A DNA stretch of 63,889 nt, counting the filler, from Collodictyon triciliatum (taxonomy: Eukaryota), in NCBI GenBank assembly GCA_043381765.1. It is 5 parts of 5 records of this genome, joined end to end, with 100 filler letters (N's around TTAATTAATTAA, not from the genome) between each part and the next. Parts side by side here need not be neighbours in the genome. Positions count along the whole stretch, not along the records: positions 17,080 to 34,043 come from JBHJMP010001500.1; 4 more parts are not named here. One strand, 5' to 3'. Position 1 is the first letter of the stretch. Each line of letters opens with the position of its first letter. Under the pieces are notes generated by a model. That model made no database searches. It had not been told where the DNA came from and saw nothing but the letters and a program-made list of their open reading frames with translations. The translations under genes were made by a program, and so were the position numbers. Shown in pieces: positions 1-63,889 of the stretch.

Positions 1-225
1 TTTTATTTTTTGTTTTTATTTTTTGTTTTTATTTTTTGTTTTTATTTTTTGTTTTTATTTTTTGTTTTTATTTTTTGTTTTTATTTTTTGTTTTCATTTT
101 TGTTTTTATTTTTGTTTTTATTTTTGTTTTTATTTTTGTTTTTATTTTTGTTTTTATTTCTTATTTCTTGTTTCTTGTTTCTTGTTTCTTGTTTCTTATT
201 TCTTATTTCTTATTTCTTATTTTTA
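1..225. repeat. Compound T-rich minisatellite (13/12-mer TTTTGTTTTTATT grading to 7-mer TTTCTTR)
   Basis: Direct reading. Confidence 0.9.
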
Positions 226-539
226 TTATTCCGTCCTGTCTGGCTACCACCATTGCCGATGTGTTTGGTTTTGTGGTTGTGTGGTCTGTTGTGGATTCTT
301 TGTTCCAATTTGAAGGGTGGAAGTGACTTTATCTAATTTTCCTCTCGCCTCACGAAGTGAGTAGAAGTGTCCGCTTTGCTTCGCTACTCTTTGTGTAATT
401 ACTAGCTAGGGACTTTTGAAGTTGAGAAACCCAGCTGTAGGTTAATAAACTTTGTTTTTGATGAAGGCCCATCTCCATTATTTTTTATTTTTATTTTTGC
501 TTTTATGTCATTATTTTTTTTTAATATGTGTACAATAAG

Positions 540-939
540 GGAGGTGTTAGCTTTGGTTCGCTGGCCATTACCTGCTGCTGTAGTATATCTCCACTGATTT
601 CTGCACGGAGCTCACACGTGCCTAACCATGCGCAACGCTGTCCCAGTTTTTGCTACAAATATTCTTGAGGATAATCCCTATGACAAGACCACTGTTTCAC
701 GCCTCTCCGGAATACCAGTAGGTGTAATGAACAATTTGGAGCTACCCTTTCTTTCCATCATCCACTTTCGCCTCGTGATAGATGAAGATAGGTTCAACAG
801 TCTTCTTTTCATCTTCACAGCTCCTTCTGCAATTGATTTACCTTCTTTAGATCCCCATTCCCTTGTAATTACACCGTCAGTTACCCCTCGTGTTCTCACG
901 CGTCTACAGACCTCTGTGCCAGGAAGAAATTTAGGATAG
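540..939 (+). pseudogene. Pho80/P-type (cyclin U) cyclin-like exon interrupted by in-frame TGA at 595-597; probable pseudogene or sequencing error
   Basis: After an AAG acceptor at 539 the frame reads EVLALVRWPLPAAVVYLH*FLHG...FATNILEDNPYDKTTVSRLSGIPVGVMNNLELPFLSIIHFRLVIDEDRF. This matches the Pho80-like cyclin pattern (alvYldR ... A.K..eD..Y ... G+...mN.LEl.FL..l.F.L.v). Upstream exons not identified. Confidence 0.55.
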
Positions 940-2033
940 TGCAACCCCTATTTGATCTTTTCCTGTTGATTAAGAAAACATCTCATTCTAAGACCTACTA
1001 CACGATACAGAGACCTAATATTTATTATTATTATTATTGTTTCCTTTATTCGATTCAAGATGCAGCGAAGTTATACCAACATTCATGCCACATAAACAGC
1101 TATACATCCTAATTTTGCTAGAAACGCAAATCCTATCACCGAACTTTTCGAAACGATTCCCCTCTCACAACAAAGTGTCTCTGTGCAAAGTCATTTCTTG
1201 GAACGAATAGAAGGAAGCCGACAAACTTGACCCTGGGAAGAAGAAAAAAATTAAGACAGATACAAAACTATGTTTTTTTAACCCTCCTCTTGTTCTTGGT
1301 TTTTTTGTGTTTGCTCATCGGGTAAATCCAAATATGGTATTGAATCGTATCTCTAATTCTGGATACAATAATATTTATGTCCTAACCATGTAAATATACT
1401 CAATAAGGTCTAGTTTAAACAAAAATTTCAATAAATTATATAGATTATTTGGAATGAATAACCCTTTCCACATTTGCTACTGCTATTTGAAGCTGTAACT
1501 AGTTTATAGGGAGCATTTGCGTACTACCGGCGGCCTCGGCCAACTTCATGCAACCCAATCATGGGTTTTCATAATGTCATATATTCTAAATTAACCATAT
1601 TCTTTGAATCTCCGTCACAGACAAACTTTTTTCTTTGTTCCGCTCTGTCGCGAAAACTTCGTCATCAAGAATCAGCCCATCTCGCCAGCTTGGCCACTTC
1701 CTTGAGAAAACAAGTCCTCGGGCGAATCCTGGCCAATGGGACAAAATGCTCTACGGGCAGGCCAAGCAGCAGGACACACACGACAAGAATGGCCTCCTTC
1801 AGGCTTCTCTAGAGACTGCGCTGTTGAGTCAACGCTCGAGGGCTTAACCTCACTGCTTGGGCCTTTAGATGGCTGCTCAACCGCCCAACGAAACTCGCCT
1901 CCTTTTGCCAAACGGAGCGCGTCGCCTTTTTGTTTTCCTCACCTCCTTATTACTCAAAAGCACTCCTTGTTACATGCCTGGCTGCCCTGACAATACCACT
2001 TGTTCTAGGTTCGATCCCCTCCTTGTCTAGAGA

Positions 2034-3050
2034 ATGTCCTGCATCAAGTCCACTGCTGCTCTCTCTGTGAGGAATCTTCACAACCCTCCGTCTTTCTCTC
2101 TCTCTCTCTTTTTAGTTTAGTTTCTCTCTTTGGAGCACTTGATGACCTCCATTCCGTCCTTCTTCTCTCTCTCCTCATCCTTATTTCTTTTTGTGTGTCT
2201 TTCACTTTTTTGCAAACCAACCCCTTTGATTTTGTTGTTTATGTAAGGGATCTTTGTATTGCAGCACGACCTTGACTTTTTCTGGGCTCCTCTCTATTAT
2301 ACTGAGTCAGGATGAAGAACTCAAACTTTTTTTATTTGCTAGAAAAATGCCGCCAAAGCCCTTGGTCGCACTTACTCGTCTGGGAAGTTGCTGCCTTCTA
2401 TGAAAGAGCCCTTCCGCGTGTTTCCCTCTGGTTCGTTTCATGATCACACCTTCTTGCCGCACCCTGCTCTACTTGCACTTTTTCCTCAAATACATTTTTT
2501 TTGCTTCTACTTTATCTTCTACATATATTTATACTTCCACTTCCATCATCAAATTCATCTCCAGTCCCACGCTCACTTAAAGCGTCTTTCTCCCCACGCG
2601 TGTCCCACTCTTCCGATACTCTACGTATTTCACGATTAACACATGTTTAACTCTGTGACCATGCCTAAACGCCCTATTCCAACAATACTGGCCACAGAGA
2701 ACTACGTTGCCCAGCCTGCTTCCTTCTCGGCCAAGACACTTGCCTCTGGAACCCAAGTGGCCGTCGAGCATCGTCCCAGCCAGCCCTTCACCACTGTCTC
2801 CTTCTTTGTGAAGTCTGGCAGCCGTTTTGAGACGAACGCCACGAGTGGTAGTTCTCATCTGTTGAAGCGTCTTGCCTTCGCAGTAAGTAGAAATCTTCCC
2901 CACTCAGAATGTGCCACTGACACTTCGGATTCAGCCACTCAAACGGTCCCTCAACTGTCATACATAAATGTGTTATCTAATGAACGTTATTCTCATCATA
3001 TATTAATTTCCCCTCCCCCCTCCCCTCTCACTCTCACTCTCACTCTCACT

Positions 3051-3099
<49 letters not shown>

Positions 3100-5524
3100 G
3101 GCCTGACTTCTTCCCTGAATACTCTCATCTTAATTATTGAATTGCAGAGCACAACAAACCAAACCTCGTTCAAAATTGCTCGTGAGTTGGAGGGAATCTC
3201 GGCAAATCTGACCGTCAATAGCGGACGTGAGGTCATCCAATACTCTGTCGATGTTCTCCCTGAGAACACCGAGGCTGCCATCCGCATCGTTTCTGAGATT
3301 CTTCAGTCACCCAAGTAATACACGAAGCAGTCCATCTATGATAATGAAACAGAGCATGTATATCTGTGTATTACTTTTTTTTTCCGGTTAATAGGGACCA
3401 TATGAATTCAAGTCCGACAATGACCTGCATCCTGATGTCACATATATTAGACAGCTCTGACAAAGCATTATTTGACTATTCACAGGTTCGCCAACCACGA
3501 AGTCTCTGACGAAGTTGAGGTTCTCCGCCAAGAAGTGGCCGACTTGAAAGCCACCACACCCGCTGCATTTTTGGTTGACGCCTCCTACTCCACCGGGTTT
3601 TCGTCAGAGTCTCTGGGCCGCCCTCTCATTGCCTCAGATGCCGCCCTTGACGCTATTGATGCTGATGTATGGCTCTGTGTCCAGCCCCACTCGTCCCCGC
3701 TCATATCTTCTTTATTCACCCGATGCAATTTTTCCCTTAATCTTCCATTTAATACACAGCTTCGATCATAGTTTTTGCTCAATTCCCTCACAGGCTTCTG
3801 CTACACCTAACATGATTCAACTTTTCAAAATAGTTATATCCCTAATCATATTCGTGTATGTAATTCCTAGGCTGTCCGAAGCTTCCATTCGGCCACATAT
3901 CAGGCCCCCCGAGTTGTTGTTGTCAGCCGTGGACCAAAGAACGACGAAGTCTTTGAGGCCGTTGATAAGTACTTCGGGTCGGCCAAAGGGGATGCTGTCT
4001 CGACCCCATCAACACCCAAGTGAGTATGGAGAATTCGTGAAGTTAATACAGTTCCGCCGCAAAGCCTTCCTCCCTTTTCTTTTCGCATCATGACGCAAGT
4101 ATTCATCCAAAGTTTCATCCTGATTTGTCTAACAATACTCCTTTAGATACTACGGAGGTGAGTCCCGCTTGTCTCTTCCGTACGGAGCAACCGAGTTCAC
4201 TGTCTCCTTCCGAGGCGTTGGATTGAACTCTGCTGATGTATATGCTCAAGCTGTTCTGAAGGTTGAATTATTTACATTGTATTGGGCACGGCTAATAGTC
4301 GTGAAGTTATTTATTGAGATAGAGGCAAAGTCTATCTATCTCTTTACTCTTATTTCCGCAAAGTAGTTTGCATTCACTTCATAACAATCCTATTTGCGGG
4401 TGTATTTCGTTATGGCCGTGAAATGTGCAGAACTTATTTATTTCCCCAATGAAAAAAAAGACTCTTCTTGGAGGAGGAAAGAACTACTATAGCAACGAGG
4501 GACCTGGATACGGCTCTACCTCTCGAATCAACCTTAACGTTGTTGAGCCCAACGCCGCCTCTGTCATCACCGCCTCTGCCTTCCAAACACCCTACTCTGA
4601 CATTGGTGTATTCGGTGTCCACGCGGGTTGGTTTATTCTTTATTTCATTACCTTGTCTACCACAGCCCCAGTGTAGAATACTTCTGCACTGCATAGAATC
4701 AGTTTGACATAACTGAGACAGTAAAAAGAATATAATCTTTTTATCAACTTAAGCTTACTTTCCTTTCAAATATGACAACCTCAAGTGGCCAAGTCAGGAA
4801 CTGGTGCTGCTGTATCGAAGGCTCTTGCCCAGGAACTGAAACGCGCCAAAGCTGGCGACTTTAGTGATGAAGAGGTTAACCGCGCCAAGGCCATTGTGAG
4901 TGAAGACTGTATCTGTAACCCTACCGCTCTCTTCCTCTTCCTCCTCTCAACCTTCCCTTATATGCATGTATACAACCTTAATCATCATCATCACTATCAT
5001 CATCACTATCATCATCACTATCATCATCACTATCATCATCACTATCATCATCACCATCATCATCACCATCATCATCACCATCATCATCACCATCATCATC
5101 ACCATCATCATCACCATCATCACTATCATCTTCACCATCACCATCGTTATCACCATCACCACCATCACCTTTCCTTACCTTACCTCACTTTACTTTACTT
5201 TACTTTTTTTTCCAGGTCAAGGCAGCCGTCTTGTTCAACAGCGAGTCCAGCGCATCCACGTAAGACTATTTGCTAGCCACCATCTACATCTCCGGCATTT
5301 CGGTGCGCAGATGCACCCTGCCTTTCATATGCTTCCAAGGCAACGACCACCAGCCACCCACCGCCTACAAAGGCCTCCACACAGCAGCCACGCCAGAGAC
5401 TAACAAACACACGCATCTTATGCCCAACCGCACCAGCGTCTCTGACATCGGAGTCCAGCTGCTCCACACCAAGGCCTACAACACCCCCGCCGTTGTCGCC
5501 AGCAAGGTTTTCCACTGCCCATCG

Positions 5525-5597
<73 letters not shown>

Positions 5598-5774
5598 ATC
5601 CACACCGCTGCCTTGAGTGGCTGCTGACCCGCCCGAAAACACACCCGCCAGGTCGAAGCCGTCAGCACGGCCGATGTCAAGAAGGTCGCCTCGCACGTCC
5701 TCTCGTCTCCTGCGACCCTCGTGACTCTGGGCGACAGCACCGGCATTCCCCACCCAACCGAGTTCCTCCACTAA
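2034..5774 (+). CDS. Mitochondrial processing peptidase alpha / cytochrome bc1 Core-2 subunit (M16B, non-catalytic), about 12 exons
   Basis: Exons join in phase from ATG 2034 (MSCIKSTAALS|KNAAKALGRTYS, presequence-like). Motifs: FVKSGSRFE..GSSHLLKRLAF (no HxxEH), SLGRPL, YYGGESR, Gly-rich LLGGGKNYYSNEGPGYGSTSR, YSDIGVFGV, EEVNRAK. Ends IPHPTEFLH* (TAA 5772-5774). Confidence 0.9.
4981..5170. repeat. Intronic (CATCATCACYAT)n / (CAY)n repeat
   Basis: Inside MPP intron; source of the poly-His ORF. Confidence 0.9.
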
Positions 5775-6379
5775 GCGGGACTTTGCCGCCACGCCCGCCG
5801 ACACCCTCGAGAAAAACACCAGAAAAAAAAAAACGAAAAAGAATCCCCACCCGACAAAACCACGCACACGCGAGCAGACTAGCAGGCTGCCCAATCACTC
5901 CTTCTAGTCCTATGTGGCTGCCCGCCTCCCTGCAAGGCGGAGGGAAAACAAGGCCGGAGAAAAAAAGCGACCGAGAACAAAGCCAGAGTCGACAGCCGCG
6001 TGCCTGCACGGGATATTGGATGGGGATGTGCATGCCGAGCACAAAGCATCCTGGACAGCGGTCGACCCACAAAGGGCAATGGCGAAGATATCATTGGACG
6101 TGGGGCTTTTGCGTGCTCCCCTGTCTTGTCTTGCCGTAGGGAAGTGGATCAGATTCATCTCTGTGGGCATATATGCGTATGTCTGTGGAGACTCGCTGGC
6201 GGGGTTCTTCCTTGGCCAGAAAATGAGGGAAGGAAGGCGGGTCGCCGTATAAAGAGAAGTGTGGCCGAGGGAGAAAACGTGGTTGGACGGAGGCGCACGC
6301 GGGCCGAGGCACCTTGGGCCGCATTGTCCAAACTTCACTCCAGCCAAGCACCGAGCATTTTATATTTCAATTTACTTTC

Positions 6380-6506
6380 TTTTCTGTTTCTGTTTCTGTC
6401 TCTGTTTCTGTTTCTGTTTCTGTTTCTGTTTCTGTTTCTGTTTCTGTTTCTGTTTCTGTTTTTGTTTTTGTTTTTGTTTTTGTTTTTGTTTTTGTTTTTG
6501 TTTTTG
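6380..6506. repeat. (TTTCTG)n grading to (TTTTTG)n just upstream of the COQ8 ATG
   Basis: Direct reading. Confidence 0.9.
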
Positions 6507-6527
6507 CCTCGTGGAATTCAGACTGCG

Positions 6528-7454
6528 ATGCTGCGTGTCACAAGAAGATTTTATCGTACAAGTTGCTTTGCTCAACAGATGAACGGTCCGGATTCCTCGG
6601 TGCCACCCGCTTCAAGGTTCTTCAGCATCCCTTTTTCTTTTTCATTTTTTTCATTTTTGATTATTTTTTTTTCGGGTTTCCTATTTTTATTTGACATATC
6701 TTCGTCTCGCTACTTGCCGTGTCTCCTCCATGCAACACTCTCGGCTCACGCCTTTCTATATACGGAACGTGTAAATATACTTGCTAATGTGTCTGCTGGT
6801 AGGACTACTCCAACAAAGTCTAATCCCGTTCCAGAGTCACAGGCTGCGCGCTTGGTCCAGATTGGAAGTGAGTTTGTAGGTGAATAGAGATAGAGAGGGA
6901 CGTGTGACTAATCCTATTTCGTGGGCGATTTTCAGGTCTTGCATTTAGTGTCGGATTTCGAACAATTAGAGAGCTTGCCAGGCAGACACTAACGGGTCAA
7001 GAAAGTATGTTGTAATCTAATATGGAATATGAGCAAACTCCAAAATCCCCTCTACCTGTTCAATATAGTATTCACCAAAAATTCCAAAGACAACCACATA
7101 AGAAAGAAGCTGTTTGAGTGTTAGGCCTAAACATATAGCCTCTAAAAAATATTAAAAAAAAGTACATAGAACAATATAGCTTAGTGTACAGGAGCAATAT
7201 TAATTATACATTGACGCGATATGTGACTTATGACAAAACGGCCATAGCATCACTGAAGTCTGCTGCGATGAGCGAGCAAAATGTAGAAAAAATTGCGAAT
7301 GCTCTTTGCCAAATGAGAGGCGCTGCCCTAAAACTGGGACAAATGCTTTCGATTCAAGGTCTTTTACATTTTATTTGCGCAACTGCTGTGCCCTTTTTGT
7401 TTTGTCTTTGTCTAGTATTCTCTTTTCAATTTAGGTCAAAATTATACACGCTAA

Positions 7455-7546
<92 letters not shown>

Positions 7547-9695
7547 TACTATTACTACTACTTGTCAAAGTCAAGCTGATTTCGAAACCTAAAATGTTTG
7601 ACATTGTCTCAAAGATAAAACTCTACTTCCTCCTGAGTTACAAGCAGCATTATCAAAAGTTCGCCGAAGTGCAAACTCAATGCCATTAAATCAACTACAG
7701 GTAATTTATCAATTTAATCCACATAAAAAATTGTTGAAAGCAAGAATCATACAAACTTTCCCACAATCGTTCATACTTGTTCAGGAAGTTATGTCTAGTG
7801 AACTCGGGGAAAATTGGAAGGAATTATTTGAACATTTCGACGAAGTAGCTATTGCAGCAGCCTCTATTGGCCAAGTTCTGGATTTGTTTTGACTTTATTC
7901 ATTTGAATGGATTAAATATACTTCATTTTTTGTTTTCATATGTTCATATTTATTTATTTATTTATTTATTTTTTTAAAAGAAGGCACTGGAGATGTGACT
8001 TTTCAAAGTGAGGTTTAATTATTATTTTTTTTTTACAACTACATCAACTAGGTTCATCGGGCAACATTAAAAGCATCATCTGATAGAGAATGGACAAGAG
8101 CTGCTATTAAAATTCAGTATCCAGGAATAGCTCGGAGCATCGATAGCGATTTAAAAATGATTTCATCAATCCTAGCAAATGCAGGTTTTGCGCTCAGTAC
8201 ATACTATAAACCATTTAACAATCTGATTATGCAGAAAGAGAAATATGCTACGAAAAACAGTTATCAACTCCAAAAAAACGAACGGACATAGGCGTGCTTC
8301 CAAAAGGCATGTATATGAGCAATACTATCAGGGCGGCCCGTGAAGAACTCCTTCAAGAGACAGACTATGTGTTAGAAGCTTCATTGCAAGAACAATATGC
8401 GTATGAAATTAGAAAGATGAATATATTTTTTTCATCGAAATTACTATGTTTTCATTATATCATATGGCTAAGCAGTTTCATACCATTTTTTTTTCAAACA
8501 ATGCATGCAGGGAATCGTTGAAAAATATGTCAGACTTTATAGTACCTAGAATTGACAAAAGGCTAAGCTCCAAACGAGTCCTTACCATGGAATTTGCAGA
8601 CGGCATTCACCTGGAGGATGTTGTCTCTCTAGACCAAGATACTCGCAACAAAGTGAATGATTTAGAGGAATAAATACTAGACACTTATCCGTTCTATTTC
8701 TTTTCTTTTTTTTTAAAAAAAAAAAAAGACACATTTTCTGAATTATCCATATATTGATGGGTAACAATACATTCGTACTTCAATCCCTCACATCGAGCTC
8801 GCCTCATATTTCCAAAAGATTGGCGAAAAACTTTTGGACTTGTGCATGATTGAGTTATTTACACTCAACCTGATGCAAACCGACCCAAACTGGTCTAATT
8901 TTCTGTATCAACCAGATTCTGGAAAGGTTCGATGATATAATAATCTATTGTAACATACAATTACACACTTTTTCTTACTATAAAATTCATATGCAGATTG
9001 TACTTTTGGATTTCGGGGCAAGTCGGCGATACAATCCAGAATTTATCAGAGAATATTTGAGAATTGTGTATGGAGCGGCAAATAATGACAAGGAGGTCAT
9101 TATTGATGGTTCTATTAAGCTTGGTTTTCTAACCGGTGATGAGACGAAGGTTTGTTTATCTTTGTACGTCTACATCTCCTGTATTTCATTAATATGCCCC
9201 AAATTTTTCCAGACTTCTCCACGTAAACGCACATACACACATACACACATACACACATACACACAAACTCTCGCATTTCCCCTGTAAGATGGTGGCATGT
9301 AGGGAGAAAAGTAAAAGACAGATAAAAATACAGTTGCTGCTATACATAATGCGAATGGGAGTAGGTAATCACCACACTGTTTAAAACCTTCGCAGGGCAT
9401 GATTGAAGCACATGCACAGGCCGTCCTCGCACTTGGAGAACCCTTCCGGACAGACGCAGACTTTGATTGGGGAAAGCAGGAAATAACACGCAAGATTCAC
9501 GGTTTAATCCCTAAGATGCTCAGCGAGAGATTGACTCCGCCGCCGCAAGAAACCTATTCCATTCATCGAAAGTTGGCAGGTGCCTATTTGTTGTGCACCA
9601 AACTGCGCTCTGTCTTCCCACCCCGCAAGCTTCTGTTGGGCGCGTATGAAAAGTTCCAGAGAAAAGCTGCCCAATCCCATGGGCGTCCTCAATAA
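6528..9695 (+). CDS. COQ8: COQ8/ADCK3-type UbiB/ABC1 atypical kinase, multi-exon
   Basis: Presequence-like [11 protein letters not shown]. Motifs: [18 protein letters not shown] (KxGQ), [67 protein letters not shown]. Confidence 0.93.
7454..7561. repeat. Intronic (TAT)n microsatellite
   Basis: Direct reading; similar arrays at about 19024-19155, 30760-30870, 33137-33233, 36878-36926. Confidence 0.9.
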
Positions 9696-9705
9696 ATCCC
9701 TCCAT

Positions 9706-9822
9706 ATCAATCAATCAAACAATCAAATAATCAATCAAATAATCAATCAAATAATCAATCAAATAATCAATCAAATAATCAATCAATCAATCAATCAAAT
9801 AATCAATCAAATAATCAAACAA
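9706..9822. repeat. 12-mer (TCAAATAATCAA)n immediately after the COQ8 stop
   Basis: Direct reading. Confidence 0.85.
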
Positions 9823-9877
9823 TCTAAATGCCAACGCTATAAATTTGGATGGATTGATACTAGAAATATGGTTTACG

Positions 9878-9917
<40 letters not shown>

Positions 9918-10189
9918 TATATCGGCGTGTTTATTGTCCATGAGACGGGTGTAACAATATGTGTAAAGTTATAGGAATCAAGCAGACAGTGTTTGAAAGA
10001 ATAATATTGTTTGAAAGTATTCATGCAAAATGGGTGAGTGGGTGATTCAATGTGGTGGGGTACGGAAGCGCTCGATGCCTCTTGAAAGGGTATACAAGAC
10101 AATCTTTATTTGTATTTTTTTTTTCGCGAATCGGTCAACTCATGTGCGCAGGTTGATTCCTAACCTAATAAGAAATGCCATTGATGTTT

Positions 10190-11827
10190 TCATTTCTTCT
10201 TCCCTTTTCCTTTTCCTTTTCCTTTACCACGTTTCTTCTTGTTCTTTCGATTAAAGTTCTTCGTGCATATCTGACCGTTTGTTGGTTAGTCGTTTAAACA
10301 AAGAGGAACAAAGAAAATATAATTAAAATGATGCATGTTATTTCTTACAGTTTCCATCTGCGTTAATATGACTGAGCTCTCGACCCCTCCGTTATTTCCC
10401 GTCAACTTTACTGACAGGATATTGGTATTTGTCCTATTTTGATAAAGTAAACTACATCACTTACATGGCAAATGCAAACTAAAATCATATGCCATTAGAA
10501 TATCCAAGACATATATGGAGAAGATAAAGTGAAAAGGACACTAATTTGCGCCTTCGGTTGTAATTATTTTGATCCCGCACTTTCTTAAAGTTTTGTTTGG
10601 TTCAAAGTAAAAGGCACATATTCGTAACTAAAAGTAAAAGTAAGAATAATTCGCAATACCTAAGTGACTCTAGGATGATTTCAAGTCCTTCTTTTCCCAG
10701 CTTATTGCATTCCAAATTTAAAGATGTGAGACTCCTTCAATATAAGGAAAAATTAAATTTTCTCTTATAAAAAAAGGGGGACAAAAGTAGTCCATGATGG
10801 TGATTTTATTTGCGATAATGATGCTAGTGAGGATACAGCAAATATATAGATTCCCAGATAAAGAAGCAATTATATTATTCGTGATGTGGAAAGGTTGATC
10901 GATAAAATACTTATTCGTCCTGAGCGATTCAGCCAAGAATTTTGCACCTTCAGCGGTTATTTGATTTTCACCCAGATTTAAAGTTGTCAGTTCTCTTTGT
11001 TTCAGTAGCTTAGAAATCATATCCGCTCCAACATCCCCAATTTTATTGCATGCCAGGTTGACATTATTCAAGAATGGCTTCAACTTCAGAACCTCACAGA
11101 TGGGCCCAAAACCAATGTGCGTCAGCTCATTCTGGGCCAATGATATACTACATAAATCCAAAAAAATAAGTGAATTACAATATGCAAATAGGGGTGTACC
11201 AGTTTGCTGCTTATGATATAATAACCTTGATAGCGCGTAGTTCCTTGCAATCATGTCGGACAATTTTAATGCCACAACATCGTCAACTGAGCATCCGCTA
11301 AGATTAACTTCGGTAACCGTCAGTAAGTGGGGCGATTTGAGAACATCCGAAACCTAAGTCCAAAATGAAAGAAAAGAAAAGAAAATACCATAAGTATAAG
11401 AACGCAAACAAACAAAAGACCATGTGGCTGAAATATCCATCTAAAGGGAAGTAGAGGCATGTCTAGTAGTAAGAGGAAGAGGAAGAGGAAGAGGAAGAGG
11501 AAGAGGAAGAGGAAGAGGAAGAGGAAGAGGAAGGAGAAAGGAGAAAGGAGAAAGGATGAAGAGGAATAATTAAGAGGAATAATAGGAATTAAGGGAACTA
11601 CGGCAACAAATAGATATTATTATCAAACAATAGAAAACAGGGTATTCATGATTGTCTGGTACCAGCTGCAGCGGGCCAGCCGGTACTTTTGCGATCTCCT
11701 CTATGCTCGGAACTATGCGCTGACCAAAAGCCGGGGCAGATCGGGGCGGGACAAGCGGGACCCCATATGGCATCATTCCGCCGTTTCCAGCCGGGGCCGA
11801 AGCAGGGGGTGTTCTTGGGGTGGCCAT
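10190..11827 (-). CDS. Ribonuclease-inhibitor-type leucine-rich repeat protein with Lys/Gly C-terminal tail
   Basis: Pro-rich first exon from ATG 11827. Roughly 28-aa LRRs: VNLSGCSVDD, ISLAQNELTHIG, VNLACNKIGDVGA, LNLGENQITAEGA, LNLECNKLGKEG. Last exon ICTKNFNRKNKKKRGKGKGKGKGKKK* (TGA 10190-10192). Confidence 0.8.
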
Positions 11828-12409
11828 AATTCCTTTGCGCTGTTTAGTTTCCGTCTTTTAAAGCGTGCAGAATACAAATTCGACGGCGGTTCTAGTTTTC
11901 TTTTTGGACCTCACTTTTTCGCTTTTCCTTTTCTTTTTCTCATTCTTTGCCTTCTGTCCCGGCTGGCAGGTCGGTCAGAAAGGTTGTGTGTGTTTGGTGT
12001 TTGGAGATTTGTGATTCAGAAGTCTCGATCGTCCATAGAAGCCAAAACACTAAAGTTGGGTGTCCAATAATCTCCGCATTTGCATAAATGTAACGGACAT
12101 TGTTGTAAATAACATATACTTATTTGTAAGCACTTGTAAATATTTGAGTCCCAAAAGCTGGTCATAACGAATATAATAAATATATAATGTAATTTCCACA
12201 TTTGTAACTGGGAAGTAACCATTTCTGGCTCGCTGATTGATCTGGTTTCTTTGCTGTCGTTGATCGCGAAAGGTTGCGCAGCCAAATCAAGTCACCAACC
12301 ATAACAATATCACACCTGGCGCTGCGATTTTCCGAAGCGCAAGGCTCCTAACTGGAAGGATACCAGAGTTAACATTCATTTCTTCCTTCCTCCCTTCCCC
12401 CTTTCTCTC

Positions 12410-12421
12410 TCTTTTTCTTTT

Positions 12422-12481
<60 letters not shown>

Positions 12482-12485
12482 TCAT

Positions 12486-12564
<79 letters not shown>

Positions 12565-12565
12565 C

Positions 12566-12647
<82 letters not shown>
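12410..12647. repeat. (TTTC)n microsatellite
   Basis: Direct reading. Confidence 0.95.
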
Positions 12648-12648
<1 letters not shown>

Positions 12649-13016
12649 GCAACACTTGGTCACACATACACAGCGAAAGAAAAACTGAATGAGCTGGAAG
12701 TATAAATCGCCTTTGTGATATTTGGTGTGCTGCCAGATGTGCGATGTTGGCCTATTTTCTGTAGTAAAAAAATAAAATAAAAAAATCAACAAAATATAGC
12801 ACAAGACACAAACGCAAAGTGGCCATGCTTCCAACTCTTGCTGCGCGTAATACACTCCGCTTGGCCAATTAAGCAGCCTCTTGGAACGTGCATTTGTAAA
12901 AGGTTACTCAGAAAGAACCGGATATTTTCAAACCAATGAACCAAAAAAAGAAAAAAAGAAAAAGAAAAAGCCAAAAACAAACAAAAAAGCAAACAAAAAA
13001 ACCATAAAATAAATAG

Positions 13017-13515
13017 GACAACTATTCACAACACCCCTGTCCGCAACTACGATGGCTGGAGAGATGACGTTCGGGAATGTGAGTGCTGTCATCAGCTACA
13101 ATCTAGTCGTCACTGAAAATTACAACAGAAGAGAAAAACAATTGCATTAATTAGCAGTTTTGAGCTTCTCTCTCCTTTTGTTTTCAACTAAACTCAATAT
13201 CCTAGTGCTTGTCCGCTTCGACTGGGGAAGCATCGCAAAGCACACAGCCAATGTTGTCATTGTGGCATCATCCACATGCATAGCCTCGGCGTTGACTATA
13301 GGTGCGTTGGGCTTCATTCACCACTAAGCACAACTAACAAAGATATCACCACTTCGCTAGTGCGACTCGTCTGCCAAAACAATACCGGTCAAGAGAATCA
13401 AAGAATAAACATGAACAAAATGCACGTCGCAACGCAAAGTAATTGAAATGTGGTAGACATGAACATCTACCCAATCTGCTCAGGCGCAAAGGCAACAGCC
13501 TCATCTATCATATAA
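13017..13515 (+). CDS. Hypothetical small multi-exon protein with one hydrophobic segment (5' exons uncertain, probably about 12.7-12.85 kb)
   Basis: Four short GT-AG exons (13017-13078, 13206-13301, 13361-13387, 13457-13515) join in phase: TTIHNTPVRNYDGWRDDVRELLVRFDWGSIAKHTANVVIVASSTCIASALTIVRLVCQNNTDMNIYPICSGAKATASSII*. Confidence 0.45.
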
Positions 13516-13737
13516 TTGGCTTTATGTTTCTGAGCGAAGGCAGTCGAGCCTTTTATTGTTAAGCATGTTGGACGGATTCTGTAGACATGTTTGAATGTTC
13601 CTTTCATCATTCTGGTGCTTATCTTGATATGAAAATTGTGGGAGCGTGTAAGCACCATCGCGATGCGGCTACTCGTGCACAGTGATTAGACACAATGTTT
13701 TCTCACAAATGGAGAAAAGGTGTTCTAAAAGTGGTTA

Positions 13738-13852
13738 AAAATAAAGAAGAAAATAAAGAAGAAAATAAAGAAGAAAATAAAGAAGAAAATAAAGAAGAAA
13801 ATAAAGAAGAAAATAAAGAAGAAAATAAAGAAGAAAATAAAGAGGAATATAA
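13738..13852. repeat. 12-mer (AAAATAAAGAAG)n
   Basis: Direct reading. Confidence 0.9.
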
Positions 13853-14012
13853 AAAAGAAAAAAGAGGTTAAAAACAAAAGGCTCAGGATTCATCTTGTGT
13901 CGTTATGCAGAAAGTGAGATCCAAATATCTCTGTTGAAATGTACTTTCTCCTGGCGAAAATGCAGGCTTATTCCACGAAACACCTGATTCTTCTCGTAAG
14001 ATAGATACTGCC

Positions 14013-16163
14013 CTAGCTACTAGCTCCTGGAACACTAATGCTTCCATCACCATTTTCATCAAACTGGCCATCCACATCTTCATCGACATCTTCATCGCCA
14101 TCCTCATCCTCATCCTCATCGTCGTCATCATCGTCGTTATCGCTTTCACCTTCATGTTCAGAGTATTGTTCCTGCGCGGAGGTTGAACCTCCCACTACGT
14201 GATAAAACGCACTCGAACTCCGGTTGGATGTGTGCTTTCTACGTTCGAGACGGTCATTCAAAAAACTTCCAGAGCGAAAGTCAGCTGCCCCATTCTCAGT
14301 GCCTGCCAGTGCTCTCGCTTGCTTTCTATAAAACTCACCAAGTTTGATCAGTTCGTGTCGAATGAGTTCATCAGGCACACTCCCGTCCTGGTAGAAATGA
14401 AAGGCTTTGCGTTTTTGTTCAGACATTGTTTCCGAAACACTGTCTTTCGAGGAATTCCCATCTTTTCGGGATTGATGATCAGTTGAATCCTCCGCGTTAG
14501 AAGGGTGCTTTGTGGATGGTAAACCAGTCTCTGGAATGACGGGGTTGCTTCGATGTATTCTTTCCAAATCAGCATGGAATCGTGGGTCTTGCATTCCTCT
14601 CAAGACGCGCTCAGATGCCATCATTTGCATGCATGTCATCACCCTAACCTCCTCCATCATGAGTTTGTGCAGTCTTTTCAACGAGGCGATTTCGCGTTGG
14701 ACATATCCAGTTATTGAATGCGGTGCTTCCAGGGCTTCACCCGATGTTCTTTGTGATTTTGGTCGCTTTGCAGCTGTGAGTTGCAAATGAAATTGCTAAG
14801 AGACTCAAATATGTGTCTAAATTGTTAAAGATATGCTTTTCTAAATTTCTCTTCAAATACGTAAATTGAGCTAATATATGCGCATACTGCGCCTACCTGG
14901 TGGTTCTGTACAACCATGTGTTCCGTTTTCAGATGTAGATATAATCGACATACCAGGATATGGCAGTTCTTTTGGGGGATGTGCTTGGGTCGGGTCAATT
15001 CTTAATCCCAGTTGAATTGCTTCCTCAATGTCCTGGTCTCGAGAATACTTTCCAGCCTATTTATTAACATTAAAAAAATGGTAATTGTATACCATGCATA
15101 AGCTAAAAAGGAGAATAAGAATAAAGGAAAAAAAAGGAATCATGATTGCTTAACATAGGAACTACCAAATTCGTTAGGTTTCTGGATTATACCTCGTACT
15201 GTCTTTTTATGTAAGTCCATTTCTTCCTCACTTGATCACGACTTCCAACCTTGTGTCCCATTCGTACGAGTTGCTTTCGTGCGGCATCCCACGGGTCGTG
15301 CATTCTAAAGGCAGAAGGCAAAAACTTTACAAAATCTCTCTCCATGGGAATGGTCCACCTCATCTGCCGTTTTCTATTCATATCTATATTGTATAAATAT
15401 CAACAGATATAAATCACTATATATGTAGCTGATATTCATGTATCATTTATTTATATACAAATAAATATTCTTAAAAATATGGACATGGATAAACACATGA
15501 ATAAACCCATGAATAAATCCATGAATAAACCCATGAATAAACCCATGAATAAACATATGAATAAACATATGAATAAACATATGAATAAACATATGAATAA
15601 ACATATGAATAAACATATGAATAAACATATGAATAAACATATGAATACACATATGAATAAACCCATGAATAAACCCATGAATAAACCCATGAAAATAATA
15701 CGATTGCAGAAAGGTCAATAAAAACATTCTTTTAATAGCCCGTGCCTGTGTCATGGTCAAAAGCCTCTTCAACAACACGATGCTCGCTCACCGCAGCCTG
15801 TAGAAGATGATCGATGCGCTCCTTGTCACGAGGATCTAGAGCCTCTTGTTGGCGATCGAAAGCGTTTTTGGCTGAGATGACATCCAACGATCCGGCAACC
15901 TCCAGTGCCGCATCAGCAACGCTCAATGCAATGTCTCCAGGATTGCCCATGGATTGCAGCAAAGAGTCTGCCATATGTACACAAGACAAGGCCGCATGAC
16001 TGGGAGCAATGAGAGAGTTTTGTTTGTTTGTATTTTCGAAGGCTTGGGTATTCCCCAAAGAGTTGTCCTTGTCGGCCTTGAGATCGTGTTCGAGTATTCG
16101 GGTGTCCTCAGGGTGAACCTCGCCTGGAGTCTGACCAAGAATTGCTGCGTCCTCTGACTCCAT
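14013..16163 (-). CDS. Myb/SANT-like (trihelix-type) DNA-binding protein with acidic C-terminus, about 4 exons
   Basis: ATG 16163 (MESEDAAILG). Exon about 15192-15383 reads RWTIPMERDFVKF...PWDAARKQL...G..RDQVRKKWTYIKRQYE, the W-W-W spaced Myb/SANT-like pattern. Last exon has a poly-D/E tract and TAG at 14013. Confidence 0.7.
15488..15692. repeat. Intronic 12-mer (ATGAATAAACAT / ATGAATAAACCC)n
   Basis: Direct reading; inside Myb/SANT gene intron. Confidence 0.9.
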
Positions 16164-16882
16164 GAGGCACTGCAAGTGAGAAGCTTTCTGTGAACAAGCA
16201 AACAAGGCAGCAAAGAAACAAAGAAACAAAGAAACAAAGAAGCAAAGAAACAAAGAAACAAAGAAACAAAGAATCAAAGAAACAAAGAAACAAAGAAACC
16301 AACAACCACATTCCTTAGTGGAGCTTGTTTGCAACAGCGAGTGACAACTTTTTCCCTCTTTTTTATTTTTTCGAAATCTGTCATTTTCTTACTTTCCATG
16401 AAACTTCTCACTTTTCAACGCTAGCTCTATGAAAAGATGCGAGATAAAGACACAACGCGTCGAGTGGGCAACAGACACATTCTCCATGACTTTGAGCTTG
16501 TGAGAAGAGGTATATGGAAAGAGGCCAACAAAGAGATTAAAACTCGCCTTACCTCTCATGCAAGCACAAGACCCACGCTGCAGACCAAACCGCAGGATGC
16601 CATTCCTGATTACTGACTTTTCCCCATCTCCTCACTGCCACCAAGTAGCGCCCATGCTGGTGGTGGCTGGCGAACCACAGCCAAAACCCTCATCATCTTG
16701 CATAAATTAAAAGGAAGAATAAAAAATACGATTTACATGTATTTATCGATTATGGATATGTTTCAAGTATCTTTATTGGGTCTCAGTCTCGAAGAGCTTC
16801 AGTCATCTGTAATAGTGAGAAAAAAAAAGTAGCGTCGCATGAGAAGAAAAAGTTGGCAAGTTTTGTCAGAGGGAAGGGCTTA

Positions 16883-17200
16883 GTATGTATGTATGTATGT
16901 ATGTATGTATGTATGTATGTATGTATGTATGTATGTATGTATGTATGTATGTATGTATGTATGTATGTATGTATGTATGNNNNNNNNNNNNNNNNNNNNN
17001 NNNNNNNNNNNNNNNNNNNNNNNTTAATTAATTAANNNNNNNNNNNNNNNNNNNNNNNNNNNNNNNNNNNNNNNNNNNNTATCATATCATATCATATCAT
17101 ATCATATCATATCATATCATATCATATCATATCATATCATATCATATCATATCATATCATATCATATCATATCATATCATATCATATCATATCATATCAT
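16883..17200. repeat. (TATG)n and (ATATC)n arrays flanking the gap
   Basis: Direct reading; different units on either side of the spacer. Confidence 0.9.
16980..17079. other. Assembly gap with TTAATTAATTAA six-frame-stop spacer (17024-17035)
   Basis: 100-bp N block with central spacer; identical blocks at 34044-34143, 55294-55393, 60138-60237. Confidence 0.97.
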
Positions 17201-17226
17201 TTACCCCTGTATTCCCAACTTGGTAG

Positions 17227-19022
17227 GACCGCCTTCTTCGAGCAATGGACTTGAGCTCTAGACAAGACAATATCGTTGGAACTGTGAAGCGTGGTACTGG
17301 AAATATTCGAGGCATTTCCTTCAACCCAACCGAAAATGTGATACTGGCATCCGTGGTGAGACAAACAGCTAGCTATCCCGAGACTCGCTTTTTCTATGAT
17401 ACACCAGTGTTTGCTCTACAATTTTCAATCAACCCAGCCAGCGTCCATAATTATGCTTGTCTTCTAAAAGGATGTTGAGGGAGGTTCCTACGAGATATTC
17501 AATGTGCCTAAAGACTCTGGAAGCCAGCGCCAAGACATCCAGATAGAGACCCGCCGCGGCCAAGGAACTGGCGCTGTTTTTATGGCCCGCAACCGCTTTG
17601 CTGTCTTGGACAAGACACACGCAGTATTACAAGATTCAATCATGGCATCTGATGTTGAAACGTTATCATGTTTTTCAAATACATCTCGCTCGGTTCCTCC
17701 TTTGTACTTTTAATGATGTAAATTAATCCCTTAAACTTGCAGATCATCATCAAAAATTTCAAGAATGAAGTCACGAAAAAGATTGACGTTCCACAAAACA
17801 TCGATCAGATGTTCTACGCTGGTGCAGGTAATTCCATTTTCAAATTCGATTTTAATTTGTTTTTCATGCTCTCCCTCTTTGTTCACTCGGTCGTCGATCT
17901 TTCCAGCTTGAGCCTATTGTTTCCACATGTGTGATTCCTAATGAACCGCATCTAGGATTCGTGTTACTCAAGGGTGATGACCAGTTACTCTTGTTTGATA
18001 TTCAACAAAAGAAATCTGTCGGAGAAATTAACGTTACTGGAGTCAAATATGTATTTTGGTCAGATGATATGTCATACGCTGCCTTAATCAGCAAACACGG
18101 TTATTTCTTTTCCTTGTTCTTTAATCCTTGGAGGTGCTTGCCGTTTTGATGTCAGAATCTCGCACCTCTTTGTTCAAAAGATATATCTTTGTTTTATTCT
18201 TACCCCACTCTCTGAAAATGTTACTTATTTATGCCCATCTGCACAATTATCACAACGAAATATTCAGTGATTACTATTGTGAATCGAAAACTTGACCTGG
18301 TCAGCAACATTCACGAAACCATTCGCATTAAGAGTGGGATTTGGGATGACAACAACGTCTTTATCTACACAACCCTTTCACACATGAAATATCTTTTGCC
18401 ATGGGGGTATTTACTTTTTTATTTCTAATTTTAAGCCTGCCCTATTTTCAAAAAGACTTTTTGTTATGTTGTATAGAGATGAAGAAATAGTTCCTCATAT
18501 ATTCTTCAGACTTTTGAAGGTACATGCATTTGTGATAAGAGAAATTGCAACTAATCATGGACAACTTTGAATAGTGATTCTGGAGTCATTCGTACCATCG
18601 ATGCTCCTCTTTATTTGCTGAAAACAAAAGGAGACAATATATTTTGTATTGACCGTGACTATCGGTTCCGTGCATTGGCGATTCAACGCACTGAATTTAT
18701 GGTTGATTTTTTTTTTATTCATCGAGGAATTCCATATTCACAATCTTGAACAAAAACTAAGAAAGAAAAAAAAATGAGGACTATATACCTACATGTAATT
18801 GAGAAATAACCTGGCCTGTAATTTCCAGTTCAAGCACGCTCTTCACTTCCGAAGGTACGAAGAAGTATTGCACATTGTCAAAAACTCAAAGCTTCACGGT
18901 CAAGCCATCATTTCCTATCTCCAGAAGAAAGGATTTCCCGAGGTTATTAGTTCCTTCTTATTTTATCACCTTATTTATTCAACATACTGAATTTATAAAT
19001 CTAAAAATGAGTTCGCCGAACA

Positions 19023-19088
<66 letters not shown>

Positions 19089-22000
19089 CATCATCATTAT
19101 TATTATTATCATCATTATTATCATCATTATCATCATTATGATTATCGTTATCATTATCGAGAGGCACTTGTTCAATGCATATATTATGATTTATTTCATA
19201 TTTTATATCATTCAACACAGGTGGCCCTGCATTTCGTCAAAGATGACCGAGTTCGTATTAATCTTGCATTGGAGTGTGGTAATATTGAGGTATAATTTCC
19301 ATAACATTTTTCTTAATCGCTTACTCATTCATTAATATGAAGCTGAGCAAAGACCATGACATATAAAACTGAAGGTGTTCTTTACTAATATAATGAGAAC
19401 GGCACAGGTTGCACTTGAATCAGCCAAGAAGCTAGACGATAAAGATGCATGGAATAGGCTTGGCGCTGAATCGCTCAAGCAAGGAAACCACCAAGTAATT
19501 AATCTTTACTATTATTCTAAAGGGATGATTTCTTTACACCGGTTATCACTGTATGATTTGATAACATACTCGCATATTCTCCTAACATAAAGGTTGTGGA
19601 GATGGCTTACCAACGAACAAAGAACTTTGAAGGCCTATCTTTTCTATATCTCATTACGGGGAATACAACAAATCTATCAAAGATGTTGAAGGTTTTACAC
19701 TCTAGTTATTCTCTATCATATATCTCTTTTCTAATTGGTATACACGGGAATTATCCCAACTGTTTTGCTACATTCTAATGTGCGAAATTTAAGATATCGA
19801 AAATGAGGAATGATATCATGAGTCGTTTCCACAATGCACTATACTTGGGTGATATTTCCGAACGCGTTGCTATTTTAGCGGAAGCAGGATTGCGTATGTA
19901 CATATTTTTTTATATGTATTCATCGAAGTTAACATTAAAGCATTTAATAGAGTAAATTATAATAAGTATATTAATAGTAAAAAAGAAACAATTTTCATAA
20001 TGTATTATATGAACCAAAAAATCAAAACTGATCAAGAAAAAACTAATGCTCATTGAAGCAAAAAAAAAATAGTTTTCTGTTTGCTATTTTTTTTAAATAA
20101 ATTTAACATCAGTCCCACTTGCGTATACGCTCGCCAAGACTAGTGGATTGGAGAGGGAGACACAAATGCTTTCTCAACACTTGCCTGAAATTCCCGAGAA
20201 TTATTACAAACACGGTATTTATTGCGCATGAAAAATCCTCCAAAATCTTGTTCCTCTCATATCTCAATTATGGTGATGAAGCATTCTCATTTTTACTGAA
20301 AATAGTAATTGAAAACGAATTTTTTTTTTTTAAAAAAATAGAACCAAAATGTATTCTTCCCCCAATACCTATTCTACATGAAAGCAACTGGCCACTACTT
20401 ACAGTCTCGAAGGGATACTTTGATGGTACAATCTAAATATTGGTTACGTGGATAGCCCTTCAGTTCAAAATTTCTCTTCCTTATTTCCTTGTTTTCTTTT
20501 CTCTAAATATATGCATCCATTTTGATAAAAAAAACTTTTTCCTTTTATTCAATGGTGCTAACATTTTCAAGAAATTAATCTTCCAATCATCTTTGACCTT
20601 ATTAATCCCCATTCAATTCATTAAGGGCCAGCACCGGATTCATCAAGTCACATCGCTGCAGCGAGTGCATCTGTTCATTACACTGAAGAGGTTTCTTGTG
20701 ATGCTTTGCACTTGAATTTTTTTTTTTATAATGTGTATTATCGGAGCTACATCTATACATCTGTACCTTTTCTACTGGGTTCCATATGGTGTACTATTTA
20801 ATATACTCAGAGATATTGCAATTCATGAAATTTCGCAGGACGAAGGTGAAGGGGGCGCCTGGGGCGAAGACTTGAAAATTGGAGATGACGGTGTCGAGGT
20901 TTCTGCTGATGCAGAGCATGCTGAGGACGCTGAAGGCGGATGGGATGATGATTTGCAACTTCCAGACGTCCAGGTTTTCCCTATCTTCCTCACATATATC
21001 ATTCATGGCGTATCCTACGTCTGTGTTTATGTCTGTGTTTATCTCTATCTCTATCTCTATTCTCTATTCTCTATCTCTATCTCTATCTCTATCTCTATCT
21101 CTATCTCTATCTCTATCTCTATCTCTATCTCTCTCTATCTCTATCTCTATCTCTATCTCTATCTCTATCTCTATCTCTATCTCTATCTCTATCTCTATCT
21201 CTATCTCTATCTCTATCTCTATCTCTATCTCTGTCTCTATCTCTGTCTCTATCTCTATCTCCATGTATATTGAGATATGAAATTATATCAAACCATCCAC
21301 AATACCAGTCGTTTATCATTCAAACCACGAAATCAACTTAAAAAAAGAAAGAAGGAAATGCATACCTTCATATTGATATTTCATCTTTTATATATTTTCA
21401 AGTCTTAATATATAACAACACATTTGCTTCGGGGTTTTCTAGTTATCGTCTGGCAACTCGACGGCAGCCAGCGGAGGCAAGTCGGCAGGATTCGCGATGC
21501 CGTCTGGTGGAAACAGCTTTGGCCAAATCTGGTGCCAAAATTCGTCTCTCGCTGTAGACCACGCGGCTGCCGGCTCGTTCGAAACCGCGATGCAGCTTTT
21601 GCACAAACAAATCGGCGCCATCGATTTTGCCCCGTTGAAGCCTTACTTCTTCTCTGTATACATGGCGGCCTCATCGCAAATCTCGGCGATTCCATCTACT
21701 CCGCTACTGGGCTACGGCATGAATAGAAACTGGGCTGAGGCTGGAAAGCATGGTATGGGTGGTTTTGTTTGCTGATTAGAAACGTGTATAAAGCAAAGAA
21801 GATGAATATGTCAATATCTCCTTTTAATTAGTCACCTGAAACTCAAATCTCATTTTATTTCCCTACTCTCCTTTCGTGTAATTCCTTTTATTTACTCATT
21901 CATATATTGGTAATTTTAATCAGGCGGGGTGCCATCGGTTCCTTACAATTTACTTTCTTTGGTGGAGAAGTTGAAGAATGCTTACACATTGGTGACTGGC

Positions 22001-23265
22001 GGAAAGTTCACTGAGGCTCTTGTTTCGTTCCAACAAATCATCAATATTCTTCCTTTCTTGATTGTGTCTACAAAGCAGGAGGTCAACGAGGTGCTACTTT
22101 ATTCCCCCTTTTTTTTTCTTCAGATTTTTTTAAAAAGAAAAAATTTAATCAGAGCCATGTTTCAAACATATTTAGTTCCTAAGCGCCACCTATTTGCCCA
22201 TATGGCATGGCCTCAATGTAGACCGCGTGCGCTGAACATGCGATATCAGATATTCATTTCATCGAGTAACCACATAGGCTAAAGAGCTCCTTGGCATTTG
22301 CCGCGAATACATCACTGGGATTCGGCTTGAGATGGCCCGAAAGGAGGCCACCGACCCAGCGAGACAATCGGAACTTGCAGCCTACTTCACGCACTGCAAT
22401 CTGCAGCCTGTCCACTTAAGCCTCAGGTGAGTGTCTTCATGGACTGGCGCGTATATCCACACGATACGAAAATTGTTATTATTATTTTTTACATATTTTT
22501 TTTTAAAAAATTGGCATTCAATAAGCCTGGCAACAGGAGGTTAAGTATAATAAAATGCATATATAGCTGTACCTTTACATCCCTGTGATTGTTGAATCGC
22601 TTTCTTCCACTGCGCCACTATCTCATGCTGATAAATATTTTAACCGAGACAATACTGACATGCAGTCTCCGTTCGGCAATGAACTGCCACTTCAAAGTCA
22701 AGAATAATTCTACGGCAGCATCCTTTGCGCGACGTCTTCTCGAGCTGAATCCAAAGCCTGAAGTGGCCACCACAGTGAGCATCCAACACGCATATCCATA
22801 TCAGAAGGTCACCCGACTATGTATAATATGTTCCCCTGACATCGCTTCATTTTTGATGAAACCAGGCTCGCAAAGTGCTGCAACTTGCTGAGCAGGCAAA
22901 CTTCTCTCAAGAGCAGGTAAAAAAACACACTCACACACACCTACACAATTGTCCTAATTACCCTATTCGCAATAAAACAAAGTAAAATTATATAATAACA
23001 ACAAATAAAGAAAAGAATTAGAAGGGAAAGCAACGAAACAACCTCGTTCTGATGTTGGCTTCACCCCCGATAGAAACTCAACTATGACGAGCGCAATCCG
23101 TTTGTCGTCTGCGGGCACACACTGCAGCCACTCTACAAAGGAACAGCGATGGCCAAATGCTCGTACTGCGGCGCCTGCCACCAGACTCACCTGACCGGCA
23201 AAGTGTGCGGCATCTGCCGTGTCGGCGGAATCGGCACCGAATCAACCGGGCTCAAACTCCTCTAA
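17227..23265 (+). CDS. COPA: Coatomer subunit alpha, 5' (first WD40 propeller) portion missing at spacer gap
   Basis: About 19 in-phase exons: [121 protein letters not shown] and C-terminal Cys motif ending GLKLL* (TAA 23263-23265). Confidence 0.97.
21040..21262. repeat. Intronic (ATCTCT)n
   Basis: Inside COPA intron. Confidence 0.92.
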
Positions 23266-23657
23266 ACAACCCACTCTGCTGGGCGCCGAGGTCAGCTTCC
23301 CGGCTAAGCAGCGCCCACGCAGACTCATTTTCCAATCCACACCATCCGCCATTCCGGATAATCAATAAAAAGAAGCGAAAGACGTGATACAGCGGCACAC
23401 TCGCGAAGCTTGCCCGTTCAAAGAGCTGCTTCTGAGAGGGTGTTCCGTTAGGAGGAGGAAAAAAGAAGAAAAAAGAAAAAGAAAGAAGAGAAAACGCTCA
23501 GGCCGGCGAGATGGGAGTAGCGTGCATCCAGAGTTTGGACACGCAGCAAATACTTGTTCACTCCTGCTATCTTTTCTATTCTCTTTCCTTTTTTTTCTTT
23601 TGGGTGTTGCTATTATTTCTTTGGTTCGTTGTTTGTAATGGTTTGTGGAGTCCCGCG

Positions 23658-24001
23658 TCATCCCGAGTAAAGGTAGCCGAAGAAGATGAGGACAGCGATG
23701 CCAATCACAGTGCAGGAGACCAGACCCCAATACCCAAGGCTGGAAAGTGGCGGGTCCACGACGAAGACCTGTGCGGAGTCGGTTAGTGAATGCTTGGTTG
23801 ATAGGTTTGTGCCTTCTTGTATTCAAGTGCTTGTTTTCTCTCTTCTCCTATTTTTTTCTTTTTCGATTTATCTTTGTTTTTTTTTTTTTGTTATGGAAAA
23901 AGTATTGTTTGAGATAAAGCTTGAAACAAACGATAAGCTCGGTTTTCAAGTCACATTTTGACCCAGACACAACCTCGACGCGAAAGTGGTATAATTCTAC
24001 A

Positions 24002-24057
<56 letters not shown>

Positions 24058-27000
24058 TTTTTTGTTGAAGTAATGACATATGTTTTAACAAATTTAGTAT
24101 TTCATAGGGACGTAAAAGAATATTTGATATAGTTAGAAAAGTGCCGGGTTGTAATTATGAAACAAAAGGATGCAATGTGAGATTGAAATACGGTGAATGC
24201 AATTCCATCGTTATCTTCTGGATATAGAATCGCTTCGCGTTCGGATTCCGTCCCTTGGCAAGTCCCGCCAGAATTGACACCTGGATAGTGCATTTATTAG
24301 ATACTTATGGGTAGCTTTTTTACTATCCCTTAAATAATCGAAGTAATCGAAATAATCGAAATAATCGAAATAATCGAAATAATCGAAATAATCGAAATAA
24401 TCGAAATAATCGAAATAATCGAAATAATCGAAATAATTGAAATAATCGAAATAATCGAAATAATAGATATAATGAAAGCGTTAACCAAGAGTTCTTTTTC
24501 ATGGCCGCAAACAATACATGATTACACTGAAATCTCATCATCTCAAAAGCTAGATATATCCGTTTTTTTTATACGAGTCATGTATGTTCAGATGTATGTG
24601 ATTAGTATTTACTAGAAATGCAAAAGTCTGTTCGTGAATTCAGCTCTTTGACCCTGTAAGGAAGAATCATTTTTTGCTTTTGTCCGTTTTCATAAACAAG
24701 AAAATCTGGTTTGAAAATATCGCTGTAGTAAACGATTCTGACCTAAAATCGGGCAGCGGTTACATAAATATAAATATAAATATAAATATAAATATAAATA
24801 TATTCATACTGACAATATGTTAAAAAAAAACGATAATCTGCATCGTAATCTCTGCATACGTCTTTGATGCAGTCAGAGTTTTCCTCGAGCCAAGATATTC
24901 TCTGTTCTACTGAGCACCCACATTCCTCCTGATTCCTTTTTCCTGCACACTGTTTGAATTTGCCAGACTTTTTGCTAATTCCTAACATACTTCGATATTT
25001 TTCCCTGTATATTTAATTCCCATGAATTGAAAATTCTACAATCGAATCGTTCATATCAACCGATTAAAACAAATTTATGAGATTTCAGAGTGTATCATTC
25101 TTGAAATTAAAAATACTTTGAAGGGTCAGCGTTGTAAATATTGTCGCTGGTTGGAATCGCTATTCCATGTTTTGAAGGTGGGCGGTAGTTCACCTAATCG
25201 TAATTACCTTATTAATACCAGAAAGAGGGAGCAAGAAAGATTATCGACTAGAAACGCCTCAAACACAGCTTTGTCTACAATACTAATGAGACGTTAAGAA
25301 GTCTCTCTTTCGAATCCATTCGAGCGGTGTATGTGCGAATCATAGTTTTGATATATACCGGGAGGTTGTGCGATGCAGAGTCTCCATTTGAAGTGCGCTC
25401 TTTGCCAGACATGAAATTGTCAATATCATATGGAAAGTTTTCTGTGATGTACTTGCCTGGGGGGCATGTGAGCATTATTGTTGTAGTGACCAAGCTCTAT
25501 GTAATGCGAGGTACCAATTAGCACAGGTTTAACTTTTAAAAAATAATAAAGAGAATCATAATTCACTTTTAAAAAGGATATTGGTGTTACCTGTCTGCAG
25601 AGTAGAGAATATGGTTGGGGGAAAATGTATATTTGGGACACGCCCTAAATTACAGGACATGTGTTATGGCAGGAAACAACTATGCAGATTAAAATAGGAC
25701 GATGCCTGCTGAATGTATCTATGATTGTTTCATGGAAAAAGGACTAAAGATTCATTTCGTTGAATAAACTTTTTTTTTTTTTAAAAAAAACCTCTGGAAC
25801 TGACTCTGTTACATTGATGGAAAGCTTTCGTGGTACATAGGGAGATACAGGTACATATTCGTCAAAAACATTTATGATATTGGTGGAGCCACTGATGGAA
25901 GTACGAATTTCGGGTCCATTGGATGGGATTAAAGATGCCCCGATTTCGATCTGAATCGAAGGAAATATATTATCAGCACCCCTGTTCAAAATAGAATATA
26001 GATATGACAAGCTAATCGATTGTCATATGATTCTTTCAATTCTCTTCAATTTACCGATTTTCCGTGGTCGACGTAGGTGAGAATGCTTTCGCCAGCCATG
26101 GATGAAAAATCAGAGTAAGGACACTGAGCTGGCTGGATAGACCAAGACCTTATCTATATTATGTGAGACCAAGGAAGAAGTATGCCTCCTTAATTCAAGG
26201 ACTGGGTTTTCTGTCACAAAACATCATTTAAAAACACTAGTCAGACACAGAAAACTGCAGCATCACTTACAAAGCCTTGAGACGGAATCAAGCTGCTATT
26301 ATACCCAAGAAAAGTGCCATAAATTTTCCATTCAGTGATATTCTGATTGACACGAGTAAAATCTCTGGGAAATATGACCTAAATTACCAATATGTATTGG
26401 TATAATTCGATATAGTTGTTGATGCCGAATTCTGGCATAATTACATTAATATACACATATGATTAAATCCATATAAAAGCTAGTGCGGCTAATAGAGTGA
26501 AAGAGACTATTTTATGGGCATATTAATCTACCTTGGCCTGGAGTTCATTGATAATCTCACTAATTACGCATACATCGTCTTCAAAGTACAAAAGCATGAA
26601 CAAGTCTAGGTTGGCATGGAAAAGCGAGTCAATTTAAAACATAAAATATAAGAGTGAGATACAAAAGTGAAGCATAAGTAAAGCCTATGATTATATCGTT
26701 CTCACGATTTTCTCCAAATCGAAAAGCTTCAGAAAAAACAGTCGCTGTATAATTTGATCCATCAAAGGCAATCGACATCGCATCATCAAACATAGCCAGT
26801 GCATAGTCTCTATTCATGGAAAAGTCAAAGACATCCCAAGAGCCTGCAGGAGCCTCGCATGCTGTGGGTGGAAAAATAACCAGCCCAACCGCTTCGTTCG
26901 ACGAAATTATATCTGTAATCAGAATAGAGCCAGCGTTGATCATGACTGTAGAAAGGACATTTGATTTAACCCAAGTGACGGCCCCATTGGTGGTTTTCAA

Positions 27001-30000
27001 CTTCAATGAGACATTCAAAGCAGTACGACAGTCTTCGTCCAAGACAATGTCCGATAAGATGGCTTTGTCTCCGGCAGACACCGATGGCGTCATTGGTGCG
27101 GACAGAGAAACACGAAATCCGTGTGAGCTGATGTGGTAGTCGCCCACTTGACGAAGCCGAGTTTGTGGATACAGCTGAGTGATTAAACCCGAGCCGTATT
27201 TAAAGACAAGTGAGTTATATTTGATACGTTCATCAAAAATTGTCTTTGATGCACTATCGTATGCACGGCTGGCAAAATACAGCTGTATCATATCACCGCC
27301 GGTGTAAAAAGGTATCAAAATGTCGCCTTCTTGAAAACCAATAGTCTGGTCTATCAAAGAGAACTCAAGAGCAGTGTTTAAAGGGAATATATAAGTTCCA
27401 TATACATCCCCATCGCCCCTGAGCCAAACAAAGAAAAAAAGGCATTAGTTTAGCTTCTTGGATGCAAAATGGTCTATATGATGTACAGTCCCTTTTAAAA
27501 AGCAAACATAATCATAATACACTCGAATATGTGTCAATTAGTCATACCATTCAGTGTCTGATGAGTGGTCCTTCATTATCGAGCCATCACTAACTAGGTA
27601 ATAAAATTATTTTTTGTTTGTTTTTTTCGCGTGTCTTGTTTTGTCACCAAGTATTCTACTTATTTTGCAAAAGGTTTTCTTTTAAATGAACATACCATTG
27701 AACCTGTTCTCGGATAATCTAATGTAAGTAAATAGAATGTTGCCCCATGAATCAAACTGTACTGTTCGGAAAGTTGGAACTGGAAGCAGTTCGATATGCG
27801 GTAATGGTGTGATGAACAAGTCCATCAGCCCGCCATCGGAAAATACACGTAGATAGAAAATGCGCCCCTGATTATAACCAAACATTTTTACAAAAGCTTG
27901 GGTCAGGATTTCATCAGAACAAAATTAGAAATAAAAACCAAGCGAAAATGTGCAAAAAGTACACAAGAAAAAATATTAAAAAAAAAAAAAGAGACAATAC
28001 ATGGATAAAAGTAACAGAAAGAAGGATGTTAAAGCGAAAACAGGTTTCAATATTTTTTTTTTTTGGAAACATACATTGGTGGAAACGAAGCCCAAAGACA
28101 AATCTTTCTTCAGAAATGAAACATCGACAATCATTTCCCCTATATATGTATGACAATAGCGATTTCATTGAATACCAGGGTAAATTGATTTCGACAGATA
28201 TTTACATATGTTCAGATGTAGAAATGGCATAAAATAAACCTTCCAGTAAGTCGATGTTGAGCCTTGAAAAAGATTGCGAGGAGTCATACGAAATCCACAC
28301 ACTATTTCCATAAACGACTGATATTCCCCCCATGTCAAGCAGGTAAATACCATACAAATTTGTACCACTAATTAATTATAAATTAATCGAAATGAATACA
28401 ATTTCTTCTATCATGAAGCTTTAAATATTCTCTGTTGACAAGAAGCAACAGCGGCATCAAAATGTGTATTTTTTTCCCCATAAATGGGCATTTCATGATA
28501 AAAATATTTGCATGGTGTGACATAAAGTTTGGCTCATACCCATCCTTGAAATCAAACGCCAGTTTCAAATCAGAACTTAGACCTGTAAAAATGAAGAATC
28601 TAGATTCGACAGAGACAAGCGCAACAGCAGAGTTAATCAGATAATCAAATACGATATCGATGATGTCGTAATTTCTTGTTGAGTTCAAAAATATTTGTCT
28701 CCAGTCGTTGTATGGAAATCCAGAGGAAACATAAAGCGAAACGGAGCCTTTTTTGTTGCGATACTTTAAAGAGACATATGCAGTGTTATTGTACACTTTC
28801 TTTGGCAGGCACGAGTTTCCTGTGTATATGTGCGCCAATCGATTTGTGTCAGAATCAACTCCAAGTTCATTTCTTCTGGCCATTCCATCAAACTCTTCGG
28901 ATATGTTAAGACTCACAAACTGAGGAGTTGATATTTTTTCGTTTAAGATAGGGGCATAAAAAAGGCCAGCAGATGTAATGACAAATATAGAGTCTTGATT
29001 CATCTGGACATCGGTGACAAGAATAGAACCACAATCTTTCCCAATAAGGTGGCATATTGACCCCTTTTTTTCCGACGACCCAAGGACATCAACGAGAACT
29101 GAATTGGGTCCGTTTCCATCTTGGGTCAAGAGCGCATACTTGTTTACAGATTCGCTTGCCATTAGCTTTGTCTTTTCTACATTATTTGTTTTCCCCAAAG
29201 CCCTTGAAAACGGAAAAGACGACAATAAGGTAATGGAGGTATATGTCGCGCATGTGGCCATACTTCGCCTAATCGATTTGACTTTGCTTAATTCATCTTC
29301 TTTGAAATGGAGCATCTAATAAACATGAATAAAAAATAGCATTAAGAATACACAATTGGTTACAAGGTACTTGACTCACTGATTTTCTTTTTGTTTCAAT
29401 AAATCGATTTCAAATGAAGAAAATATATATCCAAAACCTGTTTGAATAGAGTAGCAGAGGTTTGGTCAACACCGGATATTGATACATCAATATATGTAGG
29501 AGATATGCATTCACTCATGATGTTAACTCCCTTAGACTCTACGGTAATTTGTGTGGTGGTGATATTCGACAGAGTGTGTATTCTAGTTCTCCAAATACCT
29601 TGAGTTGGCTATAAATAATATGAAAAGGCATGGATATGCATGTGCTCAATATTGTGTATAATTTCAGGATTAATATTTAGTTACACAGGCTCAACGGCAA
29701 TATCTAAATCTGTACGATCAATTACATCGAACGCCCAAGGTGATGTCTGGTGGATAGCTGGATTAGCGAAATAAAGGCTTGGATATTCTCCGAGTGAGTG
29801 AAACCGATTTCCGAGTCTGTAACAAGGGAATATACAGTCAGTAACAATAGCTTTGGCAAAACTTATGTCACTTTGCACTATACCATTAGATTTGAAAACA
29901 AAAAAAAAAACAAGAACGTTTGTAATTTGTCTAAATATCATCAACAAGGATGAATTTAATGATTTAATCACAATACAGTAATGTATTTATCTCTATTTTA

Positions 30001-30753
30001 GAAAAAAAAAGGCATTTCATTTTGAATAATCATCGAGACTCACACCACAGAGGATGTTCCAGTTTCTTGCGACTGGTCCTTAATTGAGCATTCAATCGTG
30101 TAGTCTTTATTCATATCCAGCGACACAACATGGAAATCTGTCTCATTGACGATTCTTGAGACGTATTTCAAACAACCTATGTTTCAAATAAGTCACAAGA
30201 CACGACAAATTAACACAGCCCACAACATCAGTGGAAATCTACATGTTTTCAAATGCATTAAAAGAAGAAGAAAATGAATCGTGATCAGAGCGTGCCAAAA
30301 GATTGGGTGTTTTTTCAATCGAAACGAACAGTCGCATGGTTGGATGCTGATGAAGCGAGTCCAAAAGGGAGCTGGAAGGTCATCTTTAGTGGTGAATTCA
30401 TCGCGGTCGCTGACATAGACCGATATCTGGTAGATTCCAGGCTCCGTGAAAGAGTGTACATGGACCGGCGCCGTGGAGCGGAACGACTCCGAACCGAAGC
30501 GAAAGAAAAAGAAAAGCGGATCGGCAGGGTTTGTGTTATACGAGAGAGAGGCGTCCAATCGAATTTCTGTGGATATAAACCGCGTCAGAGCGAATATAGA
30601 AAAGAAGATAAAGGGCGAAGTTGTATCATAGCTATGAATGTTGTTGGTAATTTGAAGAAAGAATAAAAAGCAACTTGTATGTGGATTGACGGTTCATGTT
30701 TTATTTTATTTCTGTATTCAACCCTTTTATTATTATTCTTATTATTCTTCTTC

Positions 30754-30816
<63 letters not shown>

Positions 30817-30822
30817 TATTTA

Positions 30823-30870
<48 letters not shown>

Positions 30871-31037
30871 GAATTGAATCTACCGTCGAAAGGCCTCAAA
30901 ACATCCTTTGTGTGATAATCGCTCGACCAGTGCACAATCAATACAGGGGAAGCGGTGGAGGAAAGGACGAGGCTTAAAACTGAACACGCAAAAACCAAGC
31001 GGAATGCGAGAAAGGCACGATGTTGCGGTTCAGTCAT
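23658..31037 (-). CDS. CATSPERB: CatSper channel auxiliary subunit beta homologue (signal peptide, large ectodomain, single C-terminal TM)
   Basis: ATG 31037 with signal-peptide-like MTEPQHRAFLAFRLVFACSVLSLVLSSTA. C-terminal exons read NLP|VNYRPPSKHGIAIPTSDNIYNADPSK|EKYRSMLGISKKSGKFKQCAGKRNQEECGC...SDC, ...VKELNSR..., GVELYHFRVEVVSGSKCDLKTELI, VFVVDPPLSSLGYWGLVSCTVIGIAVLIFFGYLYSG* (TGA 23658-23660). Colinear with the animal CATSPERB C-terminal motifs as I recall them. Confidence 0.88.
24332..24463. repeat. Intronic 9-mer (AAATAATCG)n
   Basis: Inside CATSPERB intron. Confidence 0.92.
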
Positions 31038-31550
31038 ACTGCAAAGCGACTCGGCCTAACAATACCACAAGCGTGCTTTAGAACGATTTCTTCCTTGTTT
31101 TTCTCTTCTCTTCCCTTCTTCTTTTTCTTTTTTTTGGAAGAGTATGTTGAAGTTCACAGAACAATAGAAAAGGAAAGGTCGATGTGTTTGTCTCAGAGCA
31201 ATCAAGAGCGAGACAGGCGACCACCCATTTGAAGCTTCGGAAAGACGCAACCTTTGAGTTTGATGTAACAAAGATGTTGGACGCTGTGCAAAGTTTGATT
31301 GATGTTTGATTGTCGTAACGATTCCCAGATGTGGAATGATCTATTGTGGTATGATTTGTATGGTTGTTCGGTTTTCTTGACTGGGCTGGTGATTGCGGCT
31401 GGTTGGTGTTCTGCGGTTTTCAGGGGCGTGATTGATGCTACCGAGAGAGAGAATGACACGATGCATCATGAATTTGGTTTGTCGACCATTATCATTGACC
31501 CAGCAATGCATATATATGGAGCCTCATAATTTCTATCTGGCAAGTAGATT

Positions 31551-32508
31551 ATGCCACCTAGTGTTGATATATTTGCACCTGTGCTAGATGTGTGAATGTG
31601 AAAGTAAAACGCAACACTCAATCATGCATAGAGCAGCTTAAAAATATCAATTAAATCTAAAAAACGAGGCCTATAATGTTAAATCACTCTGAGCTAGGAA
31701 TTCTCTATGAATCATTCATTCACAATCCCCCAACACAACCTTGCAGGTTAAACCAACGAGAGGCATACATAACTTCTGATGAAGATGGGCCTATGGTACA
31801 TGATTTTTTGCTCATTTATATTAAAATACTCTAAATTATTTTAAAAACGTAGACTTTCGGCTTCACTCATAGCATGGGTGCCGGGTCATCGTCGCCAAAC
31901 TTAGCAACCTTTTCTAGGAGAAGCACAGGAAATTCATCAAGCTCAAGCAAACCAAGAAACACCCCAAAACTCATACAACCTTCACCTAATAGTGCACAAG
32001 ACACTGATGGGAAAAGATTGATGGACCTCAAAATGAAGCGTGAATCTTCGATAAAAACTGGCAAGGCAATTATGTGCGGTACCGATACATGTCAAAGTCC
32101 AGCGTCCACATCGCATGGTTTCTTTGTTTGGAACGAATTATCAGACAATAATGACACAGAGTCAAAAGCAGATAATAATTCGTGGAGGAACAGTGCGGTT
32201 AGTGAGGCACAATCATACTCTGCATCACGTCGGTCTTCAGACTTGATGTTTGTCTAAAATTCTTAAAGCTCGTTGCAACATCTTATGTCGATATTCCCAC
32301 ACACTAGAGCATTCATGTTTGAATTCAGACATTAAATACAACAAACAAATATATAGCTGACAAATAAGTTTTTTTCCAAAATAACTCATGCAGTCCCGAT
32401 TCCAATGTGTGCGTGGCATCATTATCACCAAATGACTATTGGAGACATAGAACTTCACAGAGTCGGTTACCAGCCATCCTGGACCAAGGAGATGGGCACA
32501 TATACTAG
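31551..32508 (+). CDS. Hypothetical Ser-rich disordered protein, divergent from CATSPERB
   Basis: In-phase join of four exons: MPPSVDIFAPVLDV|LNQREAYITSDEDGPM|TFGFTHSMGAGSSSPN...SRRSSDLI|PDSNVCVASLSPNDYWRHRTSQSRLPAILDQGDGHIY*. Start codon uncertain; no family recognised. Confidence 0.4.
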
Positions 32509-33135
32509 CGTCCCAATCATTTTGTTTGGCTTTTACTGGTACACATGTTTTGATACAAATTATAAATAAATCGCAGATATAGCTGCATGTAGTTTTGAAA
32601 GATGGTCATGCGTTTTCTTTTGTCTCTTTCATAATTCAGATGCGTTTTTGGAAATATTATCTTGTGTTTACTTCAGAAGCTCATTGAAGTGTGCGCGTTT
32701 TTGTGATTATCCGATGTGAAATACCTTCATGCTGCTATAGGATGGAATTTGCATGACCTTTCATAGTTACATAAAAATTGAAGGACATATAGAATTCACA
32801 TGAATATCCCAAAGGTTTAACACCGAATAGACGAGTTCAATGGTAATGTCCTTTAAGAAATTGTTTTGAAAGTGAATTGAGCGGATAATGAAGCAAAGTG
32901 ATGCGATAAAACACTAATTAGATTAATCGGATTCCAAGCAAGCCATAGTGCCTTATTCATGAACTTCGCGCCTCTTTTATTTGGGTAGCTAATCAAAACT
33001 ATATCCTTTATCTCGTTGGCACCGTTTTCATCAATTGTTGTGATTCGCTGAGGTTTTATTCAGTTTAACTGCGCACCCAAAATATATTAGGTTACTGATG
33101 TATCCCAGATTATGCAATTGAAAATAACATGGTAT

Positions 33136-33234
<99 letters not shown>

Positions 33235-34043
33235 GAGTGACTATCGATGTCAAAATACTTGTTATGAAACCAACATATACTTTATATTTATTATAATTTG
33301 GTATCATAATAAAAAGATGATTGATTATAGTAATTTCATGAAATACTTTGGGTGAGGTTAATTGTGAGTTGTTCTCTATATATTGAGCATTTCACCGAGG
33401 TTTTCGAGGCGTAGCATCGTGATGCTGTGTACTGCGTGTACCTTGGAGTTCTAGATGCCATCACATAGAGTATTGTTGAAGTGATAAAATCATGGAAAGC
33501 CTTGGCCGGAAGAGAGATGACATTTGGAAAACGGAATGATATTTTCCTTTATTTCATTCAAGTTGAAAAGGGAGAGATAACGCCTGAGCCGCTTGCTTTG
33601 TCGTCAGCCATTTTATTTCGTTGCATCCCAGCGAAAACCCAGATGCTAGGTCAGTTTCGGTGCCGAAGCATAAGCAGCGTTGTGGTGGACCGCAGCCACC
33701 CAAGAAAGTAAACAATAAAACGAGATTTTTATTAGATGGGAATAAATAGCTTTTCTTCAAGGAAATGAAAGATGGTTTACATCCTGGCTGGGGTGGATAA
33801 TGCCACCAGCTCGGTGCTGATTTGAGTTGGCAGCAAACTCTCATATTTTTATCCTTTTTTTTCTTTTTTATGAGAATTAGCTCTTTGGAAACAGGCATAC
33901 CAGATGTTTACAAAAAGAAAAGCTGCCCATTAACTAAAATCAACAATAAAACAAAAAGTAAAAACAAAAAACAAAAAACAAAAAACAAAAAACAAAAAAC
34001 AAAAAACAAAAAACAAAAAAAAAAAAAAAAAAAAAAAAAAAAC

Positions 34044-34143
34044 NNNNNNNNNNNNNNNNNNNNNNNNNNNNNNNNNNNNNNNNNNNNTTAATTAATTAAN
34101 NNNNNNNNNNNNNNNNNNNNNNNNNNNNNNNNNNNNNNNNNNN
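34044..34143. other. Assembly gap with TTAATTAATTAA spacer
   Basis: Spacer at 34088-34099 inside N block. Confidence 0.97.
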
Positions 34144-34537
34144 GTGTGTGTGTGTGTGTGTGTGTGAAAGGAATAATATATATAAAGAAAAGGCGGGCAG
34201 GTGTTAGTGTTTTGGGAGGGTGGGATTGGGGTCATAGAGAAATATGGAATGATCTGCTCGTTTGTATATGATTATCATTATTATTATCATCATTATTTAC
34301 AGATAATCTTGTCTTATGTTTTGTGTGAGTGGGAAAGAAAAAAAGGGCTGCTGGGCATTCGGTAGTATAGTTATGTACAAGACAGAAGCGCATAGAGCAA
34401 CCAGTAAACTGTTGGAGAGATTCAGACCGATGGGCTGCGCTGTAGAAAGGACGGCAGCCACGACGATCTCATTTGCTCCTCCGGCTGGGCACTGTCGATC
34501 GAGTAGATCTGGATTGGCGGCAGCTTTTTTTTCATTC

Positions 34538-36876
34538 TTAAGCGTTTGCATGTTGGATCCATCTCTCGGTTGTTCTCTTGTGCGTATCTCTTGGATGCAG
34601 TCGCGTCTCCAACGCCCGTAGCGCTCCAGTGTTTTGGAAGCCTCCCACGCGCTTTATAGTGCGACGCCCAGGCTGCGAGTGATATTCAAACACCGATCGC
34701 GCGCTGGCGTGTTTGCCGTGAAGCTTTCGGAGTGATTCCAGGAAAGAAAGGTGCATTGTGCACCGTATAACAAATACCGTGTCTAGATGCCCAGACTACC
34801 TTATTCACTCGGAGTTGCTTTTTTCGGCCAAAGGGCACAAAGAGTATACCAGACTGCATGGATTCATTGGCACCGCGAAGCTACAAGTCCGCAAGCTTGT
34901 GTTTGTTGGAGGGTAGCTCAAACTGCACGAGAATCAGCAAGATTTCCATTCAACGATCGAATATATACTCACCCGAGTAGAGACACCTGGTCATGTGACT
35001 GTCTTGGGTCGGAATTCTACCAGGTAGTGTGAGCATAAGATATACGTATCCAGACTCGCCCTTCTGTTTTGAACTTTTGCTGATTTTTCTTGTCTTTCTT
35101 CAATACTAATCGCACCCGCTGCAGTTGCTGCTTGCCCAAAAGCTTTCCGATGCGAGTTCTCTTTTATTATTTCATTTATTCTGTGTAGGGTGGAGTGGCT
35201 TTGTTTTTTCTTCTCCGTTTCCGTATCCTCCTATTAAACATTCATTTGTAATCAATTGGATTTATAAATAAAACCAACAGGCGTTTTGTAGGACCCGTCG
35301 ACGAATTCGTCATCCTTCCAGCCACCTTCCAACACCGTCCCATCGTGGTGAGTGAATTTGCCTCTACCCTCCTTGGATTGCATTTACAAAGAAACAGTTA
35401 GAGTCTGCGCTACATATGCATATGTACACGCACACGGACACTCTTTTTCTCAAGACTTCGCGTGCTCTTATATGGTCTGTGATGAATAACATTAATGCCA
35501 ATGGACTTAATGAATTACTCGTTTTCCAATCACCCAGGTCCCTTCAAATTGCGATACCATTGGAAATCCATCTTCCTCCTTGTACCACACCATTTTGCCC
35601 TTGCCGTCCATTTGGTCCCCCTTCCTAAAGCGAGTGTATAAAGTTCATAATGACCCGAGTTGCACTTCAGGTCTTGTAAGCACATTCGTAACAAACGCTT
35701 CCTTTTTTTTAAAAAAAGAAAAAACAATAGAAAGAGTCAATTTGTGATTTTAATTTATATCTTTCATGTGTGCATATGATTAATACCATTCTCCTTCGTA
35801 TCGTGAGTTCTTGTCAGGAAAGACATAGGTACCCTTTCCATGCTTCTTATCCTTTTTCCATTCGCCCTTGTAGTAACTGCCATTGGACCATACTCTCACT
35901 CCTAGGCCTTCGATATGATCGTCTTCGAACTTACCCTTGAACACACTATACCAAAGTAAAGTATTTGGTGATGAATTCCCAACATGTTTTTTTTTTTTTT
36001 TGAGATTATCAGGACGGTTCATCTTCATCCAGATTTTGTTTTCCTTGATTTCATGTGCGCAATTTGGTTGAGGTTTTTAGGTTTTTTATTATTGTTTTTG
36101 CTTTATTTTATTTTTTATTTATTGCCTCTATTTAATAATAATACTCATTAACTCTAATCGTAAAGGTTAAAAAAAAATTATTTTTAGTAGAATTAGTAAA
36201 TATAACCTTCCATCTGGCCAGTACAGTATTCCGTGACCATGTAATTTATCTCCAAGCCATTGTCCTTCGTAAATCCTTCCGTCTGGAAAAAGGTAAGTTC
36301 CCCACCCAGACCGTTTGTTATCCTTCCATTCCCCCTATGAATTGACGGAATATGGTTGTGAAAATGTTTCTAAAATCCGTTAAGAGGATAGAAATGGAAG
36401 AATTGCCAGAGTCGATGAAATCGATGAAAGGGTTCAGGGCGGTTTGATTTTCATGAAAAAAGAGGCCACATGCCTGATATTGATAGCGGTCAAACTTGTT
36501 TTTGCGACTAGTCATTACTGTTCCCATAGCGTTTTCTATGATAGGCCAAACATATATGCCTTTACCATTGATGGAGTTGTCCACCCATTCTCCAACATAT
36601 ACGCGTCCGTTGTCCCATCGATACATTCCAAATCCATGCCTCTTATTTCCCAACCAGGTGCCTGTGTACACGCCACATGATTCCTTCCTAATGATTATAA
36701 TTTCTTTTAAATATTTTTGGAGTAATTGAGAGCATAAGGTAGATAGTGAGACGGTGTTGATTCATTGCGTCGTATTGTCGGACTACGACGTTGTTATGTT
36801 TGTGGTTGTAAGCATTTACACAAGACAATCGACGTGTGTGCGATATTTAAAAGAACAGCCCAGTGCACGGATTGTA

Positions 36877-36926
<50 letters not shown>

Positions 36927-38027
36927 NNNNNNNNNNNNNNNNNNNNNNNNNNNNNNNNNNNNNNNNNNNNNNNNNNNNNNNNNNNNNNNNNNNNNNNNNN
37001 NNNNNNNNNNNNNNNNNNNNNNNNNNNNNNNNNNNNNNNNNNNNNNNNNNNNNNNNNNNNNNNNNNNNNNNNNNNNNNNNNNNNNNNNNNNNNNNNNNNN
37101 NNNNNNNNNNNNNNNNNNNNNNNNNNNNNNNNNNNNNNNNNNNNNNNNNNNNNNNNNNNNNNNNNNNNNNNNNNNNNNNNNNNNNNNNNNNNNNNNNNNN
37201 NNNNNNNNNNNNNNNNNNNNNNNNNNNNNNNNNNNNNNNNNNNNNNNNNNNNNNNNNNNNNNNNNNNNNNNNNNNNNNNNNNNNNNNNNNNNNNNNNNNN
37301 NNNNNNNNNNNNNNNNNNNNNNNNNNNNNNNNNNNNNNNNNNNNNNNNNNNNNNNNNNNNNNNNNNNNNNNNNNNNNNNNNNNNNNNNNNNNNNNNNNNN
37401 NNNNNNNNNNNNNNNNNNNNNNNNNNNNNNNNNNNNNNNNNNNNNNNNNNNNNNNNNNNNNNNNNNNNNNNNNNNNNNNNNNNNNNNNNNNNNNNNNNNN
37501 NNNNNNNNNNNNNNNNNNNNNNNNNNNNNNNNNNNNNNNNNNNNNNNNNNNNNNNNNNNNNNNNNNNNNNNNNNNNNNNNNNNNNNNNNNAAAAAAAAAA
37601 GAAGGCGCTCGTCCACAAAAACCAGTGTACGGTAAGTAAAAGAGAGACGAAGAAGGGCTCCTACAAACAACTCCATGCGCACATAGTCCGGCACAGTCTG
37701 CATCGAAACCTCCACAGGGAACGGCGCAGACGGCGCGGGCGGCGCAGGGATGAGCGCGTACGGCCTGAAAGCCTTTTGGTCGGACCCGCCCAGCCCGGAG
37801 TCGTGTGTCTCTGCAGGGAAAGGCGCGGGCGAGCCGAACGTCTCCAGCAGAACCGCGCTGCTTGAGCCGGGCGGCGTTGCGTAGAAAGGTGCGGCCAGAT
37901 TCACGCGCGGCTGCGGCGAAGGCGGAATCGTCGTCACGGCCGAGCGCGGAGCAGACTCTGCAGAGCCGTTCTGCCTCAGCGACGACGACTGCGTGAAGCC
38001 CAGATCGGTGACGGAGAGGGAGTTCAT
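34538..38027 (-). CDS. MORN-repeat protein with Pro/Ser-rich N-terminus; interrupted by N gap 36927-37590; 3' end uncertain
   Basis: Exons about 35280-36671 give repeated YxGxWxxxxxxGxGxxxWxxG units (YTGTWLGNKRHGFGMYRWDNGRVYVGEWVDNSINGKG; YKGEWKKDKKHGKGTYVFPD). The GC-rich ORF from ATG 38027 on the same strand is the probable first exon. The C-terminal exons (34.5-35.2 kb) could not be joined unambiguously. Confidence 0.8.
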
Positions 38028-38337
38028 CTAGTCGCTTCCTTGCCTCTTGGTCTTTGTCTTTGTCTTTGTCTTTGTCTTTGCCTTGCTTTTGCTTGGAAAA
38101 TGCTCCAGCTTTTGATTTTGTTCGTTTCTATTGTGTGTTTTCCACAAAGGGAAGACGTTGAACCTCGAGGGCAGGAGGAACAAATCGGAGCACAGTTTTT
38201 TTTTCCTTTCCTTTCCCTGTCGCACTCATCTCGCTTGCGTTCCTCTCTCTTTATACTTTACTTTGACTTTTTTTTTTTTTTATTAATAATTGCCGCCAAC
38301 AGACTAATATTTTTTCCTAAGGGAAAAAACGCGTGTG

Positions 38338-40703
38338 CTAGTTAGGGCTATACTTGCTCGATTCGCCAGTTTGCGCAGACGGGGTGCCAGCCTCTGTCTC
38401 TTCGGAGATGTGAAGAAACTTCATCTGGAACACTGTTGCTTTGGGGGTCGATGCCTCAGGCATAGAGTCCAGCCTCAATGTACGTATGGAGGGGCCTTGA
38501 AGGTTGGTGGAAGCTTTCTTCTGAAGGAATGCTATGCGGGAGTCTGTATGTGACACGCTAGAGAGATATAGTGCAGCACCTATCGCAGCTGGTACAAAGA
38601 TAAGGTTTGATGCATAGGAGAAATACATGTTCCCTCCAAATGGCAAAAGGACACAGCCAACACCAAAACCCACATAAACTAGCAGAGCTGGGCGCAAAGG
38701 CAAGCAGAAAGATGTACTTGTTACGTCCAAGACACGAAAGATGTACAAAATGTACACATCAGTAGCAGCATAGCTTAAAGGAAGCATGGCTATGAATTCT
38801 CCAACCAAGGTTAAGATAAGTGCAACAGTGGTGGTAGAAACTCTATGCCGCAAGGTTCTTTTGTTGAAAATAAGAGCTGATGCAATCATCCAGATGGGCA
38901 AGCCAGTGAAACTTCTTATCTTAGAGAACATAGATGTCTGCTCATGGAAGAAATAGAAAGAAAAAGAACAACGTGAATAGAACTAATTTGAATGTATCTA
39001 AAAAGGGGTAAATGATAGGATATGTAATGTCATCGACTTATTGATCGATTGTATATTTGCAATATATGATAGAAGTAAGGTAAGTATACGTCATGTATTG
39101 TGATGTCCGGAATGTAAAGTATGGCATTTGTGATTATCATGAATATCAATGAAGCAGTGATAAATGAATGGGACCTATGTCAAATGCATCGGTGAATAGT
39201 TGAAATGCATATATTATTTGATCATTCGATAGACATGAAGGTCAATATCTGCAATATTAATTTAAATTGTACAAGTATGAGGATATTAAATGTCATAATT
39301 TTCCACCTGCTCGTAATAAATGATATATACTCTTCTTCGGCCTTGTTATCGATGAATTTCATCCTTTTATACTGTAATCTTAATGATATCCTCAATTCAC
39401 GCTCTTTGTGCAGGATATAAATTGGAGATAACAGAAGCGAGGTGTCATTAACTATATTCGTATTCAGTGGGCAATTAAAAAAAATGGACGCTTTAGCGGA
39501 GGGATACGCCGTTTCTAAATAAACTCTATTGATGAATTGTAAAAAGTGGCAGAGAAGAGAAGAGAAATCTTAATTGTATCTTATACTATGCTCAGCAATT
39601 ATTATGGAGCGCAACTGCATTCTTCTATACATGCAGGAGGAGTAACATAACACAACACCGCAAGCCGCAGAAGAGAGTAGTGACATTGTATGAAACATAA
39701 ATATTGACCGGGAATTTTCCGACATATCCATTGCAGAGTATCTAGTGTAGGACAGAGAAATTTTATTTGTAATTTCTACAGAGTATGGAGTAAAAAGCCA
39801 CCACCATCCGTAATTTTTTATATATACAAAAAATAAATATCGTATCACCCTATAGATGCAACCAACCCGCCACAATAATCGTAAATAGACATATTTTTTT
39901 TTTAAAAAAAAAAAAGAATAAATAAATTAATACGTGATAAAGACGGCAGCATTGACCGCCAAAGCATGTCGAAAGTACAGTCTCAAGACGAGAGGGCCGC
40001 ACCAGCAAATGAAAACCAACGAAGTCGGACTTTCAAGCCAGTTATCATCAGAGACCCGGATCAGAATAACAGTAAAAGCACCCCAAACATACAATAGCAA
40101 ATTTAGCCTTTCGATTCGCCATCCGGCCTCTGATGATGTGGCTCGAGAAACAACCGGAGCAGAAGGCATGGTGGCTGGCGATGCTACGAGTAGAGAATGA
40201 TCGAGGCCTTCAAGGGAGCGCTTTTCATTCAGAGTCCACATACTGACGCCAAACACAACCACCATCTGCGCAGCCCGAGAATACAATGACGGGCCAGATA
40301 GCGTGGAGAAAACAGACAGCATGTATCCAACAGAGGCAAGAAGAAACAGTTGGCAGCTGAGATTCAAGCGCCTGATGCGGTCGTAGTAGCAATAGACACC
40401 AAACAGCTCCTCGGTTTTTTCGTCCTGGAAAAGTCCCTTCCAGCGGCTGAGAACCACTCGCTGCATCAAAGCTGCCTCCAGATGCCCGTTTTCGCGCTCA
40501 AACTGCTGGACACGTAAGAGATTCTGCACAGTCTGAGACATGGACGCCCTGACAATCGCCCCACGAGAAAGTGAGTTGACTCGAGACTTTGTTTCTGGTG
40601 GCTCTTGGCTCGACCACGCAACTAATGAGGGGCTGCGTCTTGGTTCCTCTGTATTCGAAGAGTCCATTCCAGAGCCTGTCCTGTGGATACTGCACGCAAT
40701 CAT
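38338..40703 (-). CDS. Polytopic membrane protein made of two tandem cassettes resembling class-III nucleotidyl-cyclase 6TM anchors; no catalytic domain
   Basis: About five exons. Cassette 1: WKGLFQDEKTEELF..Y, then TMs, then YSSCMYRRMQL. Cassette 2: RMKFIDNKAEEEYISF, then TMs, then SVSHTDSRIAFLQK. A short disordered tail follows, with the stop at 38338. Confidence 0.6.
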
Positions 40704-42005
40704 TAGTGGTGCAACGATGGCAAGTCAACTTTTTAAAAGTTGGGGGTAGGGTGGCTAGTCCGACTCTCTAGAATGATATGTTCATCCAGGGATTCCATCC
40801 GCGCATGGGGTGGTTGGCAATCAAAGGGTTGTTATGGGTGCCATGTGGGCAAATAGGAATAGATAAACTTGTGCATGGAACGTCGCAAAGCAAGGTTGGC
40901 AACAGAGAAAAGAAGGGCCAGCCGAACGCAGTGGATCGACTTGTAAGCAAGTGGGGTTTGATGGGATGGACTCGGAGGAGCAGAAAAGCTTGTGATTGAA
41001 GCGTTCGGGGCTAATTGTTGGTACGATCAGGTTGCCTGCGTCAGCCAAAGTACTTTGTCGAGGATTGCCCAAGGTAACCCCATTTTGAGTGGGATATATC
41101 AGTAGTATTGACAAGCACACGATTGGTCAACGCCCCACCCCGCTTTGCTCGATTGTCTTAAGGACTGCGAAAATGTGAAAACATTCGCCCTTTTTTGCTT
41201 CCCTCATTTCTCCATTTCATTAAACCTTTATCACATTTAACCGCGCGCTTCGCTATGCTTCTCATGTTTCGGTTGCGCATTTCTAAAATGTAAAATCTGA
41301 ACTGGCACCATGTTTGGAAAGTTGAACGGATTTTTCAAGAATATTGTCTTCATATGTACCCTTTTTTTGAATGTTCTACTCTTGAATAGACATTTCCGAA
41401 ATTGGGTATCAAGTATTGTATTTCCAAGGCATTTTTTTGGAAAGTGCCGTTCATCTGAGGGCAGAAAGTGTTGATTCTGTATCTGTCCCAGCCCCGAGGT
41501 CAGGCGAACATACAAAGACCCCACGCGCGGGCTAAGATAATAAGAATAGTAATGGTAATAATAATAGAGGCATTAGCCATGGTACAAATATAGATTATAA
41601 TCGTAGATTTTTCCTTTATTCCACTCAAAGTAATGATAATCACAATTATAATATTAGAAATCAACAGTTATAGATCTATAGGTGAGATGACGTTCATAAG
41701 AGCTACAAAAGCCTCGTTGCTAAATATTAGAATAGTTCAAAATGTGTGTTAGGGTCTCCCAGATTTCAAATTAGCTCGACTTTATTCTTGGGGAGGGAAG
41801 GGGATAGGAGGGAGACTCATAATACAATAGGCGAATGATTATTCTTTGCATAGATTAGGTGGCTGCCAACCAAGTTCGTTGGAATTGCTCCCAAGGACTT
41901 TGTGCTGTGCATTGTCATGGGTGGTGATAAAGACAATGATTCACTATAACTATTGTCACATGGGCAGACTATACAAGGGCAATTTTTAAATCATCAGTAA
42001 CGTGT

Positions 42006-45000
42006 CTAGCGACGATTTCCAGGTCGTGGGACACCCATATCGCGACGTACGTCACGCTCGACTCCTACTTTAATTTTACAGCTAAATCAGAAGCAATGTA
42101 GCGGTAATGCGCTTGATATGGTAATCGAAGTTGAGAGTGATATCAATTATTCATGATTGCATCTTAATTCCCGTCCTGATTTTGGTTACAATACCTTTCT
42201 GCTCTACTGCCGCTGGAGTATTTTGCCTGTAATATTTTTATTGGATTTTTTTATATTCATGACATTAAAACTAAAATAGTGTTTCTATTCTATTGTCTTT
42301 TTTTTTCTTTTGGGAAAGTAATCGATAACTCAATCATCTTGTCCATCTGGTGGTGTTAATATGGCAGCACATCAATAGGAAAATAATGCCATTTAATTTA
42401 ACTCAAAGCCATTAAAGAACCAACCCTTTTGGCCGCTGTGCTGCTGTAGGCACTAAAATCCCGTACTGGCGGGTATACCCTGTATTTTTTTGGTGTTTTT
42501 TTTGTAATTAGATAAATAATACGACGGAAAGTGTTGGGCATTGCGGAAGGCATAGTTTTGTTTCCTTGTTTAGATATCTTTTGATGTCTTTTGATGTCTT
42601 TTGATGTCTTTTGATGTCTTTTGATGTCTTTTGATGTCTTTTGATGTCTTTTGATGTCTTTTGATGTCTTTTGATGTCTTTTGGGCTATTAAGGCGGGTT
42701 CTGCATTCTGCTTCGGGAATTACCAAGTTGTGAATGAACAACGTGAATATCACCAGCTTGAGCGTTCGATAAAACATTTTCTTTCGGGTGGTCACGGTTT
42801 TTGACATTCGACGCTTTCCTCCCTCCCAAAACACTTGGGAGAACAGTAATTGGTGGTCGTGGCTCTATCGGGACAAGGGGCACCGCGCCCCCGTCCGGTC
42901 CCAGAGCTCCCCCCGGCATTAGTGTTGGGAGTCGGCTTGGCTTCATGTTATTATGTAAACATGTGATTATAGCAATCCGAAGGTTTCAATATTCTTCTCG
43001 ATTGAAAATAACAATAAAAAAATACTGTATTTGTAAATTGATTAATATGTTTGTGGTGTAATTCTTTAGGATAGTCAAAAGTTGACGGAGAACGAGAGAG
43101 GGATTTTAAAGAAAACGCAAGTGTACCCTGGGTAGCTCGATGTTTGCACGACTCATCTTTCCTGGTAGAGCTATTGTATCGAGTAGCTGAATCTGTGATG
43201 GATTAATGTCTGAACGAAGAAGAAGAAAAAAAATGAATGGTGGCGTTTCATATCACAGATGTCTGAGTATCCAAGAACCTCGAGGTTGTGGTTGTGAGGG
43301 AGCCTTGTTCGAACGTTCTGTAGCTGAAGAACTTCTTGTGCTGACGGGCGAACCTTGGGATTCTTTACTACAGTTTGAATCGTGGCAATTCAGGACACGA
43401 AATTCGGTTCGCGTTGTTAACTGATAATGTGGAATATGGCAGTCGTAGGAGGTATTTTTTCTGCTATTTGAAAGGAAGCGCTAATATCAAATTCGATAAA
43501 ATGTACCCAGGAGCCTGTTAACAAGGTTTTGCAATTCTGGGCTGCAATGACTTGGAAGTCTTGGAAACTGACCTATAGTGTGTTGATGCTATCACCTCAA
43601 ATGTATGATATTCAGAAAGTATACATAATCGCTTGGGTAATAATATTTTATTTCCTACAATTAAAATCCATTTTCTTGATTCACACGATTTCTCAATTAT
43701 TTTATTCAGAATCGTATGATAAATATTACCATTAACGACATTTCTGGATAGTTCATTCATATTTACACCTTGGAATGGGAGACGGAGTGATACAAGCTCA
43801 TATAGAACGACGCCTGTGGTGTGTGAATGATGTGTTTAATGAACAGGACAGTGAGAAAGTAAGAAGACGCCCTTTCTTCTTTTCCTCTTTCTTTCTTTTT
43901 TATATCCAATAATAGTATGCTTTAACCGATAAATAATAGCATATTTGTAAATGTCCCACCAAAAGACCACATATCCGCCTTTTCGTTGTAAGGTTGATCT
44001 TTCCATTGTTCTGGACTTAAGTAATACGGAGTCCCTGTGTGACATTTAGATATGCTAACAGTTTTAGAAGGTGGCAAATTTATGAGTCTATGTATGGATA
44101 ACCACAGAAAAATGAAATTGGAACCTATATTCGTATGAGCGTACTCAGACCCCTTTAAAATACGAGCTACCTGTATTCGTTCGACACCAGGAGAGAGAAA
44201 AAAAAGCATGAATGTCAGAGATGTAATATCATCGACTATTCAGATAAAATACATGCATCAAAGTATTATTACTTATTTTCTGTCATAAAAAATCATTCGT
44301 CAGATGGAGTAAAGAATATACATCAAGCAAAGATATTAATACAAATGAATTAAAAGTAAAAATAAAAATGCTGAATGGGATTTGCAAGGAATATGAACGA
44401 AAAAAAAACCCCAAAGTCAGCCAGCTTCAAAATTCCATTAGAGCATATTAGGATATTACTTGACTTTAAGTCCTGCAAAAAGTTAAAGTTAAATATGAAT
44501 GTGATTGCATACTCGTTGTTTAGTATTATGGATTCTCGCTTCTTTTTTTTTTAGGTTCATATTGATAGTGTGCGATAATCTGAGGCTTTGCGTAACATAA
44601 ATTTCGTATTGGGATGCTTTATACACACATAATCAGCAAATATGGTGATCTTAGCGTTACGAAGGATAGGGAACTCTACCCGATGCATAATGCCTGCATC
44701 GTGCAATGCTTTGAGTCCGGAGCATATTTGGGCAACGGTATTCCATACTTGGTTTTCCTCCAGATACTTTCGAGACTGCTGGCATCTCCTAATGAGTCCG
44801 TCCATATCCCCGTTTTCAGCCAGCTCTATGCCCTACATCACAGCTCTTTGTAATGAGTAAATGATCTCGTACTTTTCAAGATATTAACAGGTGAGACTTT
44901 GGATGTCTTTTGTTATAATGAGGTAGTGTTTTTTTTTTCCATAATGAGGTAGAGCTGAACAGGTGCTTAAGCATATAAATGTGATTTGAGGGAGTTGCTT

Positions 45001-45652
45001 ACAATAAAGAGTTTTCCGTCTTCAATGAAAGAGAACTTGTATCTATTATGAAGGAATAAAAAAATTGACGGTATATTTTAGATTATTATCGTTTATTTCA
45101 GCTCGGTTCGTTGGCAGAAAAATGTATTTATAAAATTCCTCCAAAAATAAAAGGAAACACGTGCTCTGATTTCCTAGAAACAGGATATTACTCTATTATG
45201 TGCGGGTGATGTATGGAAGCTAATAGTCGAACTTCGTTCAGAGCTGTCTTTCTGTCCTCAATTTGAAGTTCAAATGAAAATATCGTGGTCAATATCTCAT
45301 CAAGTATATACACATGATATGATTCATCGAGCTGGTGGTAATAAATATAATAGAATATCATATCATATAATATGGTTGCGTTGAAGTTGTCATGGTACAT
45401 TGGTACTCATAAATAACTTTGCAGTACATGAGACAATATATTAAACCGCCACAGATTGCAGTTAGGTTTCACGTGTATATGCGTGTATTAAAGATACCTT
45501 TCAATTGTGTTCATAGGCTTGATGTTCATTTCTTTTAAGGCAACCCTGCATGAATCAGTCGGATTAAGAATTCAAACTCTCAAAGCATATTTGGTCATAC
45601 AGCGGACACACGAAAGGGCCACAAAAAAGGGTTTTCAATAATCCCATTCAAA

Positions 45653-45748
<96 letters not shown>

Positions 45749-46021
45749 CGACAAACGGACAATATTCACTGTATAAGGGCGCCCCGCTGTTGTGTCCAAG
45801 GCCCTCAAGATAAAAATAAAATAAAATAATGAATATTCAGATAACAGAGATCATGGAAATAACAACGCAAAAGAAAAGAAGACAATTTCAAGAAAAGGCC
45901 GCACATACACTTCATTAGTGAGGTTGAGTCTTGCGCAGTAGACGGAGCCGAAGCTCCCTTTGCCAAGCAACCTGATCTTTGTAAAGTCCTTCTGCTGCAG
46001 CGGCCGACCTTGCTCGTCCAT
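42006..46021 (-). CDS. NIMA-related (NEK) Ser/Thr kinase with disordered C-terminal tail; 3' end approximate
   Basis: ATG 46021; LGKGSFGSVY, VALKEM, ALNEVRLLASIHHPHII, ELAENGDM, IMHR|DLKSSNIL, KLADFG|VARIL, IG|TPYYLSPEQWKDQPYNEKADMWSFG, VVLYEL. Tail exons may end at 42689 or 42006 (..VPRPGNRR*). Confidence 0.9.
42575..42682. repeat. 10-mer (TTTTGATGTC)n
   Basis: Direct reading. Confidence 0.92.
45653..45749. repeat. Intronic (CAA)n
   Basis: Inside first NEK intron. Confidence 0.92.
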
Positions 46022-46805
46022 CCCGTGGTGGTCTTTGGGCGCGGCTTTCTGGGCGTTGAGGGCGGTGTTCAGCACAGGGCGTGTCTCTCCGAAACGCTTC
46101 GAGAAACAGAGTCGGCGCGCCCAGCAAATTGGCACAGCAACATAAACAACCCAACCCGGCCGCACAGCGCATGGCCGTTGCCGCGACGCGTTTGCCCGGT
46201 GTTTACTTTGCCGCAGCGCCCGGTTTGAATGTTTGAATCCGGCCGCACGGTTGTCCGCACCGGCCAAAAGCAAAGCCTCCCTTGTCGGCTGTTGAAGCGA
46301 AATTGCATACCGAATCAAACAACCCAAAGGAAATAATCAAATTGCCGGGCTCCACAAGAGAAAGCGAATTAGAAAAAAAAATTCTGTTGGACAACCGTTA
46401 CGTATTTCCAACTTGGGCAGAGGCGCTGGTGTGTATATTTCTGGAATATATTTGCATGGTGTCATATGTTTCATTCTGTCAGCCTGTTCGTGCATATAAA
46501 TGCTTTGCATTTTAATTTACCAGCAATTTCATTGTTATGTTGGGAAAATGTTGCACAGTTATGCGGACTGGATGACGTCGAAGTTTACCTCTCGACCCGT
46601 GTTCCACTTGGGAAGAGAAACAGCAATCGAAAACAGACAAACCCCAACCTGCCAAACATCAGGCGTCCGCCTCGCCTGCTGTCGGCCGGGTTGGAGTCAG
46701 AAGACAGAGAGGCCGGTGAACAGGGTGCAAGGGGGTCAGCTCATGGCAAGCCGAAAGCACCATAAAACAAAGGACACTTGACAGTACACACAGGACAAGG
46801 CCGGG

Positions 46806-47520
46806 ATGGGATCAAAGAGCGACACAATCTACTTCTACGACGTTGGGGACGAACACGGATACCTGTGCAACTTCACGGCCCACCCGATCGAAATCGCCGG
46901 GAAAGTGTGGCCCACAAGCGAGCACTACTTCCAGGTTTGTGCGTGCAGTTCGGAGAACGAGTGCATTCGGTGAATGCACAAGAGAGAGAGAAAGAGAGAC
47001 GCAGGGCGTGTGCGTGTGAGTGTTTGGGGTTGGGCGGGTTGACAGGCAGGGCCGCTCTAACGCCGCCTCTCTCTGCCTCTGCACGCGGCGCGAAGGCCAT
47101 GAAGTTCGAGGGGACAGACTACGCGGAGAAGATCCGCCTGGCCGAAACACCGGGCGAGTCGTACGTCCTGGGAAACAGCCGCGCGCACAGGCTGAGGCCC
47201 GACTGGGAGGTTTGTCACGCGCCCGCCCCTGCATGCGAGCCGGGCCTTTGCTGACGCGCCACCACCGCTGGTAGGCCGTAAAGGACGACGTGATGAGGAC
47301 GGCAGTCAGGGCCAAGTTCCAGCAGCATCCGGACATCCGCGCCCGGCTCCTCGGGACGGGCATAAAGCGCATCATCGAAAGAATCGACACGGATCCGTAC
47401 TGGGGCGACGGGCGCGACGGGCGCGGGCTCAACAGGCTCGGCGTCATTCTGATGCAGGTCCGCGATGAGCTGAGGGCTGCGGCCAGGGCCGAGGCAAAGA
47501 GGTCGGGCGGCTGCTGGTGA
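46806..47520 (+). CDS. NADAR-family (YbiA-like) N-glycosidase, 3 exons (46806-46934, 47096-47209, 47275-47520)
   Basis: TIYFY...GYLCNF...WPTSEHYFQ|AMKF...LRPDWE|AVKDDVMRTAVRAKFQQHPDIRARLLGTG...IIE...DPYWGDGRDGRGLNRLGVILMQVRDEL, the full YbiA/NADAR motif series. Confidence 0.93.
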
Positions 47521-48535
47521 TGTTCCTACAGCGTGTCTGTGTAGATGCGTTCCTCTCATCGCATGCTGCTGCTCCACTCCCTATTTTCTCTTTCTCTTTC
47601 TCTTCCTTTTTGATGGGACGGAGTGGTAGACCGGTGCATAGCAAGGGCATGAATAAAAGCAAAAAGCAAAAGACACAAGTGGGATGAAATGTTCATAGGC
47701 GTCGACGGTTTCCTTTGGGTCTTATGAAAGTACGCCGATTGGGGGTCTGGGTTAGCAGTTTTTTTTTTTTATTTATTACTATTATTATTTCTCTGTCTCT
47801 CTTTCCTCTAGAATCTTGGGTTCGTGTACTCAAGAAAAGTCACCCCCGTTGGCGGTGTTGTGCGACTTTGTTCCGGTATTAACGATAAATGAATATATTT
47901 CTTTTTTTAAAATAAGAAAAAAGAAAAAAAAAGAGCAAACAAAAAGTGAATGAAATACACGAAAAGAGGGATTTGCATACCAAATGGACAAAACAGAGTG
48001 AGCGGGTGATTGAGTGGGGAATGGCGGGGCTTTGAAAGGTATCCATATATTATAATATTTCTCCCTTTCTTTTTCATATATACGCGATGAGGAGTTCATT
48101 TGGGAATGTAGAGAATAGGAGGAACGAAGTTAAAAGCAGGTGTATCTAGAAGTGCTCCGTTTCTTGATAAGAATTATGGTTGGGAATTGGATCGACAAGT
48201 CTCTAGGAAGGTGACACAGAGATTTTCTAATCGATTAAATAAGTAAATAGATGAATAAATGCATGCTTGCTACATTTACTCGGTATCATTGTTCTTCGAC
48301 AAAAAGGCACATATTATAAGATGCGTCGCTTTTTTTTCTTTTTAGAATGATGAAAACGCTGAGAGTTATAATACGTTCATGAAATATAAAGTTCTACTTA
48401 CCACACTATCTTGCAATAAGGAAGTCTTTTTCTCCACATTTCATTCATCGAAAAAGCAAGAAGAAAAAAACAAAGCAAGGGAAAAAAGACAGTGGTTAGT
48501 GTGATCAAATATGATGAATTTCTAGGGTTCTGGTT

Positions 48536-51049
48536 TCAGCTGCGTCCGTGGCTTGCCGGTTTTGTAGTGGGTGTCTGACTTGAGGGCTTGCTACTGGTTG
48601 GTTCAATTCTTTTCAATTCTTCAGAAAATTCGCTTGTCATAACATAGTCGATGGCAGCTCGAAATGTAGTAAATTGAAATCTGAATATTTTTTTTTTTAA
48701 AAAAAAAGAATAAAGTTACATACAATTAGTTAAAACTGACGTTTGGAAACATTATAAACATGTAGCATATGTAATATATCACAAATAAAGAAAATATAAT
48801 ATAGAGTATAAATCGAAATAAAATAAACCCATAATCGGCGAGCATTTCAACATCCTCTTCAAACGAAAGAATAAAATATATATTTGCATGTGCATATCTC
48901 GGTCTTGCTTTGATAATTGCAAAAATAACAAAAGGTAATATATCATCCGCACCAATGGATTGATGGCCTTTTACCGATACGTTTTTTTTTTTTTTTAGTG
49001 GATTGTATGTGATTGTTTCAATATATAAATGAAGTAAATGGATCACGGGCAATATCTATACATTTTATTGAAAAATAATGAAGAAAGAAGAGTCAGTATT
49101 TTTTTATTACCTTCTTGCTTCGTTTCTACAATATGTCTTTCAATAGAGGATATAATAGAATCAATGCAGCGCTTCAAACAATCAAGCTATATATTAGCGA
49201 TAAAATATATAAAGTTAGCCAAAGTAATATGCCTCATATAATCAATTCGACAATCATACTATAGACAACGAAAACATAATAGAAAACCTTTTCAAGTGGT
49301 GTGGTAAAGTCTCCAAACTGGTCCAGAATAGATATGGACTCTGGAATCTGGCAATTAAGCTCCGCTCTCAATCCTTAGTGATGTTTTCCCGCACATTAGT
49401 GACGTAACAAATGAATTTTTCCGATTGTTTCTTGCAAAACTCAATATACTCAATCAAGATAAAATAATAAGATAATAATACTAATACTAAGATAAGCAAA
49501 TATACGAGAATTATGAGCAAAGGAAATACAAAAAGGGCGCTCTAGTAGATGTTATATAAGATTAATATATATATAAAGAAACGAGTTTAAACGTGAGTTA
49601 CTCCCTTATTTTGAGGAGCCAAGAGAATGTTTAATTAAAATGAGTATTGTAACAAGGACTCTTACCAAGTTGCCCAGGGTCGTTGAGGGCCAAAGACGAA
49701 ATAATTTTGTCGATTTTTTGGTCAAACAAATGAGAATTGAAGCGGAATATGGAAAAGAGCCTCTCACTGGAATAGGATGTCACATAGCTATTTCGAGGAA
49801 GCGTTTTCAGAATAAAGACAAAGCGCGAATTTGTATACATTTAACCCCAACCTTATAACACTCCTTTTTAGCATATCCAGATCCGCAGGCTCTTTCAAGC
49901 AGTTAGCAAGGTGTGGATTCGTTTTTGCCATCGCCTTAATATTTCAATTAAGGTAATTTATTTATTTTTGGTTTGTTTTGATATATCAATATTTCATTTG
50001 TATTTGGGATAAACACATGATCACTATGGAATAGTTTGAATCGAATAAAGGAAAAAATCACTATGGGATTGTTCATATTTCCAAAGGATTATGTCAGGTG
50101 ATAAATTGTACTTCTGTTGCGCGAACACAGAGCGCTTTGATGTAAGTGGCCGTGGCTATTGTTAGCGTCTTGCGACGAATCGATCGCTGTACTTTTGATA
50201 TGAGTTGCTCGAGTATGGGTAGATTCTCACTGTATTTTCTTAAGAAAGCCTCATGTCTATGATATTATATAGTTTTGGTTGAAAATTAGAAATTAAATCA
50301 TAGTTAAAATCATAGTTAAAATCATAGTTAATCATAAATAAAATGTTTAATAAATTAGATAATCTGACTCCATCGGCGAAGTCCCTGTGGGCCAGGATAA
50401 GTCATCGGTTGGCTATGATATTACACAACACAGTGTTAAATGTATATGAGAAACCATAAATGTATACGAATTGAGATAGTTACCACATCAACCCAAGCCT
50501 GTGACTCTGATGATGCGGAAAAATTAGTTAATGGGCTGCTTATATGAATCATGCGAAGTGTTTGCTTGCTCTCTGTTTGAAGTACATGCTCGAATATGCG
50601 AACAACTTTCCTCTTATCCAAAAATCCTTAATTGAATATTTCTTTTGAGTGAACATTATATATAGTTCCATAAGGTATGTACATTTCAACAGTGAGAGTA
50701 AGATAATGAAATATTATAAATAATTCATGGTATTTACAATCAACCCTATGTTTGAATCAAATAAAGCGATAAAAATTGCAATATACCTTCTCTGGTTTGA
50801 ATATACTTGTTTCTTAGTTTTATTATCGAACCATTAAGCGAACGATATTCGTCCAGCTGCTCTCCTGTTCCGTTAGGATAAAATATATGGGACTCTATTA
50901 ATGGGATTAGTAACGGTCTGTAAGTATCTTGAACTGAGTATTGCTAATCGAATACCATTCTTGTGTGAGAATAAATAAAATAAATGGATGGCTTGTGACC
51001 CTTCCTCTCCTTCCTATGTCTCTCTTCTTCTTCTTCTTTTTTTTTTTTT

Positions 51050-51080
<31 letters not shown>

Positions 51081-52960
51081 AAGAAGAAGAAGAAGAAGAA
51101 GNNNNNNNNNNNNNNNNNNNNNNNNNNNNNNNNNNNNNNNNNNNNNNNNNNNNNNNNNNNNNNNNNNNNNNNNNNNNNNNNNNNNNNNNNNNNNNNNNNN
51201 NNNNNNNNNNNNNNNNAAGAAGAAGAAGAAGAAGAAGAAGAAGAAGAAGAAGAAGAAGAAGAAGAAGAAGAAGAAGAAGAAGAAGAAGAAGAAGAAGAAG
51301 AAGAAGAAGAAGAATGATTTCCAAATAAAATCATGCTGGTAGATAAGATGACGAAAAGGCAGTTTGTGAGATAAAAAACATGATAAAAATATGCCGAGAG
51401 TATACCCAAATCTTTTCTGGAGGGAATTTGTGTCTCGACCGAGCTGGTTAGTGGGAGTAGTATAAGACATTTCTCTGAGATTACTCGGCCGAATAGCTCA
51501 ATCTCTTCTCTCAATTTCAGATAAACGGGATTTTTCCGAAAATATATGTCATTCACACCCTCTTGTACCATGGAGCAGACTATTTTATGCTGATACTAAG
51601 TTTCTATTCATACCGATATATCGCATAAATGTGTTACGGCTCAAGATTTACTCACATAACTTAACCCCGGATGTAGAAAACTGCCAGGTCACAGCTGTTT
51701 CATATGAGTGCGATTCAGTTTCATTCTCTGCTTCAGAAACTCCCGTCAGTTTGCCGATAAACCCAGATAAATATTTTTTTACCGATGTGAGACCACTATC
51801 AAAATTATTACATGCTACATTAGAAGAAACACACATATAACAATATAATAATACCATTCCTAATAAAGAAAATACGGTAAAATAAAAATCGTCACTGCGT
51901 GGTATATCAGCTCAAAAAAGACAGAGGAAGAGGTTAAACAAGTTAGAGTATGGGTATACTTAATGGAAGAAAAAATGACGAGGGCTTAAAAACTGCAGTG
52001 TCTAAATATCTTAACTAATATGTGTATATGAGTCCATTTCCCTTTATTATTATGATTATTTCCTTTTCGAAAATAAAAGTCAAGTATACCTGGATGATGT
52101 TCGAGGCAGAGATTTGTCTACGAAATAGCAACGTAGCGAGCTATCGTCAAACAAATAAGGGATATCTATGCACTGAATGAGCTTCAGACTGACCATCTGA
52201 TTTGCAAGAAGGACGGCAGCCATTCGCGTGTAGGAAAGCCTCTTCATAATCCATTGTACAGCATCACACGAGACAAAGCAGTTGTGGTAACGCTTCCCGT
52301 TGCTAATTATTGCACTAAACATATAACATGAGAGATCGGTTGAAACGTATGGAAGAGTCACGATCAGATGTCAGAGAATAATGATGGATTATTTCTTTCG
52401 TTCAAAGCTGAAAACTGTTCAGCGCCTGTGTATTTATTTGTATGTAAAGAAGTCATTTTAAATATATTGTTATTCAGACACCTGAGTTGTATTCCAGAAT
52501 CTGGTATTTTCATTTGTTGTACCAGATTGTGAAGTTCTTCGGTGGTGAAGCATAGTATTGTTGAGATTTGTCTGATACTATCGACAGATGGACCAATATT
52601 TGGTGATGGAGGCGTTTCTTCGACCTGTTGGACGGAGACGTTAAGAGATATCCATGAGAAGAGAGAAGGGATAAGAGAAAAATGAGAAAAGAAAAAATAT
52701 ATTGAAACAAGCACTTTCATACCTCTGGTGAGTCGGGGCCTGGATTAAGAAGAGGATCAAAGCTTGGTTTTCGAAGAGAGCTCTGTTGAGAGGGATCCTG
52801 ACCAATGCCGAGTCAAAAGAAAAAGAAAGAAAAGACAAAGAAAAAAGTTTATGGATTCATGCAATAATTCATAAAACTCCTTAATAAACAGAAGAAACAG
52901 AGTGGAAAGAGTGCTGGAAAGTAGCGTTTCTCAAGTCAAACTCAAGAGTAGCGTTACCAT
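48536..52960 (-). CDS. VPS9-domain Rab GEF with N-terminal DEP domain and VARP/ANKRD27-like pre-VPS9 region
   Basis: Probable ATG|gt at 52958-52960, then DPSQQSS. DEP exon GKRYHNCFVSCDAVQWIMKRLSYTRMAAVLLANQMVSLKLIQCI...FDDS. Then NPVYLKL...KCLILLPLTSS. VPS9 GADDILPFVIFAIIKARP..ANIYFI..F...G|FQFTTFRAAIDYV. TGA 48536-48538. Confidence 0.85.
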
Positions 52961-53124
52961 TCTTTCTCTTGTTTTTTTTTCCCAGTAAATAGGAGAAAAG
53001 TAGCGAATAAGCAGCGTCTGTTTTGCCTCTTGTCTCTGGCGGTTTCTCTAAAACCTGTGTTTGGAGTTACTTTCAACCATTTTTTCTTTTCCTTTTTTTT
53101 CTTAAAAAAAAATAATAAAAAAAA

Positions 53125-53161
<37 letters not shown>

Positions 53162-54264
53162 NNNNNNNNNNTTTTTTGTCCCTTCTTTTTAGATCCAACG
53201 GAGAAGATCAGGCCAAAGTAATGTTTCAGGGGATAAACGAAGCAGGGGGAAAGGGAAAGCTTTCTTCACGTTGGCTACAGGGTAACAATACAATGTCGGG
53301 GTGGCTGAGTCTGTCCTTTTTAGAAGAGTAAGAGGTAATGGAAAAAAATTGAAAAAAAAGAAAAAAAGAAAAAAAGAAAAAAAGAAAAAAAGAAAAAAAG
53401 AAAAAAAGAAAAAAAGAAAAAAAAAGAAAAAAAGAAAAAAAAAGAAAAGGAGGAACGAAGGACAAAAAAAGAGGTCAGAAAATAATGATCAAAGCAAGAA
53501 TCGATAAAATTGGCTCTGCCTTTTTTTTCTCTTCTTTTACGCAAAGATTCAACCATTCCCACCGCACAACATCGACGGCTGAGCGGCCTTCAAAAATTTC
53601 AGGGGTAAAAGAAAAAGAGAAGCAGAAGGGGGAGATAAAGGAAGAAAATAGGCCGTTTGAGTGGCGTATAGGATGGATATATGAATCAAAGGCATTTGTC
53701 TTCGTTGTCCTTCTAAGCTGGAAGCGTGTCGTTTTCCTGGTCCACCTGTACAGGTAGGCTGGCCGGGTTGAATTTTCGCGGAGTGCAAACTTATTCTGCT
53801 GCATTACTGCCAAACTGTGTCTTTTTCTGGGTTGAGTGGATTTTGAAATCACTACGGCGCCCATTTTTCTACAGTGTTGCCTCTGGTGTTCTTTAAGACA
53901 CTGGATAATTTTTTTTTTCATGTATGTTTATGGCAATAGGTGATGGTACCACACACTCGTGATAAAAGAATCCCTTTCGTGATGAATGCAACACATCTGT
54001 GAGTAAAAAAAAAAAAAAAAAAAAAAAAACCACTGACCTGTTATATTAATGCGAAAATCATCTAAAGTCTAGGTAAATAAGTGGTTTTTTTTTTTGGAAA
54101 AAAAAGGGAGCATTTGTTTATTTTCCTTAAATGTTATCATCATTCGGCCCTCCGGGCTGGAGCTTCCACCGGAGAAAGACAACTTTGGAGACTATATTGA
54201 CAGGATTTGGTTGCTGTTTCATCTGGGACTGTCGGTGGGGTATGATACTTCCAGTGGGCATTGA

Positions 54265-55105
54265 CTACCAATATGATGCCTGGGTGTCGTCCTCGGAAGT
54301 GGATAGCATTCGACTCAGTCGTTTCCCTTCCAAAGAAAAATATTTATGTCAACAGTTGTTTTGTTTTTCCCTTTATTCGATTCAAAATATAATTATGTCA
54401 ACAGTTGACAATACATATATAAGAGATAGCACAATATAATGTCCGTGACGAATCAGCCATTGTTGCCATACGATGGTTACCTTGAATGTTTTTACGAAGA
54501 ATTTGTACCGCAAGATCCGTCTCACTTTCGTTTCGGACTGGTGTGTTAACCGTAGATATCGCAGAAGGGCGTTGTGGCGCAGATGAAAGTTGAGTGGAGT
54601 CAGTGAGTCTTGACTGGGACCGTTCATATGCTTCTTCTCGTTGGTGTGCTCGCGTGAGCTCTTGGTTTTGAACTTTTAATATGTTGTTCTCTTGGCGAAG
54701 CTTCGAAACCTATGTCCGAATATTTGTTCGAATTCAACATTATACATGGCAAATGCGTACAATCTGGCAGCGAGTACCAAAGTCTTTATCACATTTTAAT
54801 ACATTTGAGTCATATAATATAATTTCATTTGGATTTTTACCAATTTAAAAGAGATAGCAATTTAAACCAACTTAGTAATGATTATTAATTTGACAAATAT
54901 CAAACATAATAGACAATTTAATTAAATGCGTACATCAGCATAAAATTTTGAGGATTGTTTCGTTAGAGCTACACTTTTAACTGAAAGAAAATATAATAGA
55001 AGTAAGCTATACTTCTGTCTGTAAACGGTCTGTCACTCTAACCAAGTCAAGCTTTTCTTTTGGCAATTCTTTGACAGTGTTTGCCGTTGTTCGAGAGAAA
55101 TATTT
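54265..55105 (-). CDS. 3' fragment of a coiled-coil protein, truncated by spacer gap
   Basis: Three in-phase exons: KYFSRTT...DLVRVTDRLQTE|VSKLRQENNILKVQNQELTRAH...LAVQILRKNIQ|GKRLSRMLSTSEDDTQASYW*. Confidence 0.6.
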
Positions 55106-55293
55106 CTGTTTGCAAGAAATAAATGATAATAAAATAAGAAGACATTACATATCCTGTCTTGAACTATATGGTTTGAGAACTCATCTTGAAAACATTTCGT
55201 TAGTTGATTGGCAAAATTTGTTCAATATTGGAGGTATGAAGAGGGATGGGGGGGGGGGGGGGGGGGTTCTTTATTTAAAGAATATGGGGTGAT

Positions 55294-55393
55294 NNNNNNN
55301 NNNNNNNNNNNNNNNNNNNNNNNNNNNNNNNNNNNNNTTAATTAATTAANNNNNNNNNNNNNNNNNNNNNNNNNNNNNNNNNNNNNNNNNNNN
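55294..55393. other. Assembly gap with TTAATTAATTAA spacer
   Basis: Spacer at 55338-55349 inside N block. Confidence 0.97.
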
Positions 55394-56310
55394 TTAATTT
55401 ATTGATTATTATTATTATATGCGCATTATTAGCATATAGATTTAACTGATTAAGATGTCTTGATGCTCTTNNNNNNNNNNNNNNNNNNNNNNNNNNNNNN
55501 NNNNNNNNNNNNNNNNNNNNNNNNNNNNNNNNNNNNNNNNNNNNNNNNNNNNNNNNNNNNNNNNNNNNNNNNNNNNNNNNNNNNNNNNNNNNNNNNNNNN
55601 NNNNNNNNNNNNNNNNNNNNNNNNNNNNNNNNNNNNNNNNNNNNNNNNNNNNNNNNNNNNNNNNNNNNNNNNNNNNNNNNNNNNNNNNNNNNNNNNNNNN
55701 NNNNNNNNNNNNNNNNNNNNNNNNNNNNNNNNNNNNNNNNNNNNNNNNNNNNNNNNNNNNNNNNNNNNNNNNNNNNNNNNNNNNNNNNNNNNNNNNNNNN
55801 NNNNNNNNNNNNNNNNNNNNNNNNNNNNNNNNNNNNNNNNNNNNNNNNNNNNNNNNNNNNNNNNNNNNNNNNNNNNNNNNNNNNNNNNNNNNNNNNNNNN
55901 NNNNNNNNNNNNNNNNNNNNNNNNNNNNNNNNNNNNNNNNNNNNNNNNNNNNNNNNNNNNNNNNNNNNNNNNNNNNNNNNNNNNNNNNNNNNNNNNNNNN
56001 NNNNNNNNNNNNNNNNNNNNNNNNNNNNNNNNNNNNNNNNNNNNNNNNNNNNNNNNNNNNNNNNNNNNNNNNNNNNNNNNNNNNNNNNNNNNNNNNNNNN
56101 NNNNNNNNNNNNNNNNNNNNNNNNNNNNNNNNNNNNNNNNNNNNNNNNNNNNNNNNNNNNNNNNNNNNNNNNNNNNNNNNNNNNNNNNNNNNNNNNNNNN
56201 NNNNNNNNNNNNNNNNNNNNNNNNNNNNNNNNNNNNNNNNNNNNNNNNNNNNNNNNNNNNNNNNNNNNNNNNNNNNNNNNNNNNNNNNNNNNNNNNNNNN
56301 NNNNNNNNNN

Positions 56311-59300
56311 GGGACAATATCAACTCGGAAAGCAAATGGTCTTCCTGAAGTATTGCCTGGTAATGCTGCATTATAGCTAGCACGACTTCCTATATCCTGT
56401 CTGTAGTTTTCTCTTTAAACGCAATTGATGTATCCACACCAATGTTTAGATACTTTTTCCAACTGCATATTGACAAACAATCATACCTATCCATCTTCAG
56501 CATGCTTATTTGGAAAAGATATTGCATTTCGTCCGTAACTCAGCTTCGAAAAGGATTGGACGAGTATATGTGAAATATCGGGAAGTGAAGGTGTCAAACC
56601 AACAAAAAGCAGCAGCAAAAATTCAATCAGGTGACTTTTTTTTCTCGACATAATATAAGTAATCGCATACGCATGAAACGCTCAATCGAGAACTTCTTTA
56701 TATCGCTCCTGTCCATTCGTTTTGTCCTTCGTTCTTATTTTTTATTTTTTTTTTACACACAAATTTATCAAGCTTATCGAAGACGTTCTCGCCGAATCAC
56801 TCAATCCGAATCAGGACCCCAGGACGAAGAAGGTTTCACCAACATATCTGGAACTTTATAGCCTCTTTCTTTCATGAATATAAATTCGATTTTTTTTATG
56901 TGTTTGTTACTATATTTCTTTTATATAATAGCCCGAAAGCAGACGGTTTATTTTTACCTAGTCCAACAATTACATAATCTCATTACTATTTCTTTAATTA
57001 ATATATCTTCTCGCCAGTTGATGTACCTCCCACACAGCAAGTGAGTCCTCACCAAAATTACACATTTAAATTTAAATTATTTTTTTTTAAAAAAAATCGT
57101 AATTATAGCAAGAAAAGTAAAGGTGTCACTATCTTCATAATTTAAGATATAAAACTATCATCCTTTATTCGAAGCAAAGTTCATCCATACAATCTTACCT
57201 AACCTCTCCAAACAAAATATAAGGATGAGCCAATCACGCCCAAAAAACCAACACAAGAGACTCTCGAGACCGAGCCTGTAACGCCAAAGACAGCTGCTGC
57301 AGATGCCATTCTCGGCAGTCCTTCGTCCATCTTCTCATTGGAACGTTCGCCAACACAAGAAGCAAGCAGCGAGCCAAAGTCTCCGCGTGCAAATGAAGTA
57401 TCTGTTGGACGACCTGATCTATCATCTACTAGCACACCACAGACTCCGAAACCAGCTTTAGGAAGTCCAATGATGAGTCGCCGAAGCATGCTGACTCACA
57501 GTTTGCCCAAGGTTGTTTCCCGGATGTTTGAATATTTGCGCACAAAAGGTAGCTACTAATGAGTCAAAATGAATATAAAATTCATATTAAGTCCCTGTAG
57601 GGCAATCGGTGACATTTCTTTTCACTAGGTCAATAAATGAAATTTCTTGATTTAAAATTTCAATTACACAGAATGAAGCCAAAGTAACGAAACAGAAAAA
57701 AAAAACGAACGATTTAATGGATTAAAAGGGAAGGATTATTTTTTAGCAAACTTATTCTATTCTATTTGATGTCAGGTACCGACCAAGTGGGCATATTCAG
57801 GGTTGCTGGTGCTGCAGCTGAAGTCCAGGCAATCATGAAAAGCATCGAAGAAGGTTGAGTGTTTCCCATGAGACTGCGACTTCTTATAAAATATGGAATT
57901 GTTTTGCATAATATTATAATCATACATACGAATTTTTTTTAAAATTTTATTTATTATAATTGCAATTAAATGACAACAAGTCCTGATACAAGCAATTTTC
58001 ACAAGCATGAATTATTTAGTCGTATAGAGAGGCAAGTTTGTCAAGTTATTCAAAATTTCTAATATTTAGGAAAAGATGTCGCTTTTCACTCTGTATCTGA
58101 TTGTAACGTTGTTGCCACCGTCTTAAAGCATTATATCCGCAACCTGAAAGAGCCTATTGCAACATACCACTTGTATGATGATTTCATAAAGGCGGCAGGT
58201 ATACCTCCTCCAAAAGCATTATTTGCCATTTTATATAGTTTTCGATGTTTTAATTGTGTCACGTATATGGCCCATAAATAGAAAAGAAACACACAATTAA
58301 CACTGAGAGGCAAAAATAAAAAATAATAGTGATAATAAAAAAAAAAAAAAGGGCAAAGTTCATCATGAGTTTCACATGCAGATATAAGCGACCGCGAAGA
58401 AATGAACTCGCACCTGAGAAAAGTTGTCCAGCGGATGCCAGCATTTAACAGGCTCTTCCTTCAGGAATTGTGTCTCTTTCTTTCCCAAGTGGCTGAACAC
58501 TCGGCCATTAATAAAATGGTGCCGTCAAATTTGGCTATTGTTTTCTCTCCAAACATCTTCAAGAGTCCCACAGAAAACAAAGGAGCCGAGCTCGTTCGCT
58601 CCCAACAGAGTTGTGTTGTTATGACCGCCATGATAGAAAACTATGCCATTATCTTTGAGGTATACTTTTCTTCACAATAGTTGCAAAACTACAATTATTT
58701 GAGTTGAAGTGTCGACTCCGAGAAATATACTCATATGCTAATATTTTAATGGGCTCAATCTGGTCAGGGCGCGAGCAGCAATTCTCCACGGTCTGTAACA
58801 AAGCGCCCTGAGGCTGACGTGACCACATACCAGTACCCCGAGTATGCCATGCTGTACTTTAACATCCCTTCGTCGTCTGGTCTATTCCGCTCGCGCACAG
58901 GCTCAGTCATGGACATCATCGTCCACACAAAGGTTTTTACGGGCCCACAGTTTCTTAATTTCAAGACTCTTATGACCCGCCTGAAAAGGGGATAGGCAAT
59001 CATCCATATAACGGGGGATGGTTTCATAGGCCCAGCAATTTAACATCCTCGTCAGATTTTGCATTCAGATCTCTAAAGAATTAAATTCACTCTGTGATAG
59101 GTTCAAATCACTCAACCAATGCACAAGAATATTCCATTAGAGAGAAAGAAAGATACCCTTGAAGTATTCAGAAGTAATATTATCTTAACGATATAATTTT
59201 GTCATATCTTATCTATGTGTTTGTTCGGTATGTTTTCTTTATTTGTAAACAATTTTTTAAAAGAATAACAATAAGAATAAATTAATAGATATCCTTAAAT

Positions 59301-60137
59301 TCATGGGTGATCTCGGGTCGCAAATTCCGCCTATCACCTTATGCCAGGCAATTGTGGATAAAGTATTTAATTCAGCATTTCATCGACTTCAGTCATTTTC
59401 TGTAATGGATACTGCCACGAATCGTGTATTCTCAAAAGATTTTTCTTTTAATAGGGGATTCGATTTTTCGATATCCGAGATGAAATATTAGCGCAGCTTT
59501 GTCGACAAATTTCCAACAACAGAGAGAGGTAATATCACACATTTATTCCATACTGAAGACCAACCGAAATATACCACAGTTCAAGCCTATTTTTTTTTTC
59601 AAAAAAGATAATTGCATATTCAATAAGGCTTTATTTCCGTTTCTGCGTTGGCTCTGCTCGATAAATCTTATTTTTGTATGGACATATAGCAAAAGCCGTG
59701 TGCTTGGATGGCAACTTCTGGTTCACTGTCTCGGCTGTTTCCCTCCATCCAGCACATTCAGCCCGTATCTGAGAAACTTTCTCACAGGCACAGCAGAACA
59801 GCCCAAAGGTTCTCTCTTTTTTTTTAAAAAAAATAAATAAAATAAAATAGAAATAGAAATAGAAAATATTCATCGCCCAGTAAGCAAATTTAATGGGCTA
59901 TTTCCTTGATTGAGCTCTTTCTTGCTTCTCCCTAATTTTCCTTTAGACGGATTTGGTTTCGCCTCCTCTACCCAATTCTCTCCATTTTCTTCTTTCAAAT
60001 TCTAAAAACTAGTTTCCCCCGAAACATACTTAGCCACTTCAATCGAAAAGAAGAGAGCTAAAGTGGCATTAGAGTATATGGAGAAAATCATTAAATCCGG
60101 TCCTCGAAAATCTAATGTGTCAAAGATGGAGTTTGAT
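56311..60137 (+). CDS. Partial unconventional myosin: converter + IQ + RhoGAP + MyTH4 (both ends lost in gaps)
   Basis: GQYQLGKQMVFLKYCL|HAYLEK (myosin converter end); AAAKIQS|AYRRR (IQ). RhoGAP LPKVV...GIFRVAG...ATVLKHYIRNLKEP...NKMVPSNLAIVFSPNI. MyTH4 ILKFMGD...IRDEILAQLCRQISNN...GWQLLVHCLGCFPPSSTFSPYLRNFL...GPRK. Confidence 0.82.
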
Positions 60138-60237
60138 NNNNNNNNNNNNNNNNNNNNNNNNNNNNNNNNNNNNNNNNNNNNTTAATTAATTAANNNNNNN
60201 NNNNNNNNNNNNNNNNNNNNNNNNNNNNNNNNNNNNN
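60138..60237. other. Assembly gap with TTAATTAATTAA spacer
   Basis: Spacer at 60182-60193 inside N block. Confidence 0.97.
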
Positions 60238-60330
60238 TTTTTTTCCTTCTTTTTGCTCCTCTTTTCCTCCTTGATTTCATTTGACACATATGCGGAATTG
60301 GCACCGATGCATCACTGAACCAGATTTGAT

Positions 60331-61934
60331 TTATAACAACGGAAGTCCGTAAAAAGTTGGAAAGCGTGAATAGTGATAGAAACATATGTATAGCAAAAGA
60401 AACAAAAGGTTGAAGTAGTTCGACCAAGGAAGAAACTGGTAGCGGAATGCGAGTACGATGTTGTACACGGCACTGATGACAACGCCCGTTGTGCGCAATC
60501 CTCCATGCTTTAAGAGCAGCAGACCCGTCCCTAAAAACAACGGACTGCTCAGAGCGAATGACTTCCAAATCGCCTGTCTGACCAGATGCAAAGGATTTAC
60601 GGAGGACCCACGAAACTGGCGAGAAATCAGCGACCACATGATGGTTCGGACTTGGCTGTGCCGGCGCACGAAGCGGAGAAAGCGAACGCAAAAGACCCAT
60701 ATGCCGAGCATCGTATTGGAAAGAACGGCCCCAGACCGCAGGAAGACATAAAAGAATGATTGTGTCTTTTTCGTGGACTTGTCCAGTTGATACCGAATGT
60801 TTAGAACCTCTTGCTCTAGCTGCAGTAACTTAGTCTGGAGATGTATCTCGCGCGGAGTGACTTCTTCTGTTGATTGATGATATATGGAGCTGACTAAGTT
60901 ATAAGTGTGATGTACCAGGAACTGATTATATATTTTTTCCTTTATTCGATTAGGAACTGATTATATATAATCAGGTCTAATAATATATCATAGTACATAC
61001 ATGTATTCACGAAGAGAGGAAAAGAAAATGAATTAAGAGGAAAAAGATTAGGTGAATATGACTTCTATGTAGTAAATTACAACTGTTGATTGAATAAATA
61101 AATCGATGAAGTACCTAATTCTGTTACGTTTGGTGTACTTTTGACTTTTCTTATCTGTGATGATTTCTTCTGGGCTAAAGGTCCGTTCCTTCTTGAGTGC
61201 TGCTGAGCTTCTGCCCCGCCTATTTTATCATCTGTAGGCGACTCTGTCAAAGCTCTTGATGATGTTCGCCGTCCTTTCGAAGAGCTGGAGGCGCGATTAA
61301 GTAGCCCGTTGGAAGACTGCACGATTGCCGGTGACATGTCTGTAGGCGCATTGACCGAAGCAGATGACATGTTTGAGATGCTGCTGAGAGAAGAGGATGA
61401 ATAAGGCGCCGATGGGCTTGGTGATGACTTAACCTTTGTCTGCTTCGAGGGCTGCATGGATGTTTCTCGCTCTGCAGCCCAAAACTTATCATCAGACTCG
61501 ACAACCTGCACGGCATTTTCGCAGGCGATATGCATTTGAGATGGATTGTGGTTGGTTATGTTTTTGTCCGCACGAGAAAGCGCTATATCCGAAGCGACTT
61601 TTGGAAGGCGGTATCGATCGTCCTCGTCCTCGTCCTTGTCTTTGTCTTTGTCCTTGTTTTTGTCTTTATCTTTGTCTTTGTCCTTGTCTCTTTCCTTGTC
61701 TTTTTCCTTGTCTTTTTCCTTGTCTTTGTGTGCAGGCTTCCATGTTGGGTTGTGATCGTGATCGTGTATGTTCCTTTGATGGTCCGAGTGTGAACGACGG
61801 TGCAGTGTCGTTGTACGAAGCAGGGTTCTTTGGTTTGGGACTGCTCGGTTTGTAGGGACGATCAGATGTCCGCTGCTGCGATCAATCATATCGAAGCCGA
61901 GTCCGAAGGAGATCGGCGCGGTATTGCGATCCAT
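60331..61934 (-). CDS. Hypothetical membrane protein: long disordered N-terminus (KD repeat, Ser-rich), coiled coil, about 4 C-terminal TM segments; 2 exons
   Basis: ORF from ATG 61934 splices (phase 1, tcag acceptor near 60890) into APYHQSTEE...LQTKLLQLEQEVLNIRYQLDK...MLGIWVFCVRF...YFNLLFLLLYICFYHY...GLPLL* (TAA 60331). Confidence 0.65.
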
Positions 61935-61947
61935 GGCTAATCTATTT

Positions 61948-62062
61948 ATTGTTGTTGTTTTGCGTTGTTGTTTTGCGTTGTTGTTTTGCGTTGTTATTTT
62001 GCGTTGTTATTTTGCGTTGTTGTTTTGCGTTGTTGTTTTGCGTTGTTGTTTTGCGTTGTTTT
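61948..62062. repeat. 13-mer (TTGTTRTTTTGCG)n upstream of ATG 61934
   Basis: Direct reading. Confidence 0.88.
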
Positions 62063-62461
62063 TCTGGGTTGCGTTTTTCTTTTCTGTTCTGCTGGAAAGA
62101 TCTTCGCAGGCTGTCCCGGGAGGATCAGTTTTGGTGTTCTGCTTTCCAGGGGCTGGGCAGGTTCTTTGAGATTGAGAGAGAGTCCGTCCACGGGATTCTT
62201 GCTCTGCAATCCGGCTGAAACAACCGCGTGCCTAATAGCCGTCTGGTATGGCGCAATCTAAATCAATTAAGCGAGTAAGCAAGTGGCTGAGTCTGTGTGT
62301 AAACTCTTGTTTTGTGGTTGGTGAGTAAGTGTGGCTTCGTGAGTTGGGCTTCTTCTGCCGAACTATCGGACATATTAAAACGAAAAAGAAATATCTGTGG
62401 CTAAATGTTGTAAATACTATGTATATATTATTTTATTGATTACCTTGTGCTGATAAGAAGC

Positions 62462-62533
62462 GGCTTAATGGTCTAGTGGTATGATTCTCCGTTCGGGTCG
62501 GAGAGGTCTCGGGTTCGATTCCCGATTGAGCCC
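62462..62533 (+). tRNA. tRNA-Pro(CGG), intronless
   Basis: Acceptor stem GGCTTAA/TTGAGCC, A-box TGGTCTAGTGG, anticodon arm CTCCG-TTCGGGT-CGGAG, T arm TCGGG-TTCGATT-CCCGA, oligo-T Pol III terminator about 10 nt downstream. Confidence 0.95.
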
Positions 62534-62782
62534 GGCTCATTAATTTTTCGCAAATGTTTCAATTCCAAAATTGGAATTCCTTTAACTGGAGCGAGCTTGC
62601 CGTACTCTGACTCCCTCAAATCGTTTCGATTGTGATGATCACAACACGTCACGAGCGACCGTATCTTTGGACAGTTAGTTTTATCGCACCGCATGAACAC
62701 ATGGTTTCTATTGCCAAGGAGAGAGAGCCTTTCACTCTAATTTTCTATTATAAAAGATAAATATGGAGCAGAGCGAACAAAC

Positions 62783-62824
<42 letters not shown>

Positions 62825-62900
62825 TGAGCCCTACTTGGTGTTGAGGACAGATGCATCCTTCCAAAGTTTTCTGTGGTGTGAAAGAAGTCTACTTTACTAG

Positions 62901-63593
62901 ATGCAGCGACGCTTTGCACTTCTGCTGCTCGCTTTGGCCATTGTGTGTGCCTGTGCTTGTGTTGAGACAAAGAACTCGGAAAGCATCACTCGCGCTGCGA
63001 TCCGCATCCAAAACCGAACCCAAAAGACTGTTGCTGCCCGAACCACGATTGGCGGGCCGATCTATGGCACAGTGTATGTCCGCTCGTCCCTACTCTTTTC
63101 TTTTCCCATTTTCTGTTTATTCAATTTTTCTGCGTTTTCTATTTTTTTCTATTTTTTTCTATTTTTTTCTATTTTTTTCTATTTTTTTTCTATTTTTTTC
63201 TATTTTTTTTCTATTTTTCTTATTTATCTCTTTTAATTGTGTATGTGAGCTGCTTGGTTGTGCAAGAGCCCATCCCTGTGTTCCGTTATTGGGCTCATTC
63301 TAAATGAATAGCTTTATCTGATTCCAACCCGGCATTTTAAGAAATAACGCAAGTAAAGATAACAAACCTGACTAAACAATGTGGCATTCGCTTAAAGTGC
63401 CGTGACACCGAATCAGGAGGGCCTCATCGAGTGTGCCTTTGTCTGGTACGCTGTCGAGTTTTTCGAGGCCAACACAAACCGCCTGATTTGCACGACACAA
63501 GATCCCGTCGATATCTATTGCGGACGCCGTGTTACCATTCGTCCTGATGGAAACGGAGGATTCGTCTGTGCTCGCGAAGACGAGGAGCAATAA
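62901..63593 (+). CDS. Small secreted Cys-containing protein, 122 aa, 2 exons (62901-63073, 63398-63593)
   Basis: Signal peptide MQRRFALLLLALAIVCACAC. Phase-2 join GT-V-AVTPNQEGLIECAFVWYAVEFF...ICTTQDPVDIYCGRRVTIRPDGNGGFVCAREDEEQ*. Confidence 0.75.
63137..63225. repeat. Intronic (TTTTTTTCTA)n
   Basis: Direct reading. Confidence 0.85.
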
Positions 63594-63799
63594 ACAACCC
63601 CTATGATGCATTCCCTCTTAGACAGACGAGTATCATACGAGCACACATAAGCACAGGATGAAACGTAGAAACCACAAGAGCGAGAAAACTATGAAGCTTG
63701 AAGCTTTCAAAAGAGTACTTATGTGTGTCATTTTTTTTCTCGGGAACTGGCGGAAATAAGGCGTCATATATTTATGTTTCTTTCCCTCTTCCCTTCTTT

Positions 63800-63839
<40 letters not shown>

Positions 63840-63889
63840 CCTATATTCTAAAATTTTTTTTTTTTTTTCTCCATTTTTTTTTTTTTTTT

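What the first reader, a model, noticed from the sequence alone, without database searches (positions are those of the whole stretch)
23658..31037. Complete CatSper-beta gene in a compact, apparently non-animal genome
Seen: a multi-exon ORF from signal peptide to a single C-terminal TM. Its C-terminal exons (NYRPPS.G.AIP..DN.YNADPSK, SKK.GKFKQC...EEC.C...SDC, G.EL.HFRV.V.SG..C.L, PL+TM) are invisible as a unit in the ORF track; some middle junctions were not traced base by base. Knowledge: CatSper is the sperm-flagellar Ca2+ channel, and beta is an obligatory auxiliary subunit. Outside animals the complex has been reported only patchily (e.g. the apusomonad Thecamonas and the stramenopile Aurantiochytrium). 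Inference: this organism has a flagellum and encodes a CatSper complex; if its lineage is not yet known to have one, this extends the range of the sperm channel.
Basis: partly seen in the sequence, partly recalled or inferred. Interest (0 to 1): 0.85.

Follow-up and report, generated by a model that had tools for sequence, protein, structure and literature searches.

The report
CatSper-beta gene in a Diphylleia-like protist
This is an intact 23-exon gene for the beta auxiliary subunit of the CatSper "sperm" calcium channel, carried by a non-animal flagellate whose closest sequenced relative is Diphylleia rotans, which modestly widens the known range of an already ancient channel family.

Summary
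On the minus strand, ATG 31037 to TGA 23660-23658 can be spliced into 23 exons. All 22 introns are GT-AG, 78-332 nt. The product is 1326 aa with no internal stop, an N-terminal hydrophobic leader and one C-terminal membrane helix.

Two small C-terminal exons each exceed the Pfam CATSPERB_C cut-off (40.5 and 42.8 bits). They hit only CatSper-beta chains in the PDB. Folded models of two large exons have CatSper-beta (9ubw_E, 7eeb_E) as top structural matches.

The spliced protein aligns end to end with an unannotated 1298-aa protein from the Diphylleia rotans transcriptome (38% identity, 951 bits). It aligns with mammalian CATSPERB over the last ~350 residues (~120-129 bits). The neighbouring COPA gene is also closest to Diphylleia, so the host is a non-animal, probably CRuMs, flagellate.

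No genome is held and read-laying failed, so the pore subunits and expression are untested. The literature already dates CatSper-beta to before the unikont/bikont split. This is a new member of a known kind, with a PKD-like N-terminal domain as its one variation.

The parts
23658..31037 (-). Whole CDS span of the CatSper-beta gene: 23 exons, 3981 nt coding, 1326 aa plus stop.
   Evidence: Spliced. One blastp HSP covers model residues 29-1325 against residues 25-1297 of P0001 (Diphylleia rotans): 37.9% identity, 951 bits.
30884..31037 (-). E1, aa 1-51: start codon, hydrophobic leader (aa 7-35) and start of the mature chain.
   Evidence: First ATG of the ORF. Hydropathy. Residues 29-51 align with P0001 residues 25-47. 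No tblastn HSP of its own.
30330..30566 (-). E2, aa 52-130: PKD-like domain.
   Evidence: Pfam PKD_4 E 5.2e-5, 23.6 bits, below the cut-off of 27. The same domain in P0001 scores 33.5 bits, above the cut-off. tblastn HSP of 92.8 bits spans E2 and E3.
30044..30176 (-). E3, aa 131-175.
   Evidence: tblastn with P0001 fixes the CDC|CL junction.
29687..29816 (-). E4, aa 176-218.
   Evidence: tblastn: LGNRFHSLGEYPSL against LGRRFHALGEYPTL.
29438..29608 (-). E5, aa 219-275.
   Evidence: Same tblastn HSP as E4, 48.1 bits.
28540..29315 (-). E6, aa 276-534: first part of the beta-propeller ('2nd') domain.
   Evidence: tblastn 146 bits. AF2 model pLDDT 73.7. Foldseek top hits 9ubw_E at 1.1e-6 and 7eeb_E at 9.7e-6. 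No Pfam hit.
28240..28367 (-). E7, aa 535-576: propeller.
   Evidence: tblastn 43.5 bits, 40% identity.
28075..28139 (-). E8, aa 577-598.
   Evidence: tblastn 26.2 bits, 50% identity, linked HSP set.
27696..27867 (-). E9, aa 599-655.
   Evidence: tblastn 64.3 bits, 50% identity.
27548..27593 (-). E10, aa 656-671: 46-nt micro-exon.
   Evidence: Proposed by the splice search. Restores ...DTEW|GDGD against P0001 ...GREW|GQNA. No HSP of its own.
26706..27418 (-). E11, aa 672-908: 'head' domain.
   Evidence: Pfam CATSPERB_head 25.5 bits, cut-off 27. Library search best hit P0001 at 5.6e-21. AF2 pLDDT 69.3. Foldseek 9ubw_E 3.7e-10 with TMq 0.57, and 7eeb_E 4.6e-9.
26532..26605 (-). E12, aa 909-933. 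Least certain exon, together with E13.
   Evidence: Phase-compatible GT-AG junctions. Aligns without gaps but weakly inside the single HSP.
26271..26378 (-). E13, aa 934-969.
   Evidence: Same basis as E12. Canonical GTAAGT donor.
26055..26153 (-). E14, aa 970-1002.
   Evidence: tblastn: RSWSIQPAQCPYSDF against RAWSIQSAPCTFSEF.
25792..25950 (-). E15, aa 1003-1055: Ig-like region.
   Evidence: tblastn. Lies inside the 971-1323 stretch that aligns with mammalian CATSPERB.
25591..25644 (-). E16, aa 1056-1073.
   Evidence: tblastn: GVSQIYIFPQPYSLLCRQ against AISQVFLYPQPYSVLCPQ.
25359..25496 (-). E17, aa 1074-1119.
   Evidence: tblastn 72.8 bits together with E18.
25117..25193 (-). E18, aa 1120-1145: the NYRPPS...YNADPSK motif of the CATSPERB_C domain.
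   Evidence: Pfam CATSPERB_C E 2.7e-10, 40.5 bits, HMM 39-63. PDB phmmer hits only 9ubw_E and 7eeb_E, E 1.3e-5.
24860..25004 (-). E19, aa 1145-1193: the SKKSGKFKQC...SDC cysteine motif of CATSPERB_C.
   Evidence: Pfam CATSPERB_C E 5.2e-11, 42.8 bits, HMM 65-115. PDB hits only CatSper-beta chains, E 0.002.
24613..24742 (-). E20, aa 1194-1236.
   Evidence: tblastn 89.4 bits together with E19.
24192..24280 (-). E21, aa 1237-1266.
   Evidence: Weak tblastn with P0012 only (E 1.2). Aligned within the single HSP to P0001.
23932..24003 (-). E22, aa 1267-1290: the G.ELYHFRV motif.
   Evidence: Pfam CATSPERB_C E 0.0082, 16 bits, HMM 192-215. tblastn 58% identity.
23658..23768 (-). E23, aa 1291-1326 plus the TGA stop: VVDPPL motif, single membrane helix, and a tail of only a few residues.
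   Evidence: tblastn 49.3 bits, 53% identity. Hydropathy 1300-1325.

Best explanation
The region encodes an intact orthologue of CatSper-beta. This is the type-I, single-pass auxiliary subunit whose large ectodomain forms part of the extracellular canopy over the four-subunit CatSper Ca2+ channel.

The host is a non-animal flagellate whose closest sequenced relative is Diphylleia rotans (CRuMs).

Shown here:
- The gene structure.
- The leader-to-membrane-helix topology.
- CATSPERB_C sequence membership.
- CatSper-beta-like folds for the head and propeller parts.
- End-to-end collinearity with the Diphylleia protein.

Inferred:
- The protein pairs through its C-terminal helix with a CatSper pore subunit in the flagellar membrane.
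- It helps assemble and stabilise a Ca2+ entry channel that tunes flagellar beating, here in a free-living flagellate rather than in sperm.

The N-terminus carries a PKD-like domain where mammals have the 'CATSPERB_1st' domain.
For: Sequence membership:
- Pfam CATSPERB_C is hit by three separate exons at successive HMM positions: 39-63 (40.5 bits), 65-115 (42.8 bits) and 192-215 (16 bits). The cut-off is 27.
- PDB searches with two single exons return only CatSper-beta chains, 2 of 2 hits each.
- Exon E11 finds 13 proteins at E<=1e-3 among 1.84 billion representatives. All 9 of the 9 that I scanned carry CATSPERB_head, 6 of them above the cut-off.
- A profile of E11 plus 10 of those relatives hits only CatSper-beta in the PDB (E 4.9e-16), over both the 2nd and head domains.

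Fold:
- The AF2 model of E11 has 9ubw_E and 7eeb_E as top Foldseek hits (3.7e-10 and 4.6e-9, TMq 0.57-0.58). The next hit is 5.6e-4 with TMq 0.29.
- The AF2 model of E6 also has 9ubw_E and 7eeb_E on top (1.1e-6 and 9.7e-6).

Full-length comparisons:
- Spliced product against Diphylleia P0001: 37.9% identity over 1303 columns, 951 bits, 3% gaps.
- P0001 itself hits CatSper-beta in the PDB at E 7e-34 and has the same PKD plus head plus C layout.
- Spliced product against mammalian CATSPERB: about 120-129 bits over model residues 971-1323.
- The window+Diphylleia pair profile hits 38 of 38 mammalian CATSPERB sequences.

Host:
- The COPA exon is 72% identical to Diphylleia, against 64% for the second Diphylleia-transcriptome COPA and <=60% for the other hits.
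- Whole-gene tblastn gives 66.6% identity to Diphylleia, against 37-45% to fungal COPA.

Role of beta in animals: the canopy over the pore and the CatSper4-beta interface are described in passages of PMC13674862.
Against: - No expression or splice evidence.
- Five of the 23 exons lack an HSP of their own.
- Pfam CATSPERB_head is below its cut-off for the window (25.5 against 27).
- CATSPERB_1st, _2nd and _Ig-like give no Pfam hit for any window piece tested.
- Single-sequence phmmer of the ORF containing E11 against the PDB gave only noise: nociceptin-receptor fusions at E 0.1.
- The window+Diphylleia pair profile reached significance in 0 of 38 mammalian sequences for the 2nd and head regions.
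- The alignment used to fold E6 contained 7 mammalian CATSPERB rows out of 14, so that model may lean towards their fold.
- The pore subunits CatSper1-4 and the gamma/delta/epsilon subunits could not be sought, because no genome is held.
- Host placement rests on two genes, and for COPA on a word-indexed search that favours whatever shares 5-mers.
Confidence: 0.7

Rival explanations
1. It is a true CATSPERB-family protein, but in this lineage it works without a CatSper pore. With its PKD-like N-terminal domain and large beta-propeller ectodomain it could be a stand-alone surface receptor or adhesion protein.
For: - No CatSper1-4, gamma, delta or epsilon subunit could be looked for.
- I recognised none among the window's ORFs.
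- The N-terminal domain differs from the mammalian one: it is PKD-like. PKD domains are common in surface proteins (my own knowledge).
- Only the last ~350 residues are strongly similar to animal beta.
Against: - The part conserved best across about 1.5 billion years of divergence (my own estimate) is exactly the stem and membrane-helix region. I recall, but did not check in any paper here, that this region contacts the pore subunit in animals; the passages I read mention only a CatSper4-beta interface and do not locate it.
- Published surveys report that beta co-occurs with CatSper1-4 and shares their pattern of lineage-specific loss (PMC5362262 passage).
Confidence: 0.2
2. The contig comes from an animal or another already-surveyed lineage, for example as a contaminant, so the gene is an ordinary metazoan CATSPERB.
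For: CatSper-beta is best known from animals. Every named hit of the word-indexed search with the Diphylleia C-terminal domain is mammalian (37 of 38 named).
Against: - Mammalian CATSPERB matches only the C-terminal ~350 residues at 120-129 bits, while Diphylleia matches end to end at 951-1021 bits.
- The unbiased library search ranks Diphylleia first by 13 orders of magnitude.
- The neighbouring COPA is also closest to Diphylleia.
- The domain layout with an N-terminal PKD is shared with Diphylleia, not with mammals.
Confidence: 0.03
3. The locus is a decaying or unexpressed relic whose open frame is an artefact of choosing splice sites to keep it open.
For: The splice sites were chosen by me without RNA evidence. 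The first automatic model was wrong in places. Five exons lack their own HSP.
Against: - 18 of 23 exons are independently placed by tblastn with a transcript-derived protein.
- The joined product aligns over 1303 columns with only 3% gaps and 60% positives.
- All 22 introns are GT-AG and there is no frameshift or stop.
- The conserved cysteine and NYRPPS motifs are intact.
Confidence: 0.03

Closest known systems
Mammalian CATSPERB (mouse CatSpermasome, PDB 7eeb chain E; 9ubw chain E)
   Same: - Type-I layout: leader, large ectodomain, one C-terminal membrane helix and a very short tail.
- The CATSPERB_C motifs are present (NYRPPS..., KQC...C.C...SDC, ELFHF+V).
- The head and beta-propeller folds have these chains as best structural matches.
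- About 120-129 bits over the last ~350 residues.
   Different: - About 210 residues longer than mammalian CATSPERB (1326 against ~1050-1115 aa).
- The N-terminal domain is PKD-like instead of 'CATSPERB_1st'.
- The 2nd, head and Ig-like regions are too diverged for the Pfam models.
- The host is a free-living protist, not a sperm cell.
Diphylleia rotans EukProt protein EP00002_P002970 (P0001; 1298 aa; carries only a Trinity transcript name)
   Same: End-to-end collinear, 37.9% identity. Same PKD_4 plus head plus CATSPERB_C layout and the same C-terminal helix.
   Different: Only 38% identical, so it comes from a different and fairly distant organism. It is a transcript-derived protein with no gene structure, whereas the window gives the 23-exon genomic structure.
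NCBI KAI9366886.1 (P0012, 910 aa), named 'cation channel sperm-associated protein subunit beta protein family-domain-containing ...'
   Same: Carries CATSPERB_2nd, head and C domains. 29% identity over 658 columns, 245 bits.
   Different: Lacks the N-terminal ~400 residues, including the PKD-like domain. The tool did not show its organism.
The other CatSper canopy subunits (gamma, delta, epsilon)
   Same: Same general plan: ectodomain with a beta-propeller plus one membrane helix. 7eeb_F appears as a weaker structural match to the E6 model (7.5e-4).
   Different: No sequence search here returned any of them. Every PDB sequence hit was chain E, which is beta.

Membership tests
CatSper-beta (CATSPERB) | CATSPERB_C domain (PF15149). 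| tested here: met
   E18 scores 40.5 bits (HMM 39-63) and the ORF holding E19 scores 42.8 bits (HMM 65-115). Both are above the cut-off of 27. E22 scores 16 bits (HMM 192-215).
CatSper-beta (CATSPERB) | CATSPERB_head domain (PF22830). | tested here: met
   Pfam gives 25.5 bits, just under the cut-off of 27. The AF2 model of E11 (pLDDT 69.3) has 9ubw_E and 7eeb_E as top Foldseek hits at 3.7e-10 and 4.6e-9, with TMq 0.57-0.58 and rmsd 3.3-3.5 A. The feature is met by fold and by its relatives, not by the Pfam threshold.
CatSper-beta (CATSPERB) | Beta-propeller '2nd' domain (PF21548). | tested here: inconclusive
   No Pfam hit for E6, E7 or E9. The AF2 model of E6 (pLDDT 73.7) has CatSper-beta chains on top (1.1e-6, TMq 0.48), followed by generic propellers, but its alignment held 7 mammalian rows out of 14. 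The A1 profile hits 9ubw_E residues 233-427, but that part of the profile comes from relatives and not from the window.
CatSper-beta (CATSPERB) | Ig-like domain (PF22831) between head and C. | tested here: inconclusive
   No Pfam hit on the exon pieces tested. However, phmmer aligns model residues 971-1323 to P0041 residues 650-1019, which includes its Ig-like domain at 663-769.
CatSper-beta (CATSPERB) | N-terminal 'CATSPERB_1st' domain (PF21541). | tested here: not met
   The E2 to E4 pieces give no CATSPERB_1st hit. E2 gives PKD_4 at 23.6 bits. The Diphylleia orthologue has PKD_4 at 33.5 bits. This is a peripheral domain, and the fungal-type P0012 lacks the region altogether.
CatSper-beta (CATSPERB) | Type-I topology: cleavable leader, single C-terminal membrane helix, short cytoplasmic tail. 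| tested here: met
   Hydropathy peaks only at residues 7-35 and 1300-1325, plus one borderline window at 493. The chain ends at 1326. No dedicated signal-peptide predictor was available.
CatSper-beta (CATSPERB) | Beta, and not gamma, delta or epsilon, is the best match among the CatSper subunits. | tested here: met
   All PDB sequence hits are chain E, which is beta: 2 of 2; 2 of 2; 2 of 2; the top 2 of 6; the other 4 are PKD domains.
CatSper-beta (CATSPERB) | Co-occurrence and assembly with the CatSper1-4 pore subunits. | not testable with these tools
   No genome is held for the window.
CatSper-beta (CATSPERB) | Expression and localisation in the flagellar membrane. | not testable with these tools
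No localisation data exist.

The most novel reading that the evidence does not exclude
Diphyllatea/CRuMs flagellates keep a working CatSper-type flagellar Ca2+ channel with its extracellular canopy. On this reading the PKD-headed, ~1300-aa beta subunit shared by this organism and Diphylleia is the ancestral architecture, from which the shorter animal beta (with its 'CATSPERB_1st' domain) was derived. The 'sperm channel' would then be a general steering channel of ancestral eukaryotic flagella that became restricted to gametes only later.
Probability: 0.35. Interest if true: 0.55.

Novelty: new member of a known kind. Interest (0 to 1): 0.38.

Why it matters
CatSper is studied almost only in sperm. 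How it is regulated outside animals is described as unknown (PMC6660944 passage).

This locus gives a complete genomic gene model for the beta subunit in a lineage that branches beside Amorphea. It adds a sampling point for dating the auxiliary canopy subunits. It also shows which parts are truly conserved (the stem, the C domain and the membrane helix) and which are replaceable (the N-terminal domain).

It does not overturn the published view that the complex is ancient. It fills in that picture.

Tried and rejected
- Word-indexed search with the 310-aa ORF (which holds E6) among longer proteins: 0 hits from 2018 candidates.
- ESM Atlas with E6: best score 0.86 to unnamed bacterial clusters, below the level that counts. 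A beta-propeller family appeared at rank 30 and is only a lead.
- My own codon-usage and splice dynamic-programming gene finder. It put E2 in the wrong frame and mis-set several boundaries. I kept only the micro-exon E10 and some C-terminal acceptor sites, after checking them against the Diphylleia protein.
- My first manual choices for the E4 start (29930), the E9 start (27896) and the E9 end (27704) were replaced for the same reason.
- The look-up of sequencing runs: 6 rows hold part of the stretch. The best two are coded organisms A and B from one study, with shares of 0.43 and 0.23. The rest are <=0.11, in freshwater and subsurface metagenomes and one metatranscriptome. None was laid, so none is evidence of habitat or expression.
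- The search of earlier findings returned nothing for this genome.
- phmmer of the ORF holding E11 against the PDB gave only chance-level hits.
- The window+Diphylleia pair profile against 38 mammalian CATSPERB sequences gave 0 of 38 significant domain hits in the 2nd and head regions.
- Of the 13 library hits, four (P0003, P0004, P0006, P0010; multi-stretch matches of 3-7 pieces) were left out of the Pfam scan and the alignments without being tested.
- Cai et al. 2014 and 2015 (PMC4169769, PMC4355082) are not held. I know them only through citations in papers I read.
- The supplements and figure supplements that list the species surveyed could not be seen. They may already include further protist lineages.
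Full report
**What is there**

The region 23658-31037 holds a minus-strand, multi-exon eukaryotic gene. Stop-to-stop frames and the sequence itself show:
- a leader ORF whose first ATG is at 31037;
- two long exons of 258 and 237 codons;
- many short exons;
- a last exon that ends in a hydrophobic helix followed by TGA at 23660-23658.

**Gene model**

I traced junctions by hand and then ran my own splice/codon-usage search, which proved unreliable. I then corrected everything against the closest homologue found, P0001, using tblastn.

The resulting model has:
- 23 exons and a 3981-nt CDS, giving 1326 aa and one terminal stop;
- 22 GT-AG introns of 78-332 nt (median about 138 nt).

Eighteen of the 23 exons are placed by their own tblastn HSPs. 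E1, E10, E12, E13 and E21 are placed by phase-compatible GT-AG sites and by fitting without gaps into the full-length alignment.

Hydropathy shows a leader at residues 7-35 and a single C-terminal helix at 1300-1325, with only a few residues after it.

**Family identity**

Pfam results:
- CATSPERB_C is matched by three separate exons at successive profile positions: E18 at 40.5 bits (HMM 39-63), the ORF holding E19 at 42.8 bits (HMM 65-115) and E22 at 16 bits (HMM 192-215). The cut-off is 27.
- E11 gives CATSPERB_head at 25.5 bits, just under the cut-off.
- E2 gives a sub-threshold PKD domain at 23.6 bits.
- Eight of the ten pieces, and three of the four window pieces, gave nothing.

PDB sequence searches:
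- E18 alone (E 1.3e-5) and the E19 ORF (E 0.002) hit only CatSper-beta chains (9ubw_E, 7eeb_E).
- The E11 ORF alone gave only noise.

Library search:
- A full HMMER scan of 1.84 billion representative proteins with E11 found 13 proteins at E<=1e-3.
- I scanned nine of them on Pfam. All nine carry CATSPERB_head, six of them above the cut-off. Four multi-stretch hits were left untested.
- A profile of E11 plus ten of these relatives hits only CatSper-beta in the PDB (E 4.9e-16), across the 2nd and head domains.

Structure:
- The AF2 model of E11 (pLDDT 69.3, pTM 0.61) has 9ubw_E and 7eeb_E as its top Foldseek matches (3.7e-10 and 4.6e-9, TMq 0.57-0.58). The next hit is 5.6e-4 at TMq 0.29.
- The AF2 model of E6 (pLDDT 73.7) also has the same two chains on top (1.1e-6 and 9.7e-6). 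They are followed by generic beta-propellers and by another CatSper canopy chain, 7eeb_F.
- The E6 model came from an alignment with 7 mammalian rows out of 14, so I count it as consistent rather than independent evidence.

Full-length comparisons inside the script box:
- The spliced product scores about 120-129 bits against mammalian CATSPERB over residues 971-1323.
- A window+Diphylleia pair profile hits 38 of 38 mammalian sequences through that C-terminal third. It hits 0 of 38 significantly in the propeller and head regions.

**Closest relative and host**

The best hit by far is P0001 (E 5.6e-21 for E11; the next hit is 6.7e-8).
- Its public accession is a Diphylleia rotans EukProt transcript-derived protein of 1298 aa that carries only a Trinity name.
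- It has PKD_4 (33.5 bits), CATSPERB_head and CATSPERB_C (176 bits).
- It hits CatSper-beta in the PDB at E 7e-34.
- The window's product aligns to it in a single HSP: residues 29-1325 against 25-1297, 37.9% identity, 60% positives, 3% gaps, 951 bits.

The gene's neighbour is COPA on the plus strand, with exons from 17227 to 23262. The two genes lie tail to tail, and COPA's last aligned codon ends about 395 nt from the CatSper-beta stop.
- One COPA exon has its two best matches in the same Diphylleia transcriptome (72% and 64%). All other hits are <=60%.
- Over the whole gene, identity is 66.6% to one Diphylleia COPA, 51.8% to the second and 37-45% to fungal COPA. These figures include intron read-through columns.

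So the contig is consistently from a non-animal organism whose nearest sequenced relative is Diphylleia (CRuMs), but which is clearly a different taxon. This placement rests on two genes, and for COPA on a word-biased search. A proper phylogeny was not possible with the sequences at hand.

**How it most likely works**

[quoted passage not shown] A CatSper4-beta interface is also described. Both points come from passages of PMC13674862.

The window's protein keeps the same overall order: propeller, head, Ig-like/stem region, C domain, membrane helix. Conservation is strongest in the last ~350 residues.

I infer that it plays the same assembly and canopy role for a flagellar CatSper-type channel in this flagellate (about 0.65-0.7). 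This step is inference.

The main rival (about 0.2) is a family member that has lost or never had a pore partner and acts as a surface protein.

**Comparison with what is known**

Mammalian CATSPERB has the domain order 1st, 2nd, head, Ig-like, C. The window's protein differs in three ways:
- it has a PKD-like N-terminal domain instead of '1st';
- it is about 210 residues longer;
- its middle domains are beyond Pfam's reach.

On distribution, from passages I read:
[quoted passage not shown] Thecamonas, Allomyces and Aurantiochytrium are among the genomes surveyed (PMC5362262).
- CatSper regulation in non-metazoans is described as unknown (PMC6660944).

The primary survey (Cai et al. 2014) is not held, and supplements were closed.

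Full-text searches for CatSper together with Diphylleia, Collodictyon or CRuMs each returned 0 papers. In the broader six-term search, none of the 20 papers listed out of 94 contained the word CatSper.

**Verdict**

The host is non-animal, probably CRuMs. The inference that a whole complex is present is untested.

The family and its deep origin are already in print, and the Diphylleia orthologue already sits unannotated in a public proteome. This is therefore a new member of a known kind, with a modest architectural variation, and not a surprise to a specialist.

Noticed in passing
window 17227-23262 (+): COPA (coatomer alpha) gene split into at least 17 small exons. Only residues ~338-1205 are present. 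The N-terminal WD40 part is lost at or beyond the run of N near 17000. COPA lies tail to tail with the CatSper-beta gene, and its last aligned codon ends about 395 nt from the CatSper-beta stop.
   Followed up: partly
proteins P0036 and P0037 (Diphylleia rotans EukProt): The Diphylleia transcriptome holds two distinct full-length COPA proteins. One is 66.6% and the other 51.8% identical to the window's COPA. They may be paralogues, or one may come from prey or a contaminant in that transcriptome.
   Followed up: no
window 24330-24480, 24005-24060, 30700-30870, 24770-24810: The introns of the CatSper-beta gene are packed with simple repeats: a 9-nt unit (CGATTATTT) repeated about 15 times, an A-run of about 50 nt just before exon E22, (ATA)n in intron 1, and (TATTTA)n. 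The whole window is unusually rich in microsatellites that read as LSLS, HHHH, YYYY and similar in ORF lists.
   Followed up: no
window 38341-40724 (-) and 35783-36761 (-): Two long exons (214 and 265 aa) encode a multi-pass membrane protein with no Pfam hit. Just downstream on the same strand are MORN-repeat exons. It is unclear whether these form one gene. It is not recognisably an ion-channel pore.
   Followed up: partly
window 46000-48000; ORF 47275-47517 (+): A GC-rich island (0.52-0.54, against 0.30-0.45 elsewhere) holds a NADAR-domain ORF (69.6 bits) opposite a long, compositionally odd ORF on the minus strand.
   Followed up: no
window 2640-5000 (+), 7139-9700 (+), 10718-11353 (-), 43500-46340 (-), 48729-49055 (-), 52083-52370 (-), 58369-58677 (+): Ordinary eukaryotic neighbours: M16 peptidase, ABC1/COQ8-type kinase, LRR_6 protein, a protein kinase with a NEK-like motif (the NEK call is my own reading), VPS9, DEP and RhoGAP domain exons. 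I recognised no other CatSper component.
   Followed up: partly
window ~16990-17080, ~36930-37580, ~51100-51230, ~55470-56310: Runs of N (assembly gaps) interrupt the scaffold. One of them removes the 5' part of COPA.
   Followed up: no
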